From a virus: a DNA stretch of 64,000 nucleotides. Within the stretch, counting starts at the first letter, position 1; each line of letters starts with the position of its first letter. Shown here piece by piece: positions 1 through 64,000 of this stretch. Position numbers and translations under genes: made by a program. Location of the stretch: the UHGV virus genome UHGV-0242533. One strand, 5' to 3'. The notes beneath the pieces were generated by a model. That model made no database searches, was not told where the DNA came from, and worked only from the letters and a program-made list of their open reading frames with translations.

Positions 1-1024
1 CCCCAGTACCACCTTTGGTAATAGGTACGATAGATTCAGTGGAAACCAAACCTAAACCGAGGTTAGTACGTGCTGCACTAGGTGTAATTGCTCCAGTTCC
101 TCCCTTAACTAGAGGGACAACATTCTCTACAGACACAGACCCCAGTCCAAGATTAGTTCGAGAGTTTTCAGGCGTTGTAGCTCCAGTACCCCCTTGTGAA
201 ACAGAGAGTGCTGTAGTGAGACCAGAAAGAGATGTAATGTCCGAGTTAGCACCACTCTTAGCTGCTCCTGTAATTTGGCCCACTTCGTAATCACCGGTCT
301 GTGCTACAATATCACCTGTACGATTGTTGAAACTGGATACAGAATTAAAAAATACATCCCCGGTCTGCTCTTCCCCTCCATTGATACTTATAGATCGGAT
401 AGAAGGGACTAAATTAGCAATGTCAGACATAGAAGCTCGGTACAAACCACCATTATCCTTATCCACATAGAAACCATAATCATCAGAAACTGGAACACCA
501 ACTGCCACACTTCCAATATCTGAAATCGTACCATCTGTTCCATCCCGGCCCGGCTGGCCTTCTGGGATACCAAAAGCAAAAACACCAGTAGAATTGTCAT
601 AAGACCCTGTTGCCATACTTCCCGGAGGGAGTAATGTAGTTTGTACTGTCATATTAGAAATTATATCTAACTGAGCAAGTACGTCTTGTGTAGCTTCTTT
701 GGACAGCTCTGTAGCAGCATTGGTGTTGTCAATTGCAGTGTTTGTGGATTGAATTAATCCTAACAGAACTTGTTCCTGTGCTTCAAAGTCTTCTTTAAGC
801 TGTTTAATATCCTCTTCAAGGAGATAACCTTGAGCATATAGACGCTCTACCTCAGCAAGGATATCCTCTACGGAGTTGTATTTAGTTTGGGATAGAAGTG
901 CCCAATACTTAGCGTCAGCTGCGTATTCAGCTGCTTGTTTGTAAGCTCCAATAGAACCTTCTGTTGCACCAAATTGACCTACATTGTTAACATTATTAGG
1001 TGCTTGGTTATTATAAACGATCAT
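1..1024 (-). CDS. Tail fibre-like protein, N-terminal part (start codon at 1022-1024; gene runs off the window start)
   Basis: Minus-strand frame is open from ATG at 1024 to position 1 with an AAGGAG SD upstream. Translation begins MIVYNNQAPNNVNNVGQFGATEGS and contains GQPGRDGTDG and repeated GGTG/NLGLG motifs typical of phage fibre proteins. Confidence 0.7.
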   Translation of the reverse strand, partial: MIVYNNQAPNNVNNVGQFGATEGSIGAYKQAAEYAADAKYWALLSQTKYNSVEDILAEVERLYAQGYLLEEDIKQLKEDFEAQEQVLLGLIQSTNTAIDNTNAATELSKEATQDVLAQLDIISNMTVQTTLLPPGSMATGSYDNSTGVFAFGIPEGQPGRDGTDGTISDIGSVAVGVPVSDDYGFYVDKDNGGLYRASMSDIANLVPSIRSISINGGEEQTGDVFFNSVSSFNNRTGDIVAQTGDYEVGQITGAAKSGANSDITSLSGLTTALSVSQGGTGATTPENSRTNLGLGSVSVENVVPLVKGGTGAITPSAARTNLGLGLVSTESIVPITKGGTG

Positions 1025-1033
1025 ATTATCTCC

Positions 1034-1786
1034 TTATACACGAGAAGTACGAATACCATAAATATCAGGCAAGCTGCTCTGAAGTCTAGTCATATTATTC
1101 GGAATTGCGATAGGTGAACCTGAGTACTCTTGTTTCTTATTCTGCTCTACCATTTCATCAAGGATAGCTTTTCCTAATGCTGACCATTTCTGAACTCCAT
1201 TATCATCTTGAACAAACAAGCAAGCGTGACGCAGAGTAAAATACAGAAGAAGTTCTGGTGCGATAGTAAGGATAGCACTGGTATCTGTATCTTCGTGGAA
1301 TTCCGGTGGGTCTGCATAATAACTAAGAATCACTGAGTTTTCTGCTGGGATCAGAGGGCTTCCATCATCAGGGTAGTGCGGAGTATCTGCTTCGATACTA
1401 GGATAGAAGATAAAACGACTCCCGAAACGAGCAAAGTTAACAGGTTGATTATTCCAGTGAGATGGGTTAATTGTTCCATGCTGCCTACGATAGCTAATCT
1501 CTTCAGGAGATGTTACTTGGAAGATTGTACCATCTTTGGCTCTCATCATCCATTGAGCTTCTAAGTAATCAGGGGGAATATAAGCCACTCCATCTTTGAT
1601 ATCTAAATAGACTTCTTTTTCCAGAGGAGGAATACGTAAGTTACGATAAATTTCTTTCTCTGCAAAGTTAATAAAGTTTGGAATTTGATTAACAAATTCA
1701 TCATCGTCCCTATCTGCCCAGAGGGCCACGGCCTTCTTTAGCCACCCATAGGTATTGATGGGGTATTGAACATCTGGCATTGCCAT
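1034..1786 (-). CDS. Hypothetical virion-associated protein (250 aa)
   Basis: ORF track; lies between capsid module and fibre gene; no recognisable motif. Confidence 0.55.
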   Translation of the reverse strand: MAMPDVQYPINTYGWLKKAVALWADRDDDEFVNQIPNFINFAEKEIYRNLRIPPLEKEVYLDIKDGVAYIPPDYLEAQWMMRAKDGTIFQVTSPEEISYRRQHGTINPSHWNNQPVNFARFGSRFIFYPSIEADTPHYPDDGSPLIPAENSVILSYYADPPEFHEDTDTSAILTIAPELLLYFTLRHACLFVQDDNGVQKWSALGKAILDEMVEQNKKQEYSGSPIAIPNNMTRLQSSLPDIYGIRTSRV

Positions 1787-1819
1787 AGGTTGTCCTCCTT
1801 GTTATATGTAGACAAAGAA

Positions 1820-1828
1820 TATACATTA
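1820..1828 (-). promoter_or_regulatory. TAATGTATA promoter-like element (minus strand), about 35 nt upstream of the 1786 start
   Basis: Exact 9-mer on minus strand; the same 9-mer recurs upstream of other genes (see findings). Confidence 0.4.
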
Positions 1829-1850
1829 CACACTGGCTTGTATAGGTCTT

Positions 1851-1880
1851 AAAACGAAAAAACCCCGCCCGAAGGCAGGG
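1851..1880 (-). terminator. Intrinsic terminator after capsid genes (minus strand)
   Basis: Minus-strand RNA hairpin CCCUGCC-UUC-GGGCGGGG followed by a U-run; pairing is good only on the minus strand (U-G wobble). Confidence 0.6.
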
Positions 1881-1887
1881 TCTAATT

Positions 1888-2430
1888 TTAAGCAGGTGTT
1901 ACACCAGTAAAAGTGCATGTTGCATTGATGGACGGGTCAGCTGTCAAACTAGCTTGAACAGTAACTTCGCCACTTGCAGCAGCATCTAATTTTAACGAAT
2001 TATTAGCGCTTATTGTACCAGCTTCTACGGGAGTTACAACAAGTGTGTAATCATCAGCAACAGAATTGGTTACAGTAAACATGGTGTTGAAGTTAGTGGT
2101 AGTACCACCTACTTTACCTGTAATTGGCCCACGACTCACAATAGTAGGAGCAGGAGCAACAATTTCAGAAATGGTTGCTGTACCAGAAACACCTTCTAAA
2201 GTTGCAGTAATGGATACATCAGTGGATTGAGACGCACTCGGAGCAGTATACAAACCAGACTGAGTGATAGAACCACCTCCTGTCACTGACCAAGTAAAGC
2301 CAGTTGTTTCGGTAGAACCATCACTTTTCTCCGCGCTTGCAGTGAACTGCCGAGTAGCCCCTGTCTCTAGACTTGCTAAAGACGCAGGGCTAACAGTCAC
2401 ACTGTCTACTGTTACGCCGCCACCTTTCCC
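1888..2430 (-). CDS. Capsid C-terminal extension with Ig-like domains, predicted to be expressed by -1 frameshift from the major capsid gene
   Basis: The ORF-track start at 2400 is GTG without SD; the frame stays open upstream into the capsid gene in the -1 frame. Product is Thr/Ser/Gly-rich with beta-sandwich-like repeats. Confidence 0.55.
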   Translation of the reverse strand, partial: GKGGGVTVDSVTVSPASLASLETGATRQFTASAEKSDGSTETTGFTWSVTGGGSITQSGLYTAPSASQSTDVSITATLEGVSGTATISEIVAPAPTIVSRGPITGKVGGTTTNFNTMFTVTNSVADDYTLVVTPVEAGTISANNSLKLDAAASGEVTVQASLTADPSINATCTFTGVTPA

Positions 2431-3470
2431 GCAGCAGTGAACAGAACGCCGGAAGCATACGGGTTGCGGTGACGCAGACCAACTTCCATTTCAATCATCC
2501 ACTTCTCGTAAGAACCGTCTTTAGCCAGTTCAGTACGTTTCGGAGCACGCAGAACCATCTGAGTCCAGTCAGCGCTACGGAAGAAGTAAACTGCATCGGT
2601 AGGCATCCAACGGTTAACGATGATTTTGTAGCTCTGGCCCAGCGGGTCAGTGATGCTGTTAACTTCGTAGATGAACTGCTTGGTGTTCTCAAAGATACGC
2701 TTACGTGAACCCTGAGTATTTTCTTGCAGGCCAGCGAAGATCTTAGCATGAGCCGGGTTAATCATGATGATATCAGCTTCAGAACCAGCGGTATACAGTT
2801 GCAGAGTCATATCAAAGATATCAGCTTCGTCGAAACCAATGTTAGTGGTCGGGTTAGAAGCATTCTGTGCAACTTTAACAGTTACTGCACCAGTATCCGG
2901 GTCAGCAGGACCATTCTTAGTCTTGTCAACAACGCCACCAGCCAGACCACCGTGAGCACACAGGAACTGGAATGCACCAGTCTTACGAGCTGCATGGGTG
3001 TCGTTCAGACCAACAACAGTAGGATCAGTTGCAGAGTTAGTCAGGTACTGGTCAGCCAGAACGTCGGTACGAGCCTGACCGGACAGAAGGATTTTCTCGA
3101 GGTCACGCTTGATCTCTTTACCTTTCTTCTCCAGCTGATACATCAGTTCACGACCACGACCGTAGTTAGCGGTGGTGTTAGCAGTATCAGAAACACGAAC
3201 AACCTTACGCAGAATCTGAGTAACGTTAGATTTGATAACAGTCGGTTTCATTTCGCCGTCTTCAGCACGAGAGCCTTCGACGTGTGCGTTATTAGCGTCA
3301 ACGCTTGCCAATGCATCGGTCTGCCAGCTAAAGATAGTCTGGTTGATAGACTCTTTGCCGGTCATGGATACGAACGGGGTATCCTGAGGGGACAGAACAG
3401 AAATCCAGTTAGCAAAAGAAAGTTTTTTACCATTCTGGTCATACGATACAAATAAAGTTGGATTAGCCAT
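2412..3470 (-). CDS. Major capsid protein (352 aa)
   Basis: Position after scaffold and portal, size, and downstream frameshift extension, as in T7 gene 10A/10B. Confidence 0.75.
   Translation of the reverse strand: MANPTLFVSYDQNGKKLSFANWISVLSPQDTPFVSMTGKESINQTIFSWQTDALASVDANNAHVEGSRAEDGEMKPTVIKSNVTQILRKVVRVSDTANTTANYGRGRELMYQLEKKGKEIKRDLEKILLSGQARTDVLADQYLTNSATDPTVVGLNDTHAARKTGAFQFLCAHGGLAGGVVDKTKNGPADPDTGAVTVKVAQNASNPTTNIGFDEADIFDMTLQLYTAGSEADIIMINPAHAKIFAGLQENTQGSRKRIFENTKQFIYEVNSITDPLGQSYKIIVNRWMPTDAVYFFRSADWTQMVLRAPKRTELAKDGSYEKWMIEMEVGLRHRNPYASGVLFTAAGKVAA
2424..2430 (-). other. Candidate -1 ribosomal frameshift heptamer G GGA AAG
   Basis: Plus-strand ctttccc, i.e. GGGAAAG on the coding strand, 4 codons before the capsid stop codon; canonical X XXY YYZ slippery site. 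Confidence 0.55.
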
Positions 3471-3510
3471 GTTATGTTAGCTCCTATACTATTAATAATT
3501 AATTTGTCGA

Positions 3511-4596
3511 TTAATCTACGAGGAATTTGAATGCGTCTTCGTGACTAACGCGACCCTCTGCGAATGCCTTGGCAACCTTAGCGTTGTCGGGCTTATTGGA
3601 AGTACGAGACTTTGCAGCATCAGACTTCACAACCTTGCGTGGAGCACCGGGACGTTTAATCTTAGCCATCACCTGTTGTTTACCTTTATCAAATTGGTAT
3701 GCTTTATGGAGAGCTAGGAAAATAGACGGACGGTTTTCCTTCAATACTTCTTCTTCAGTAGCACCTAAGTCAATTGCGTATTGCATTAAGTTTTGATATA
3801 AGTTTTCATCCCAATTTGGAATCTCACGTTTCAGAATATTAACACATTCAATGCTCTTGGCTTGGAAAGCTTCCTGCTCTTTAGCTGCTGCTTCCTGCTT
3901 AATACGGATTTGAGCCTGTTCAAGCTGTTGACGGCGAGCTGTGTACTTCTCTAGGAAACGTTTGTTTTCAACATACGCTTGAGGATCTTCTACTGCAAGC
4001 TTGTCCCAATCAAAACCGTTGTAATCTTCAATTACTCGATCTGCTTCTAAAGACGCTAATTCTAATACATCCTTCAAACCTACTACACGTTCCTCAAATG
4101 CTTCCATATGACGCTGAAGAGTTGATTCTCGTTCTGTCATATCAGCACCAGTAAGATAGCCATTAGAAAGTTCTTCAATAGTCATCTCACGTCCATCAGG
4201 AAGGGTGATAACGGTTTCGTAGTCTACATCAAAGACTTCACCTTCACCGTCAGCAGAATCATCTTCATATCCTGCATCGCTTGAGTCTTCCTCATCTGCT
4301 TCAGAGCTTTCGTCTGATTCATCAAATTCTTCCTCATCTTGTTCGACTTCGCCTTCCTCAGTATGATCTTCCCAACCATCTTCATCTTCGAACTTAAGCT
4401 CATTGCTTTCACCGAGAAGGTCGGTATCAAAGTCGAAATCGTCACCGTCTTTTTCCGGGAACTCATCGTCAATGTCCACTTCTGGTTCTTGTTCAGATTC
4501 TAATCGACCGAGTTCTTCTTTGAAAGAACCTTTCAGGTCATCTAGTTGGAGGAAAGATTTAAAATCGTTCGGGTCAATATAATTATCTTGTGGCAT
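3511..4596 (-). CDS. Scaffolding protein (361 aa)
   Basis: Highly acidic central region (D/E runs) with coiled-coil-like C-terminal half; located between portal and capsid genes. Confidence 0.6.
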   Translation of the reverse strand: MPQDNYIDPNDFKSFLQLDDLKGSFKEELGRLESEQEPEVDIDDEFPEKDGDDFDFDTDLLGESNELKFEDEDGWEDHTEEGEVEQDEEEFDESDESSEADEEDSSDAGYEDDSADGEGEVFDVDYETVITLPDGREMTIEELSNGYLTGADMTERESTLQRHMEAFEERVVGLKDVLELASLEADRVIEDYNGFDWDKLAVEDPQAYVENKRFLEKYTARRQQLEQAQIRIKQEAAAKEQEAFQAKSIECVNILKREIPNWDENLYQNLMQYAIDLGATEEEVLKENRPSIFLALHKAYQFDKGKQQVMAKIKRPGAPRKVVKSDAAKSRTSNKPDNAKVAKAFAEGRVSHEDAFKFLVD

Positions 4597-4832
4597 TATG
4601 AAACATCTCCTGCACTATTGATAGCAGCTTTTATGACCTCTTTTAAGCTACCAACCATTTTATACTTTTGATAACAATCTTCGCGTTTCTTATTCTCATG
4701 AGGTTCGGTTTGAACTATCTCGGTCATGAGTCTTTCTTTCAATGCCTCTAATGCTGCGTCAAGACTGCCGTTAAGATTGAGAGCCGCCAAAGCGGCGGCG
4801 TGCTCTTTATTGAATTGTTGTCTAATGTTCAT
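4596..4832 (-). CDS. Hypothetical protein (78 aa)
   Basis: ORF track; start overlaps upstream gene in operon context. Confidence 0.45.
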   Translation of the reverse strand: MNIRQQFNKEHAAALAALNLNGSLDAALEALKERLMTEIVQTEPHENKKREDCYQKYKMVGSLKEVIKAAINSAGDVS

Positions 4833-4841
4833 TCGACGTCC

Positions 4842-7085
4842 TTACTTTTTACTTCCAAGACGTTTGCCTGGAATCCGTGAATCTTTGAGAGAAGCTTGTT
4901 GCTCTTTCTTAGTTACATTAGCCTCTTTCTTTTGGAGTTCCAAAGTTTTATCCTGAACACGAGTTTGCTGAACAATCTTCTCTTGATCTACCTGATGAGA
5001 CATAACCATCTGCAATTCTTTCAGTACAGATTCATACTGACGGACCTGCTGTTGCATAAGAGCTAACTTGTGCTTAGCTTGTTCCAGAGTAGCATTGTTA
5101 TCTTCTTTACGGTTTTCCAGAGTCATTGCATCTGCTGCATTTTCTTGCTTGAACTGCAACTCTTCCTGACGCAGACTTAGTTCATCCGCAGCTTTTTGCT
5201 GTTCAAATGTAGTACGCTCACGTTGGTCGAATGCATCAGCAATCATCTTCTGAGAAGAAGCCTGTACGTTCTCAACCTGTGCTTTAGTCATCTCAAGCTG
5301 GAGGATTTCCATCGGAGAAGGTTCTGGCGGCTGATACTGTTCCAGAGGCAGAAGGTACTTGTGAGTGTCCTTAATACCCATCAACTCAAAGATCTGTGCA
5401 GTCATGTAACGGTCTTGCTCCAAACCAAAGAGAGGTGCTAACTGTGCATCTGCTGCAATAAGCTGTTTCAAGCTAATCAGTTTCTGTGCACGTTCTGCTT
5501 TCTCATTAGGAGAGATAGCTACAACAACTTGAAGATTGTGACGAGCTGGTAATTGTTTCGGATTTACCTGAATCATACCACGAGGGGTCTGTACCTCAAT
5601 AGGAACTTCACCATTCTCTCTGATAAGACTGTAAATACCACGCATCAATTCAACCATACCATTGTGAGCAATGTTACGACAGACCATACGGAGACGGTTC
5701 TGTGCAGCATTCATCATCAAGCCTACGGTTGCATAAGCGTTATCATTCTTAAACACATCAGGGTTGATACCCATGCCAAGTTTAGTTACACCTGTACGTG
5801 TCTCTTTAAGCTCCTCAGACATGCCTAGGAGGCCATCAATACCTTGAGGTAGGTTATGGTATGGGAACAGGTCAATAGCGTCTTGACGTTCCATTTCAAC
5901 CACTCCACCGGGACGGTTATCAAGCAGAGAGCGACGGTCGTATGCACCAACAAGAGCTTTGTATCGACCATAGTTAGCATTGTTGACGTTATCAATATAA
6001 CCACGAACTAACGCGGTACGTAAATCTTGAATATCTTTCGTAATGTCATAGACCGATTGACCATAGAAGGAACCCGGAATCGGATACGGGCAGAAGGTTA
6101 CAAACGGAATGTGAGTTACTTCTTCAGTGTGAAGGATATGCTCACCAGCTTGGATAACCTGATAGAGTTTAGACTCTTTATTCTTATCTAGAACACCAGT
6201 ACGAATGTAGTGCTCATAAACCCAAACCATAGAAGCAATATCTTCGGTATCTGTACCAATATCAGCATCAATATCCTGACGCCAGTCAGTACGAGACCAA
6301 GCAACTGTAGATTGAGTGGTATCCATCGTGTCTGTCCAGTCGTTGAATGCTTCAATCTCATCTTTAGGGAAACCCATAGCAACCAGATCTTCTTTAGAAC
6401 GACGTACACGATGACAAAAATATTGTGCATCTGCAAAAGAGGTAGCATGTTCATCAACAAAGATTTGCTCTGAAGGAACATATTCAACTTTCACACGTTT
6501 AACAGTTTGTTCGTAAGTAACTTTAACATCTACTGTACCGTCTTCATTTTCTTCAGTGAAGATTTCCAGATTCTTAAGTCCACCAGCTTCCAATCCCTGA
6601 ACGTATGCAGCCAATGCTTCCGGTGGTACACCTTCAGCTTCTTCAGTTTGAGTAGAAGTGTGCTCATCCCAATAATATTTGATAAAAGAGTTACGAGTAA
6701 CCAGACACTCTTGTGCAGCAGAAGAGATAATATTGTATCCCGGATTATCACGCAGAAGAATTTGGTTAACTAATTTAGTTGCTACATCAGCAGCATCAGA
6801 ATCCTGTTGGTTGTCAGCTACGAAAGTAACTGCTTCGTCACCAGAACAGAATACGTTAATAATATCTTGCAATGTACCGTTAACAGATTCCCAAACAGTA
6901 CGATCTACCCAACTAGAGCTGCCAGCAGTTACTGGTGCAGGTAAGTTACCATAGAAATATTCCCAAGCTTCACGAGCATAGCCCTTAACAGCTGTGTCTA
7001 CGTAACCTTGAGCGTAATTAAAACGACGTTGAAGGTCAACACGTAACTCGTCCAACACCTCTTCACTATATTTTTGCTTAGCCAT
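4842..7085 (-). CDS. Portal protein (747 aa)
   Basis: Large protein immediately downstream of terminase large subunit and upstream of scaffold and capsid; C-terminal coiled-coil tail. Call is positional. Confidence 0.65.
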   Translation of the reverse strand: MAKQKYSEEVLDELRVDLQRRFNYAQGYVDTAVKGYAREAWEYFYGNLPAPVTAGSSSWVDRTVWESVNGTLQDIINVFCSGDEAVTFVADNQQDSDAADVATKLVNQILLRDNPGYNIISSAAQECLVTRNSFIKYYWDEHTSTQTEEAEGVPPEALAAYVQGLEAGGLKNLEIFTEENEDGTVDVKVTYEQTVKRVKVEYVPSEQIFVDEHATSFADAQYFCHRVRRSKEDLVAMGFPKDEIEAFNDWTDTMDTTQSTVAWSRTDWRQDIDADIGTDTEDIASMVWVYEHYIRTGVLDKNKESKLYQVIQAGEHILHTEEVTHIPFVTFCPYPIPGSFYGQSVYDITKDIQDLRTALVRGYIDNVNNANYGRYKALVGAYDRRSLLDNRPGGVVEMERQDAIDLFPYHNLPQGIDGLLGMSEELKETRTGVTKLGMGINPDVFKNDNAYATVGLMMNAAQNRLRMVCRNIAHNGMVELMRGIYSLIRENGEVPIEVQTPRGMIQVNPKQLPARHNLQVVVAISPNEKAERAQKLISLKQLIAADAQLAPLFGLEQDRYMTAQIFELMGIKDTHKYLLPLEQYQPPEPSPMEILQLEMTKAQVENVQASSQKMIADAFDQRERTTFEQQKAADELSLRQEELQFKQENAADAMTLENRKEDNNATLEQAKHKLALMQQQVRQYESVLKELQMVMSHQVDQEKIVQQTRVQDKTLELQKKEANVTKKEQQASLKDSRIPGKRLGSKK

Positions 7086-7145
7086 CTATTCTCTCCCTCG
7101 GTTGATAGCTTAAATAAAAGAAGGGAGGACAAACCTCCCCTTACT

Positions 7146-8687
7146 TTAGTAACTCTGATTCCATCTGCTTACGTTTGCCTCATACAAAGAAGCACTTCCG
7201 TAGCTAACGTCATGTTTAGAGCGACCACGATGTGTAACAGAGCACGCTGAATAGCGCATTGCGTCCATTAAGTCATCATGTTCTTTAATAATCTTACCAA
7301 CCTTACGGTGATACCTAGCTTTCTCTTCGAATAGCTTAGCGTTAGCGGCTGTGTTAAAGACCTTAAAGCGTCCACTCATCATTCTTTCTCGGATATCTGT
7401 GATTCCCGGTTCTACAAAGAAGTTCTTTTTACCATCCATTCCAATTTTGTTGTAGAAGGTCTCACTCTGTACATTAACTCCTGCATTCTTATAGAATTGA
7501 GCAACAGATGAGCCACTACCTTTCTCAATATTGTCCGCATCGTGCGGCAGGATGACAGGAATCCACTGACCACGACCATTAATAGCTGGAGCATGATACA
7601 CTGGAGTAAAGCCACCTTCTTTATATGAGTCGTAAACATAGATAGTATCCGTGTTTGCATCGTAAGCTGTCCAAACAGCAGCAGTTGGGTGATCAATACC
7701 AATATCAATTGCACAGACACGTTTCCACGTATCAGGAATTTCGAATGGTTCACATTTAATTGTGTCATCCGATACATCATAAATCAAACCACTTCCTAAC
7801 AATGGCATACCTTTTGAACGCATTTCTAATTGCCACGCTGGAATACCTTCAGTCATATCTTTTATATCTTGGTCAGTGATATGTCCACCTAGGTCTGCAT
7901 GAGCATCCCACCAAGAAGCATTCTGGAAATATAGAGAACCTGTGTTCTCATCCCCTTCACCTTTCATAAATTTATCTACCAGTTCAGTTAAACCGTTCTC
8001 TGGTGTAGCCGTAATTGTAACTAGACCTTTAGTTGTGAGTGTACGTGTGACACACTGTGCGAATATAGCCATAGACTCGTATGGATCTTCTTCGTCTAAC
8101 CAAATGTAGTCAACTGTTGCACCCATCAATGTGTGTTCACCCTGTTGGGTTGAACGGAATTCTAATGTACTTAAACCGTCAAACTCTCCTCTTTCATTTT
8201 GATGTTTGATTTGTACGATTTGAAGTTTGTTACCATCTCGTTCTATCGTGTCAATGACGATAGCATCACGAGGAATGACACCTGTCCCTAATAAATTTGT
8301 ATCCTTTCCGATAGGTGTACCAAACAATTCCTTTTGCAATACTTTCCTTGTGGAATCCCCTGTAATACCAACTGCCCATGCTAAGATAGGTCTTTTAAAT
8401 TTATATCCTGTCCACCAAGTTGGGTAGCGACCTGTGACATGACAAGCAAACTCGTATGCCTCGCTATAAGATTTACCAACACGGTTCGCTGCACACAAGA
8501 ATCTAAAGCGATGCTTCAATCCTGCTGCATAAAATTTCTTTTGGAAGTCATACGCCTTGAAAGACAAAATCCTATTATACTTCCTCCATTGGTCACGCTC
8601 TTTCAACATATTCAATAGTGCTTTCTTTTCATCTACACTAAGGTTGTTACCAGTTAGAGCTTCATAAATTTGTTTATCTAATGACAT
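7146..8687 (-). CDS. Terminase large subunit (513 aa)
   Basis: N-terminal P-loop-like segment (AANRVGKS) and C-terminal acidic nuclease-like segment; size and position. Confidence 0.75.
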   Translation of the reverse strand: MSLDKQIYEALTGNNLSVDEKKALLNMLKERDQWRKYNRILSFKAYDFQKKFYAAGLKHRFRFLCAANRVGKSYSEAYEFACHVTGRYPTWWTGYKFKRPILAWAVGITGDSTRKVLQKELFGTPIGKDTNLLGTGVIPRDAIVIDTIERDGNKLQIVQIKHQNERGEFDGLSTLEFRSTQQGEHTLMGATVDYIWLDEEDPYESMAIFAQCVTRTLTTKGLVTITATPENGLTELVDKFMKGEGDENTGSLYFQNASWWDAHADLGGHITDQDIKDMTEGIPAWQLEMRSKGMPLLGSGLIYDVSDDTIKCEPFEIPDTWKRVCAIDIGIDHPTAAVWTAYDANTDTIYVYDSYKEGGFTPVYHAPAINGRGQWIPVILPHDADNIEKGSGSSVAQFYKNAGVNVQSETFYNKIGMDGKKNFFVEPGITDIRERMMSGRFKVFNTAANAKLFEEKARYHRKVGKIIKEHDDLMDAMRYSACSVTHRGRSKHDVSYGSASLYEANVSRWNQSY

Positions 8688-8756
8688 ACTTCCTCCAGTT
8701 TAAAAATAGAAAAGGGAAAGTCCCTTCGTCAAAGAACCTCCCCTTCTTTCCTTTAC

Positions 8757-9230
8757 TTAACTCTCGTCCGCTTCCTCCCCCTTTTCAGCGTCCTCAGAGT
8801 TGTCTTCTTCTGGAGGCATAACGTCAACACCAAGTGCTCCAGTCAAGAAGTCCTTGATTTGTGCATTCAATGATTCTTCGTTGATTACATTCTCTTCCTC
8901 AATCTTAACTTCAACAGAGGCCGCCTTAGGATATACCAGATCTGCAACTTTTGATGCAGCCTTGAATCTAAGATCAGGTGGAATATTAGGATCTTCGTAA
9001 ATTTGAATTAACACTTCATCAGGAGACAAATGACTTGCAGCAACACGGTCCAACATTAATTGTGTCAGTTTACCTCTACTACCTTTGGGTCGTCCGAATT
9101 TATTTCCCTTTTGAAACTTCCCATTGCTTGGGTTCATACCACGGCTTTCAAGTTCTTCCGTTACTCCGGGTAATCTTCCTGTAACCTCAGCTACCTGTGC
9201 AGGCGTGAGTTCTCCGTTTTCTCCAAACAT
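8757..9230 (-). CDS. Putative terminase small subunit (157 aa)
   Basis: Small basic/acidic protein directly upstream of the large terminase gene. Confidence 0.45.
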   Translation of the reverse strand: MFGENGELTPAQVAEVTGRLPGVTEELESRGMNPSNGKFQKGNKFGRPKGSRGKLTQLMLDRVAASHLSPDEVLIQIYEDPNIPPDLRFKAASKVADLVYPKAASVEVKIEEENVINEESLNAQIKDFLTGALGVDVMPPEEDNSEDAEKGEEADES

Positions 9231-9286
9231 TTTATACTCCTTCTACATTATCAACAACACAAAAAGCCTCCCAACGGAGGCAAATA

Positions 9287-9982
9287 TTACTTACAATCAC
9301 CAACGGACAGGTTAAACATCTTACCTAGAGCAATCGTCTCACCTTCCCACGGAAGTTCTGCACCCTTCTCTTCCTCTAAAAGAATAGAGCCGTCGACCAA
9401 AAATTTTTCGTAGTCTCGCAGTGCGTCGTCTACTAACTCACTCTTGTGAATCCACGTAATTGTTTCTGTACCATCCTCTTCGATTCGAACATCACGATGC
9501 CATTCATCTTTGGAGGTAATGTAATCATGGAGCATTTCATATTCAGCTTCTTCAATCATCTCAATCATTGCACGAGCATAGTCAGGGAGGTGATCATGTT
9601 TAGTAGATTCGTATTCAACTACTTCCAGAGTAGAAGGCTTAGCCCGTGCAACTTCTTCAAGTACTTTTGATCGATCTTTGTAGTAGTTCTCATATTTATC
9701 ACCAATAGTACCGACTTGAAGTCCACGGTATTGTTCTACTAAACTCATCATATCTTTCTTCTCCGTAATAGTTGGTTTAAGAATACTTCCACTATATAAA
9801 TCTTGTACAGCCAGTCCTGAAACATTTCCCATAGTTTCTAAATGTTGCAAGCTACAACCAGAACGACACAGCTGTGAATTGTAGTCAACCATGTCCATTG
9901 CTTTGATGTGGAAAGGAGAACCAGAAGGGAAACTACCTCCATAAACACCTTCCATGTTAACTGCGATTATTTTATTATTCAT
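9287..9982 (-). CDS. Hypothetical protein (231 aa)
   Basis: ORF track; operon context. Confidence 0.5.
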   Translation of the reverse strand: MNNKIIAVNMEGVYGGSFPSGSPFHIKAMDMVDYNSQLCRSGCSLQHLETMGNVSGLAVQDLYSGSILKPTITEKKDMMSLVEQYRGLQVGTIGDKYENYYKDRSKVLEEVARAKPSTLEVVEYESTKHDHLPDYARAMIEMIEEAEYEMLHDYITSKDEWHRDVRIEEDGTETITWIHKSELVDDALRDYEKFLVDGSILLEEEKGAELPWEGETIALGKMFNLSVGDCK

Positions 9983-10229
9983 TTGTATCTCCCTTGCTGT
10001 AATCTTTGTATGTTTCTACTTTGTAAGTGCGGAATGCTCTGAAGAAGAGCCAACCTAAGCTACTCACATCAATTGTGATATCGAAATCTGTATCATCATC
10101 TAAATCAACAAGACGACCTAAGCATGTAGCTTCCATCCCTTCTTCAGAGTCACTGTTGACTACGAAAGCGTATGTCTCAGTTCTGAACCGAGGCACCAAC
10201 TCTGATAAAAAGTCTAATACTAAATTCAT
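9975..10229 (-). CDS. Hypothetical protein (84 aa)
   Basis: ORF track; first gene of the minus-strand operon. Confidence 0.4.
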   Translation of the reverse strand: MNLVLDFLSELVPRFRTETYAFVVNSDSEEGMEATCLGRLVDLDDDTDFDITIDVSSLGWLFFRAFRTYKVETYKDYSKGDTNE

Positions 10230-10248
10230 AATTCTTCTCCTCTGAATA

Positions 10249-10392
10249 AAAGTATAAAGGGCACATCATAAGATCAACCCGTAAAGGCCACGTCATACCA
10301 ACAACCCGTGTACGCTGAAGTAAAGGGCATGTCATAAAGGGGACTTCATGTTAAGGCACCCTCACATTAAGGCCATGTCATTAGTCATACTT
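10249..10392. repeat. Array of about six degenerate direct repeats (AAAGGSCAYRTCAT-like)
   Basis: Read directly from the sequence: aaagggcacatcat, aaaggccacgtcat, aaagggcatgtcat, gggacttcatgt, aaggcaccctcacatt, aaggccatgtcat. Confidence 0.5.
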
Positions 10393-10769
10393 GATACACC
10401 TTGCTATAGAGAAGCAGATGAATAAACAGAAGACTATTACTAACCAGAATATCCATTCCATTAAGGTCTGTCCATCCATGTGCTGTGTTTAAGCTTACCA
10501 CATTTACTACATCTCCAAGTGGACTTATAAAGGGTGTGAACTCTTTCATCCCCGTAAGCTTTGTGTATCCGATAGTACTCATGATCACATTTGAATTGCT
10601 TAATGATTAACTTAATTTTCCACATAAATTCTCTTTCAACCTTATATATAAGAGTTTAAAATTCTGATTTGACCGAATGGGGCTAGCCGCTCGCCGCGCG
10701 TTTCCTAAAAAGGGGGAGTCCTCATTTAAAAAAGGGTTATTGGCAATGCCTTTACCTTCCCTTTACATG

Positions 10770-11340
10770 TTCCACCTTTCCCCGTGCCTACTCCCCGTAG
10801 TTATTCCCCCGTGTATCCACACCACATAAATGGTGGGGCATACTTTTATGCCTCTGTATACTACCCAATACATTACCTACCCGTTTATTTAGTTCCCCTT
10901 TAAAGAGTGGATGAGAGGCCAGCACTGTATAAAGGTCTGTATAATGATTAGATTAAGGCACTATGAATAAGCTAATAACACCCCCTAGTTACTACCCCAT
11001 TCCCCCCATAGTTTGATTGTAAATAGTTTCAATAGTTGTTATTATGAGTGCAATATATGATGGGTGCATGGAATGCACAGCTACGAAGTAGCGTTGTATG
11101 TATGTATTAATTAAGTGGAAAGATTGATACTTTCTTTTATGTTCTTTCTTTTTCAGCGTACCTGAGCGTAAGCGAAGGGTGAGTACGTAGTACGAACGGT
11201 CTTTGATGTTTGAGTAGATGATTTTGGTTAAGTGGTATATTACTACCGCACTATCTGGCTATCCTTCCCCGTGGTCTGTTCTGCGGTTGTGTGTTCCCCG
11301 TCCTATATAGATAGTAGAATTAATTCACCCGTGGTCTTGC
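10770..11340. repeat. ORF-poor region with recurring C-rich motif TTCCCCGTG(G)
   Basis: About six copies (tttccccgtgcc, actccccgtag, ttcccccgtg, ccttccccgtggtc, gttccccgtcc, tcacccgtggtc) between the divergent late and early blocks. Confidence 0.4.
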
Positions 11341-11559
11341 TTTCCTTATTAGGTAGTGGTAAATTGAATCTATCGATTGAGTGGTTGGAGTAGTAGAAAT
11401 GATTATCTTAGTAATGTTGGTGCTGGCTGTAGCGTTTCCTTTGCTTGCTCTGATTGTTTGTGAAGTGGTTGAGTTATTCACTGATAAAGGGTTAGAAGTT
11501 GTTGATAAACCAAGCAAATTTGATGGCGTGAAATTTAGTAAAAAAGTTGAAATTAGTTG

Positions 11560-11588
11560 TTGACATGTTAGGTAATAAGAAGTATAGT
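11560..11588 (+). promoter_or_regulatory. Sigma70-like early promoter
   Basis: TTGACA, 17 nt spacer, TATAGT. Confidence 0.5.
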
Positions 11589-11629
11589 TATCTCATTGAA
11601 ACGAAGTATACTAACTAAAGGGGTCAATC

Positions 11630-12106
11630 ATGAATAAGGCAAACTTTGTAATCGGTGCTCTGGTATTAACCTTCGGTAGTATGGCTATCGCTGACAAGAT
11701 TGCTAGCGCTCCAGTTGCTCAAGCTGCTGTAGTTATGACTGATGCTGCTGATACATTCGTTAGCAACGCTCCTAAAGGTTGGATGGTTTGTAAAGGATTG
11801 GATTCAGATAACGTCACTACGTTGATGAAAGTTAAATTATCTAACGTAACCAATCGTGGTATGATTTTGTCTACTCGTACACTTGACAATCAGAACAATG
11901 AGGATATTCTTCTTTCCCGTAAAGACAATGACCCTGAGTTGATTACCTTTGGCGATGTGCAGACTATCAAAGGTTCTAAAGTTGTGACTAATCTTGTAAC
12001 GTATGGTACAATGCAAGAAACCATGTTAGCCACTTCCGTTTATGCTGCTGATAACAGTATTTGGACGTTCCGCTTTCAGATGGGTGATTGTGTTAAAGCA
12101 AAATAG
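11630..12106 (+). CDS. Secreted protein with signal peptide (158 aa)
   Basis: N-terminal MNKANFVIGALVLTFGSMAIA signal-like segment; RBS aaagggg. Confidence 0.55.
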   Translation: MNKANFVIGALVLTFGSMAIADKIASAPVAQAAVVMTDAADTFVSNAPKGWMVCKGLDSDNVTTLMKVKLSNVTNRGMILSTRTLDNQNNEDILLSRKDNDPELITFGDVQTIKGSKVVTNLVTYGTMQETMLATSVYAADNSIWTFRFQMGDCVKAK

Positions 12107-12109
12107 TTG

Positions 12110-12138
12110 TTGACACGGTTATAGATTGGCAGTATTAT
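12110..12138 (+). promoter_or_regulatory. Sigma70-like early promoter
   Basis: TTGACA, 17 nt spacer, TATTAT. Confidence 0.5.
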
Positions 12139-12173
12139 TACTTCATCAAGACAACATTAAAGGAATCAAGACA

Positions 12174-12503
12174 ATGAAAACCCTAATCGCATCTGCTCTT
12201 TTATCTGTAGCTGTTCTTTCAACTGTTGGATGTTCTTCTTCTCCGCGTCCTAACGGTTGGTGTGCTCTGGAAGTTGAAGGCACTTGTGTGATGCGTTGGA
12301 AAGATGGCGTTAAGGTTCCTGCTGGTGAGATTGACATGAAGTACGAAGGTGCTAGCTGTTCTAATGGTGGGTCTGTTGATGAAAAAGCCTATCGTGAGCG
12401 TGATATGAAAACACAAGCCGATTGGAAGAAGTCAGATTTTATCTCCCGAGCAACTCATTGCGGTGGCAATACTTCCGTTAAGGGTAAAGAATGGGACATT
12501 TAA
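12174..12503 (+). CDS. Lipoprotein (start at internal ATG 12174 preferred over ORF-track 12126)
   Basis: MKTLIASALLSVAVLSTVGC lipobox-type signal; RBS aagga; paralog of the 21091 gene. Confidence 0.55.
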   Translation: MKTLIASALLSVAVLSTVGCSSSPRPNGWCALEVEGTCVMRWKDGVKVPAGEIDMKYEGASCSNGGSVDEKAYRERDMKTQADWKKSDFISRATHCGGNTSVKGKEWDI

Positions 12504-12607
12504 AAAGATTAGTTTGCAATACTAGTTCTAACGTACTATCTTTGATTTTCACCGTGATTGCTACTGCAATTGCTTACTATGTTCTTGTTGTTTTGGGAGT
12601 GTGACTT

Positions 12608-12871
12608 ATGACTAAAGAGTACAGCTACACTATTCCCACCCGTAACTATGGCGATATTGACTTTTCTTACACTGACACATCTGACAAGTGTTTAATCTTG
12701 TTCGTTAGTGGTGATAATATTAATGCGGTGGAGTTTCCTGCTGTTGCTCTAATCATGGATGACGTTAAAGCTGGTCATTATCTAGCGCAACGTGGGGTTC
12801 TTCTGTCACTGGAAGAAATTAAATTGCTTAGAGTATCACTCTTTGAAGGTAAAGGCAACGATGAAGAATGA
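12608..12871 (+). CDS. Hypothetical protein (87 aa)
   Basis: ORF track; RBS gggag. Confidence 0.45.
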   Translation: MTKEYSYTIPTRNYGDIDFSYTDTSDKCLILFVSGDNINAVEFPAVALIMDDVKAGHYLAQRGVLLSLEEIKLLRVSLFEGKGNDEE

Positions 12872-13442
12872 TTATTTTTGGCGGTGCTTGTTCATTGCTA
12901 CAGTGGTGCTATTCGTCGCTGATATGCTTTACTCTTACGTTCTTTAAGGCCTGAGTGTGCTGTTTTTGTTTGTGTTTGTCGTGGGCTTCATTTCTTTAAA
13001 TTATTTACTGATTGTTGCCGCTCTGGATATTCTTAATCTCAATACTAAAGGTTGATTGCTATGTGGTTTATTAAATTCTTAGGCTTAATCTTTCTTCTTT
13101 ATTGTGCCGTAGTCATGCCTATGGTCATAATTTATCTGATTCTATAATCCTTCCTGTAAGCCTCCTAGTGAGGCTTTTCTCGTTTCTAAGGTGATTGTAT
13201 GCCTTCCTCCCTTTTAGCTCGTTGTGATGCTTCTGAGAGCGTCAAATAGTGCTTTACAAGCCTGTTTTAGTGTGTTATTCGCGTGCGCGTTCCTTTATAC
13301 CTCCCTTCCCTGAAAAAATAATCGAAATAGGTGTTGCTTTCCTCTATCACTTCCACTATCATCTATTCATCGGTTAAGCAGTACCAAGTAGACAACCTGA
13401 TAAGTCGTACGAAAAACAGGTAATCGATAAGAAATAAAAAGA

Positions 13443-13470
13443 TTGACAAGGTATCCAAACGTAGTAAGAT
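13443..13470 (+). promoter_or_regulatory. Strong sigma70-like promoter P1
   Basis: A-rich UP-like tract, TTGACA, 16 nt spacer, TAAGAT. Confidence 0.6.
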
Positions 13471-13590
13471 GGGTATCAGAAACAAAGCAAGGAAACTTGC
13501 AAATGCTCTTTAAAAACTTATCATCTTGCCCTTTCGCAAAGATTCACGCGAGATAAGGGAAAGGAATTCAAAGAAGATGATAAAAAAGAG

Positions 13591-13618
13591 TTGACAAGGT
13601 AATCCAGTGAGTTATAAT
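13591..13618 (+). promoter_or_regulatory. Strong sigma70-like promoter P2
   Basis: A-rich tract, TTGACA, 16 nt spacer, TATAAT. Confidence 0.65.
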
Positions 13619-13766
13619 GGTTGCCAGTTAGCAGATACACAGCTAACATGTTCTTTAAAAATATGACCTGATTCACTAGCCTAGCCGCTTAGTAATCCTC
13701 AATCAAATATAGCTGATTGATATATCCTCCCAATAAAGGGAACGACGAAAAAGATTAAAAAGATGG

Positions 13767-13795
13767 TTGACAGGCACTGAGAGTTAGGGCATAAT
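13767..13795 (+). promoter_or_regulatory. Strong sigma70-like promoter P3
   Basis: A-rich tract, TTGACA, 17 nt spacer, CATAAT. Confidence 0.6.
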
Positions 13796-14716
13796 GAGCA
13801 CATTAGCTAAGGGAAACATTCCGAAGCGAAGCGAGACAACGGCTAACAGTTGCATAGCGTGAGCAAACACGCTGATAGATTTACCGCTCTTTAACAATAT
13901 AAACGTTCTTCTATATCGGTTGAATATGCTTGATGATAATAACCATCGGAAAGCATACCAGATAAAACGGTGTAAGACTCTCTAGACTATCAGAGGAAAC
14001 AGTCTTGCAATCCCTTACTGGAAACGTCACCACTGATAAATGGATTCACTGAGTGCACGCAAAGACTTAAGCTAATCGCCCACGGTTAAGGGTAGCGGCG
14101 GTCATCGCTAACAAGGCGCTACAGTGAAAGAAGTTAATCAGGGTAGACAAGTCCGACAAATTAACGCCCAATTGAGGGCGGCGGGGAGCGGTTAAAAAGT
14201 GGCAAATTGCTATTTAACAATAAGGTTTAGTGTGAACGTTTACGATGTGAACGGCTTGAGATTCGTCTTACGATGAAAGTACATAGTCGGTTTATGTAGT
14301 AAACTCGCTGAAAGATATCAAACGTCGGAATACTAGACGGTTAATGACTCTTTCGCAATAGTCTCCCGTAGTGGGCGATGGCTAGCGATTGAGAGTTAAT
14401 ACAAAAGGATAGGCGAGAGCGAAAGCAAAGTAGACGATATTGCCGACGGTTACAATAACGTAACTAATTAGAGTCGGACACACTGCCTTATTGTGATGAT
14501 TGATCATCGCTATCAGGTCGGCTTTGTTTATAGCGACTAATTAAAGATACCAGATGAAACATCACGGATAAGGAGGCGGCAAGGTTAACTCCTGATAAGA
14601 CCGCCTCACTTACCTGTAACTGCTCAATAATGAGTGGTTAGAGTTAAGTTAATAGTGACTTAAACAAGCTCATAGAGAGCGGGGCATAGTGCCCTAAACA
14701 TTAAAAGGTAAATATC

Positions 14717-15616
14717 ATGGCTAAGATCTTCACTCTGGTTAACGAATCTGGTTTTAACGCTCTGGCTAACAACATCCGCAGCAACAACGCAGCGATTAAG
14801 CAAGACGTTTCTAACTTCCTGTTAGGGCACTTGCAGCACTTCCGTAGCAACGGTAAAAAGCTGGACGTATTACAAGCGGCGGTTGACTTCCTGTTAACTG
14901 AACGCTTCCGCGATATGGATGTTATTGCTACCGCAATCACTTTCTTAACCCCTATCAAGTTTAACACTGATGCGGCGAATGGTCGTAAAAAGTGGATTAA
15001 TCTGGAAGGCGAAGCGAAAGCGAAAGAAGATGCGAAAGAAGCGCAAATTAAAACCAAAATGGAACAAAACCGTGCCCGCTGGTCAAACGCTTTCGAAAAC
15101 TTCGCGTTAGGTCGTGAAATTGAAGTTGATAACCCTAACTTCTACAAAGGTTGCAATGACAACGTAGCGGCACACCTGCAAATCCCGGCGAAAAACAAGG
15201 AAGACTTTAACCAAGATATTTACGCTTTGGTTGAACGCTTGAATGCAATCCGTATTGAAGCCAAATTACTGGCTGATGAGCGCAACGGCGCAACTAGCGA
15301 TAACACTATCGCCCTGAGTGAAGAAGTTGGGAAGGTTAAAAAGTCCTTTGATTCACTCATCAAGAAAGTCACGGCCTCAACGGTAGCGATCTCGGATGAT
15401 TATCTGATGAACGCATCAAGCAAGGAATTAGAATCACTCGATTCATACGCTGATGAAATGGAAAAGACTGTTGCAGCTATGCAGGAGAAGTTAGAAAGTC
15501 TGCGCGGTCGTATCTCTTCAACGGTTGCTACCCGTACCGAACAAGCGGCGAAAGCAGAAGAGGAAGAAGTATTGCGTAAAGCGGCTGAAATTATGGCGGC
15601 ACGTCAGGCGGCATAA
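14717..15616 (+). CDS. Early protein of unknown function (299 aa)
   Basis: First sizeable gene downstream of three tandem strong promoters and a roughly 0.9 kb leader; followed by a strong terminator. Confidence 0.6.
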   Translation: MAKIFTLVNESGFNALANNIRSNNAAIKQDVSNFLLGHLQHFRSNGKKLDVLQAAVDFLLTERFRDMDVIATAITFLTPIKFNTDAANGRKKWINLEGEAKAKEDAKEAQIKTKMEQNRARWSNAFENFALGREIEVDNPNFYKGCNDNVAAHLQIPAKNKEDFNQDIYALVERLNAIRIEAKLLADERNGATSDNTIALSEEVGKVKKSFDSLIKKVTASTVAISDDYLMNASSKELESLDSYADEMEKTVAAMQEKLESLRGRISSTVATRTEQAAKAEEEEVLRKAAEIMAARQAA

Positions 15617-15638
15617 GTAAGACAATTTGAATAAACAT

Positions 15639-15675
15639 AAGGCGCTATCTTAACGGGTAGCGCCTTTTCTTTTAT
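15639..15675 (+). terminator. Intrinsic terminator
   Basis: Hairpin aaggcgcta...tagcgcctt followed by a T-run. Confidence 0.7.
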
Positions 15676-15718
15676 CAGTGCATTGATTCAGTGCATTAAT
15701 CAAAGAATCTAATCAAAG

Positions 15719-15946
15719 GTGACGATCATGTTAATTACACATACCACGATTTATAGGAATCTTGTCAATGGTCAACATTACCGCCTATCTAAAAAGTATG
15801 GCGTTGAATGTAAATGTGTTATTACCGGTGAATGGTATCCGTCGCCAATGAAGATTGAAACGCTGGAACGTGAAGCGATCAGTTATATTATCACGCAAGA
15901 AACAACGTTAGGCCGTATCTTAAGAAAGCTGGGATTGAGAAAATGA
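15719..15946 (+). CDS. Hypothetical small protein (start GTG 15719 or ATG 15728)
   Basis: ORF track; RBS aaaggtga. Confidence 0.45.
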   Translation: MTIMLITHTTIYRNLVNGQHYRLSKKYGVECKCVITGEWYPSPMKIETLEREAISYIITQETTLGRILRKLGLRK

Positions 15947-16167
15947 TATTCAGTAGTAATTTTGGCAAGTGTCCTATTTGTGAGAAACATCGCAGCACGG
16001 GAAACCATCGCAAATGTAGTAAGATATTACAGCGCCAACGTGATAACAAACATTGGGATACTGTACACACTAACCAGCGTAAAGAAGAAGTTAGGAAAAT
16101 GGCTGTTAAAGCGTCATTTGCTCAATCAACCCGTATTGAACACATTCAAAGGTATCAAGCATCATGA
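15943..16167 (+). CDS. Small basic Cys/His-containing protein (74 aa)
   Basis: ATGA start/stop overlaps at both ends (translational coupling); CPICEKH...H motif. Confidence 0.5.
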   Translation: MIFSSNFGKCPICEKHRSTGNHRKCSKILQRQRDNKHWDTVHTNQRKEEVRKMAVKASFAQSTRIEHIQRYQAS

Positions 16168-16373
16168 TCACTAACATTTCAGAGTTTAAGAAAGCTCCCT
16201 CTCGTCTGTTAGGCCGTCGTGTAGTGTATCTTTATAGCAATAAAGGTAAATGTACAACCGGACGAATTACAACGGTGAGTAGTGCCAATAAGAAACTACT
16301 AAAATTATGTGTAACTATGGATGACGGTACAATCCTTCTACGTAGTTGGAAATCGTTTAGTTTACTTGATTAA
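16164..16373 (+). CDS. Hypothetical small protein (69 aa)
   Basis: ORF track; ATGA overlap with upstream gene. Confidence 0.45.
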   Translation: MITNISEFKKAPSRLLGRRVVYLYSNKGKCTTGRITTVSSANKKLLKLCVTMDDGTILLRSWKSFSLLD

Positions 16374-16442
16374 GTTATTTGTTCAAGCCTATCGCCTTGA
16401 TGGGCTTGCCCGATATAACTTATCACTGAAAGGAATAAGATT

Positions 16443-16886
16443 GTGGCTAAATCTAAAATCAGCATGAAGGGCGGGCGTTGTTTTGCTATCTCTGAACTAG
16501 AGAAAGAGAAACCGAAGGCAACTAATCACGTTAGTAAGCGTAGTTTAAAACGTCGTGCTGCAAAGGCTGAGGCTGAATCCCATGTTCCTTCCAGTGTGGC
16601 AAAGCGTGTAGGCCATCGTGTCCATCGGGCTGATGCGTTGTTGTTGGCTGATCATAAACGTTCTTTGTTAAAGAGCGGGGGAGCTAAAACAGAAGAGGAG
16701 AAGAAGTTAGAAATCTTCTGTAATGGTCGCACCCGTGGTAAACAGAAGTTTAAAGGTAGCACGAAAGACCCGCAGGCTTTCCCTAAGACAAGCCAGTGTG
16801 CACCTGATGTTTTCTACGCAGATAGTAAACACAAGTGGGGCGTTGAAAAATACATTGACCCCATCAAAGAGGCAAGGGTTAAGTAG
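16443..16886 (+). CDS. Highly basic protein (147 aa)
   Basis: Lys/Arg-rich; RBS aaaggaataag before GTG/ATG. Confidence 0.45.
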   Translation: MAKSKISMKGGRCFAISELEKEKPKATNHVSKRSLKRRAAKAEAESHVPSSVAKRVGHRVHRADALLLADHKRSLLKSGGAKTEEEKKLEIFCNGRTRGKQKFKGSTKDPQAFPKTSQCAPDVFYADSKHKWGVEKYIDPIKEARVK

Positions 16887-16900
16887 TAGGAATATAGCCC

Positions 16901-16921
16901 CCTCTTTTAGTACTATGACGC
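16901..16921 (+). promoter_or_regulatory. Conserved motif CCTCTTTTAGTACTATGACGC (copy 1)
   Basis: 17-mer core identical to a second copy at 23736-23756; partial third copy near 13206. Confidence 0.4.
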
Positions 16922-16966
16922 TCTTTCTGTAGCGTCGTGCCCTCTCCCCATTTGAAGCTTCCGCAT

Positions 16967-17020
16967 AGCCGCCTTTGAGCGGCTTTTTGCGTTACCGCCT
17001 CCTTAATTGGAGGCTTTTTT
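16967..17020 (+). terminator. Two tandem intrinsic terminators
   Basis: agccgc-loop-gcggct+TTTTT and gcctcc-loop-ggaggc+TTTTTT. Confidence 0.65.
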
Positions 17021-17046
17021 GTATCTATTATATAGGAAACCATGAA

Positions 17047-17769
17047 ATGAAAGCATTTGCATTGTCAGCTATTCTAGTTTTATCTGCCATTAGTGCCCCA
17101 TCCTTTGCTCATTCTGACAAATGCTCACACTCTAAACAGTGTGAAGTCCAGCAGGGGCCGAAAGGTGATAAAGGAGAACAGGGTATTCAAGGCGAACAAG
17201 GTCCGAAAGGTGACAAGGGTGATCGCGGAGAGCAGGGCTTAAAAGGTGATACTGGATCGGCTGGCATCAATGGTACTAATGGCATTGATGGTAAAGATGG
17301 CATTGATGGTAAAGATGGCGCTCAAGGTGAAAAAGGTGATTCTGGTGCAGATGGTAAGAAAGGCGAAACTGGCCTAACTGGTGCAGCAGGTTTGAATGGC
17401 GTTGACGGATTAAATGGCAAAAATGGTAAAGATGCAGATATGTCTGCCGTTAATGCTAACGCCAAATCTATCAAAGCTCTGGAACAATCCACCAACAAAC
17501 GTTTTGCTTCTTTGCAAAAACAAGTAGACCGTAACCGTGATCATGCCTCTGCTGGTATTTCTGGCGTGGCTGCAATGGCTAACATCCCGCAAGTAAGTCA
17601 AGGATCTGCTTTCTCTGTTGGTGCTGGGGTAGGTGCTTACGATGGTGAATCTGCTCTTGCTATTGGTGTTAGTGCTCGTTTCAATGAAAACGTAGTAACT
17701 AAAGCATCAGTGGCAATGACTTCAGAGAGTGACGCTGTTCTGGGCGCTGGTGTAAGTTACGAGTGGTAA
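17047..17769 (+). CDS. Collagen-like protein with signal peptide and YadA-like C-terminal anchor
   Basis: Start taken at internal ATG with RBS. Signal MKAFALSAILVLSAISAPSFA; long GXX collagen-like repeat run; C-terminus SAGISGVAAMANIPQV...SALAIGVS...VTKASVAMT...GAGVSYEW resembles the trimeric-autotransporter anchor. Confidence 0.6.
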   Translation: MKAFALSAILVLSAISAPSFAHSDKCSHSKQCEVQQGPKGDKGEQGIQGEQGPKGDKGDRGEQGLKGDTGSAGINGTNGIDGKDGIDGKDGAQGEKGDSGADGKKGETGLTGAAGLNGVDGLNGKNGKDADMSAVNANAKSIKALEQSTNKRFASLQKQVDRNRDHASAGISGVAAMANIPQVSQGSAFSVGAGVGAYDGESALAIGVSARFNENVVTKASVAMTSESDAVLGAGVSYEW

Positions 17770-17879
17770 GATAGTGCCTCTCCCGAAAGGGAGGGGTGTT
17801 TCTATAAGCATCTTTTCGAGGGTGTTTATTGAAACAACAAAACAGGAGGTAGCAAGTTCTGATAACAACGGCACAGCTA

Positions 17880-18269
17880 ATGTTGACATTGACTATTTAT
17901 TATGAGGCAGGGAATCAGCCAACCGCATGTAAGGCTTTAGTTGCGGATACCGTGATAAATAGAATGGCCCAACGAAAACTGACCGCTGAACAGGTGATAA
18001 GACAAAAGAACCAGTTTGAGTGGATTCCGGTACTATTAAAACAGGAGAAACCTTATAAACGTTATGTAAAGCTGATTCGTGATAAAAATCCGATGACTAA
18101 GCAAGCCATTGGAGAAAGCGAGCGGCTAGCTAAACGTGCCCTTAAGAAGAATTATGTTCCTCTGTACAGTGGGACTTACTTTCAGAGTAAGAGCGAAGGG
18201 GTGCCAAAATGGTATGCCAATCCTATGTATTGTGGTGATTTAGTGTTCGATAATAGCTCTAGGGAATAA
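17880..18269 (+). CDS. Putative SleB-like cell-wall hydrolase domain protein (129 aa)
   Basis: YYEAG...ALVADTVINR...QFEW resembles the SleB/Hydrolase_2 family; no good SD. Confidence 0.35.
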   Translation: MLTLTIYYEAGNQPTACKALVADTVINRMAQRKLTAEQVIRQKNQFEWIPVLLKQEKPYKRYVKLIRDKNPMTKQAIGESERLAKRALKKNYVPLYSGTYFQSKSEGVPKWYANPMYCGDLVFDNSSRE

Positions 18270-18468
18270 TCACTAGTGCCAGATTTGACAAACTAAATTC
18301 CTTTATAAACCAACCACTTAGTAAATTTATTGAAAAAGATGGTAGTATTCTGGGACTATGGGTAATGCTCTGTATATAGACCTTTGAAAATTTCTTAGAA
18401 AATAAGTTTACTAAATATAACTTACTTAAATAATATTACTTTTAATCTCTGATAAAGGGTAAAATGAT

Positions 18469-18765
18469 ATGACTTTAGAAGTATATAAATTCCTTTTTGT
18501 AAGCTGTTTAACTATCAGCGTTATAGGATTTATTGTTCTCAGAAACAAAGCAGCAAGCTGGGAGAGAATGTATAAATCTCTAGTACGAGTAGATGAGATG
18601 TATAATGAGAAGGTTAAAGCAACTCTTAACGATCTTATCATGCAAGTTGAAGACAGAAACAAGCGTCTTCAGAATCTCAACCATGAAGTATTACGCCTTG
18701 CTCGTGCTAATGAAGACTTGCGAGTGGCTATTGCTAAGCAGCAGGAGGTTAATAGTGAAGCATGA
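18469..18765 (+). CDS. Membrane/coiled-coil small protein (98 aa)
   Basis: N-terminal hydrophobic helix; RBS aaagggt. Confidence 0.5.
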   Translation: MTLEVYKFLFVSCLTISVIGFIVLRNKAASWERMYKSLVRVDEMYNEKVKATLNDLIMQVEDRNKRLQNLNHEVLRLARANEDLRVAIAKQQEVNSEA

Positions 18766-19012
18766 TATCAATACAGCACCTGTGGTTAAGCAGCTTAAAG
18801 ACCTAAGAGTGGGGGATGTTTTTGAAACTGTACCACATAAGAATAAGTTGTATCTTGTAGTAAAACTTGATTCTTCAACTGTTTATCAAGCCCAATGGAA
18901 ACCTGATAAAAAGGTAGTAGTAGATCTTACTTCAGATAAAGTAACAATGTTGGGAAAAGATACTGTTGTTCAGATAGTTGATAATGTTCGTCTTACTAAT
19001 AAGGTGGATTAA
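18755..19012 (+). CDS. Small protein of GDVF-motif family (GTG start with AGGAGG SD)
   Basis: Strong SD gcaggagg 6 nt before GTG; motif LRVGDVFETV...LYLVVKLD. Confidence 0.5.
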   Translation: MKHDINTAPVVKQLKDLRVGDVFETVPHKNKLYLVVKLDSSTVYQAQWKPDKKVVVDLTSDKVTMLGKDTVVQIVDNVRLTNKVD

Positions 19013-19014
19013 CA

Positions 19015-19248
19015 GTGAAAGTCAATATTAAGCATGATCATACAACGATTCGCTTAACTAACATGAAGCCTGGAGTTTTGTTTTCTTTCCGAGGCATTCT
19101 TTATATCAGAACAGATTCCACATCTGACTATCATGTTAAATGTGTTAATGTGGTATCCGGAACACTGACCGGTATCAACCGAGATGAAATCTGCCAAGTA
19201 CGCAGCGATCTCCACATAACTAACATAGAGACTAAAGATGAAGATTGA
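19015..19248 (+). CDS. Small protein, GDVF-family-like (77 aa)
   Basis: ORF track; motif PGVLFSF...YIRTD. Confidence 0.45.
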   Translation: MKVNIKHDHTTIRLTNMKPGVLFSFRGILYIRTDSTSDYHVKCVNVVSGTLTGINRDEICQVRSDLHITNIETKDED

Positions 19249-19489
19249 TCTTGAGTTTAAGAATCCAGAGCTGAAAGTGGGTGATTTGAAACTTGGAGAT
19301 GTATTCCAAGTGAAGGCAACATGTATTGACCATTACATGATTGTCCAGCTATACACACCACATGTGTCAGAGACTGATCTTCGGGAGGGTTGTGTGGTTC
19401 TTAGTTTACGTACTAATCAAGTGATGAAACTAGACTCAAACTTACCTGTTTCGGTTATCCATAATGTAGTAATTACCAATAAAGGTTAA
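19238..19489 (+). CDS. Small protein, GDVF family (83 aa)
   Basis: Motif LKLGDVFQVK. Confidence 0.45.
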   Translation: MKIDLEFKNPELKVGDLKLGDVFQVKATCIDHYMIVQLYTPHVSETDLREGCVVLSLRTNQVMKLDSNLPVSVIHNVVITNKG

Positions 19490-19491
19490 TT

Positions 19492-19812
19492 ATGTCAGTG
19501 TCCACTCGAATAACCTGTAAGCCTAAAGTGAGTATTCGTGCACAGCTTCAAAACTGTACAGGGGTAGTTCACTTGGAGTTTGAACACAGTGGAAGTCGGT
19601 ATAACGAAGGATTCACCGTAACCATCACCTCTGCATGGTTTAATTTGGTTCTCCTTCCTGATGAGGTATGCGCTGCAATTGGTGGTGTTAAGAAGGGTAG
19701 TTTAAACCTTATGTCAACCCCTGTAGGAAATGAATTGCTTTCTCTGGTTCAGAAAGGCGTATATAAAATGAACCTTATGTTAGATGCAATTACTGAAGAG
19801 AGTAAGGAGTGA
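19492..19812 (+). CDS. Hypothetical protein (106 aa)
   Basis: ORF track. Confidence 0.45.
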   Translation: MSVSTRITCKPKVSIRAQLQNCTGVVHLEFEHSGSRYNEGFTVTITSAWFNLVLLPDEVCAAIGGVKKGSLNLMSTPVGNELLSLVQKGVYKMNLMLDAITEESKE

Positions 19813-19816
19813 TTAA

Positions 19817-20035
19817 GTGGAAATTAAAGTAGTTGATTATCCTAAATATGCAAATGCAGAAGACGTTAAAGGTGGTGATGTTTTCTCTTACGATAGACGT
19901 TTCTGGCTGATGTTAGAAGATAAAACTCCTGATGGTTTGTGTAAGGCCGCCGATCTGAACAGTGGTTCTGTTGAAGTCTTTGGTCTATCAACAACTGTTA
20001 TGCCACGTCCTGATCTGTGTTTATCCCAAAAGTAA
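19817..20035 (+). CDS. Small protein, GDVF family (72 aa)
   Basis: Motif VKGGDVFSYDRRFWLMLED. Confidence 0.45.
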   Translation: MEIKVVDYPKYANAEDVKGGDVFSYDRRFWLMLEDKTPDGLCKAADLNSGSVEVFGLSTTVMPRPDLCLSQK

Positions 20036-20042
20036 CACCGAC

Positions 20043-20148
20043 TTATAGCCCTTGTGTTTATCAGAGGGCTATGTGAGGGTGTTCCTCATTAACTTATTAA
20101 TTCAGGCATATGCCACACCGCTAGGGAGAGCTTGCTCGAACATCCGGT
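20043..20148 (+). ncRNA. Conserved structured non-coding element, copy A (hairpin plus GCTAGGGAGAG...CTCGAACATCCG)
   Basis: Hairpin tagccct...agggcta then tgtgag; downstream ccgctagggagagcttgctcgaacatccggtg. A homologous element lies at 24293-24407. Confidence 0.35.
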
Positions 20149-20388
20149 GTTAGACTAAAACCTGTTAATTTTCGAAAGACTTTCTGATATGTAGGGGTAC
20201 GTATCGGTTTGGGATTCAGGAGACTTCCTAGGGGTAGGGAGTCTTCACCAGTTGGAATAAAAGGTAGCTCTAGAACCTGAACTCTTAGGCAGAGAAGGTC
20301 GGCAATGAATAGGCTACCAAGAAATTGGTGGCCTTTGTTGTTTTAATTAAGGGACAGCTCTTACTTAAACTAACAAGAGGAAGCTCAA

Positions 20389-20565
20389 ATGTCTAAGCAA
20401 ACAATCAAGAATACACAAGCTGGTTACTCTTATGTTAACTCTCCTTGCTGTGGTGCTCGTGTTAATCTGGTTAAGGAAGAGGTTCGTATCGTTCAGCGTG
20501 GCGCTACTGTTGTTCGTTCATGCTGTGTCTGTGGTAATGATATTTTTATCAAAGGTAAAGTATGA
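20389..20565 (+). CDS. Small zinc-ribbon protein (58 aa; below ORF-track cutoff)
   Basis: RBS aagagg; translation contains CC...CC...C clusters. Confidence 0.4.
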   Translation: MSKQTIKNTQAGYSYVNSPCCGARVNLVKEEVRIVQRGATVVRSCCVCGNDIFIKGKV

Positions 20566-20813
20566 AAAACTTTCAAGCTGCACCAATAACTAAAGTGATC
20601 GAAGTTGATGGTGTGATGATGACTGTTCCTCTGAACACTCGTTACATCGCAATTGACAAGATGGGTTATGTATGGGCTTGGAAGATTAAGCCTAGCTATA
20701 ACGCATTGTTTGATGAGTTTGTTTGTACTGGTACTTACAGTCCTACATTCTTAGGTTTGTTTGGAGAGTTTGATGGTAAGTATAAAATCATCACACTCCC
20801 TGCTTGTGCTTGA
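20562..20813 (+). CDS. Hypothetical protein (83 aa)
   Basis: ORF track; ATGA overlap with upstream ORF. Confidence 0.45.
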   Translation: MKNFQAAPITKVIEVDGVMMTVPLNTRYIAIDKMGYVWAWKIKPSYNALFDEFVCTGTYSPTFLGLFGEFDGKYKIITLPACA

Positions 20814-20820
20814 GGTTAGC

Positions 20821-20985
20821 ATGTTAAAGTGGTTTAAACGTCTATTCCATCTGCATGATTGGGAGACAATAAAAGAAATTCGTTTACACATATACAATGA
20901 GATCGGTCAAATAGAAGACACAGGTACTCGTTATATACTTCGATGTAAAACATGTGGTCATATCACCAAGAGAGATATGATCTAA
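20821..20985 (+). CDS. Small Cys/His protein (internal ATG of ORF 20761..20985)
   Basis: MLKWFKR...CKTCGH motif. Confidence 0.35.
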   Translation: MLKWFKRLFHLHDWETIKEIRLHIYNEIGQIEDTGTRYILRCKTCGHITKRDMI

Positions 20986-21090
20986 ATAGCTCTGCGCCGT
21001 TAGCTCAATTGTATAGAGCAGTTTCCTTCTAAGAAATTGGTTGGAGGTTAGAATCCTCCACGGTGCGCCAAATTGAATGAGAGGTGTGTT

Positions 21091-21390
21091 ATGTCATGGG
21101 GTGGTGTAATATCCTTAATCTGTATCTTCCTTGTCTGCATAGCCCTTACAGGCTGCGTACATAGCCGTCCTGATGGATGGTGTGCAGTAGCAGTGGAAGG
21201 TGTTTGTGTTTCTCGCTGGCATAAAGGTGAGAAGGTTCCTTCTGGTGAAATAGATATGCGCTGGAATGAAGCAACCTGTTCTAATGCTAACCCCTCTGTC
21301 AACGAAGAGAAATCTACACCGGATAATGTTGTGATTGATACAGCGTTGTGGTGTGGTGGCTCTGTAACAACAACCGGTAAGGAGTGGTGA
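21091..21390 (+). CDS. Lipoprotein, paralog of 12174..12503
   Basis: Signal plus lipobox ...CIALTGC; shared RPxGWCA-EG-CV-RW--G-KVP-GEIDM----A-CSN motif with the 12174 protein. Confidence 0.55.
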   Translation: MSWGGVISLICIFLVCIALTGCVHSRPDGWCAVAVEGVCVSRWHKGEKVPSGEIDMRWNEATCSNANPSVNEEKSTPDNVVIDTALWCGGSVTTTGKEW

Positions 21391-21391
21391 T

Positions 21392-21589
21392 ATGAATTAC
21401 ACATCTACAAAGGTGCTAATTGATTCGATTAATAGCTCCTCAGAAGCTGTACAGGAGCGTTTAATACAAGATGTTAGCAATGACATTAAGTTCTTTGTTA
21501 AGAGCCGACTGTTAGGTTCTAAGGCTTATTACAGAGCTAAAGCAGAGCTTACAAAGAGGGTGTTTCTTTTACATGGTTTGGTATATTAA
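21392..21589 (+). CDS. Hypothetical protein (65 aa)
   Basis: ORF track. Confidence 0.4.
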   Translation: MNYTSTKVLIDSINSSSEAVQERLIQDVSNDIKFFVKSRLLGSKAYYRAKAELTKRVFLLHGLVY

Positions 21590-21598
21590 GGAACTTAT

Positions 21599-21820
21599 AT
21601 GAAACTAGACTCTAAGCAGTCACTTAAAACCGTTGAGCTGTCCACGCTGCCAAACGGAAGTATTTTTGGTCATGATAAACACTTCTGGATTAAAACAGAC
21701 ATCATAGACGATGGATATATCACCTGTGTCAATCTTTGGAACGGCTCAGTGGATGGCTATCGCCCTAGCACAAAGGTGGTACCTCAGCCCGATGCAAAGG
21801 CTATAGGTTTAGTTTACTAA
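21599..21820 (+). CDS. Small protein, GDVF-like family (73 aa)
   Basis: Motif LPNGSIFGHDKHFWIKTD. Confidence 0.45.
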   Translation: MKLDSKQSLKTVELSTLPNGSIFGHDKHFWIKTDIIDDGYITCVNLWNGSVDGYRPSTKVVPQPDAKAIGLVY

Positions 21821-21829
21821 GGAGCCTGT

Positions 21830-22003
21830 ATGAGTTGTTTTGGTGGCGGTGAAATAGACGACGATTATGACATGGAATCTAACGGCACATGTCCTGACTG
21901 TGGGTGCGAAACATTTGATGGAGTGTCAGTATATCCTACCTGTAGTTATTCACCAGTGATCTGTAAAACATGTGGAGATCAACCTTGTGATGAGTCTTGT
22001 TAG
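21830..22003 (+). CDS. Small Cys-rich protein (57 aa; below ORF-track cutoff)
   Basis: RBS aaggag; CPDCGC...C...CKTCGDQPCDESC. Confidence 0.4.
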   Translation: MSCFGGGEIDDDYDMESNGTCPDCGCETFDGVSVYPTCSYSPVICKTCGDQPCDESC

Positions 22004-22232
22004 TGTGTTAATAGCCTATCTGATAGGATCAGTAGTATCAGGTGTTCTGATTAAGATTATAGATGTTAAAGGAAATCAGTGTTTCCGAGGTTGGGATGGT
22101 GAGCCAGACCTTGGAAAGATAGCAGCTATGGTTTTCTTGTGGCCTATTATTGCTGTACTATTTATAGCACTCGTAGCATGGGCTGCTCTTTGGGATTTCA
22201 TCCTTCCTAACAAAAAGTATGAGGACTCATGA
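21972..22232 (+). CDS. Small membrane protein (likely start at internal ATG 21990)
   Basis: Two hydrophobic helices. Confidence 0.45.
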   Translation: MEINLVMSLVSVLIAYLIGSVVSGVLIKIIDVKGNQCFRGWDGEPDLGKIAAMVFLWPIIAVLFIALVAWAALWDFILPNKKYEDS

Positions 22233-22650
22233 CTAAAGAATTTTTAGAGTGGTTTGGTGATACCTTCAAAGAGTATCTATTCTCTCCAGAAGACTTTGAA
22301 GAACTGAAAACCTACACTTGGTTGGCTTGGAGAGATAGCCGACGAGAGATGAATAAGTAATATCGTGAAGGATTCTTACGAGAGTCCTTTGAGATAGGAC
22401 TTCAGATCTCCTATCAAACTAACATTCATGTAACTAGCCCATAAGGGCGTTACCCTTTAATAACCCAGCCCACTAAGGGGGCGGGAGTTTAGTGCTGGAT
22501 TAGCATAACGCTTATTCCTACAAAGGCAACCGATTGTTAGATCTTACATGCAATATTAATTAATAGGATAAGGGAGGATTCGTCCCCTCCCCCTATTTTA
22601 TTGAATCTTTATCTAAGCAAGTCTTATATAAATGTTTAATTGGAGGATGT

Positions 22651-22962
22651 ATGAAAGCACGAAGAACTATATGGACTCCGATGCAGATTGAAAATCTTCG
22701 GAGACTAATCAAAGAGTACTCGGTTCAAGAGGTTGCTCAGATTATGAATGTAACGGAGAATGCAGTTAACACAGCTTGCACTAAATTCGGGATATCAAGA
22801 GCTTCAATCCGAGTTAAATGGTCTGAAGAAGAAGACCAGTTCCTTATCCGTAATGCTGGGTTCATGTCTATTCAGAGAATGGCTGACATGCTCGGTAGAA
22901 GTTATGCTGCTGTACAGAACAGGGCATGTATGCACCTTAATATTAGCCTGAAACTTAAATAG
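22651..22962 (+). CDS. Putative DNA-binding protein with two tandem HTH-like repeats
   Basis: Internal duplication: W-T-P-MQIENL...VQEVAQIM and W-S-EEEDQFL...IQRMADML. Confidence 0.4.
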   Translation: MKARRTIWTPMQIENLRRLIKEYSVQEVAQIMNVTENAVNTACTKFGISRASIRVKWSEEEDQFLIRNAGFMSIQRMADMLGRSYAAVQNRACMHLNISLKLK

Positions 22963-22970
22963 GAATCAAG

Positions 22971-23201
22971 ATGAATTTTGAGCTAGTACCAAAAAGCAAA
23001 ACACCCTCCAAGACTTTTTCTGACTTGGAGAATGGAGATGTTTTTCGTTTTACTGGTGACAATGTGGTCCCTAAATTCTGGATAAAAACAGGGGAACATT
23101 CTGCAATGTGTGTTCGGAACTCTAAAGATATTTTCTTTCCGGTCCCTCTGTCCAATACTGTTGATCTGTTCGAATCTAAACTTATTATTCAGGGTAAATA
23201 G
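22971..23201 (+). CDS. Small protein, GDVF family (76 aa)
   Basis: Motif LENGDVFRF...FWIKTGEH. Confidence 0.45.
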   Translation: MNFELVPKSKTPSKTFSDLENGDVFRFTGDNVVPKFWIKTGEHSAMCVRNSKDIFFPVPLSNTVDLFESKLIIQGK

Positions 23202-23202
23202 T

Positions 23203-23598
23203 ATGAAGATTACTCACAAGAAAGAAGAAGTGACTACGGTTGATCTCAACTCACTTCCCAGCGGAACTGTGTTTAAGTTTCCTGACAATGCAACCCTGTA
23301 TGTCAAAGGGTCTGTGTCTGCAAGCCCAAACGTTACCATCAACTCTGACAGAAGCACCATTAATATTAAAGTTAAGCATAAGAAAGAGAACATCCTCAGG
23401 GTTATGGATTTATTCAGAGCCGACGTCTTTACTTTAAAACAGTGTCCAACTTCCCATACCTACATGCTAACGAACCCGAGCAATGGTCTTAAGCCCGCTG
23501 GGGCGGTTAATCTGGGAACTGGAGAACTTCGGACAATTGCTGGTGATATGGTTGTTGATGAGAAGTTTAGTAAAGTCGAAATGATCTTAACTCCTTAG
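23203..23598 (+). CDS. Protein with N-terminal GDVF-like module (start at internal ATG 23203)
   Basis: Motif LPSGTVFKFPDNATLYVKGS; start 2 nt after upstream stop. Confidence 0.45.
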   Translation: MKITHKKEEVTTVDLNSLPSGTVFKFPDNATLYVKGSVSASPNVTINSDRSTINIKVKHKKENILRVMDLFRADVFTLKQCPTSHTYMLTNPSNGLKPAGAVNLGTGELRTIAGDMVVDEKFSKVEMILTP

Positions 23599-23735
23599 GA
23601 AAACAAATGAGACTTAAAGCATATTCTTATGACGATATGATTAACCAAAAAGGCTTCGGTCAACGACAGCCTGACGGTTCAATTATCTGGTTCGTAAACG
23701 GACAGAAAAAGGTAGCTAAATAAGCCCTCTTCTCT

Positions 23736-23756
23736 CCTCCTTTTAGTACTATGACG
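23736..23756 (+). promoter_or_regulatory. Conserved motif CTCCTTTTAGTACTATGACGC (copy 2)
   Basis: Shares the identical 17-mer with 16901-16921. Confidence 0.4.
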
Positions 23757-23830
23757 CCTCTCTGTGGGCAGCCCAATTTGCGTAGGGAATTCCCTCTACG
23801 CAGCCATGACTTTTTTAAGGAATTTCCCCT

Positions 23831-24064
23831 ATGTCTAAAGTAAGTGCAATTGATGCAATCCGTCAACCGTTCCAGTTCCAATCCAAATCAACCCAAACCT
23901 TCAGCGAACCTAAGCAAATTCGCTTGGGTGGAACAGAGAAAACTGTGTTCGATCTGGCTAAAAACAAGAGCGTTACCGTAGTTGATGGTGGCACTCTGGT
24001 TAACGTTTCTCATCGCATCCGCACTGGCAAAACTTCCAAAGATCGTGCTAAGAAAGGCGAGTAA
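23831..24064 (+). CDS. Hypothetical protein (77 aa)
   Basis: ORF track; downstream of conserved motif. Confidence 0.5.
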   Translation: MSKVSAIDAIRQPFQFQSKSTQTFSEPKQIRLGGTEKTVFDLAKNKSVTVVDGGTLVNVSHRIRTGKTSKDRAKKGE

Positions 24065-24279
24065 TGATAACGCTTGTGTCGATCGTTCACAGAATACACT
24101 ATCGTCTAGACAAAGGTAAAACCTATAAGTGCAAGAGTAAGACAGGCAATAGATGCTCTGTAGAAAACAACTCTGGTCAATGGGTGGATGTACCTTGTTG
24201 TTGGTTCAGGAAAGATTTGACTAACAAAGAAATTGACGAAATCCTTAGTGATGGTTTTGTAAAATCAAGTGATTTTTAG
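24064..24279 (+). CDS. Hypothetical protein (71 aa)
   Basis: ORF track; overlapping start/stop. Confidence 0.45.
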   Translation: MITLVSIVHRIHYRLDKGKTYKCKSKTGNRCSVENNSGQWVDVPCCWFRKDLTNKEIDEILSDGFVKSSDF

Positions 24280-24292
24280 TTGTAGTAACGCC

Positions 24293-24407
24293 TATAGCCT
24301 TCTTCGGAGGGCTATGTGAGTTATTCTGACTCAACTAACCTAATCTTAATATATTTCCCGTATGGGGCCGATGCTAGGGAGAGGAACATTCCTCGAACAT
24401 CCGTCGG
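24293..24407 (+). ncRNA. Conserved structured non-coding element, copy B
   Basis: Hairpin tagccttc-ttcg-gagggcta then tgtgag; downstream gatgctagggagaggaacattcctcgaacatccgtcgg. Confidence 0.35.
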
Positions 24408-24669
24408 ATAGATATTTTAAGAGCAGGTTATCCACAGATATTGGGTAATATCTTTTTGTATTTAAAGCTTGACTCTTTTCGGAGAGTCCTTTTTTAAATT
24501 CAACGAGAGGAAATATGTCTAAATTAGATTTAAAACTGCTAGCAGCAGCGATAGTGATTTGTGCACTAGCACTGGTAACGCAGAGAACATCTGGATTTAT
24601 TCAGTGTTTCTTTTCTGGGCAATCCACTTATCAGTGGGTTATTGACGAGTGTAAACAACAGGAGTAAGT

Positions 24670-25032
24670 ATGAATACACGTCCCATCAAGGGCAACGTTA
24701 ATATTGAAACTCTGAACAAGGTTGCATCAAACCTCGGTGGAATGTCCAACGATGAGCTTGAGCAAGAACTTGCTTGGATTGCAAATGGTATCAAAGTTGC
24801 TAAAGGTAAGATTGCTCGTGAGCAAAGCAACATGAAAGCTCACAAGTATGTCATCCGTCATGCAAACATGTTACCAGAACGGGTTGTACATCTTGCCCGT
24901 AAAAGCTACGCAGATGCAAAGAAAGCTCTGGAAGAAGCTACTTTCCAGAAGCATCAATTTATGAACAACTATCGAAACTTCCGAGATATTCTCTATATCC
25001 GTAAATCGATTGAGTTAATTAAAAACCAATAG
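24670..25032 (+). CDS. Hypothetical protein (120 aa), first gene of enzyme cluster
   Basis: ORF track. Confidence 0.5.
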   Translation: MNTRPIKGNVNIETLNKVASNLGGMSNDELEQELAWIANGIKVAKGKIAREQSNMKAHKYVIRHANMLPERVVHLARKSYADAKKALEEATFQKHQFMNNYRNFRDILYIRKSIELIKNQ

Positions 25033-25043
25033 AGGCTGGTATA

Positions 25044-26240
25044 ATGTTTCCAGTAACATTAGAAGATACTGAAGGTAATGTTTTAACGGTCAACCCTCCT
25101 TGTTATGGGTTCCTTCAACTTCGCAACTATAATGGTGGCGTTGATGAAGACGACGAAGATGATGACTACTTCGACCCTAACATGTATGAGGCAACTCATG
25201 GATGGAATATGCACGTTCGAGTGTGGCATGAAGAAGCTAACGTTCGTAGTGCTGATGGGGAAGAGTTCCTGTTAAGCCGAGAGATGGATATGTGTAAAAT
25301 CAAGCATATCTGGAACTCTGGAACTCATATGAAGATGTTAGGTTTTAGACGTTGGCGTGATGAAAAGCATGTAGCTGAAGCTTTAAGTTGGTGTTCGTAT
25401 GAAGATGAAGACACGCCCCCTAAGAATAACATTGAACGTTGGAACGACAAAAATCCTGAACATCAAACCACACCTCGTGCTGTACTGGAAGCTATGGAAG
25501 CATTTGTGGACAAAGATCGTCCCTCCTGTTTACGCTGGCACGATAAAGGTTTTATGGGGGTAGCAACTGAAAATGTTCCTGCTGATCGTTGTCTATTCTA
25601 TTTGATGTTAGATCGAACCTTCTATTGTGAAGATGAAGAGAGTCAAGTTGAAACCTTCCTCCACAAATGGTTGGTTGAAGGCTGGACAATCCTTCAGGCT
25701 TATGTTTACTCACGAATGGTTAGCACTTACACTAACCTCTTAGGGGAAACGAAAGCAACTCTGGTTGGTAATGATTGGGATGCTTGTATCTTCCCAGCGT
25801 CGCTGTTTACAGTCGGCATGGCTGATAAATACGCTGAAGCATTTCAAGTGCCTTGGCGTCAACAGTCATACAGAGATGGATGCGGTCACTTTCGTGATGA
25901 AGACTTTAAGTGGATTCATTATGAGAACGACGAAACAGCAGAATTGCGAGTTAACAACTCAATGTTCTTGCCAGTGATGCACCCCGATCTAGTAAAAGAT
26001 GGGTCAGAGATACTTAAAGGTGATAATCTTTTGGTTAACTTTACCCGTCGCGTGTCTAAAAATGAGAGAACAGCTAACAGGTTAATCTACGGCATTCGTG
26101 CCGAGGCTAAAGACCTGTTCAACATCTACAACATTGTTCAGCGATTTAGTAGTGGAACTCTGGACCAAAGTTCGGAGTATTCAGTGATTCCGTCCTCTGA
26201 GTGGGATGGTATTATGAGCGGATTATATTTAGGAAAATAA
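25044..26240 (+). CDS. Hypothetical protein (398 aa) in amidoligase cluster
   Basis: ORF track; acidic N-terminal stretch; no recognised motif. Confidence 0.55.
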   Translation: MFPVTLEDTEGNVLTVNPPCYGFLQLRNYNGGVDEDDEDDDYFDPNMYEATHGWNMHVRVWHEEANVRSADGEEFLLSREMDMCKIKHIWNSGTHMKMLGFRRWRDEKHVAEALSWCSYEDEDTPPKNNIERWNDKNPEHQTTPRAVLEAMEAFVDKDRPSCLRWHDKGFMGVATENVPADRCLFYLMLDRTFYCEDEESQVETFLHKWLVEGWTILQAYVYSRMVSTYTNLLGETKATLVGNDWDACIFPASLFTVGMADKYAEAFQVPWRQQSYRDGCGHFRDEDFKWIHYENDETAELRVNNSMFLPVMHPDLVKDGSEILKGDNLLVNFTRRVSKNERTANRLIYGIRAEAKDLFNIYNIVQRFSSGTLDQSSEYSVIPSSEWDGIMSGLYLGK

Positions 26241-26250
26241 AAGGTTAGTT

Positions 26251-27222
26251 ATGTCAATCTCCACAACGATCGTACCTCTTAATCTTCAACAAGATTTAGG
26301 GGAACAGAAGTTCTTAGGTCGTGGGTGCTTCGGTATCCACAACTACATGCAAGGCCAGTGTGTAAATGACATTAATGGTGAAGTTATCACGGAAGAAGGG
26401 CGCTATCGTCGCTTCAACCGCGATATCAACTTGCAACTGGAGATGTTGAATTACTGGACTCACTCTTTTCATGGTCATGTTACATCTGATATTGAAAAGA
26501 ATTTGGTTGAAACAGCAGACATTATGAACTCCATGTCTTGCTATCGTGACGTATTTACGATCACTTCAGCGAATAGTGTTGCTGTCAACCTTCGTGAGCA
26601 TCCAGCAGATCAGATCTTCACAGGACTTATGCTTTTCCGTAGCATTCTGGAAGGGCAGTATCGTGGAATGGATTTCCTATCAGAAGGAATTGAAGACAGG
26701 GAAGAGTGGCTGAAGCGTAAACGCATCGGCATCGCTCTAGTGTTAGCTGGGTTGGGTCGTGACTTCTTCGGTGGATGGTCTCAACGAGGAAGAGCCAATG
26801 GGAGTAGCGAGAGCACCTCTATTGTTATTAACAACAATATGTCAGCAGCAGCATTCCTTCCTTTGGTTGTAGACTCTGATGAATACACGAAGCAAGTATG
26901 GGTTCAAAACCCCTTCGGTGTTGGCGACAACGAGAATGGTTATGTTCGTAACCATAACCAAGATGCCTTACGAAGATTTGCTCGTGCTAAAGATCAAGAC
27001 CCGGACGAGTATGAAACAATGTCAGAGTGGTTAAGACTCTGGTCCAACTGTTATGGTCACAAACGTGAAGCAATAGACGACAAGTTGGGAAACATTACAG
27101 TACAAAACTTTACAGCCCGACTGATTCAAAGAACTGGAGCAGATTCCGGTCTTACTCTTGAAGAAGTTGGTAACACAATCTCATCTCTCTTTTCTGAACT
27201 AGTGGAGTATTACAATGACTAA
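26251..27222 (+). CDS. Hypothetical protein (323 aa) in amidoligase cluster
   Basis: ORF track. Confidence 0.55.
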   Translation: MSISTTIVPLNLQQDLGEQKFLGRGCFGIHNYMQGQCVNDINGEVITEEGRYRRFNRDINLQLEMLNYWTHSFHGHVTSDIEKNLVETADIMNSMSCYRDVFTITSANSVAVNLREHPADQIFTGLMLFRSILEGQYRGMDFLSEGIEDREEWLKRKRIGIALVLAGLGRDFFGGWSQRGRANGSSESTSIVINNNMSAAAFLPLVVDSDEYTKQVWVQNPFGVGDNENGYVRNHNQDALRRFARAKDQDPDEYETMSEWLRLWSNCYGHKREAIDDKLGNITVQNFTARLIQRTGADSGLTLEEVGNTISSLFSELVEYYND

Positions 27223-28021
27223 GCGCAAATTCCTTATCGGCTCTGACCCTGAAATGTTTGTTCGTACTAGCAATGGTATCATCACTTCTGTAGCCGGTTT
27301 ATTAGGCTGCTCTAAGGACGATAAGATCGCTCTGGCTAAGGATGTTCGTCTCCAAGAGGACAACGTACTGGCTGAGTTTGATATTGACCCACAGAGCGGT
27401 TTTGAAGCGTTTAACGATAACATGCAACGTGGTATTGATCTCACCAATAATGTCCTGAACAAACTGGACATGGAAACAGCTCCGGGTGTTAGCTCTCACA
27501 TCTTCACTGAAGAAGAGATGAAGACCTTTAATGAATCAGCGTTCATCTTCGGGTGCACTCCTGATTTCAACGCCTTCACTGGTCAGAAAAACCCATCCCC
27601 GACTTCTCAGAATAAGGGACTTCGTACTGCCGGTGGTCACGTACATCTTGGCGTAGTTGGTGCTTTGGATATCACTCTGCAAACTCAGATGATGCTGGGT
27701 GTGTTGTGTGACTACTTCCTGTCTCTCCCAGCAGTAATTATGGACAAAGATACTCGCCGTAAAGAACTCTACGGTAAAGCATCTGCAATCCGTTATAAAG
27801 ACTATGGTATTGAATACCGTTCTCTGTCTAACTTCTGGATTAGTGATCGTGAAAACCGTAAGTTTGTTTACGATCAGGTTGACAAGGTTGTTCAGCAGTG
27901 TGATATGTCCACCCTGATGGCATTGCACTCTCGCCTTCCGATTGAGAAGCTTCATGAAATCATTAACGGGAACAACGTTAAAGAAGCTGACCAGCAGATC
28001 AAACTCCTTCAGGTAGCATAA
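27215..28021 (+). CDS. Putative carboxylate-amine ligase (GCS2/amidoligase-like), 268 aa
   Basis: N-terminal GSDPEMFV acidic motif and GGHVHLG motif, reminiscent of the glutamine-synthetase-like carboxylate-amine ligase fold; weak. Confidence 0.35.
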   Translation: MTKRKFLIGSDPEMFVRTSNGIITSVAGLLGCSKDDKIALAKDVRLQEDNVLAEFDIDPQSGFEAFNDNMQRGIDLTNNVLNKLDMETAPGVSSHIFTEEEMKTFNESAFIFGCTPDFNAFTGQKNPSPTSQNKGLRTAGGHVHLGVVGALDITLQTQMMLGVLCDYFLSLPAVIMDKDTRRKELYGKASAIRYKDYGIEYRSLSNFWISDRENRKFVYDQVDKVVQQCDMSTLMALHSRLPIEKLHEIINGNNVKEADQQIKLLQVA

Positions 28022-28030
28022 GAGGTTATC

Positions 28031-28648
28031 GTGAGCTTAGTAGCTGATTTTTCTCATTACTATAATGGTACATGGATTGCTAAACGAGCAGGCAATATCA
28101 ACCTTCCGTGTTTTGTGATTGGTGTTGAGCAGAGCGGTAACTTCCGCAGCGATGACTTCTCGCATGAAGCAGAACAGGCTCTGTATTTTGTTGTAGAGCA
28201 GTGGTACAAGAACGAGCATGGGAATCTCCGAAACACTACGATGAATATTCCAGTGTTCGACCCAACCTTGATTCTCGAATCACCTGATGTTGGTTATCTG
28301 TTCCATAACGGTAACACTGTAAGCTGGACTCATATCAATCCTGTTCGTCAGAGAGCGAAGGGTTTGATGGGTAACAAGATTCGAAACGCTCCGGGGATTG
28401 GTCGTTCGATCTCTGGTGAAATGGTTTACAGTCTGTTCAATCCTGAATTTGATGGATTGGTTACTCGTTATATTTACATCAATCCTACAGATGGTAAAGT
28501 GCATTATAAAGGTGCACTGGTAGGTCAGGTAGATCTGGAAGCGCCTCGTGACTCTTACGGTCAACAACCGATGCGACTTCTGGAACATTTTCATCACATC
28601 TCTGAAAACCTTAGCAATTATAATATTACGTTGGTGGATTCGTTATGA
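28031..28648 (+). CDS. Hypothetical protein (205 aa)
   Basis: GTG start with RBS agaggt. Confidence 0.45.
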   Translation: MSLVADFSHYYNGTWIAKRAGNINLPCFVIGVEQSGNFRSDDFSHEAEQALYFVVEQWYKNEHGNLRNTTMNIPVFDPTLILESPDVGYLFHNGNTVSWTHINPVRQRAKGLMGNKIRNAPGIGRSISGEMVYSLFNPEFDGLVTRYIYINPTDGKVHYKGALVGQVDLEAPRDSYGQQPMRLLEHFHHISENLSNYNITLVDSL

Positions 28649-29748
28649 CAACTGTAGCGCAAACTTTTGGATATCGAGAAGGTCGTTTAACTGAGGCGCA
28701 TAGTTCAATTGCACTTCAGTGCGGTGTCGGTATTGAACTTGAACTCGAAGGTTCTGAACATATCGAAGCAGATATGTGGGATTGCACAGAGGATGGTTCC
28801 CTGCGTAACGGTTGTGAAATGGTATGTTCACGACCTTACAACGGACAGGAGTTGTTAGACGCTATCAACAACCTGAGTGAAGCAGTAGCTGAATCGCACG
28901 CCGAGGGGACTTGGCGTTGCTCTACTCACGTTCATATGGATATGAGGGATGCTGATAGTAATATCCTCAAGAAGACCATCCTTGCTTGGACCTTCTATGA
29001 AAAGATGCTGTTCAAGTGTTCAGGCTACCATCGTTACCGTAGCAATTTCTGCCCTGCGTTTGCAGTGGTACAAGCACAGGTAATGAATGCCTCTGACGCA
29101 TTTAACTACGATGGTGAAGAATTCTTCAACCGTCTGGTTCGTTCATGGGATAAATATACATCTCTGAACCTTCTGCCACTTGCCCAATACGGTTCAATTG
29201 AGTTCCGTATCAGTGAGCCTAAGTGGAAACGTGGTCAACTTCTCAATCTGGTTAACCGCTTCTTGATGTTGAAGAAGCTGGCTTTAGATAACGCAGATAT
29301 GAGCAATGATCAGTTTATTGAGCACTTAAATACTGTACGATTTGCCCCAATGCTTCCCTACCTTCCTCTGGATTACAATCTGGATGAATCTGATTTGCAT
29401 TCAGGATATTGTATGGCCCGTGATGTTTTGTATTGCCGTTCTCATGAAGTAGAACAGTCTGGTCGTATTCGTTTACGTAGAACTAACTCCAACGGAGATG
29501 TTCTTGTTGACTTACGTCATATGTCAGACTTCTACGGATTCCTTGGATATGTCCGAGGGAACGCTAACAATTTGTACCAAGAGATTCTGGTTATGCTTCG
29601 TACAGCAGACCTATCTCAAGTAAGACACGCTCCAGAACAGCGTATCCGTGCTATTTTTGACTTACTGCGTGAGTCAGGTCACAGTGATAGCAATATCACA
29701 GGGTACATTCCAGACCATCTGGAAAATCAGTTAGAGCAAGCGCTGTAA
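28645..29748 (+). CDS. Putative amidoligase / carboxylate-amine ligase, 367 aa
   Basis: GIELELEG and STHVHMDM motifs, parallel to the upstream ligase-like protein; weak. Confidence 0.35.
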   Translation: MTTVAQTFGYREGRLTEAHSSIALQCGVGIELELEGSEHIEADMWDCTEDGSLRNGCEMVCSRPYNGQELLDAINNLSEAVAESHAEGTWRCSTHVHMDMRDADSNILKKTILAWTFYEKMLFKCSGYHRYRSNFCPAFAVVQAQVMNASDAFNYDGEEFFNRLVRSWDKYTSLNLLPLAQYGSIEFRISEPKWKRGQLLNLVNRFLMLKKLALDNADMSNDQFIEHLNTVRFAPMLPYLPLDYNLDESDLHSGYCMARDVLYCRSHEVEQSGRIRLRRTNSNGDVLVDLRHMSDFYGFLGYVRGNANNLYQEILVMLRTADLSQVRHAPEQRIRAIFDLLRESGHSDSNITGYIPDHLENQLEQAL

Positions 29749-29827
29749 TCAATGGGTGCCTCTGACAAAGGGGCACAATTTAAAGGTTAATTAGATGAAA
29801 GGGTTTACCCTTCAGGTGGATTAGAAA

Positions 29828-31858
29828 ATTTGTGGCATCGTATTAGCTGGCGGTAATCTGTCAAGCACTGATTTAGACGTATTCAACCAACTCTTTTATG
29901 CTGGAGTATTCCGAGGACAACATTCCTCCGGCATCTTTGGTCAGCGTAAAAGCACTAAGGAAGTCTTCACTTATAAAGAAGCTCTTCCTTCTTTCGCATT
30001 CATCCTACAAGATGAGTACAAGAAGCATACCACTGGTGAAACAGCTTACACTGTAGCACCTTCATGGATTGTTGGTCACAGTCGTCATGCAACGAAAGGT
30101 GCAGTTAACGCCAAGAACGCCCATCCTTTCCAACATGGTAACATCACTCTGGTTCATAATGGAACCTTGATGGACCAAGACCTGTTACCTGACAGTAAAA
30201 ACTTCGAGGTAGACAGTGAGAACATCTGCCACTCTATTAACACTATTGGTGCAGCAGAGACTATTCAAAAGCTGGATGGTGCTTTCACCTTAATCTGGCA
30301 TGATGCTTCTGATAACCGTCTTCATATCATCCGTAACGAAGAGCGTCCATTCCATCTCGCACGTTGTAACAGAGATTGGTTTGGTGCTTCTGAAGAAGAC
30401 ATGTTGATGTGGATTCTGAAGCGTTCTAGATCTCACAAGAACCGTATTGATGAGCATTTTGAATGTAAAGTTGGTACAGAATATATCTTTGATATGTCAA
30501 ACAACAGCATGACTCTGGTTGAAGAGGTCGCCCACGAGCTTCCGGTTTTTACGGTAATCAATCGTTGGGGCAATTACTACTCGAACAACTACAGCCAAAG
30601 CAACTATCAAAGTTCCTCAAAAAGCAATACAAGCAATCCTTACGACACGAAGCCGGGAGTGACAGCGGCAGACGTTCGTCGAAGAAACGCAGTGGTAAGT
30701 CAAAACAAAATCGCAAGCGATCGAAACATTGATATTCGCCGTGATATGACTGTGGAAATCACACCACATGAGTTTGTTCCTTATGCAGCTGCTGGTGCTG
30801 TTCCTTCTCGTGGTAAGATGATCGGTTATATCTACGATGAGAAGTCTCAAGAGTATATCGAAGGTGATGTTCATAATGTAGACATTAAGGCTTATCAGGA
30901 TGCACTGAAAGACCCTAAAATTGTTTACCGTGGAACAGTATCCTGCATCTCCGAAGTTAATGCTATGGTTCGTTTAGTGATCACAGCAGGTCGTTTTGTT
31001 GACCCATCTCTGGAGAAAAAGGAGCCTGAGTCTACTACTGCTGACTTTGATGATGATATCCCTTTTGACATGAATGATAGTTTCGTCAACAAGAATGGCG
31101 TTACTATCACTCGTAAATTCTGGGAAGCACACTCTCATGGTGACTGTGGTGGTTGTGACAAACACATTGATTGGAAGGACGCACCTAAAGCAGTCTTCGC
31201 ATATCAGTGCTACTGGCATCCTGAATGTCTGGAAGGTTTGACTAAACCTAAAGAGGAAGAAGAGGAGGAAACTCCTATTGGTGTTTGTGAAATCTGCGGT
31301 GAAGTTAAAACAGAGAATGAGTTCGATGATGAACTTAGTCGTCTTCGTGGTGAAGATATCTGTAAAGTCTGCGCTGTAGAAGTAAAGAAGAAAGTATCTA
31401 ATGCTACGATCAAAGATGGTTATGTATGGATTAAAGCAACAGATACAACAAACGCCCGTCGTCCTGAATTTGCTTTACGTGTAACTGAAGATATGATTGG
31501 TCGTATGACTGTATTACCTTCCTCAGCGAAACAGACAGGCATCACTCTGGAGGATGTTGTTGATGCTTATGTTGAGAAACGTAGCAACAGTATTTTTGCA
31601 ATCTCAACTAAGCCAAAAAAGGAGGAACCTGCTGAGAAAGCAGGTGTGTTTCCTGAATCACGAACAGCTCTCCGAAAAACTGTTGTCAGCTTCGACGGAA
31701 ACCGAAGCACTGACTTCACCAAAGCCATGTGGTCAACCCTCGGATACTGCTCAGAGTGTTTTAAGCAGATTCCGTGGCGCGATGCTGAAAGTTGTACGCT
31801 TGGTTCTATGAATCAAGTTTATTGTAATTCTCCTAAATGTTCATTGAATAGAGGTTAA
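29828..31858 (+). CDS. Class-II (Ntn) glutamine amidotransferase domain fused to C-terminal multi-zinc-ribbon domain; probable AUU start
   Basis: Translation from 29828: (I/M)CGIVLAGG...FRGQHSSGIFG...VGHSRHATKGAVNAKNAHPF...ITLVHNGTL, matching PurF/GlmS-type motifs. An in-frame TAG at 29822 leaves ATT as the only start that exposes the Cys; SD AGGTGGA is 7 nt upstream. C-terminal half has several CxxC pairs. Confidence 0.7.
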   Translation: MCGIVLAGGNLSSTDLDVFNQLFYAGVFRGQHSSGIFGQRKSTKEVFTYKEALPSFAFILQDEYKKHTTGETAYTVAPSWIVGHSRHATKGAVNAKNAHPFQHGNITLVHNGTLMDQDLLPDSKNFEVDSENICHSINTIGAAETIQKLDGAFTLIWHDASDNRLHIIRNEERPFHLARCNRDWFGASEEDMLMWILKRSRSHKNRIDEHFECKVGTEYIFDMSNNSMTLVEEVAHELPVFTVINRWGNYYSNNYSQSNYQSSSKSNTSNPYDTKPGVTAADVRRRNAVVSQNKIASDRNIDIRRDMTVEITPHEFVPYAAAGAVPSRGKMIGYIYDEKSQEYIEGDVHNVDIKAYQDALKDPKIVYRGTVSCISEVNAMVRLVITAGRFVDPSLEKKEPESTTADFDDDIPFDMNDSFVNKNGVTITRKFWEAHSHGDCGGCDKHIDWKDAPKAVFAYQCYWHPECLEGLTKPKEEEEEETPIGVCEICGEVKTENEFDDELSRLRGEDICKVCAVEVKKKVSNATIKDGYVWIKATDTTNARRPEFALRVTEDMIGRMTVLPSSAKQTGITLEDVVDAYVEKRSNSIFAISTKPKKEEPAEKAGVFPESRTALRKTVVSFDGNRSTDFTKAMWSTLGYCSECFKQIPWRDAESCTLGSMNQVYCNSPKCSLNRG

Positions 31859-31860
31859 GT

Positions 31861-32094
31861 ATGGAAATTCGTAAGATGATGCTGGATAATGTTGTAACTA
31901 CTCGACGTATCCCGATGACGAGCACAGGATGTGACAACCTTCGTGCAATCCAGAAGTGGATGCAAGCTGGTATTGGTCAAGTACTTGAAACACAGGTTGA
32001 GGTTCCTTTCCCAACGGTGATCAACAACGTGCTTGCTGATTATGTAAAAATCAAAGGCATTAAGGTAGAACCTCATGTCAAATCTGGTTCCTAA
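31861..32094 (+). CDS. Hypothetical protein (77 aa)
   Basis: ORF track. Confidence 0.45.
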   Translation: MEIRKMMLDNVVTTRRIPMTSTGCDNLRAIQKWMQAGIGQVLETQVEVPFPTVINNVLADYVKIKGIKVEPHVKSGS

Positions 32095-32299
32095 GAAACC
32101 AAAGATCACTCTCCTACAGTATTACATGGGAGTTCATATCGAATTAGTAACGGAGCAGCGAAAGCTGTATCCGTTCGCTTTCGGTCTGATTGATGCACCA
32201 TCCGATGAAGTAGAGAACGATGCGTTCAACGACTACTTCGAAATTGAAGCTCAGATTCAAAAAACTCGTAACGAAATTCTTAAACTTAAAGGTATCTAA
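32075..32299 (+). CDS. Hypothetical protein (74 aa)
   Basis: ORF track. Confidence 0.4.
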   Translation: MSNLVPKKPKITLLQYYMGVHIELVTEQRKLYPFAFGLIDAPSDEVENDAFNDYFEIEAQIQKTRNEILKLKGI

Positions 32300-32301
32300 C
32301 A

Positions 32302-33495
32302 ATGACTACTCGTATCCGTGTTCTTCCTTATGGTCCTTCTGATTCAGTTCGTGAACTTACTTCTGCAATTAACACTAAGATTCAGGAACTTCGCTTAAAC
32401 GCTAACGTAATGTCTCTGGTATCAGAAGGCTCTCGTTATCGTTCTCGAGTTGGTGATATTGTTGTCAACTATGGAAACCGTCGATACAATGATTCTTTCT
32501 TTGGTGGGGCAACTGTATTGAACTCTGTGGTTGCCTTGAACCGAGCAGCTAATAAGATTGCAGCATTTAACGCATTGCGTTTAGCTGAAGTTAAAACTGT
32601 TGAATACACCACTGATCGTGAATTAGCTCTGAACTGGAACCAGAACGAAATTGTTTACGAACGTGCAACATTAACTGGTCACTCTGGTGAAGGTATCACT
32701 GTTCGTCTTCCGACAGAAGGTGTTGCAGATGCCCCTCTATACACCAAAGGTATTCAAGGCCCACGTCGTGAATGGCGTGTTCATGTATTTGAAGGTGTTA
32801 TCACTTACGTTCAGAAGAAGATTCGTCGTAATGGATACCGTGATCTGTCAACCTATCGTGAAGACATTCGCAATCACCATACTGGTTGGGTTTATTCCTC
32901 AAACTTCCAAGATGCACCACCTCCTCAAGTATTGATTCAAGCTCACAAAGCTGTAGAAGCTCTTGGATTGAACTTTGGTGCTGTTGATCTAATAAGCAAA
33001 GTTTCTAACGCTTGGGTTCTGGAAGTAAATACTGCTCCTGGGCTGACTGGTACAACTCTGGAAACTTACACTCATAATATTGTTGAGTTTGTTAAGAGCT
33101 TCTCTGGAGTTGATCCTGATTATCGTGTTGCTTACGAACTGCCTGTTGAAGAAGTGGAAGAGTTTGCTGAATCAGCAGATGACGAGAACTTTGCATTGAC
33201 AGCTGAACCAGTTGTTGAAGAGTCTTCGGAGCCTGTTCCTGAAACAATGCAAGTGGAAGAACAAGGGTTAGAGATCAACCCTGTCACCCGTCGTACTTTA
33301 CGTCGTGGTTATTACATCGCTAATATCAAGCACCCTGAGAATGGTTCAACTGTAGCAAGTAATGTGATCTTGTTCTTCTGTGGTCGTAACTTCTACCGCT
33401 CTGGGTGGAACGCACCGATTAGTGATCGCCAGCTTGGTCGTGTGTTGCAGATTAACAGTCTTACTCTGAATGATGGCACTGTTGTAAACTACTAA
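32302..33495 (+). CDS. ATP-grasp family ligase (397 aa)
   Basis: C-terminal motif AWVLEVNTAPGLTG (ATP-grasp E-x-N signature) plus RimK-like core. Confidence 0.6.
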   Translation: MTTRIRVLPYGPSDSVRELTSAINTKIQELRLNANVMSLVSEGSRYRSRVGDIVVNYGNRRYNDSFFGGATVLNSVVALNRAANKIAAFNALRLAEVKTVEYTTDRELALNWNQNEIVYERATLTGHSGEGITVRLPTEGVADAPLYTKGIQGPRREWRVHVFEGVITYVQKKIRRNGYRDLSTYREDIRNHHTGWVYSSNFQDAPPPQVLIQAHKAVEALGLNFGAVDLISKVSNAWVLEVNTAPGLTGTTLETYTHNIVEFVKSFSGVDPDYRVAYELPVEEVEEFAESADDENFALTAEPVVEESSEPVPETMQVEEQGLEINPVTRRTLRRGYYIANIKHPENGSTVASNVILFFCGRNFYRSGWNAPISDRQLGRVLQINSLTLNDGTVVNY

Positions 33496-33501
33496 GGATA
33501 T

Positions 33502-33750
33502 ATGGATATGTTTTCATTGGAAGATCTAGTACAAAATGGAATGATGGAACAAAAAGAGCCTCTTATTGTAGGCTCTCGTAAAGAGTTGCGTAAATTGTGC
33601 GAGGAGTGGGGTATTACTAATCAGCGAATGGTTGGTAATCAATTCTCTGCAATTGTAACTTTCCTAAAACGTGGTGATAAATACTCTATGGAATGTGTAG
33701 AACGTATCATCACTGAAGCACAACAAGACAAAGGAGTAACATATCTATGA
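33502..33750 (+). CDS. Hypothetical protein (82 aa)
   Basis: ORF track. Confidence 0.45.
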   Translation: MDMFSLEDLVQNGMMEQKEPLIVGSRKELRKLCEEWGITNQRMVGNQFSAIVTFLKRGDKYSMECVERIITEAQQDKGVTYL

Positions 33751-33932
33751 ATAAGTATAAAGTTCTGTTTAAAGATACCAATGCCGCTGGTGAAATGCGA
33801 GCTATGGACCTAGATGCTGACATGTTTAACTTCTCTGATGGCAAAGTGGCCTTCTTTCAAGGAAGTGAAGCCGTTGCAGTGTTTGAGAGTGCAGCAATCT
33901 GTGGTGTAATCAAAATCTTTATTACAGAGTAA
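33747..33932 (+). CDS. Hypothetical protein (61 aa)
   Basis: ORF track; overlapping start/stop. Confidence 0.4.
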   Translation: MNKYKVLFKDTNAAGEMRAMDLDADMFNFSDGKVAFFQGSEAVAVFESAAICGVIKIFITE

Positions 33933-33986
33933 TCTGCTTTAGCCTCTTCGAAAGAGGGGGCTAGTTTGGATAAACTGGAGAATATA

Positions 33987-34166
33987 TGAAACTTTTTGAT
34001 GAAAAACACAAAAAGCAAATGGAAGACAACTCTAAGAAGTTGGAATCCAATCTTCGTAAACGTGTAGCCCAAGGCTCGGATGGTTCTCTGTTCGGAAATA
34101 TCGGATACTCTTTTGCCAAGAATCTTTTACATAGTATGGAAACCAGAAAAGTGATAAAGAAATAAA
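33987..34166 (+). CDS. Small hypothetical protein (59 aa; below cutoff)
   Basis: ATG with upstream purine-rich region; own translation. Confidence 0.3.
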
Positions 34167-34224
34167 ACAGTTTTCTTTATCTACAACTCATGAACAAATT
34201 ATTTAACATAGAAAGGTATTTAAA

Positions 34225-34644
34225 ATGTCAGAAGTAATTTACGTAGCAACTTATGGTTCTCTTCGTCGTGGTCAAGCTAACTATTTAGTTAATGATCGAG
34301 CTGGTGCTAAGTCTATTGGCGAGGGTTGGACTGAAGATAACTTCGATCTGTTCCGTTACGGTGGTTCCTACTTCCCGAGCATCTCTCTCGCACACAGCAA
34401 TAGCAATAAGCCTGTTCGTGTAGAAGTGTTTGCTACTGACAAAGCAGGTCTGGAAGGTCCATATGACCGACTGGAAGGTTACAACAAACGTAGCCCTGAA
34501 GACAGCTTCTATCAGCGTACTCAGATTGCTGTTAAGATGGACTCAGGTGAAACTGTTATCGCTTGGATTTATCACATTGACGAAGAACAAGATGTTCTGG
34601 TCGAATCTGGCGACTGGTCAGAGTATCTGAAAAGTGAATCTTGA
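34225..34644 (+). CDS. Gamma-glutamyl cyclotransferase-like (AIG2/GGCT fold) protein
   Basis: N-terminal YVATYGSLRRG motif and size of about 140 aa. Confidence 0.55.
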   Translation: MSEVIYVATYGSLRRGQANYLVNDRAGAKSIGEGWTEDNFDLFRYGGSYFPSISLAHSNSNKPVRVEVFATDKAGLEGPYDRLEGYNKRSPEDSFYQRTQIAVKMDSGETVIAWIYHIDEEQDVLVESGDWSEYLKSES

Positions 34645-34837
34645 GAAAAGACAGGCTCTTCGGAGACTTGAAGCCAAGTATTTAATGCTACGGTGCAAAA
34701 TCAACCGACATGAACGTTTCGTTGAAGCTGCACAATCTAAAAACTTTGAATCATCAGTGGAGATGTTCAAGACCCAACTTTCTTTTTATAGGAAAGAACA
34801 GGAACAAGTGTGGGATGAAATTCGTTCGTTCTACTAA
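34634..34837 (+). CDS. Hypothetical protein (67 aa)
   Basis: ORF track. Confidence 0.4.
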   Translation: MNLEKRQALRRLEAKYLMLRCKINRHERFVEAAQSKNFESSVEMFKTQLSFYRKEQEQVWDEIRSFY

Positions 34838-34863
34838 GCTCAAGGATTCCAAGGAGGAAGAGC

Positions 34864-36354
34864 ATGTCAAAGATCATTTTGGGAGACACAGGTTGTAAGG
34901 AATGTATCTCTCATGGTCGTGATAAAACCCACAACCACATGATTCTCTTCCGTAACGAAGAGACAGGTGAGGAGTGGGGGAGTTGTAACCGTTGTGGGAA
35001 TTACGAAGTGTTCGAAAAGGGCACTACACCTACTCCAAACGAGAAGAAAGAGCTATCCCCTGAAGAGTTAAGAGAAGTCTTAGACGATTGCTTAGAGCTT
35101 CCTCAGGGTGAACTTACTCGACGTTTAATCCCTAAAGCCGTATCAGAGCGTTTTGAGTGTCGAATTGGTCTAAGTCAGACTGATGGTCAGACTCCAGACA
35201 GCTACTTCTTTCCTCGTGAACGTGATGGAAACATTGTCGGTTATGAGGTTAAGCTGCTTGACAGTAAGAAGTTCTATTACGTTGGCAGTGTGAAAGAAGC
35301 AGATTTATTTGGTATGGCACAGGCTCAGCGTGGAGATGTGTACAACAAGAAGCTGTTCATTTTTGAAGACCCGCTATCCTGTATGTCAGGTTTCCATGTC
35401 CTTACAGCTTTTACAAATGCAACAAACATTAAACCAGCATGTGTTTCTTTACCGTTCGGTGCAGGTTCAATCTCTTCTGTGTTGTCTCGTAATCGAGACT
35501 TCGTAAATGGTTTTGAGGAGGTTGTGCTCTGCATGGACAATGACGATGCAGGTGAGATAGCTTTAACAAAAGGTCGTTCTTTATTCCCTCATGTCAAGTT
35601 TGCTCGTATTCCTAAAGGAACCTTCCCATACAACGGTGTGGAGAAAGAGATTAAGGATGCGAATGACATGCTTCTGTCTGGTCGTGGTCAGGAGTTATTC
35701 AACATTCTCAAGTATTCAGCAAAGCGAGAATCTCCTGCTGGCGCTGTAACAATCTTTGATTGCCTTGATGATGCTCTGAAGAAAGCGGAGTGGGGTATTC
35801 CATATCCGTGGAAGACTCTGAATGAGATGACCTTTGGTATTCGATGGGGAGAGGTGGTAGCAATCGGTGGTGGTGTAGGTAGTGGTAAGACACTAATTGC
35901 TCACGAGCTGGTTGCTCATCTGTGCTTAGAGCATGGTTTTAATGGGGGTGGCTTCTTCTTGGAAGAGAAGGTAGGCATGTCTGTTAAGAACATCGCTGGT
36001 AAGTCAGCATCAATTCCTTTCCACCGACCTGATGTTGAATATGATGAGGAGGATTTGCGTAATGAAGCACTTCGTTATGCAGACAAATTCTTCTTGTATG
36101 ACAACTTCGGACAGAATGAATGGGAAGACATTAAACAGTGTATCCGTTTCTGGGTAGTTGAAAACCAGTGTAAGTTCATCATCCTTGATAACATTACCGC
36201 TCTGGTATCTCATTTAACACCTTCAGAGATTAACACTGAAATCAGTAAGATTGCTTCAGAGCTTGCTGGTATGTGTAAAGAGTTAGACTTTACCGCTTTC
36301 GTTCTATCTCACCTTAATGCTCCGGCAGGTGGTGCTCCTCATGAAGAGGGTAAG
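34864..36354 (+). CDS. T7 gp4-like primase-helicase, exon 1
   Basis: Zn-ribbon CKEC...CNRC, Toprim-like VVLCMDNDDAGE, Walker A GGGVGSGKT; ends at SHLNAPAGGAPHEEGK then stop, matching the T7 gp4 H3 region. Confidence 0.75.
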
Positions 36355-37147
36355 TAACAAGCCCTCTATAAATTCTGTGAACTCAGGGGAACTCTAGAAC
36401 AGACAATCCTGAGCTAAGCCTAGTAATAACCCTCCTATAAGGAGGTAATATGAAACAGTATCTTGGAAAATATACGGTTCATAAAGATGGACGAATAATC
36501 AGTCACTATAACGGGAAGCCTTTAACCATCTCTCTTTACAAACCAAATAAACAGGGTAAGAAGATTGTTTATCCTAGAGTTAGGCTCTGTATTGACGGGA
36601 AAGGTAAATGGTTTGCACTACACAGGATTATAGCTGAATGCTATATCCCAAATCCAGAAAATCTTCCACATATAAACCATAAAGATGGAAACAGATTGAA
36701 TAACTCTGTTGAAAATCTTGAATGGTGCAGTCATCTACAGAATATACGGCATGCCCAAGAACACAACCTCAACCCTAAAGGAGAGAGGCAAGGTATTGCA
36801 GTTGCAACTGAAGAGATTGTAAGGAGAATTAGAAGTTTAAGAAGGGGTGGTATGTCTTATAAAGATATCGCTGAGCTTGTTAAACTTAAGAGAAGAACAG
36901 TCGAAGCTATTGGTTCTTATCAAAACTGGAAACACATAGAGTGAGTGGTTATTACTAGGAAAGTGCAACGACTAGGGTGGGCGTAAGCCCGAAGTACAGC
37001 CAAGCGGTGTCATTAACATTGACTTAAATGGAAGCGCAGAACCTTCAAATTGAAGTGAAGATATAGTCTGGTCTACATGGGGACATGTAGCAGTTCAGAG
37101 ATAGAACCTGAACGGGGTGTGATTAGCGATCACATCTGAACACAACG
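36352..37147 (+). mobile_element. Putative group I intron carrying an HNH endonuclease ORF (boundaries approximate, +/- 3 nt)
   Basis: Helicase frame interrupted by a stop; the downstream in-frame segment continues the gp4 homology; U at the 5' junction and G at the 3' end fit group I splice-site rules. Confidence 0.55.
36450..36944 (+). CDS. HNH homing endonuclease (164 aa), intron-encoded
   Basis: HINHKDGNRLNNSVENLEWCSHLQN motif; strong SD taaggaggt. Confidence 0.75.
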   Translation: MKQYLGKYTVHKDGRIISHYNGKPLTISLYKPNKQGKKIVYPRVRLCIDGKGKWFALHRIIAECYIPNPENLPHINHKDGNRLNNSVENLEWCSHLQNIRHAQEHNLNPKGERQGIAVATEEIVRRIRSLRRGGMSYKDIAELVKLKRRTVEAIGSYQNWKHIE

Positions 37148-37450
37148 GGACAGGTACGTGAAGTACAGTTCACTGGCTCTCGTTCTCTTATGCGTTGGTG
37201 TCAGTGTATCATTGGCTTTGAGCGTGACAAGCAAGCTGACGGCTTAGCTAAGAACCTCTCAGTCATTCGATTACTGAAAGAACGTAACTACGGTCAGACA
37301 GGTGTTTGTTATACTAAGTATATCAGTGAAACCGGTAGACTTGTAGAAAGGGAAGACTTTGAAGTTGATGAAGATAATCCATTCGTTTTAACTAACGGAG
37401 AGGATGCAGCTTCTCTCGTCAACCAAGCAGATGGAGCTTCACCGTGGTAA
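37148..37450 (+). CDS. Primase-helicase exon 2 (C-terminal helicase segment and acidic tail)
   Basis: In-frame translation from about 37148: [29 protein letters not shown]...[15 protein letters not shown]...YISETGRL..., colinear with the T7 gp4 C-terminus. Confidence 0.6.
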
Positions 37451-38001
37451 AGAAAAAGAAGAAAGTGTTTGCATTCGATATCGAGAGTAATGCACTGTAC
37501 GATGACATAACTAAAGTATGGTGTATTTATATCTTTGATGTTGAAACTGGTGAAAGGTGGGGCTATCGGCCTCACCAAATTGAAGATGGGATTCATAAAC
37601 TTACAGAAGCAGATGTGCTCGTGGGTCACAATATTATTGACTTCGACCTTTGTGCTCTGAAGAAAATGTATCCCAATCTAATTGAATATCGTTTTAACGT
37701 CTTTGACACTTTATGTCTTAGTCGATATCTTAAACCTGACCGTATTGGTGACAGTCCTGAGTATCCGAAAGGCGACCCTAGACATGGCCCAAGAGGTCAT
37801 GGCTTGAAGCAATGGGGTGAGTTCTTAGGGGAACTTAAAGGTGATTACGGTGAGCAAGAGGAAGCATGGGATGCTTTCACTGAAGATATGTTTACTTATT
37901 GTGAACAGGACGTTAACTTAACTGTTAAGGTTTATCTTTTCTTGTGTGAACTCACGGGATTTGACCCTTACGACCCACCTTCATTATATTGGAAAATGTA
38001 A
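37444..38001 (+). CDS. DnaQ-like 3'-5' exonuclease domain protein, separate from the polymerase gene
   Basis: Exo motifs FAFDIES, HNIIDFD, YCEQDV. Confidence 0.6.
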
Positions 38002-38002
38002 A

Positions 38003-39373
38003 ATGATTGTTATCCCGATTAACCGAATTGAAGATAAGGTTGCTCAACAACCTGATATTGCTGTTGGTCGTCACTTCATTGAACAGTTGATTAACAACAA
38101 CTTGGTTCCAGACGGTATCTGTCCCATCATTACTGGTGGGGCTGTTCGAGATGCTGTGCTTAATAACACAGCTCCACATGACATTGATATCTTTATTGTC
38201 AGAGGACAAACACCAAGAACTCAAAACACATTCATCCCAACTGATCGTTGGCAAGCTCTTGGAAGAGAGATTGAAAGTAATGTGAAGGAATGGCTAGAGT
38301 CACAAGATATCGAATATGCATCCCTTCTTGCTGAAGCTACAAACGAATCCTATGCTGGGGGTTCTCAATTAACATTCACTGATATTATTGAGTTTCAGTG
38401 GAATGGAACCCGCATTCAATTCATGTTTAATTATCCTACTTCTATTGAAGAGGTATTGGATAATTTTCCTATGATGTGCCGTGGTGCGATAACTCTTGAC
38501 AGCTTATTCATGACCCCTCATGGATATTTAGCTATGACCGCTCCTTGCCCTGTGGTTGTTTCTAGTCGTGAAATCAGATACGTTCACAAGAAGTGGCCTA
38601 ATTCACAGGTATTAAGATTCTCCGCTCCATCTGTTGCATATCAATATATGGCACAAACTCGATACCTTCCTACACCTCAACCAGTTAGTCATCTGGTCAA
38701 CGAACGAGGTCAGGTTGCTCCTGTTGAGGATACAACAAGTGCTCAATATTGTGTTAACCGAGACATGAGTCGATTCTTTGGAATCCCTTACGAAGAAATT
38801 CAGTTAATGTCAAGTGTTCATGGCTCTGGTCAGATTCGTGCGTATTGGTCTGAAGGGTTGACGAATTTAACAACTAATACAGGAGGGGATCTCCTTGGTC
38901 GAGAAGAGGAACCTAACCGACACAATGCAATTGAAGGGGTGTTTGTAGCCCCTGCAATGCGTCGAGCACAAGAGTCACGAAGAGTAAGCCCTACTCGTAG
39001 AACATCTTTTGAAGAGGCTCTTGGTGTTACTAGCGATTCATTTGAGCAGTGGTTGTCTAGACGTTCTAATGGTCTGTCAAATGGTTTGACTGCTAGCCGT
39101 CACCAGTTCTCTGGTCAGGGTTTTGCTGTTGGTGATATTGACCAAGCTGCTCGTGTTATATGGACTGATGAAGCATCTGCTCAAGATGTGGTTAATAATC
39201 TCGCCGATCTTGATATTCCTTCTCATGGCGAGCTAGCTGAGACTGTCAGTCGTAGTCTCGCTGATCGCTTTGTTGCTGATAACCCTGAAGTATTAGAGCC
39301 TCAAACCAATACAATTAGTGTTGCTGACGTAGTTGGTGATGGATTCTCTTTTTACGCACGAACAAATAACTAA
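38003..39373 (+). CDS. Nucleotidyltransferase of the CCA-adding / poly(A) polymerase family (456 aa); internal ATG chosen
   Basis: N-terminal GGAVRDAVL...HDIDIFIV matches the GGxVRD...DxD head-domain signature. Confidence 0.5.
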   Translation: MIVIPINRIEDKVAQQPDIAVGRHFIEQLINNNLVPDGICPIITGGAVRDAVLNNTAPHDIDIFIVRGQTPRTQNTFIPTDRWQALGREIESNVKEWLESQDIEYASLLAEATNESYAGGSQLTFTDIIEFQWNGTRIQFMFNYPTSIEEVLDNFPMMCRGAITLDSLFMTPHGYLAMTAPCPVVVSSREIRYVHKKWPNSQVLRFSAPSVAYQYMAQTRYLPTPQPVSHLVNERGQVAPVEDTTSAQYCVNRDMSRFFGIPYEEIQLMSSVHGSGQIRAYWSEGLTNLTTNTGGDLLGREEEPNRHNAIEGVFVAPAMRRAQESRRVSPTRRTSFEEALGVTSDSFEQWLSRRSNGLSNGLTASRHQFSGQGFAVGDIDQAARVIWTDEASAQDVVNNLADLDIPSHGELAETVSRSLADRFVADNPEVLEPQTNTISVADVVGDGFSFYARTNN

Positions 39374-39382
39374 GGAATAAGA

Positions 39383-39916
39383 ATGAGTTTACTAGGAAGT
39401 GTTGAACTGCATGATGTAATTGACAATGGCTATCTGGATGCGGAGCATAAGTATGTTAACGCTGCTAGTGTGGATATCCGTATTGGTGATACTATCCTTG
39501 TTGAAGAACAGGCTGATGGCATCGTTGATATTGATGCGAAAGAGAATCTTCAGTGGAAGGAAGTAAAGATTCCTGAAGAGGGTTTGGTTATCACTCCGGG
39601 TCAGTTCTTCTTGGCTCACTCTATGGAAGAGTTTAATCTTCCAGATAACATCTCAAGTCTGTTTGTCCTGCGTTCGTCTATGGCTCGTTGTGGTTTGAAC
39701 CACCTTCACGCCGGTTGGGCAGATGCAGGATTTAATAGCAGTAAGCTGACATTTGAATTCCATAACGTAACCAAGCACCACAGTTTACGAGTTCGTGCTG
39801 GTATGCGTGTAGGTCAGATGGTAATGTTTGAGCACTCTCATGCAGGGGAACACTCCTATGCAGTGAAGGGTCGTTATAATAACTCTGAAGGTGTAGTTGC
39901 ATCTAAAGGTGTGTAA
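39383..39916 (+). CDS. dCTP deaminase / dUTPase superfamily protein
   Basis: ASVDIRIG and GWADAGFN motifs; 177 aa. Confidence 0.65.
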   Translation: MSLLGSVELHDVIDNGYLDAEHKYVNAASVDIRIGDTILVEEQADGIVDIDAKENLQWKEVKIPEEGLVITPGQFFLAHSMEEFNLPDNISSLFVLRSSMARCGLNHLHAGWADAGFNSSKLTFEFHNVTKHHSLRVRAGMRVGQMVMFEHSHAGEHSYAVKGRYNNSEGVVASKGV

Positions 39917-40114
39917 ATGAAAAAATGGATTGTTCGTGTACATGATAACACGACTGGAGAGTTAGTAGCTGTAGATTTTGTTAAGACTCGAGAGCACGCA
40001 CGTAGAGTCAAAAATCAATACAAGTCTACTTTTAGACTTAACAAGGTTACATTAGGAAGGGCTATTGTGAATAGCGAAGGTGCTTTTATTGCCAACAGTA
40101 AGGTTTATTATTAA
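39917..40114 (+). CDS. Small basic protein, paralog 1 of 3
   Basis: 65 aa; shares TREHAR/TRQQAR/TRKEAR and C-terminal KV-YY with the next two ORFs. Confidence 0.5.
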   Translation: MKKWIVRVHDNTTGELVAVDFVKTREHARRVKNQYKSTFRLNKVTLGRAIVNSEGAFIANSKVYY

Positions 40115-40323
40115 TGAGACCGATCACTATGAGACAATTTTGGTTAGCAAAGATCAAGTGGGCATCAGGTGGCATGACTATGACTGCACTACCCACTCGC
40201 CAACAAGCTCGAGATTTTAAAAAGACTATGCTTACTGGTGACGTGGTCAATAGTATCAGTATCCATAAGGCCAAGGAGTATTCTTCTGGTCGTATTTATA
40301 TCAGCGGAAAGGTGCATTACTAA
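40114..40323 (+). CDS. Small basic protein, paralog 2 of 3
   Basis: 69 aa; tandem paralog. Confidence 0.5.
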   Translation: MRPITMRQFWLAKIKWASGGMTMTALPTRQQARDFKKTMLTGDVVNSISIHKAKEYSSGRIYISGKVHY

Positions 40324-40532
40324 TGAAAAAGATGTGGGCTATTCGTGTTGTCTGGGAACAGAAACAACACTTAGGTAAAGATAATATCAAACTGTTTAAC
40401 ACTCGCAAAGAGGCTCGTGTCGCTAAAAAGAATATGAAAGCTCTAATAGGAACTGTTAAAAGTGCTGACATTCATCGCTGGTATGAAGACCCTAGCTCGG
40501 GTTCTTTTATGTCTAAAGTAATTTATTACTGA
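40323..40532 (+). CDS. Small basic protein, paralog 3 of 3
   Basis: 69 aa; tandem paralog. Confidence 0.5.
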   Translation: MKKMWAIRVVWEQKQHLGKDNIKLFNTRKEARVAKKNMKALIGTVKSADIHRWYEDPSSGSFMSKVIYY

Positions 40533-40558
40533 TTGGTAGTAGATATGGTAACTCTCAA

Positions 40559-40567
40559 ATGTATATA
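40559..40567 (+). promoter_or_regulatory. Near-match to TAATGTATA element (AAATGTATA)
   Basis: About 40 nt upstream of the 40605 start. Confidence 0.3.
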
Positions 40568-40604
40568 GAGTACAATAAGAATTTGTATTTTACAGGAGAG
40601 AGTT

Positions 40605-40934
40605 ATGTTAGATTTGAGTAAAGTGGCCCCGCCCACTGAAGAGATTACAAAATCCAAGGTGATGCAACAGTTTTATCATCGTGATATGCTTGGTCGCTTT
40701 ATCAAGAATCGTGATGTTGTTGCTTGGTCTATTGGTAATCAGGGATATCTGTTGAAGGTTCTTCAGGTTACAGGTTCAACTGCTAAGCGAGTTAAGGTGT
40801 ATGACCCTGAAATGGGGCGTTCTAAGTCAGTAGACCCACAGAACTGCATCGTAATTACCCAGCAGGTAATGGATAATATTGCACGTAACGTTGCTAACTC
40901 AGTTGAACTTGATGGAGAAAACCCAAATGCATAA
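40605..40934 (+). CDS. Hypothetical protein (109 aa)
   Basis: ORF track; RBS ggagagag. Confidence 0.5.
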   Translation: MLDLSKVAPPTEEITKSKVMQQFYHRDMLGRFIKNRDVVAWSIGNQGYLLKVLQVTGSTAKRVKVYDPEMGRSKSVDPQNCIVITQQVMDNIARNVANSVELDGENPNA

Positions 40935-41490
40935 GAATGTTTTTGATTTACCTGATATTGGTCGTTCAGAATATAACATGTTAGACCGGTCTGAGCTTTC
41001 AATCTCTCGCCTTGAAACAATGCAGGGTATGATTAGTGGAAACAGCCTAGAACACATCCTGAGCTGCTTGCAAGCTAACATGGAACTCTTGCATATCAAA
41101 GCTAAAAACTACCACTGGAACGTCTCTGGTGCAGGATTTCAGGGTGTTCATGGTATGTTTGACGAGCTGGAAGATTACGCACGACAGGTAGGAGATCGTA
41201 TTGCTGAACGTATGCGTTACCACTGTGTTAAAGTGGACGCTACAGCAGCTAACTACCTCTCTCATGCTTGGTTCTCAGAGGGTAACGCTGATCTAGACAT
41301 GGACGGTATGCTCTCTGATATGTGCATGACCTTGATGTGTATTATTGAGAAGATGGATGAGTTTGATGGCGATTTAGCCACTTACCCTGTCGATCAGAGT
41401 ATGCTTCAAGAAATTAATGAAGGTCTTGGCAAGTATTGCTACTTCGTCAAGAGCAACATGTCCCATTCAAGTGGTGACGTGTCTTACTAA
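40927..41490 (+). CDS. Dps / ferritin-like protein (187 aa; internal ATG chosen)
   Basis: LQANMELLHIKAKNYHWNVSGAGFQGVHGMFDELEDYARQVGDRIAERM parallels the Dps helix A/B signature (YHWNV.G..F..LH..F.E.Y...D.IAER). Confidence 0.55.
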   Translation: MHKNVFDLPDIGRSEYNMLDRSELSISRLETMQGMISGNSLEHILSCLQANMELLHIKAKNYHWNVSGAGFQGVHGMFDELEDYARQVGDRIAERMRYHCVKVDATAANYLSHAWFSEGNADLDMDGMLSDMCMTLMCIIEKMDEFDGDLATYPVDQSMLQEINEGLGKYCYFVKSNMSHSSGDVSY

Positions 41491-41550
41491 AACCTCCGCC
41501 CTGTCTCCTAACCCGAGGTGGGGCGAACTTATTTATAAGGATATAGATAT

Positions 41551-41730
41551 ATGTTATCAGCAATCGTATGGGGTATTTGGGCTATCTTTATCGGTGGTGG
41601 TATTTATTGGGCTTCTGGTAAGCTTATTGAAGAAACTCCTGATAAGAAAGGTGAGATTCAAACAGCATCAACCATCATGGTTATCGTAGCTGTTGTTATC
41701 CCGTTCCTGCTTCACCTCCTGACTGCATAA
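41551..41730 (+). CDS. Small membrane protein (59 aa; below cutoff)
   Basis: Two hydrophobic helices; ATG with RBS region. Confidence 0.35.
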   Translation: MLSAIVWGIWAIFIGGGIYWASGKLIEETPDKKGEIQTASTIMVIVAVVIPFLLHLLTA

Positions 41731-41738
41731 GGATTTAC

Positions 41739-42014
41739 ATGTCTAAAGTAATTAAGTTTTATAGTGATCAGTGTGCTCCATGTAAAGCAATGGCTCCTAC
41801 CTTTGAGAAGGTTGTTAAGGAGTTTGATGTAGAAGTGGAAGAGATTAACATCCTTGAAGGTGATGGTCGTGAACAAGCTGTTAAGTATGGTGTACGAAGC
41901 ATCCCTGCTTTCGTTGTGCCTGACCGTAACAGTGGTGCACACTACAGCCTCTCTGGTATGCAGACTGAAGCAAACCTGAAAGCATTTTTGGACACAGCCC
42001 TGAGCAATAAGTAA
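41739..42014 (+). CDS. Thioredoxin/glutaredoxin-fold protein (CxxC)
   Basis: CAPC active-site-like motif near N-terminus, SIPAFV cis-Pro-loop-like motif; 91 aa. Confidence 0.55.
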   Translation: MSKVIKFYSDQCAPCKAMAPTFEKVVKEFDVEVEEINILEGDGREQAVKYGVRSIPAFVVPDRNSGAHYSLSGMQTEANLKAFLDTALSNK

Positions 42015-42029
42015 TAAGGATATTCACGG

Positions 42030-42686
42030 ATGAATGAACAACTACAAGCAACATTAATCGAAGCTATGGGAAGCGATCGTAGCGTAGTAAACGCAGCTCG
42101 AGTTTCCTTTGGCGTAACCCGTGAAGGTGATTTAAATGAACGTGATGAACGTCTCATCAACTTCCTCGCAAGAGAGAAGCATGTTACCCCATTCCGACAT
42201 CCGCAAGTCAGTTTCCGATGCAAAGCACCTATCGCAATTGCGAGACAGTTGGGCAAGCATCAGGTTGGATTCTCGTGGAACGAAATGTCCCGGCGGTATA
42301 AAGATGGAGAAGTTGAAGTCTTCATCCCTAAAGAGATTTTTGCGAGACCTTCGGACCTCCATGCAGGTTCAGGGACACAGCTCATCGACGGAGAACGAGC
42401 TGAAGCATTAATGTTGATTAACGATGCATATGAAGCTTCTCTAGCAGCATATGACAAGTTGATTGAGTTTATTGCACCAGAGCAAGCTCGATTTGTTCTT
42501 CCTCAGGGAATGATTACTGAGTGGGTGTGGACTGGTTCTTTGTATGGATGGTTTGAGTTGTGCCGTCAACGACTCTCCTCTCATGCTCAGTATGAAGTTC
42601 GAGTGTTTGCTAAATCCTTAGATGAAGAAATGGCTAAACTCTACCCAATCTCATGGGCAGCTCTGAAGAAAACCTTGGAGAATTAA
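42030..42686 (+). CDS. thyX: ThyX-family flavin-dependent thymidylate synthase-like protein with variant motif
   Basis: F-RHPQVSF...KHQVGFSWNEMSRRY aligns with the ThyX RHR...S.SQ.S.RY region; the canonical RHR is KHQ here. Confidence 0.6.
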   Translation: MNEQLQATLIEAMGSDRSVVNAARVSFGVTREGDLNERDERLINFLAREKHVTPFRHPQVSFRCKAPIAIARQLGKHQVGFSWNEMSRRYKDGEVEVFIPKEIFARPSDLHAGSGTQLIDGERAEALMLINDAYEASLAAYDKLIEFIAPEQARFVLPQGMITEWVWTGSLYGWFELCRQRLSSHAQYEVRVFAKSLDEEMAKLYPISWAALKKTLEN

Positions 42687-42831
42687 TATTGGAAGAAGAT
42701 GATGATGTGTTCTGCACTAAATGTGGGATGACAGTTGAGGATGCATATGACCCAAGTGTAGAAATTTGTCCATGTTGCGGAGTATGTGAATATTGCTGTT
42801 CCAACAACTCAGAGGATTAGCAGGAGAAAGA

Positions 42832-43017
42832 ATGGATAAGAAAGTGTGCAGCTTCTGTAAGAAAGAGAAGCCTATCGCCAACTTTAAGTTTAATCCTGTA
42901 ACCGGTTTGACTCATGTCATGTGTCACTCTTGCAGGATATACCTTGAAACAAAGCACACCATTAACAGGTTGCACTATTATCACCCAACAACATTCAAAT
43001 TTAAGGTTGTGAAATGA
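42832..43017 (+). CDS. Small zinc-ribbon protein (internal ATG with AGGAG SD)
   Basis: CSFC...CHSC. Confidence 0.4.
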   Translation: MDKKVCSFCKKEKPIANFKFNPVTGLTHVMCHSCRIYLETKHTINRLHYYHPTTFKFKVVK

Positions 43018-43343
43018 TTGACAGTAATACATTTAGGACTTCAAATGGAAGTGAGATAAGTCCCGCTGAAGTAATTAATCGGCACAGAAGGCAATTGATC
43101 ATCCATTCCTATTTGTATTACTGGTTGGATGACCCTATCTGGTCTGACGATAAATGGCAACAAGTTGCTAATGACCTAGTGGAGCTGCAAGCCCTGTATC
43201 CAGAGCCTACTGGAGTCTTTGACAATGAATTCAAAGATTGGGATGGTTCTACAGGGATGCACTTCCCACACAATGAGGCTGTTGCTTGTATGGCGACAGC
43301 TGTTTACAGGATTCATAAAGATATGAACCATGAAGTGCTCTAG
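43014..43343 (+). CDS. Hypothetical protein (109 aa)
   Basis: ORF track. Confidence 0.45.
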   Translation: MIDSNTFRTSNGSEISPAEVINRHRRQLIIHSYLYYWLDDPIWSDDKWQQVANDLVELQALYPEPTGVFDNEFKDWDGSTGMHFPHNEAVACMATAVYRIHKDMNHEVL

Positions 43344-43515
43344 ATGTGAAGGAACAAACCTTCATTTAAGTAACAAGGTTATCAGAGAGCTTGCCAAAGG
43401 CTCTCCAACCAAAGGGAAGAACAAACGATTTACTAACGTCAGGGTTTATACAGCAATCTGTAAAGACTGCTTAACCACTGAGTGTCATTACGAAGAAATT
43501 GGAGAGCGTAAATGA
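43330..43515 (+). CDS. Small zinc-ribbon protein (61 aa)
   Basis: CSRC...CKDC. Confidence 0.4.
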   Translation: MKCSRCEGTNLHLSNKVIRELAKGSPTKGKNKRFTNVRVYTAICKDCLTTECHYEEIGERK

Positions 43516-44249
43516 GTCGTCGTCAATCACGGAAAGAATCACGGAAAGACCTTCGTCGGGAAGCACTTGTTACTCGTAAGGGTAAGCGAGAGTATGAAGA
43601 GGTGGTTTTAGCAAAGCCTGTAGTCCCTCAGAACCAGTTTCAGTCTGAGCTACTCAATGCTATTAAGACTAAACAAGTTGTGTTCACAGACGCTCCTGCG
43701 GGCTGTGGTAAGACCTTTGTAATCACTTCCACGGTTATCGATGCACTGAAGAGTGGTAAGATTCAGAAGATCATCCTGAGTCGACCTTCAGTTGGCATGG
43801 GTAACTCTCTTGGGTTACTTCCGGGAGGAATGCGTGAGAAGTTTGAACCATACCTGATGCCTATCATTGATGTTATTACTCAGCGATACGGTAAGGGATT
43901 CTATGAATGCCAAATCGGAAATGGTAACATTGAATTTGTACCTCTGGAATATCTCCGTGGTCGCTCTTTCAATGATGCCATTGTTATCGTAGATGAGTTC
44001 CAGAACACAACTAAGGATGAAGCCTTCTCCATCATGACTCGATTGGGAGAAACCTCTCAATTGTTCTGTATGGGTGATACAAACCAGCATGATATGCGTG
44101 GTCGCGAGAGTGGTCTAACTTGGGCTACTAACTTTATTGATGAACACGATCTGTATGAGTTTGCTGAGATTGTAGATGGTGAATCAGATGATATTGTTCG
44201 TTCTGGTTTCTGTAAGGCGATTGTTAAAGCAATGGAAAAGAAAGCTTAA
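43512..44249 (+). CDS. phoH: PhoH-like ATPase
   Basis: Walker A APAGCGKT, then ILSRP..., Walker B IVIVDEFQN. Confidence 0.75.
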   Translation: MSRRQSRKESRKDLRREALVTRKGKREYEEVVLAKPVVPQNQFQSELLNAIKTKQVVFTDAPAGCGKTFVITSTVIDALKSGKIQKIILSRPSVGMGNSLGLLPGGMREKFEPYLMPIIDVITQRYGKGFYECQIGNGNIEFVPLEYLRGRSFNDAIVIVDEFQNTTKDEAFSIMTRLGETSQLFCMGDTNQHDMRGRESGLTWATNFIDEHDLYEFAEIVDGESDDIVRSGFCKAIVKAMEKKA

Positions 44250-44260
44250 ACAGTAACTTA

Positions 44261-44269
44261 TAATGTATA
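44261..44269 (+). promoter_or_regulatory. TAATGTATA promoter-like element
   Basis: Exact 9-mer about 37 nt upstream of the 44306 start. Confidence 0.4.
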
Positions 44270-44305
44270 CTCCTTAGTGTACACTGATATATTAAGGAGT
44301 TCTAA

Positions 44306-44623
44306 ATGGCAGACCATGTAGGAAAGAGAGATTATGCACAAGAAAGACGTACCGCAATTGCCCGTGGTGAAACAGGCGTTGGGAGCAAGAGCGGAGATGC
44401 TCAGCGCCACCGTGCACGTCGCATCGTTGAAAAGCGCGATGGAAAAGCTGCTGTCAGAGGTAAAGACGTTGGACACAAACGAGCTGTCAAGTCTGGAGGC
44501 TCTAATGCGTCAAGCAACTTACGTGTTGAATCAGTCAGCTCAAACCGTTCAAACGGCGGCAAAAGTGGTGATCGAGCTGGAAAAGCAGCTGGAGCACGCA
44601 AAGGGGCTTTAAGCTCATCGTAA
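44306..44623 (+). CDS. Basic Arg/Gly/Lys-rich protein (105 aa)
   Basis: Strong SD aaggag 7 nt upstream; chosen over the overlapping ORF 44334..44612. Confidence 0.45.
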   Translation: MADHVGKRDYAQERRTAIARGETGVGSKSGDAQRHRARRIVEKRDGKAAVRGKDVGHKRAVKSGGSNASSNLRVESVSSNRSNGGKSGDRAGKAAGARKGALSSS

Positions 44624-44627
44624 TATG

Positions 44628-44660
44628 AGGCTACCCAAATGGGTGGCCTTTTCTTTTATA
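44628..44660 (+). terminator. Intrinsic terminator
   Basis: aggctaccc-aaat-gggtggcct followed by TTTTCTTTT. Confidence 0.65.
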
Positions 44661-44691
44661 TAAACCAAAATAAACTTCTTAGGTAATAAAT

Positions 44692-44946
44692 ATGTCTATT
44701 GTAAAAATCGTAAATATTTTTGATGTAACCAGAGATGGCAAGATTGTTAAGTGGACTTTCACTAACCACCACAACAAATCAAACAAGATCATCGAACGGA
44801 TGATTGAGATTAACCCAAAAACAGCTCGCACTAACGTACTCCTTCGCGGAGCTGATGGAAAATTTATCTCTTATAAGAATAAGAACGTAGAAAAATCTTT
44901 CCGTGTTGCAGTAGAAAATCTCATCCCATTCCCTAAAGGAGTTTAA
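44692..44946 (+). CDS. Small protein, tandem paralog A (84 aa)
   Basis: Shares KTARTNV(L/M)LR...GKFISY...PFP(K/R)G with the next ORF. Confidence 0.5.
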   Translation: MSIVKIVNIFDVTRDGKIVKWTFTNHHNKSNKIIERMIEINPKTARTNVLLRGADGKFISYKNKNVEKSFRVAVENLIPFPKGV

Positions 44947-44947
44947 T

Positions 44948-45232
44948 ATGAATAAGTTAGCTATGGTTCAAATTCGGGACACATACACTAACCGCCCGGA
45001 GCAGAAACCGCGTACTTGGTCTTATCTGTTGGCTGAAAGTAAGACTATTGACAAATACGCTGTAGGGATTGATACTATTCCAACTAGTGTCACATTACTC
45101 CCTCACAAAACAGCCAGAACTAATGTGATGTTACGTGATAGCAAAGGTAAGTTTATCTCTTATCGTGATTCAAGAATCAATAATGAAATTAAATCTGCTG
45201 TGGAATTTTTGATGCCATTCCCAAGAGGTTGA
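44948..45232 (+). CDS. Small protein, tandem paralog B (94 aa)
   Basis: As above. Confidence 0.5.
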   Translation: MNKLAMVQIRDTYTNRPEQKPRTWSYLLAESKTIDKYAVGIDTIPTSVTLLPHKTARTNVMLRDSKGKFISYRDSRINNEIKSAVEFLMPFPRG

Positions 45233-45235
45233 GTT

Positions 45236-45649
45236 ATGCCATTACCAGCTAGACACCAAAACCGTTTCCTAGTTCTAAAGTGGGATGATATTGAAATGAA
45301 TCTCACTGAGCACGAACTAGATTTGTTCCATGAATTATTATCAGAGATTCGCTCTGGTATTCCTGAACGTCAGTATGTTGTTATCAGTGATAAACACCCT
45401 CAAGAGTTTGAAGAAGCTTGGGGCATGAAGCTGGCCTACATTCAGAGAGCTATTAGAGAAAGAGAAGAAGTTGCTAATCAGAGGGTTGTGGCCCATCTGG
45501 TACGAGAGCAGCCTCGTGGGGTTAGGTCTTCTTATTCTCCATCTACTTGGGCACAAACAAATGCAGCAATGAGATCATATGCTGTTGATTCCACATCATT
45601 GGATGTAGTAGAAGATAACCAAGCATTTACAGATTTACTTTACCAATAA
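45236..45649 (+). CDS. Hypothetical protein (137 aa)
   Basis: ORF track. Confidence 0.5.
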   Translation: MPLPARHQNRFLVLKWDDIEMNLTEHELDLFHELLSEIRSGIPERQYVVISDKHPQEFEEAWGMKLAYIQRAIREREEVANQRVVAHLVREQPRGVRSSYSPSTWAQTNAAMRSYAVDSTSLDVVEDNQAFTDLLYQ

Positions 45650-45665
45650 TTTAAAGGAGTATAAA

Positions 45666-47510
45666 GTGAGCAACCCGGACGCTCTTCCATTTTTGACAGA
45701 GATGACTGTCGCTGATATAATCTCTAAGCAAGCAAAGCACGGAGTGAGTTTCAACCGAAGAAATGCTCGGTGGTATGTTCACCTCCTTAAAGAGATTATT
45801 GTTAATATTGACAGAGAGTTGATTCCTCTCTTACCTAAGATGAGATTAGATGGCTCTACTTACATGAAGCCGTTTAAGAAGTCTGGAGCTTTACAGAAGT
45901 GGCCTCAAGCCTATTGTGATAGGGTTGGGCTGAAGAGAGAAGATATTGGTGGAGCTTTCACCTGTGTCGAATACGTAGACTTTGACCCATCGAAAGATGC
46001 ACGAGTTAAAGAAGCTCTTATGGATGAGGGCTTTCTTCCTCCAGAGTTTAACGTATCTAAGAAGCCTTGGAATACTTTCGAAATTAAGAAAGATATGAGA
46101 AAGTATGGAACATACCAAGCATGGTATACTGCTTGGATGCGAGGTAATGCTAAGCAAAAACAGACAGCCGAGATGGTTGACGCTGATATTAAGAAGTTCT
46201 TAGAAAAGCATTTCAGGTTTAAGACTAAGAATTACATGAAGGCTTACGTATTTGGTTTGGGGTTGAACCCTAATCGCCGTAATCCTGTAACGTTTGATGA
46301 GATTAAGAAAGCACTAGCCACATCAAACAAGTGGCCTACAGCTCCTACAAACCTCGAGGAGACTCTTGAAGAAGGGTTAGGGGGTGAGCTAGGGAGTGTC
46401 GGAAGTTTGCTTAAGAAACGCGTTGTAGCGGCTCACAGGCTAGGTCTTATCAGTGGACTCATAGCAAAGGAGCGCGAAGATGGTAAACTTTCGGCAGAAG
46501 CTAACAGCTGCGCTACGCCGACTTTTCGATTCAAACATCGTATCGTGGTTAATATTCCCTCCCGTGGTCTGTTTGGTCACGAGTGTCGCAGTTTGTTTGA
46601 GTCTGACTATAACTCAGACAGTGATCACTCTCGTCCTTTCGTTATTACTAACGTTGTTCCTGATGGTTGTTATATACGAAAGGGTACTAACGTAATTTAC
46701 GAGAAAGGTAAGCCGGGGAAGAAAGACAAACCTGTAGGTGCTTACAAATATTACATACCCGCTGGTAAAGAAGTATTCTTAGGGTATGATGGTTCTGGAC
46801 TTGAACTTCGTATGCTCGCTCACTACCTCATCAAAGAGTGTAGAGATATGCTTGCTGAAGCAATCGAAGAGAACAATCCAGCTAAGAAAGCTCTGGCAGA
46901 ACGCGGTCTAGCTTCTGCTATTATGTATCGTGATATTCTCCTTGAAGGTGATATCCACTCCCACAACCAGAAACTTGCTGGTCTTCCTACTCGTGACAAT
47001 GCTAAGACATTTATCTATGCATTCAACTACGGTGCTGGTGATGCTAAGCTTGGTTCAATTGTAGGTGGTGGGGCTGACGAAGGTTCAGTGATGCGAGCAC
47101 GTTTCTTAGCAGAGAACCCATGTATTGCAATCCTCATTGATCGCATGACAGAGAAAGCTGCTCAAGGATACTTGATTGGTGTTGATGGTCGTAAGATTAC
47201 AATGAGACGAGATGCCACTGGTAAAGTTATGGTTCATAAAGCCCTTAATACACTCCTGCAATGTGCTGGTGCTGTTGTTATGAAATATGCTATGATGTTC
47301 CTTAACAAGTGGATTGAGAAGGATGGGGTTCGTTGTGCTAAGGTAATTGATATGCACGATGAAGGCCAGTTCTCAGTGAATCGTAATGATGTACAGAAAC
47401 TCAAAGAGCACACTGAGCTTTGTGTTAAGAAGGCTGGTGAGTACTTGAACATGGAATGTCCTCTGGCTTCTGATTGTCAGATTGGATTAAATTGGATGCA
47501 TACGCACTAA
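45666..47510 (+). CDS. Family A (T7-like) DNA polymerase, polymerase domain only (614 aa)
   Basis: Motif A GYDGSGLELRMLAHY, motif B-like RDNAKTFIYAFNYGAG, motif C VIDMHDEGQF; no exonuclease motifs in this ORF. Confidence 0.8.
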   Translation: MSNPDALPFLTEMTVADIISKQAKHGVSFNRRNARWYVHLLKEIIVNIDRELIPLLPKMRLDGSTYMKPFKKSGALQKWPQAYCDRVGLKREDIGGAFTCVEYVDFDPSKDARVKEALMDEGFLPPEFNVSKKPWNTFEIKKDMRKYGTYQAWYTAWMRGNAKQKQTAEMVDADIKKFLEKHFRFKTKNYMKAYVFGLGLNPNRRNPVTFDEIKKALATSNKWPTAPTNLEETLEEGLGGELGSVGSLLKKRVVAAHRLGLISGLIAKEREDGKLSAEANSCATPTFRFKHRIVVNIPSRGLFGHECRSLFESDYNSDSDHSRPFVITNVVPDGCYIRKGTNVIYEKGKPGKKDKPVGAYKYYIPAGKEVFLGYDGSGLELRMLAHYLIKECRDMLAEAIEENNPAKKALAERGLASAIMYRDILLEGDIHSHNQKLAGLPTRDNAKTFIYAFNYGAGDAKLGSIVGGGADEGSVMRARFLAENPCIAILIDRMTEKAAQGYLIGVDGRKITMRRDATGKVMVHKALNTLLQCAGAVVMKYAMMFLNKWIEKDGVRCAKVIDMHDEGQFSVNRNDVQKLKEHTELCVKKAGEYLNMECPLASDCQIGLNWMHTH

Positions 47511-47887
47511 ATTCAGAACTGAAAGACCGGAACACAAATGAACTAGTCTTATTGAGTAGTTCATCATAAGGAGATTGAAGTGGAAGAGATGCCATCGGAT
47601 TGGTGTTATCGTCAAAGCGCCATCTGTAGTGAACAAGGACGTGCTGATGAAGCACAATACTATTTAGAATTAGCTGAATTATGGAAAGAGAGAGAGGAAA
47701 AGAATGACTGCAACTGAACTAAAAGAAACCCTATCAACTGAAGAAGGTAAAGCTTTCTTCTTATCTCAAGTACACTCTATGGGTAAAGATGCCCTTCGCC
47801 AAGCAGTCGTTGAGTTAACTGGTGTAGTGATTGATTTGAGTATTGAAAATGAGACACTTGAAGCTAAAGTGAATAATTAAATAAGAA

Positions 47888-47912
47888 GCTGCCTTAGGGC
47901 GGCTTTTCTTGT
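47888..47912 (+). terminator. Intrinsic terminator (moderate)
   Basis: gctgcc-ttag-ggcggc followed by TTTTCTT. Confidence 0.45.
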
Positions 47913-47926
47913 CTAAAGGATTTGAC

Positions 47927-48319
47927 ATGAATATTGGTTTAGATTATGATGACACTTACACAGCAGATAGACGTCTGTGGAGAGATGTGATAGGCTTGAT
48001 GAAAGAGTACGGACATGATGTAAGATTCGTGACTTTCCGTTTCTCAGAGCCTAATGGTTATGATAATGTAGATATCCTCTACGATGCAGAAACCCTGCAA
48101 ATTCCTGTCATCTTTTGTAATGGTGTGCAGAAGGATGAGGTATGTCGACAGTTAGGTTTCTTTGTAGATATCTGGATTGACGACTTCCCTGTTGGAATCC
48201 CCAAAAAGGACCACCTAGATGGGATGCTGAAGGGAGTAAGACTTAACGACCTTAGGGCAGCACCTCCTGTAGAAATACCCGCCCCTGTGTACTCTGAAGA
48301 GCCGTTGGTGATACGTTAA
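47927..48319 (+). CDS. HAD-superfamily phosphatase-like protein (candidate nucleotidase)
   Basis: N-terminal IGLDYDDT (DxDxT motif I) and DIWIDD; RBS aaagga 6 nt before ATG. Confidence 0.45.
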   Translation: MNIGLDYDDTYTADRRLWRDVIGLMKEYGHDVRFVTFRFSEPNGYDNVDILYDAETLQIPVIFCNGVQKDEVCRQLGFFVDIWIDDFPVGIPKKDHLDGMLKGVRLNDLRAAPPVEIPAPVYSEEPLVIR

Positions 48320-48468
48320 TAAGGAAGAAGAATGATTTGGGTTCACACATATAAGATTGGAAAGAAAGAGATGACCGTTGTACATCACTCCGAAGAAAGC
48401 GCTAATGCTTCCAAGGTAATCCTTAAGGGAGAAGTTAAAGTATACGCTGAAGTAAAAGGAACAGAAAA

Positions 48469-48657
48469 ATGATCAATAAAATTAAAGATAATGAATACAT
48501 ACTTAATTCTTCTATTTTAGATAATGGAAATATTATTGATTTCATTACTCTTTCAGAGCTAAAAGAGTTAGTAGATTCTTTATACTCAGAGGAACAAAAT
48601 CGCTTGTTACAAGAGTCTCTCAGTGGGGACTATGTTTGTGATGGTTGTTTAATTTAA
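48469..48657 (+). CDS. Hypothetical protein (62 aa)
   Basis: ORF track. Confidence 0.4.
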   Translation: MINKIKDNEYILNSSILDNGNIIDFITLSELKELVDSLYSEEQNRLLQESLSGDYVCDGCLI

Positions 48658-48945
48658 CTTTCTTTATATTAGGTAATAAGTAATGAGTATTTATAAGAAG
48701 TTTCTTATCTTTGTTTCAGTCTGTTTAGTGTTAGATATAATAATTATTTATTCTTTTAAATAGAGAATCAAAGTCCCTAGGAGTCCCTACAACCTAAATC
48801 AAGGATTCCTTAATTCTCTATTTTTATCTCGCAGGTGGCTCCTGCCCTTCCGGTAGTCTCTCAATTTCTTACAAACTTATGAGAGGTTGTCGTCTGCGCC
48901 TTATCGTCGTCAGTCCCGTGCAATAACTTTATCAGCTATACAATA

Positions 48946-48954
48946 TATACATTA
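48946..48954 (-). promoter_or_regulatory. TAATGTATA element on minus strand within AT-rich intergenic region
   Basis: Plus strand reads tatacatta. Confidence 0.3.
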
Positions 48955-49017
48955 CTAGTGTGTTATATCTACTACCAAAGATACTTATATTATATAGTAC
49001 TCTTATCGGTATAAGCA

Positions 49018-49026
49018 TAATGTATA
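49018..49026 (+). promoter_or_regulatory. TAATGTATA promoter-like element
   Basis: Exact 9-mer about 60 nt upstream of the 49085 start, in an AT-rich region with inverted repeat at about 48760-48830. Confidence 0.4.
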
Positions 49027-49084
49027 CTATACATAACCGCTCAAAGAGAGCAACAATCTTTCAAATTAAATAAGGAAATTAGTA

Positions 49085-49831
49085 ATGAGCATGATTCCAA
49101 CTATCGCAACTTCTTCCCGTAAGTCCAACTACGATGTAATCCCTGATGGTGAGTACGAAGCACGTATTGTTCGTGTAGTAGGTTTGGGTGTTCACAATCG
49201 TGACCCTTGGATTGACCCGAAGACCAAAGCAGTAACTCCTAAGAATCCAGCTTTCCGTATGGATTTAGCTTTCGAGCTGATTGGTGTTGATGCTACTGGT
49301 AAAGATTCCGATGGTAAGGCATTAGAACCACGTCCGGCTTGCCAGTTCAAGAGCTATGATGTAAACCCACGAGCTAAGAACTCTGGTATTCTTGATCTTT
49401 GCAAGATGATTGACCCAAGTATTCAAGCACTGAAAGGTGATCTGTCTTGGTTCAAGGATGTTCTGTTAGGACAGCCTGTTAACATTCTGGTTAACTCTTA
49501 CACTAACAAAGCTGGTGAAGTTAAAAACTCCATCAAAACCATTTCTCCAATCCCAACCAAATATCGTGCAGCAGTTGGTGAAGCTCGTAGTCCTCTGGTA
49601 TTCTTCGAACCGTATGCTGAAACCGATGAGAACGTAGCATCCTATCAACTGATGTTCCCGTTCCAGCGCAACCTGCTTACCCAAGCTAATGACGCTAAGA
49701 ACATGCCTCTGGCTGGTCGTGAAATTACTCGTGCTTCTGAGACAGAACAGAAAGAAGCTACTCCTTCAATCCCTACGATTGATAAAGAGCCTGCTTCTAC
49801 TTATGAAGACGACAACGATTCGCCTTTTTGA
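49085..49831 (+). CDS. Putative single-stranded DNA-binding protein (acidic C-terminal tail)
   Basis: C-terminus ...STYEDDNDSPF resembles the SSB acidic tail (DDDIPF type); call rests on the tail motif only. Confidence 0.4.
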   Translation: MSMIPTIATSSRKSNYDVIPDGEYEARIVRVVGLGVHNRDPWIDPKTKAVTPKNPAFRMDLAFELIGVDATGKDSDGKALEPRPACQFKSYDVNPRAKNSGILDLCKMIDPSIQALKGDLSWFKDVLLGQPVNILVNSYTNKAGEVKNSIKTISPIPTKYRAAVGEARSPLVFFEPYAETDENVASYQLMFPFQRNLLTQANDAKNMPLAGREITRASETEQKEATPSIPTIDKEPASTYEDDNDSPF

Positions 49832-49840
49832 GGATAAATA

Positions 49841-50254
49841 ATGGAAGAAATCTGGAAAGATCACCCCCATCACGATTTCCTTTCCGTATCATCTTTTGGT
49901 AGAGTTAAGATTAAGCCTTTCACAGCCATAACAAATAATGGTGGAGTCAGGCTTTTCGTAGGAAAACCATACAGCGGATACAGAGAGAAAGATGGAAGGA
50001 TGGTATTTATAAACAGGAAAAGGAAGTTTAGGAAAAGGGTTCATATCTTAGTGTGTGAAACTTTTCATGGTGAGAAACCTTTCCCTAGAGCTGTTGTGAT
50101 GCATCTGGATGATAATCCGAGCAACAATAGAGCAGATAATCTTCAGTGGGGTTCCCAAAAAGATAACCTCAATACTGAATCTTTTATCGCCTACTGCAAA
50201 TCGAGAGTTGGTGATGATAACCCTCGTATCAAAGGTATGCAGAAATTCATATAA
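49841..50254 (+). CDS. HNH endonuclease (137 aa)
   Basis: HLDDNPSNNRADNLQW motif. Confidence 0.7.
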   Translation: MEEIWKDHPHHDFLSVSSFGRVKIKPFTAITNNGGVRLFVGKPYSGYREKDGRMVFINRKRKFRKRVHILVCETFHGEKPFPRAVVMHLDDNPSNNRADNLQWGSQKDNLNTESFIAYCKSRVGDDNPRIKGMQKFI

Positions 50255-50276
50255 ATAACTCTCCTTGTTATAACTT

Positions 50277-50299
50277 AGCCACCTCCGGGTGGCTTTTTT
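50277..50299 (+). terminator. Intrinsic terminator
   Basis: agccacc-tccg-ggtggct followed by TTTTTT. Confidence 0.7.
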
Positions 50300-50547
50300 C
50301 GTTGGAGACAACATGCAAAACACATTAAGTGATAACTTAGGGTTTATCATTTTCTCAGCTCTTGTATTCTTTGGTGGTATGAAGTTTAACGAATATCAAA
50401 CAGACAGCAGTAATCTGGACAAAGAGAAGCACCAGCAAGAGTTAGAGATTGAAAGAAATAGAGCAGCTGATGAAGTTGCTCAGAGGGTTCTTACTGGTTT
50501 ATCTAACTGGAAGAAGAACACGGAAACTGTTTATAAAGAGATGCACT

Positions 50548-51452
<905 letters not shown>

Positions 51453-51522
51453 GAAGTCAGAATAAACCAGCAATACTCCTTACTAAGAAAGTAGATAAAG
51501 CAGATATGGAAATCACTGGAGA

Positions 51523-52137
51523 GTGAAAATGATTAGTGAGTCTAAACCTTTAGTAGTAATTCTCAATGGACCTCCGGGTTGTGGTAAAGATACGATAGCC
51601 GAAGAATGGTTACTAAAATCCCACATTGCATCTTATTCTCGTTATGTTAAATCCTTTAAAGAACCTATGTACAAAGTAGCCTCCGCAGCATTAGGTTTGC
51701 AGTTGGAGGATTTTCTGGAATTATATAAAGACCGAGACTGGAAAGAAAAGGCTAGACCTGAATGGGGAGGTAGATCTGTTAGGGATTTAATGATTTCCAC
51801 AAGTGAGGATTACTTAAAACCTATGTTTGGTGAGAACTACATGGGAACCCAAGCAGTAAATAGTATCAAGTCAGAAGGAAGGAATCACAATGATGTTATC
51901 CTGTTTACAGATGGTGGGTTTGAAGCAGAGATAAGAGAATTAGAGAAGTCTTTCAATGTAGTAGTAGTTCAAGTCAGTAGAGATGGATGTGATTTTTCTG
52001 GAGATTCTAGGAATTATATAGAAGGAAATCAGTTAGAAACTTGCAGATTGTCAAATAACCGGACTATTTCGGAAGCTCGATATTACTTGGATTGGATTAT
52101 TGCTCAAGTTAGGGATGATATTTATGGAAGAAGTTAA
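51523..52137 (+). CDS. P-loop kinase (dNMP-kinase-like)
   Basis: Walker A GPPGCGKDT at N-terminus; 204 aa. Confidence 0.5.
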   Translation: MKMISESKPLVVILNGPPGCGKDTIAEEWLLKSHIASYSRYVKSFKEPMYKVASAALGLQLEDFLELYKDRDWKEKARPEWGGRSVRDLMISTSEDYLKPMFGENYMGTQAVNSIKSEGRNHNDVILFTDGGFEAEIRELEKSFNVVVVQVSRDGCDFSGDSRNYIEGNQLETCRLSNNRTISEARYYLDWIIAQVRDDIYGRS

Positions 52138-52942
52138 GCTCCCTGAAGTTGCTCTAGTGGATGCTGACGTTCTTCGATACGAGGTAGGTGCTCTTACTCA
52201 GGAGCATCCCTTCCTTGACACAGGACGTGTTCCAGTTGATTATAATTTCATGATTGAACGACTTCAGTATAAGATTGATACAATCATAGCTCGCTCAGGT
52301 TGTAGTAATGTTGTGTTCTACTTCAGCGAAGGTGGTAACTTCCGTTTCGATATTGCTAAGCAACAAGATTATAAAGGTAATCGGGCGATATATGAGAAAC
52401 CCTTCCACTGGAAAGCGGTCGGAGATTACATCAAAGAGCACTATGAGTATGTTGACGTCTTTGGTAGAGAAGCGGATGACGCTCTAGCTGAGAGGCAGCG
52501 TAGAGACAAGAACACTATCATTTGTACTAGAGACAAAGATTTATTAATAACCCCCGGATGGCACTATCGCTGGGCTTGTGGAGAAAGGCAGAAAGAGGTT
52601 CCCCCTCACTATGTATCTGATTTAGTCTCATGGCAAAACTTCTTCTATCAAATGTTGATTGGAGATGGTACGGATAATATCCCCGGATGTGGGGAACGTA
52701 AAGAAGTTATGTGGGGCGGTAAGCTTCAGCTTCGACGTCAAGGCATAGGGAAGAAGGCAGCAGCTAAGTTACTGGCTGATGTTACAGATAAGTGGACCAT
52801 GTATCATATAGTACGAATGGAATATTATAAGAAGTTCGATACTGAAGATGAAGAGAAAATGCTTGAGAATGCTCGGCTGCTCTTTGTTGGTCAGACTCCT
52901 GAAGACCTGTTCGACTGGACATGGTTAGATAAATCTTGGTAA
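52124..52942 (+). CDS. 5'-3' exonuclease / flap endonuclease
   Basis: YKGNR and GDGTDNIPG motifs typical of T5 D15 / T7 gp6-type FEN. Confidence 0.75.
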   Translation: MEEVKLPEVALVDADVLRYEVGALTQEHPFLDTGRVPVDYNFMIERLQYKIDTIIARSGCSNVVFYFSEGGNFRFDIAKQQDYKGNRAIYEKPFHWKAVGDYIKEHYEYVDVFGREADDALAERQRRDKNTIICTRDKDLLITPGWHYRWACGERQKEVPPHYVSDLVSWQNFFYQMLIGDGTDNIPGCGERKEVMWGGKLQLRRQGIGKKAAAKLLADVTDKWTMYHIVRMEYYKKFDTEDEEKMLENARLLFVGQTPEDLFDWTWLDKSW

Positions 52943-53121
52943 TAAGGATATTATAATGGGTAAATTTGATTATCGTTCATATGATGAAAACTCCTCCAAT
53001 CGTGAATCTCGTAAAGACCAAAAGATCAAACATCAACTGTTTGATCAGCGGACTGGTCGTATTCCTCGTGAGGGAAAAGTGAGCCATCGTGTAAACAAAC
53101 GAGTTTGGGAAGAAGCTGATT

Positions 53122-53523
53122 ATGGCGAAGTCTGAGAAGACACGCTGTAGTGGAACGTGGACTGAAGCTCGTTATAACTCTTTCATCAAGTCAGGGATTC
53201 GTTCTCTGACTAGAAAGTGGAAGCCCATGTTCGATGCACTAGCAGACGCCAAGACAGAGCAGAAGATTAATCCAAAGACAGGTAGACTGGCAATGCACTT
53301 TAAGTGTGCCATGTGTGGTTCTGACCACCCTGTAAAGGACATGGCTATCGACCATATAAATCCTATCGTACCTCTTGACCATGAAGCAACTTGGGATGAA
53401 ATAATCTCTCGTGCTCTGTGTGAGAAAGAGGGTTTTCAGGTTCTGTGTAAAGACCCTTGTCATAAACTAAAAACTAAGACGGAAAATGATGCAAGAAAAC
53501 AATTCAAAAAAGGAAAAGAGTGA
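53122..53523 (+). CDS. HNH-motif nuclease (133 aa)
   Basis: CAMCGSDHPVKDMAIDHINPI ... CHKLKT (C-x2-C ... H ... C-H). Confidence 0.5.
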   Translation: MAKSEKTRCSGTWTEARYNSFIKSGIRSLTRKWKPMFDALADAKTEQKINPKTGRLAMHFKCAMCGSDHPVKDMAIDHINPIVPLDHEATWDEIISRALCEKEGFQVLCKDPCHKLKTKTENDARKQFKKGKE

Positions 53524-53743
53524 TGATCAAAAATATACGCAACAAGTGCTTCGCTTTCGCTATCGTAATTGGAGAGGCGAGGTTGCTGACCGGTCCGTTA
53601 TTCCACTCCGAACCTCCGTTGCTAGCTCCCGTTTTCATAACGGTGGCAAACCTTGTTGGATTATGACAGCGATTGATGTAGATAAAGATGAGATTCGAGA
53701 GTTCAAGCTCTCAGATATTATTCAATACTACGATTTGATTTAG
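53486..53743 (+). CDS. Hypothetical protein (85 aa); start uncertain
   Basis: ORF track. Confidence 0.35.
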   Translation: MMQENNSKKEKSDDQKYTQQVLRFRYRNWRGEVADRSVIPLRTSVASSRFHNGGKPCWIMTAIDVDKDEIREFKLSDIIQYYDLI

Positions 53744-54005
53744 GAGGAAATATGATCTATAATCAAGATATTCTAGACGAATTGCTTAAAATGGCAAATC
53801 GCCTTACAGCTATTATTGAAGAAATAAAAGCCAGAGAAGAGTCTTACTTGGCAGCCGAGGAAAATTGGGATGTATGAGGATGAATTTGATGGATTTTGAA
53901 AAGATAAAACAGAGCAAAATTGATATGATGAAAAAGTTCAAAGCGGCTTATGATAAAGCTGTTAAAGAAGGAACTATCACTTACAAGAAAATCTAGAAAT
54001 AAATA

Positions 54006-54040
54006 AAGCCCTCTTGGATTGCTCCTTGAGGGCTTTTTCT
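54006..54040. terminator. Bidirectional intrinsic terminator between convergent blocks
   Basis: aagccctc-loop-gagggctt flanked by T-runs on both strands. Confidence 0.65.
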
Positions 54041-54044
54041 TTTA

Positions 54045-57000
54045 TCACTCCTTAGGTCGAACTCTTACACGGAGTCTTGATTGACGCTTACTGCGTTCAA
54101 GCTTCTCTGACAATGAGCCACGTTTAATCTTCGGCTTCCCTTCGTCATTAAACTTCTCCAAGAACTGCAAGTACTCAGTACGATTCGTTGTCTTGTAAGA
54201 AGGAATCTTAATATCAGGGTTCTCTTCAATCACACGTCTCATCTTCGCTACATCATCCCTACCAAGCAACTTACTCTTAGCCTGTTCAGCTGTAGAACCA
54301 AAGATCTTCTCCAGTGCTCTGGATTTGTTACCACCTGCGGAAGAAGCACCAAGTTTAGCAATGGCAGAATAATCATCAGCACTAAACCAAGCTACTGGAT
54401 TATCACCATACTTCTTCTTGTTTTCAGCAGCAGTCTGCAATGCACGTACAAAGCGACGGTTGTTACCAGCCTTATCTGCACCATGAACTCTGTCTAAAAC
54501 TTCAGCCACACTGACTAACTCATCCAAGCTTTTCCCACTCAAGAAAGCTTTCTCTACTTTATCAGCAAAGACCTCTTCCTGTTGTTTAATGCTTTCCAAG
54601 ATATCAGAACTTGCTTGAGATCTTTCATCATCAGGCAGAGCAGAACGAATCTTCTCCATCTCCAATTCTTCCTCTTGCAGTTTCTTAATATCAGAGTCAA
54701 CCTTCTGAGCTTCCTCAATAGCCTTCCTAGTATCCGCATCCAAGTTATCAAGCCTGCCTTCAGTATCTCCAGTAACTTTAACAATCTCTTTCTCGATAGG
54801 AGTCATTGATTCATACTTCTTAGCGAATTTCTCAACATCAGCTTCGATACGAGAGCGAGCATTCTGATGTTCAGTCGGAGTCATAGGCTTCTCAAGAAGT
54901 GCATAACGGTTATCCATATAGGAACCAGCAAATGCTTCAGCATCCTCTCTAGATATGCCCTTATCTTCCATAGTACGCATCAGGCGGCGATGAATGTCAT
55001 CACGTTGACGTTGTACTGCCATAAGGTCATTCTCACGCTCTTGGGCTGCTTTAAGCTCTTCACTGCGCTTAACTCTCTTGTCCACATCAAACTTACGATT
55101 CATCTCTTCCGCTTGCTCATACATCTTGTTCCACTTAGCCTGACGAGCATCTTCCTCTGCATCAGTTAAACGACGCTGACGATCAAGGTAATCTGACTCG
55201 GCGTTATGGATACGTTCAATGTAACTACGGAACTTCTCTGGAGGAACTGGAGAGTTCTTATCATGGTGAGCAGCCAACTGTTTCAATGTACGAGATTCCT
55301 GAGCCTCACGAACAGGTTTAGGTAAACCTTCCATCATCTTCTCAATCTCACTCTTCTGAGCTGCAATAGCCTCGAGAGTTTTACGTTCATTCTCAACAGC
55401 AGCCTTAGCATCTGAACGAGCCTGAGCTTTATTTTTCAGAGTAGCAAGACGTTCTTCACGAGCCTGTATGTGTTTAGCAAAAGCTTCGTACTGAGAATTC
55501 TTGTTAGCTCTGTTGAAGGCATTCACTTCTCTGTTATAGGTATTAATAAACCCATCCCAAATATCCTTCATCTGACCAACTTCCAAAGCCTCTTCCCTAC
55601 CAGCCTTCTCTGAAGATTTAAACTTCCCATCTACAAAGTCATTCATCAGCTTACGCATAGCATCTTTCTGAGCAGGACGTAAAGGTTCTGAATCAATCAA
55701 AGCATCAATCTCAGACTGAAGTTCTTTCTTCTGGTCAACCAGTTTAGGAGCATCTTTCTTATCAAAAGCTTTGTTCTCTTCTAGAGCTTGTTGATACAGC
55801 CTATCAAACTCATCCTCACGCTGCTTCTGATACAACCTTTCTGCACGACGTTTCAGACTATCCAAGTTAGTTACGTTCCCACCTAAACCTTTCTCTTCAG
55901 CACGTAATGCCTTAGTAGCAATGTCTTCTGGTAGGCCACGTGCCTTAACCCATTCAGCAAAATTAGTTCGTACAGTATTATTCTTAGCAGTAGCAATGCC
56001 TTGCTGAGAAGCTAGCTGATTACGAGCCATTTCTTCATGACGTTCAGTGTTGATAGCATTGTCTTCCTGACGAATACGACGCATCAATTCCTTAGGGTCA
56101 CCTTTATAAGCCAAGAAGTTTTCAGCAGTAGCTTTAGCCTTAGCAGCCTTAGAGTACAGAGAACGAGCAAAGCGTTCTGCACGATCTTTAGTAGCCTGAC
56201 GAGCAGCACTAGACATAGCAGCTAAACGTTCTACACCACTTGCCGGTTTAACGTCCTGTACAGCTTCCTTAGGAGCTTTAGGAGCACGGGCAGGTAATGG
56301 CTCAGCTTTGATTGTTGGTTCCTCTACGGTCGATTCTGGAGCTTGTGCGGCCTCTTCTTGAGCACGACGCTGTTCCACCTGTTTAACTGCACGTCTTTGA
56401 GCAACTAAATCACGAGCCGTAAGAGGGGCTTCTTGAGGAGCAGAAGAAGGAAGATTTTCTTCCGTCACAGTACTAGAAGAAGGCTCCCGAACCGGTTCGG
56501 TTTCTACGTCATTTTGCGTCTTAAATTTAATGTCATCAACAACTGGTTCTTCTTCCATCTTAGCACGAGCTTCATCAGCAGCAGATTTAGCACGAGCAAC
56601 TTCCAAATCACCACGAGCAAGAGAGCGGATAGCTTCACTGTTAGATTCTTGTTGCTTAACACGTTGGGAACGAGCACGCTGGGAAGAGAAGCGATTCAGA
56701 GCATATTTAGCAGCACCCAGTGTGTTCATGACCAGACTAGGTGAAGAAGCCTCACGGAAGCCATCATCAGTCAGGGAAGTCCAGCCACGATCTTGGTTGC
56801 TCATGAACTTAGCTGTATTGTTCAGAGTGTAAGCATCTTGGATAGGATTAAAACCTTCAGGCATACCTTTCAGTTTCTTCAACCCACCGATAGCTTTCTT
56901 CATCTCTGGAGAAACATTATCAGCCATCTTCTGTAGTTCAGCAGCTTTCTCTACAAAGTTATTAAAGTCTTCACCATCACGAGCTTTGAATCGATTTGCT

Positions 57001-58352
57001 TCATTGTAGAAAGTCTTGTAGGCATCAATGAAGTCACGGTCAGCTTGTGTACGATTCTTAATATCGATCGGACTACCAGTAAAATCACCAGAAGCTCGGA
57101 GAGAAGTTAATTCACGATCTAGGTTATCCAGAACATCTGTAAGAGCTTTCGTGTTGTCTTTGGTGTAGTCAGCCATTGCATCCTTCATAGCAACAGCCTG
57201 CTTCTGGTTGTGCTCATTATCAGCGAAGGCTTTACCACGAGTCTTAGCCGGAGAAGCTAAAGGGTTAAGGCCCGGAATGTTGGAATGTTCTTTCTGAACA
57301 GAAGCAGCTTTCTCAGCACGAGCTTGGTCAGTATTAAGAATACGCTGAGCAGCAGGAGAATCTACAGCAACAGCATCTGTGATACGGAATCCGTTCTCGT
57401 CGAGAAGGTTCAGAGCAGAAGCAGCATTAGCAGTTTCAGCTTTAGAGTAAGCCTCTTTCAATTCATCAATATTTTTAGCACTACGAATCAGTTCGTCATC
57501 AGCAGCAATATCAGTCTTCGCATACTCTGGAGTGTTCTTGAAGACAGCAGAATTCGGACGGCTAATCAAACCATGAACACCACCAACTGCACCACCAAAT
57601 GCAGCACCCATAGCCCCTTCTTCGATAACACCTTCCAATGTCTTAGCTAGATCATTGTCATCACCATACTTGTTCTGAACTTCAGCAGCACCAACAAGAG
57701 CACCGCCTTTAGCACCAGCAACTGCGTTACTAGCAACGTTCTGACCAATACGACCAAGAGCTGATTCAGCTGTCCCAACAGCACCCGGAAGGATTCTTTG
57801 AGCTGCATAGTTAGCACCACCAACTAAGGCTGCATCTAGAACAGACTTACCTTCTCCCTCTTCAGGGGTTTGGTCTGCATACGCACGACCGGTCTCACGA
57901 CCTGCGATGATAGCAGCGGCAGCTAATGGGTTAGCAACTGTCAGACCAATGTCGGCAACCACCCCAGCATACTGACCAGCAGATTTACCAATCCCATCCT
58001 CAATCTTATCCATACGTTCTTTCAAGAGATTTTGAGCGTTCTCTTGCATACGCTTCCCGTAACCGGTTTGTGCTCCAGTTAGATCTTCACCAATCTCAAC
58101 TAAGCCTCCAATACCCCTAGCAAGATTAGCAGAGATGTTAGCACTGCCGGACTGAAGAGCATTTGACACACCTTGAGCAAACTCACCTATAGCACCACGT
58201 TCTTCTTGTTGTGGTTGTGCTACTGGCTGTTCCTCAGGAATAGAGCCACCTGCTGCCTTATATTGTTCTCTCATTCGAGCTTGTTGCTCCGGAGAGGCAT
58301 TCAGATACGCAGGAGCTTTGGAAGCTTCTTCCCACGGTTTAATGTTAGCCAT
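54045..58352 (-). CDS. Very large virion internal / tape-measure-like protein (about 1435 aa; start at internal ATG with AAGGAG SD)
   Basis: Gly/Ala-rich N-terminal region then about 1000 aa of charged coiled-coil-like sequence; minus-strand TAATGTATA element at 58391-58399. Confidence 0.6.
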   Translation of the reverse strand: MANIKPWEEASKAPAYLNASPEQQARMREQYKAAGGSIPEEQPVAQPQQEERGAIGEFAQGVSNALQSGSANISANLARGIGGLVEIGEDLTGAQTGYGKRMQENAQNLLKERMDKIEDGIGKSAGQYAGVVADIGLTVANPLAAAAIIAGRETGRAYADQTPEEGEGKSVLDAALVGGANYAAQRILPGAVGTAESALGRIGQNVASNAVAGAKGGALVGAAEVQNKYGDDNDLAKTLEGVIEEGAMGAAFGGAVGGVHGLISRPNSAVFKNTPEYAKTDIAADDELIRSAKNIDELKEAYSKAETANAASALNLLDENGFRITDAVAVDSPAAQRILNTDQARAEKAASVQKEHSNIPGLNPLASPAKTRGKAFADNEHNQKQAVAMKDAMADYTKDNTKALTDVLDNLDRELTSLRASGDFTGSPIDIKNRTQADRDFIDAYKTFYNEANRFKARDGEDFNNFVEKAAELQKMADNVSPEMKKAIGGLKKLKGMPEGFNPIQDAYTLNNTAKFMSNQDRGWTSLTDDGFREASSPSLVMNTLGAAKYALNRFSSQRARSQRVKQQESNSEAIRSLARGDLEVARAKSAADEARAKMEEEPVVDDIKFKTQNDVETEPVREPSSSTVTEENLPSSAPQEAPLTARDLVAQRRAVKQVEQRRAQEEAAQAPESTVEEPTIKAEPLPARAPKAPKEAVQDVKPASGVERLAAMSSAARQATKDRAERFARSLYSKAAKAKATAENFLAYKGDPKELMRRIRQEDNAINTERHEEMARNQLASQQGIATAKNNTVRTNFAEWVKARGLPEDIATKALRAEEKGLGGNVTNLDSLKRRAERLYQKQREDEFDRLYQQALEENKAFDKKDAPKLVDQKKELQSEIDALIDSEPLRPAQKDAMRKLMNDFVDGKFKSSEKAGREEALEVGQMKDIWDGFINTYNREVNAFNRANKNSQYEAFAKHIQAREERLATLKNKAQARSDAKAAVENERKTLEAIAAQKSEIEKMMEGLPKPVREAQESRTLKQLAAHHDKNSPVPPEKFRSYIERIHNAESDYLDRQRRLTDAEEDARQAKWNKMYEQAEEMNRKFDVDKRVKRSEELKAAQERENDLMAVQRQRDDIHRRLMRTMEDKGISREDAEAFAGSYMDNRYALLEKPMTPTEHQNARSRIEADVEKFAKKYESMTPIEKEIVKVTGDTEGRLDNLDADTRKAIEEAQKVDSDIKKLQEEELEMEKIRSALPDDERSQASSDILESIKQQEEVFADKVEKAFLSGKSLDELVSVAEVLDRVHGADKAGNNRRFVRALQTAAENKKKYGDNPVAWFSADDYSAIAKLGASSAGGNKSRALEKIFGSTAEQAKSKLLGRDDVAKMRRVIEENPDIKIPSYKTTNRTEYLQFLEKFNDEGKPKIKRGSLSEKLERSKRQSRLRVRVRPKE

Positions 58353-58390
58353 AACGTCTCCTTTTATAAATAAAAATGTCCTACCCCCTA

Positions 58391-58399
58391 TATACATTA
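58391..58399 (-). promoter_or_regulatory. TAATGTATA promoter-like element (minus strand)
   Basis: Plus strand tatacatta, about 40 nt upstream of the 58352 start. Confidence 0.4.
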
Positions 58400-58419
58400 T
58401 AGAAGGCAGGACTTAGGTC

Positions 58420-60075
58420 TTATTGAGTGAACCAGCTAGTGTCTTCGACAGCCGATAAAGCACCATTAAGCTTAGGATTGGTTGCTGCACCACCAACAGA
58501 TTCTTCTGCTTGTTCAGAGAAAACACCGAGTGGGTCATAGAAACCGCCAGAAGGGATTGCACGGTTGACCAATGCAGTAGCCCTCTTCTTATCCATACCA
58601 GAACCGATGTACGCTTCGATAGTAGCTTTCTTAGCATCAGCAACACCTTTCATTGCAGAGGTGTGACCAACGTTAGCCTGCTTACGAGCATAAGAAAGAG
58701 CAGCATCAGTAGGACGCCATCCTGACTTCAGCGCAAACTTGTTACCAACACGAACAAAGATTGATGGGTCTTCTGCAAAATGTCCCAAGTCTTCTTCAGT
58801 AAGAGAACGAGTAGCACCGATTTCAGCCCTTGCGGAGTTCATGATAGCCTGCATGTAAGCAGAGCGAGCTGTCTGATAGTCTTTCTCTTTAACTGCTTTG
58901 TCAGCCAAATCCAAGTCTTTGTTGGACTGGTTAAACAGACCACCTTTCTCTGCCCACTGCTTAGCAACTGTGCCTTCAGCTGTGTTCTGAGCAAGACGAA
59001 CTTCTTTCGGGTTAAAGTTAAAACTCTGAGCAGCTTGTTCAGCACGTTCAGCCTTAACCTTATCACGATAACTAATCAACTCTTTCTGACGTTCAAAGTT
59101 CATGTCAGCCCTCTTTTCAGCGGCACGACGAGTTTCATCAGCACGCTCACGCATAGTTTGCTCTTGAATCTGTTGACGTCTATCCCATTCAGCATTTTGT
59201 CGTTCTTCACGAGCAGCATACAGCGCTTCTTTCTGAGCAGGGTCTACAGCTCTCATCTTCAGTAGAGATGGGTCTCCGTTAGCAATAGCAGCTGCAATTG
59301 AGTCTTGAGAGAAGCCTTGTTCAATCAAAGCATCACGGTTAGCTTCCAGTTGCTTCTTAGTCTCATCTTGATTAGCCATTCCCTGACCGATCTGGAAAGC
59401 TTCGATAGGAGACTTACCTGACATGATTGAAAGACCTACACCCATCAAACCTGTATAGAAGCTAGAGTTCTGATAGAAAGGCTCTTTCTGTAGTTTATTC
59501 CAAGCTTCTGAAGGGTCTTTAGCTTTCGCAACTTGCAAGATATCGTTGTTAACACGTTCCTGATCTTTAGCACGAGTAGCAGCAGCCATCCCATCACCAG
59601 TGTCTTGTCCTTGAGCAAGAGTGTTAATCACACCCTGTGCCTGTTCCACCTGAGAAGGAGTAAACTCCATAGGACCAGCTTCTAACGGTTTAGTAGGAGG
59701 TGTTACCGGAAGAGGGTCACTAGGCATAAGCCCAGCATCCTGTAAACCTTGATCAGTGGATAGGTTAGGGTTAGACGCTACAGGGGCCGGTGCTCCAATA
59801 TCAATACCCTGAAGACTGGTAGAAGTTCCTTGATTCTGCTGTTCCATAAGACGTTGCTGAAATCCCGGATTAACCATAGCATTCTGATCTTCTTCTGCCT
59901 GAGAGACAAGACCCGCAAGAGATGAAGGTACAGCAGGACGTTGATACATAGAAATATCTGCTGTCTGAGTTGGTCTAGCCATATAAGGAGAGGCCGAAGC
60001 CGCTCCCGGATTAACACCATAGAAAGTATTTCTCGGGTCACGACTTCTGACCTGAGCGTAAGTTGTCTGTTGCAT
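58420..60075 (-). CDS. Virion protein (551 aa), probable internal/ejection protein
   Basis: ORF track; operon position. Confidence 0.5.
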   Translation of the reverse strand: MQQTTYAQVRSRDPRNTFYGVNPGAASASPYMARPTQTADISMYQRPAVPSSLAGLVSQAEEDQNAMVNPGFQQRLMEQQNQGTSTSLQGIDIGAPAPVASNPNLSTDQGLQDAGLMPSDPLPVTPPTKPLEAGPMEFTPSQVEQAQGVINTLAQGQDTGDGMAAATRAKDQERVNNDILQVAKAKDPSEAWNKLQKEPFYQNSSFYTGLMGVGLSIMSGKSPIEAFQIGQGMANQDETKKQLEANRDALIEQGFSQDSIAAAIANGDPSLLKMRAVDPAQKEALYAAREERQNAEWDRRQQIQEQTMRERADETRRAAEKRADMNFERQKELISYRDKVKAERAEQAAQSFNFNPKEVRLAQNTAEGTVAKQWAEKGGLFNQSNKDLDLADKAVKEKDYQTARSAYMQAIMNSARAEIGATRSLTEEDLGHFAEDPSIFVRVGNKFALKSGWRPTDAALSYARKQANVGHTSAMKGVADAKKATIEAYIGSGMDKKRATALVNRAIPSGGFYDPLGVFSEQAEESVGGAATNPKLNGALSAVEDTSWFTQ

Positions 60076-60088
60076 ATTTATCTCCTAA

Positions 60089-61057
60089 TTAAGTACTAGC
60101 CAACCCACCGATTACACCCCCAGCTAATGCACCCCAAGGCCCAAAGGAAGAGCCAGCTGCTGCACCACTCATAGCTCCACCAAGGAAACCACCTTTGCCA
60201 CCAGATGTTTTAGTAGTTGTAGTTTGTCCGAGAGCACCATTAAGTACACCTGCTGCACCGAGTTGGTTATTGATATCTTGCCATCCCCAGTTAGCTGCGT
60301 TCTGAGCATTCTGGTAGGCATTATCATATTCATTCTGTTGTTGCTGTTGTTGCTGCAACCCTGCATTCCATTGATTCATCATTTGTTGTTGAGACAAATT
60401 AGCACCCTGCTGACCTAGGTTAGAAAGGTTAGAACCAATATTGGAAAGACCAGAGAGAGCAGCTGCCTGATTCTGTCTATTACCAGAGAGAATGCTTTCA
60501 GCTTGGCTGATAGCCGAGTTGTAGGCACTGTTGGTAATGTCTGTTGCTTGACCTTGCATCTGATTCAGAGCATCACCTTGGGCAAAAGACTTAGCCATAC
60601 GAGCACCTGAGCCTTGTTGACCAGCAAACTGTTGAGCTAATTGAGGAAGAGCATTACGTGCCAAGTTCTGTTGAACCTGCTCGTTATTAGCTGTAATAGC
60701 TGCTTGCACAGCGTCATCATCATACAGCTGACCAGCGAGAGCACCAATTTGTTCTCCAGTAATCCCACCTTGTCCAGAGAGGCTCTGATAGCCTTTATAG
60801 GCATTATCTAGATAACCCAAGCCTTGACCTGCTGCATCCATATATTGCTGTGAGAGAGTACCTAGGGCGCCAGATTGTGCTAAGTTGCTAAGTGCCTCTG
60901 TCTGGTTGTTATTAAACCCTACATTATCTCGATAAACATAATCCCCTGAACTGGTATTACCAATCTGCTTATTGAGTTGGTCAATATACTGTTGAATGTA
61001 TTCAGGGCGAATCATTTGGGAAGTAGTTTTACTTCCGCCTCCACCAAAAAGTGACAT
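60089..61057 (-). CDS. Gln/Asn/Gly-rich low-complexity virion protein (322 aa), paralog of next gene
   Basis: N-terminus MSLFGGGGSKTT...; poly-Q tracts. Confidence 0.5.
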   Translation of the reverse strand: MSLFGGGGSKTTSQMIRPEYIQQYIDQLNKQIGNTSSGDYVYRDNVGFNNNQTEALSNLAQSGALGTLSQQYMDAAGQGLGYLDNAYKGYQSLSGQGGITGEQIGALAGQLYDDDAVQAAITANNEQVQQNLARNALPQLAQQFAGQQGSGARMAKSFAQGDALNQMQGQATDITNSAYNSAISQAESILSGNRQNQAAALSGLSNIGSNLSNLGQQGANLSQQQMMNQWNAGLQQQQQQQNEYDNAYQNAQNAANWGWQDINNQLGAAGVLNGALGQTTTTKTSGGKGGFLGGAMSGAAAGSSFGPWGALAGGVIGGLAST

Positions 61058-61069
61058 AGATATTCTCCT

Positions 61070-62122
61070 TTAGTTTGCTCCAAATGCCCCTAAGACACCA
61101 CCTAAGATATTACTACCTGCTGTGGATAACCAGTTAGACTGACCTCTCTGTTGAGAAAGATTAGAACCTCCAATCATAGGACCAGCCATGCCAGATTGCC
61201 CACCTGAGTTGTTATAGGAACTCCAAGCATTCTGAGTCTGTTGGTTAGGAGAGAAAGCGCCCATACGACCTGCAATACCTAAACCAGTGATACCAGCACC
61301 TAGGAGCTGTTGTCCTACGTTAACGCCCGGAGCGGCATTCTTAATTGTATATCCAGCCATTGGACTTACACTATTTAATACATTAAGTTGGTTGTTAAGC
61401 TGATTCCATCCATACTGCTGAGAGCCAATAGCGTTCTGCCAATTGATATCAGCTTGTGCTTGAGCCTGTTGCTGTTGTAGATTGCCAGCCATAAGTTGAT
61501 TCTGAATAGCTTGTTGAGTTGCCTGAACACCTTGAGCACCAAGATTGAGATTCTGTCCAGCTAGACCAGACTGAGCACCAAGCAAACCTCTCTGGAAGTT
61601 CTGGTCTTGTTGCAGGGCACTGATTCCCATATTCTTGCCACTGATAGTACGAGCTAAGTTTGTATTAGCACCGTTCAGAGCAGCACCTTGAGCAGCAGCC
61701 CTACGGAGAGAACCTGAGTCAGAACCATTTCCGAGAGATACATTAGAAGCTGCTTTACTAGTTGCTTGAGCAAGAGCAGAATTATTTAACCCTTTACTGA
61801 AGTTATTAACACCCTCGGCTGTCACTCCACCACCATTGACAATATTCTGATACTGCTGGGCAAGGGAATTCAGTTGGTCCAAACCTTGCTGCGTGCGAGG
61901 TGTGTACATGTCAGCCAATTGCTTTTGAGTTGTAGAAGAAGCTAGGTTATTCAGAGCACCCTGTTGGTTACTGTTAAACCCAGCCAGTTGTTGGGAAATA
62001 AATCCCTGATCATTGTTCTGCATCTTCTGAGCATTAGCAACAATCTGCTTCAGCAATGCATCAACCTGAGAGGAAGGAGCCACTGTGGTTTTGCTAGAAG
62101 CTGATTTTCCAAATAAAGACAT
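61070..62122 (-). CDS. Gln/Asn/Gly-rich low-complexity virion protein (350 aa)
   Basis: N-terminus MSLFGKSASSKTT...; same composition. Confidence 0.5.
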   Translation of the reverse strand: MSLFGKSASSKTTVAPSSQVDALLKQIVANAQKMQNNDQGFISQQLAGFNSNQQGALNNLASSTTQKQLADMYTPRTQQGLDQLNSLAQQYQNIVNGGGVTAEGVNNFSKGLNNSALAQATSKAASNVSLGNGSDSGSLRRAAAQGAALNGANTNLARTISGKNMGISALQQDQNFQRGLLGAQSGLAGQNLNLGAQGVQATQQAIQNQLMAGNLQQQQAQAQADINWQNAIGSQQYGWNQLNNQLNVLNSVSPMAGYTIKNAAPGVNVGQQLLGAGITGLGIAGRMGAFSPNQQTQNAWSSYNNSGGQSGMAGPMIGGSNLSQQRGQSNWLSTAGSNILGGVLGAFGAN

Positions 62123-62141
62123 AAGTCCTCCTTAAAGATTA

Positions 62142-62924
62142 TTACTTTACACCAATGCTAGCCAAACGTCTGAGCACTGCTTGTGTTTGTGGACTGTACT
62201 GAGAACCTGCTGCATGTGGTGCACTTGCCCTCTGAACTGTTTGAGAAGTAGGGGGCTTACCAGCAAGCATAGCAGCTACTCCTAATACTGCATTACCAAA
62301 GTTCTGTTGAGGCTTCTGGTCTTCTCCTTCCTGCACTTCATCAGAGTAGAACTCTACCGGATTACCTCCTAAAGCTCCCGTCTTAGAAGCAGTAATCTCC
62401 GCCTGAGTTGAAGCTTGTGCAGCTTTCTCTCTGTCTAGTAAGTCAGGACTAAACTGATTGACTGGTTGGACAGCTTGTAAAGCTCCAATAGGGTTAGCAA
62501 TCTGAGAAGCTGCATCACCATAGAAAGGAAGGAAGTGTTTGTTGTTCATAGAGTCAAGGGCCTGAGGAGTAAACCCCCTTTTACCAGCGAACATCTGCTT
62601 AGCTCCACCAATACCTTCTGAATAACCAACCATTGCTTTCTTAACATCACCATTAAAAGCTTTAAGGTTGTCTCTGATATAGCGAGCACCCATGTCGATA
62701 TTCTTGGCTGGGTCAAGCCTGTCTTCTAGTTTATAACCATAATCTTTAGCTAACCCTTTACTGATCTGCATCAAACCAACAGGACCAGTTCCGGAAGCCA
62801 CCTTAGGACGACCACTAGACTCTCTTTGAATTACAGCATGAATCAAAGCAGCTGGGATTCCATACTTCTTTGAAGCCTGTTGAACCATCGGGTCTAGTTC
62901 TTCTATACCCATTCTAATTGTCAT
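62142..62924 (-). CDS. Lytic transglycosylase (SLT domain) virion protein
   Basis: Motifs AVIQRESSGRP and GLMQI near the N-terminus. Confidence 0.75.
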   Translation of the reverse strand: MTIRMGIEELDPMVQQASKKYGIPAALIHAVIQRESSGRPKVASGTGPVGLMQISKGLAKDYGYKLEDRLDPAKNIDMGARYIRDNLKAFNGDVKKAMVGYSEGIGGAKQMFAGKRGFTPQALDSMNNKHFLPFYGDAASQIANPIGALQAVQPVNQFSPDLLDREKAAQASTQAEITASKTGALGGNPVEFYSDEVQEGEDQKPQQNFGNAVLGVAAMLAGKPPTSQTVQRASAPHAAGSQYSPQTQAVLRRLASIGVK

Positions 62925-62933
62925 AAGTTCTCC

Positions 62934-63968
62934 TTATTGTATGCTTCTAAAAATCTTCCTAGCATCTAGGACTGGAATTTGAAGGGAGATAGCCCCACCA
63001 CCACCCATATCGTAGTTCCTATCCCACTGGAACATATATCGACCATACCCTGTACTAAAAGAAGACCCATTCATTATATGAGACCTTGCGTGTTGGAAAT
63101 ACCAACTACCAGCTTGACCTCTAATTGAACCAGCCCCACTAGTCAGAGGAATCATGGGGTACGTAAGCGTGGTGTTTCCACCGCTCATAGGCATAAATCG
63201 GTCAACCATAAAAGGTGTTCTGTAAGTAGAGAATACACACTGAGACCCGTTAGGTGAGTAAATATTCAATCCACCATTGTGAGTAGGAACTCCAGCTCCA
63301 TTACAAAACACGGCAATCCTTACGTTATTGATTGTTCCTGTCTGGTTATTGTTTCCGTTATCATATGTTCTATTTTGGTAAACACTAATAGTACGACTTC
63401 CTGAGTCATATAGAAGTCCCTGACCTCCAGACCAGTTAGCAAACACAGAAGCTCTTGACATATCAAAACCACTGATTGCTGGAATTTGCATAGAACCATT
63501 AATGTTTCCTTCCCAAGCCCAAATACATTGACCAACAACTCCAGCATCTGATATAGAGAAGTAATCAGCTGTGTTTGAAAAGGTTATCCCGTAGTTCCTA
63601 TTAGCTCTAGGCCATATTTGATATACGTTGAAAGCTACATCAAACAGTGGATTACTTCCGGGATCCATGTTTATACTAACCCTGAAAGTGGTATTGTTCA
63701 CAACACTGATGTTACTTACAACATACACATCAGGGACAAGGTTAGGAGGGACTTCCCATTGCCAACACAAAGACCCGGTTGGGACTATAATGATTTGGCC
63801 TGAGCCATCCCATCCAGAAATAGGGAAATCTCTACTACCTCCATTAAAGTTATAATTGCCACTAACCCTGTTTTTAAATTGAGGGAAAGTAGAATCACTG
63901 TCAATAAAAAGCTCAGCCGGAGAAGCTGGTCCCGGTCCGACTGGCGTTGTCCATATTCCATATGCCAT
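62934..63968 (-). CDS. Hypothetical structural protein (344 aa)
   Basis: ORF track; Gly/Asn/Ser-rich, beta-rich composition. Confidence 0.5.
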   Translation of the reverse strand: MAYGIWTTPVGPGPASPAELFIDSDSTFPQFKNRVSGNYNFNGGSRDFPISGWDGSGQIIIVPTGSLCWQWEVPPNLVPDVYVVSNISVVNNTTFRVSINMDPGSNPLFDVAFNVYQIWPRANRNYGITFSNTADYFSISDAGVVGQCIWAWEGNINGSMQIPAISGFDMSRASVFANWSGGQGLLYDSGSRTISVYQNRTYDNGNNNQTGTINNVRIAVFCNGAGVPTHNGGLNIYSPNGSQCVFSTYRTPFMVDRFMPMSGGNTTLTYPMIPLTSGAGSIRGQAGSWYFQHARSHIMNGSSFSTGYGRYMFQWDRNYDMGGGGAISLQIPVLDARKIFRSIQ

Positions 63969-64000
63969 ATTACCAACTCCCTATTCTAATACGGAGTGTA

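Follow-up and report, generated by a model that had tools for sequence, protein, structure and literature searches.

Paralogous Q/N-rich ejection proteins gp21 and gp22 of a Kuravirus as candidate membrane-inserting subunits of the DNA conduit

The conduit by which short-tailed phages pass their DNA across the Gram-negative envelope has been structurally solved for only a few of them: T7, the N4-like phage DEV and, lately, P22. T7 gp14 and DEV gp73, which are carried inside the head and then expelled, are proteins of 150–200 aa with a classical hydrophobic helix, and the pore activity of DEV gp73 has been experimentally demonstrated. P22 gp7, which forms the extracellular/outer-membrane channel on the tail hub gp10, is a protein of 229 aa whose 20-residue leader is cut off by the host protease OpdA; the product, gp7*, is a channel-forming ejection protein assembled as a helical bundle bound by Q/N hydrogen bonds (bioRxiv 10.64898/2026.09.03.749273). 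In phage Pa223, gp56 is a virion protein by mass spectrometry and a predicted outer-membrane channel with C-terminal transmembrane helices, the channel role being an AlphaFold3/MemBrain prediction (bioRxiv 10.1101/2025.06.11.659172). In the coliphage SU10, the virion contains gp20–24, which are gone once the genome has been released (PMC9509320). In particular, gp21 and gp22 were detected by mass spectrometry in virions (sequence coverage of 53% and 49%, respectively; PMC4281155) and were missing from genome-release intermediates (PMC9509320), for which reason they were named ejection proteins. The SU10 ejection proteins have been proposed to build a translocation channel (PMC9509320; PMC4281155); they have no resolvable density in the virion cryo-EM reconstruction, and the nozzle lengthens by 28 nm (PMC9509320). 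The published SU10 work on gp21 and gp22 is limited to their virion presence and release, and the five Kuravirus ejection proteins have so far been little more than names.

We analyzed a 64,000-nt stretch of virus genome UHGV-0242533 (the window), which belongs to a Kuravirus, a phiEco32/SU10-like coliphage, its nearest DNA record being IMEP8 (93.6% identity). Two of its genes, here called B and A (table 1), encode proteins equal in length to SU10 gp21 and gp22, which they match from end to end with 97% and 99% identity, respectively, and both match phrog_4287, "DNA ejection protein" (E-values of 4.9e-117 for B and 5.8e-109 for A). There is essentially no difference between the window pair and SU10 gp21/gp22; with these, and with the counterparts in phiEco32 and Paul that carry the annotation "DNA injection protein", it shares the five-gene cassette, its order and the PHROG family. 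An earlier note, made from the letters of the window, had suggested that the two products are virion-internal proteins that could form part of an ejection conduit, a claim to be dropped if they were absent from virions. The SU10 orthologs are found in virions, and the claim stands. Because the published mass spectrometry covers near-identical orthologs, the virion-internal and ejection role is already established, and what the window holds is the same pair in another Kuravirus isolate, its virion and ejection status being largely known already.

Table 1. Features of the ejection cassette and of the gp21 and gp22 orthologs, in window coordinates
Feature	Position	Strand	Remarks
SLT lytic transglycosylase (SU10 gp20 ortholog)	62142..62924	minus	Pfam SLT, E 7.3e-24; opens the ejection cassette
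Gene B (SU10 gp21 ortholog)	61070..62122	minus	350 aa, Q/N/G/A/S-rich, gp21-type paralog
First glycine-zipper-like hydrophobic segment of B, residues 272–290	61253..61309	minus	QLLGAGITGLGIAGRMGAF; top hydropathy window of B
Second glycine-rich hydrophobic segment of B, C-terminal, residues 331–349	61076..61132	minus	WLSTAGSNILGGVLGAFGA; second-highest hydropathy window
Gene A (SU10 gp22 ortholog, "DNA injection protein")	60089..61057	minus	322 aa, gp22-type paralog
Q7 run of A, residues 235–241	60335..60355	minus	part of the conserved AG-x-QQQQ helix motif
C-terminal glycine zipper of A, residues 289–322	60092..60193	minus	GGFLGGAMSGAAAGSSFGPWGALAGGVIGGLAST; uncharged, putative membrane-inserting
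551-aa ejection protein (SU10 gp23 ortholog)	58420..60075	minus	phrog_12130 over full length
Large ejection protein (SU10 gp24 ortholog)	54045..58352	minus	phrog_14629; 1435 aa

The cassette order needle–DUF6453–SLT–gp21–gp22–gp23–gp24 matches that of Paul, SU10 and one distant relative, the needle gene falling past the end of the window. In the distant relative, whose two copies are only about 43–49% identical to those of the window, it reads needle–DUF6453–SLT–B–A–563 aa–1422 aa. The lytic transglycosylase named earlier as a neighbor indeed lies directly upstream of the pair, and its product matches the SLT domain of T7 gp16 (phmmer, E-value of 1e-11). The large protein, described there as a coiled coil, was said to be adjacent as well: its size of 1435 aa agrees when counted from the ATG that bears a Shine–Dalgarno sequence (codon 16; 1450 aa from the first ATG), but the 551-aa gene stands between it and the pair. 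By size and position the 551-aa protein is a candidate periplasmic-tunnel subunit, and by size and gene order the 1435-aa protein is a candidate inner-membrane/cytoplasmic subunit; phmmer found no similarity of these two neighbors (the larger taken at 1450 aa) to the ejection proteins of LUZ24, T7, P22 and phiM5, including T7 gp15 and LUZ24 gp51. The composition of the large protein is A/E/K/R-rich.

The two adjacent reading frames have exactly the positions, the MSLFG starts (MSLFGKSAS in B, MSLFGGGGS in A) and the 320–350-aa sizes first reported for them, and each is preceded by a strong Shine–Dalgarno sequence, AAGGAGG for B and AAGGAGA for A. Their reported dominance by Q, N, G, A and S is equally clear, as these residues make up 61.5% of A and 62.9% of B, versus 33.4% over all long open reading frames in the window. 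The mention of poly-Q tracts was, however, overstated, since the runs present are short: one Q7 and a QQQ in A, and one Q4 in B. Charged residues are scarce (9.0% in A, 6.9% in B), and the two proteins carry opposite net charges, A being acidic (−7) and B basic (+8). Composition-adjusted BLASTP aligns A and B with 30% identity (E-value of 2e-13); they are old paralogs, a relationship that is new in this analysis. We found no Pfam or NCBIfam family for full-length A and B, and sequence searches of the PDB, for which A, B and the gp22 profile served as queries, returned nothing meaningful in a copy of the database without P22 gp7.

The most conserved part of these proteins is the C-terminal glycine zipper. 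In A, it is the sole long stretch without charged residues and without Q/N, and glycines 293, 294, 298, 302, 306, 309, 313, and 317 are invariant among 24 homologs. B has two glycine-rich hydrophobic segments: the first has the conserved residues G275, G277, L281, G282, G285, G288, and F290, and the LGGVLGAFGA ending of the second is kept in closer homologs. The Pfam glycine-zipper models gave no match above threshold for the window zippers; that of A gave sub-threshold similarity to the glycine-zipper 2TM family (E-value of 0.011), Gly-zipper_YMGG and Bacteriocin_IIc. With Kyte–Doolittle values of 0.9–1.2 over 19 residues, the hydropathy of the zippers is lower than that of classical transmembrane helices.

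Profile comparison shows that gp22 is homologous to a Bruynoghevirus particle protein, LUZ24 gp53, a link that is likewise new in this analysis. HHalign pairs the gp22 type and the LUZ24 gp53 family with a probability of 98.9% (E-value of 2.8e-17 over 261 columns), and the corresponding HMM score is 24.5, while shuffled sequences reach at most −0.1. The gp21 type gives only 31.8% when compared with LUZ24 gp53 directly, so that its connection runs through its paralogy with the gp22 type. Homology to the gp22 type is nearly full length (about 313–322 aa), and the two share an N-terminal GGS-K-x-TT, a central AG-x-Q-rich helix, a GGT-x-TT motif and a glycine-rich hydrophobic C-terminus. Like the window proteins, LUZ24 gp53 is a virion protein encoded upstream of ejection proteins of about 500 and more than 1000 aa. 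It differs in being single copy, whereas Kuravirus has a paralogous pair, in an N-terminal extension of about 25 residues relative to the gp22 type and in a Q+N content of 16% versus 25% for the window type. Judging from protein lengths (313, 505, and 1055 aa), genus and gene order, LUZ24 gp53 probably corresponds to Pa223 gp56.

The same module of about 300 aa is, again as a new observation, linked elsewhere to Peptidase_S74 and to cell-wall hydrolases inside one large protein. It forms the N-terminus of proteins of 800–1600 aa in which SLT, Hydrolase_2, Phage_lysozyme or Peptidase_M15_4 domains are found. In these polyproteins (Salmonella SeKF_80 gp27, Sinorhizobium phiM5 gp27, the Manatee Spring phage and many metagenomic sequences), the module closes with GGT-TTT and the glycine zipper; behind the zipper comes an autocleaving S74 chaperone (SD-x-R/K-x-K), often with a peptidoglycan hydrolase after it. 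S74 stands right after the module in the SeKF_80 gp27 ortholog (20.5 bits, slightly under the Pfam cut-off), in phiM5 gp27, in P0095/P0120-type proteins and in at least 7 of 48 long relatives; phrog_4287 itself takes in the S74 region. In "internal virion protein D" of the Manatee Spring phage, the module is followed by S74 and then by an SLT domain resembling that of the window. The window differs in having SLT as its own gene, in the duplication of the module and in the lack of S74: Pfam gave no Peptidase_S74 match in either protein. Both stop where S74 starts in P0095, P0120, and SeKF_80 gp27, and the S74 of these relatives begins exactly at the position at which the zipper of A ends. A 322-aa gene beside P0095, considered as a second copy of the module, instead encodes an unrelated acidic protein.

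The comparison with P22 gp7 rests on resemblance. The composition of gp7* is similar (57.6% Q/N/G/A/S, 10.5% charged), its gene lies downstream of the tail-needle gene as do those of the window, and its C-terminus, ...PWGAAIGGGIGLLG, resembles the window zipper, with a shared PWGA..GG.IG motif. With an eight-sequence alignment of the gp7 family, only 28 C-terminal residues align (probability of 37%, E-value of 3.6e-4); the match has a z-score of about 7 against shuffles, yet the reversed sequence also scores high, and we therefore rejected it as proof of homology. gp7 is also shorter than the window proteins, in which there is no leader of about 20 aa, as they start directly with MSLFGGGGSK and MSLFGKSASSK. 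When both family alignments were compared by hhalign with single sequences of P22 gp14, gp7, gp20, gp16, and gp26 and of T7 gp13–16, the only match was a local one to gp7 (33%). For T7 gp14, the hhalign probability was at most 0.1%, and the match could not be told from those of shuffles. The likeness to T7 gp14 and DEV gp73 is one of proposed slot, a small membrane protein followed by a periplasmic tunnel and a large inner-membrane protein, and neither the small size nor the classical hydrophobic helix of these proteins is found in the window pair, for which pore formation is a putative role.

Their paralogy, the glycine zipper, the homology with LUZ24 gp53 and the fusions to S74 and hydrolases make gp21 and gp22 channel candidates, which can now be tested as such. 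We consider it probable that this paralogous pair of ejection proteins supplies the helical segment of the DNA conduit that inserts into a membrane. Each would be mainly alpha-helical and Q/N-rich, ending in a glycine-zipper segment. Once the tail needle is released, gp21 and gp22 would pass through the nozzle and oligomerize as a helical-bundle tube, in which Q/N side chains might provide hydrogen bonds between subunits, while the glycine-zipper C-termini would enter one of the membranes of the host, most probably the outer one. The pair would thus be the membrane-proximal segment of a trans-envelope conduit to be completed by gp20, whose SLT domain would cut peptidoglycan, by gp23 (551 aa), which would span the periplasm, and by gp24 (1435 aa), which would reach the inner membrane and cytoplasm.

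A quite different reading would make A and B disordered Q/N/G-rich polymers, a flexible gel or filler of the capsid or conduit with no defined structure. The extreme composition, the absence of any Pfam domain and the lack of resolvable density in SU10 virions all speak for it, as do the AlphaFold2 monomer models from family alignments, whose pLDDT is below 50 nearly everywhere (39–40 for both paralogs), values also expected from disorder and too low for any comparison of folds. We nevertheless regard this reading as very unlikely. Both genes are under strong purifying selection, at or below the level of their neighbors (dN/dS of 0.033–0.037 for B and 0.025–0.05 for A, versus 0.04–0.10 for the neighboring SLT and gp23 genes), and show no indels relative to Paul or SU10. 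The length of gp22-type proteins is held at 312–327 aa down to about 37% identity, and in the family alignments many positions occupied by W, Y, N, P, and G never vary. Alignment-averaged hydrophobicity has an alpha-helical periodicity whose observed value is reached by 0–1 of 500 shuffles, and the AlphaFold2 models place helices at residues ~18–270, albeit at low confidence. The Q-runs are not only short but encoded by a mixture of CAA and CAG, and the aligned position of the Q7 run of A is kept across the two paralogs and LUZ24 gp53, a protein lower in Q/N to which colinear homology extends. Of the features of prion-like Q/N sequences, the compositional bias is present, whereas poor conservation, variable length and repeat-type coding are absent. 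Selection, nearly fixed length, helical periodicity and the conserved glycine zipper speak against the flexible or gel-forming low-complexity nature that the earlier note had attributed to the pair.

Alternatively, gp21 and gp22 may be ejection proteins with a role elsewhere than in the outer membrane, inserting into the inner membrane, lining or capping the periplasmic tube, or acting as a chaperone or plug by which gp23 and gp24 stay competent for export while inside the capsid. The present evidence fits either membrane; the 28-nm extension of the SU10 nozzle may mean that tail proteins themselves cross the outer membrane instead; two paralogs suggest two positions in the conduit; and the opposite charges of A and B fit differing environments as well as pairing. 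On the other hand, the gene order from SLT through the pair to the 551-aa and 1435-aa proteins parallels the scheme of T7, DEV, and Pa223, and the Bruynoghevirus homolog is assigned, by prediction, to an outer-membrane channel, which leads us to view these other roles as rather unlikely. The S74 domain of the relatives raises the further idea of trimeric fiber- or needle-like proteins that extend the tail or needle instead of forming a channel. Such a chaperone is typical of trimeric tail fibers and spikes, it directly follows the module in several long relatives and within phrog_4287, and the phiM5 homolog is annotated as a tailspike. We nonetheless hold this to be highly improbable, given that the window proteins are free of S74 and end where it would start, that SU10 gp21 and gp22 leave the particle at genome release and are absent from the tail reconstruction, and that what follows in the fused relatives is peptidoglycan hydrolases and long stretches of internal-protein type rather than receptor-binding domains. 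A trimer would, moreover, also fit an assembly intermediate of a 9- or 12-mer channel.

Beyond the probable role of gp21 and gp22 as a membrane-inserting part of the conduit, these relationships hint that ejectosome subunits share ancestry across several podophage lineages. It is conceivable, albeit doubtful, that the phrog_4287 module represents a widespread, so far unrecognized class of podophage ejectosome membrane-channel subunits, ancestrally matured by S74 at the end of the zipper, and that Kuravirus swapped in a duplicated, oppositely charged, co-assembling pair. If so, the class would unite Kuravirus gp21/gp22, Bruynoghevirus gp53/gp56, 7-11-like phages and hundreds of metagenomic polyproteins, with perhaps P22 gp7, and S74 maturation would hold the hydrophobic tip trimeric and chaperoned until virion assembly. 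As a minor observation, the profile also gave a weak match to the C-terminus of the SLT protein of the window itself, which we took as compositional.

The two adjacent Gln/Asn/Gly-rich ORFs pointed out in the earlier note, genes A and B, are present exactly where it placed them, on the minus strand, each preceded by a strong Shine–Dalgarno site. Q, N, G, A, and S make up 61.5% of A and 62.9% of B, versus 33.4% in the long ORFs of the window, and charged residues 9.0% and 6.9%, respectively. The term "poly-Q tracts" overstates the glutamine runs, which amount to one Q7 and one QQQ in A and one Q4 in B and are encoded by mixed CAA and CAG codons. The lytic transglycosylase (SLT) gene does adjoin B, but a 551-aa gene lies between A and the large ORF described as neighboring, so that "next to" skipped one gene. 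Judged from their alignment, A and B are paralogs (30% identity, E 2e-13 with composition-adjusted scoring). Their net charges are opposite, −7 in A (K+R 11, D+E 18) and +8 in B (K+R 16, D+E 8), which might, speculatively, reflect hetero-assembly or pairing, or else differing positions in the conduit.

Features of the ejection cassette and of the rest of the window
Feature	Coordinates	Strand	Remarks
Head-gene-sized ORFs, 747/513/361/352 aa (portal, large terminase, scaffold, capsid)	within 1034-9982	-	fit to SU10 by ORF size only
tRNA-Arg, anticodon TCT, single	20994-21070	+	among plus-strand genes
133-aa ORF, HNH endonuclease-like by ...DHINPIV...CHKLKT... pattern	53122-53523	+	junction of plus-strand genes and ejection cassette
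Ejection cassette region	54045-63968	-	at 54-64 kb
Gene A	60089-61057	-	ORF, 322 aa, MSLFGGGGS...
Gene B	61070-62122	-	ORF, 350 aa, MSLFGKSAS...
SLT lytic transglycosylase	62142-62924	-	upstream of B; Pfam SLT, E 7e-24
DUF6453 protein, SU10 gp19 equivalent, 344 aa	62934-63968	-	between needle gene and ejection cassette

By megablast, positions 58000-64000 matched 99 phage records, almost all of them from Escherichia phages; vB_EcoP_IMEP8 (93.6%) and phage Paul (93.0%), two members of Kuravirus (subfamily Gordonclarkvirinae), ranked highest. A is 99% identical to SU10 gp22 ("putative DNA injection protein") and B 97% identical to SU10 gp21 ("hypothetical protein"), both at equal length and without gaps; the pair is the already known gp21/gp22. 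In SU10, gp20 (SLT), gp21, gp22, gp23 (551 aa here), and gp24 (the large protein) were found by LC-MS/MS in 2014, with coverages of 53.4% for gp21 and 49.1% for gp22 (PMC4281155). These orthologs are packed inside the head and are expelled when the genome leaves; the head has no resolved density for ejection proteins, and gp21 (350 aa) and gp22 (322 aa) appear among the structural proteins of Supplementary Table 1, with no model (PMC9509320). Thus, the central reading of the earlier note, a virion and ejection role, and the virion proteomics that it suggested had already been published for close to identical proteins, and A and B are almost certainly ejection proteins.

The same note took the composition as a sign of flexible or gel-forming material, a part of its interpretation that is not supported. 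Compared with Paul and SU10, A and B have no indels, and their dN/dS of 0.025–0.05 equals or is lower than that of the neighboring SLT and gp23 genes (0.04–0.10). The length of gp22-type (A-like) homologs stays at 312–327 aa down to ~37% identity, family alignments contain invariant W, Y, N, P, and G positions, and alignment-averaged hydrophobicity displays alpha-helical periodicity inside predicted helices, at a value reached by 1 of 500 shuffles for the B family and 0 of 500 for the A family. AF2 models built with family alignments (helices over ~18–250/270, then coil) have a pLDDT of 39–40, unfit for fold comparison and, alone, compatible with disorder. The near-fixed length, dN/dS, invariant positions, and periodicity argue against such disorder, and the evidence says that A and B are not floppy low-complexity material.

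Conservation in the gp22 type peaks over the last ~35 residues, GGFLGGAMSGAAAGSSFGPWGALAGGVIGGLAST, which follow a TTT-K-TSGGG motif; G293, G294, G298, G302, G306, G309, G313, and G317 do not vary among 24 homologs. This glycine zipper is the only long stretch of A free of charged residues and Q/N, and B has two such segments (residues 272–290 and 331–349). Searched alone against Pfam, the zipper of A gave suggestive matches, all under the cut-off, to the glycine-zipper 2TM domain (E 0.011), Gly-zipper_YMGG, and Bacteriocin_IIc.

An iterated family profile matched LUZ24 gp53 (313 aa) colinearly with a score of 24.5 (maximum of 300 shuffles, −0.1; reversed sequence, −25.9). In reciprocal profile–profile comparison with 22 homologs of LUZ24 gp53, HHalign gave the gp22 family 98.9% (E 2.8e-17, 261 columns) and the gp21 (B-like) family only 31.8%. 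Because LUZ24 gp53, gp51, and gp50 (313, 505, and 1055 aa) equal Pa223 gp56, gp54, and gp53 in lengths and order, we infer that LUZ24 gp53 is equivalent to Pa223 gp56. The latter was found in virions by mass spectrometry and is predicted to form the ejectosome's outer-membrane channel: transmembrane helices were predicted at its C-terminus, and AlphaFold3 modelled the channel as a nonamer (bioRxiv 10.1101/2025.06.11.659172).

No similarity of the A/B families to T7 gp13–16 or to P22 gp14, gp16, and gp20 was detectable. P22 gp7, whose gene lies downstream of the needle gene, has almost the composition of A/B (Q/N/G/A/S 57.6%, charged 10.5%) and a C-terminus, ...SGAIAGAG...STPWGAAIGGGIGLLGSLF, recalling the ...SGAAAGSSFGPWGALAGGVIGGL of the gp22 type. 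P22 gp7* is a dodecameric helical bundle with Q/N hydrogen bonds on the tail hub, forming an extracellular/outer-membrane channel (bioRxiv 10.64898/2026.09.03.749273). Only a 28-residue C-terminal segment aligns in profile–profile comparison (37% probability) and reversed-sequence controls also score well; gp7 is therefore kept as the best functional analogy and, at most, as a possible homolog. P22 gp7 (P22 record 9369-10058) and the LUZ24 gp53 family (LUZ24 record 10258-11199) share a 20–26-residue N-terminal leader that stops immediately ahead of a KGG motif and is removed in gp7 by host OpdA, which suggests that N-terminal processing may occur in the Bruynoghevirus protein as well; the Kuravirus proteins, unlike these, start directly with MSLFGGGGSK.

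When 1.8 billion representative proteins were searched exhaustively with a profile, 373 matched at E<=1e-3. Many are 800–1600 aa long and carry the whole ~300-aa Q/N-rich module N-terminally, the zipper often running straight into a Peptidase_S74 intramolecular-chaperone/autoprotease domain (...F|SDxR/KxK...), after which some continue into a cell-wall hydrolase. Among 48 long members scanned, seven have S74 at Pfam level and five SLT, Phage_lysozyme, Hydrolase_2, or Peptidase_M15_4. The 1185-aa "internal virion protein D" of one complete phage genome combines the module (2–273), S74 (277–327), and an SLT domain (601–694) matching the SLT protein of the window. Cultured phages with ~410–470-aa module+S74 proteins are Salmonella phage SeKF_80 (Moazamivirus; S74 at 20.5 bits, just below the Pfam 22-bit cut-off) and the LUZ24-like Sinorhizobium phage phiM5, whose gp27, a detected component of the virion proteome, is encoded immediately upstream of internal virion proteins. 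S74 is absent from A and B, which both end where it would start. Many long relatives devoid of S74 (P0139, P0164, P0170, P0180, P0196, P0213, and others) have a recurrent, sometimes repeated R/K-GG-R/K-V/I-x-G-Y-A-x-GG motif after the zipper (residues ~300–340). The C-terminal half of the window's SLT protein (residues ~69–218) is likewise Q/A/G-rich and weakly matches the gp21/gp22 profile (score 15.3; shuffle maximum 7.8), a match that could reflect composition or be the trace of an ancestral module–S74–SLT-like fusion. In a distant relative (85.7-kb contig), the paralogs are only ~43–49% identical to A/B and the cassette is entire (needle, DUF6453, SLT, B of 334 aa, A of 322 aa, 563 aa, 1422 aa), so that the A/B duplication is, on this comparison, old.

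In the mechanism that we propose, A and B would be helical subunits oligomerizing once past the nozzle, their Q/N-rich helices acting as polar inter-subunit zippers and their glycine-zipper C-termini inserting in a membrane, most likely the outer one. In this scheme, gp20 would cut peptidoglycan and, judging from size and gene order only, gp23 might span the periplasm and gp24 reach the inner membrane and cytoplasm. The specific membrane-channel role has about an even chance of being right, and the overall reading, ejection proteins with such a role, is somewhat favored. The links by homology and domain fusion add modestly to what was known and make the gp21/gp22 role testable.

The large ORF (start region 58353-58397, minus strand) encodes 1450 aa from its first ATG, which lacks a Shine–Dalgarno site; codon 16 is a second ATG, preceded by AAGGAGA, from which 1435 aa are encoded, and from these signals the protein is therefore probably 1435 aa long. 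It is annotated as 1473 aa in SU10 and Paul, so its length varies between isolates, and gp24 is labelled "Nuclear Pore Complex" in the SU10 supplement (PMC9509320). The DUF6453 protein was not detected in SU10 virions (PMC9509320); the position of its gene is kept in the distant relative and recalls that of P22 gp14, which separates gp7 from the needle gene. Compared with the SU10 and phiEco32 records, the window is circularly permuted: plus-strand ORFs, presumably early/middle genes, separate the head genes from the ejection cassette, and the tail genes (gp10–18 equivalents) fall outside.
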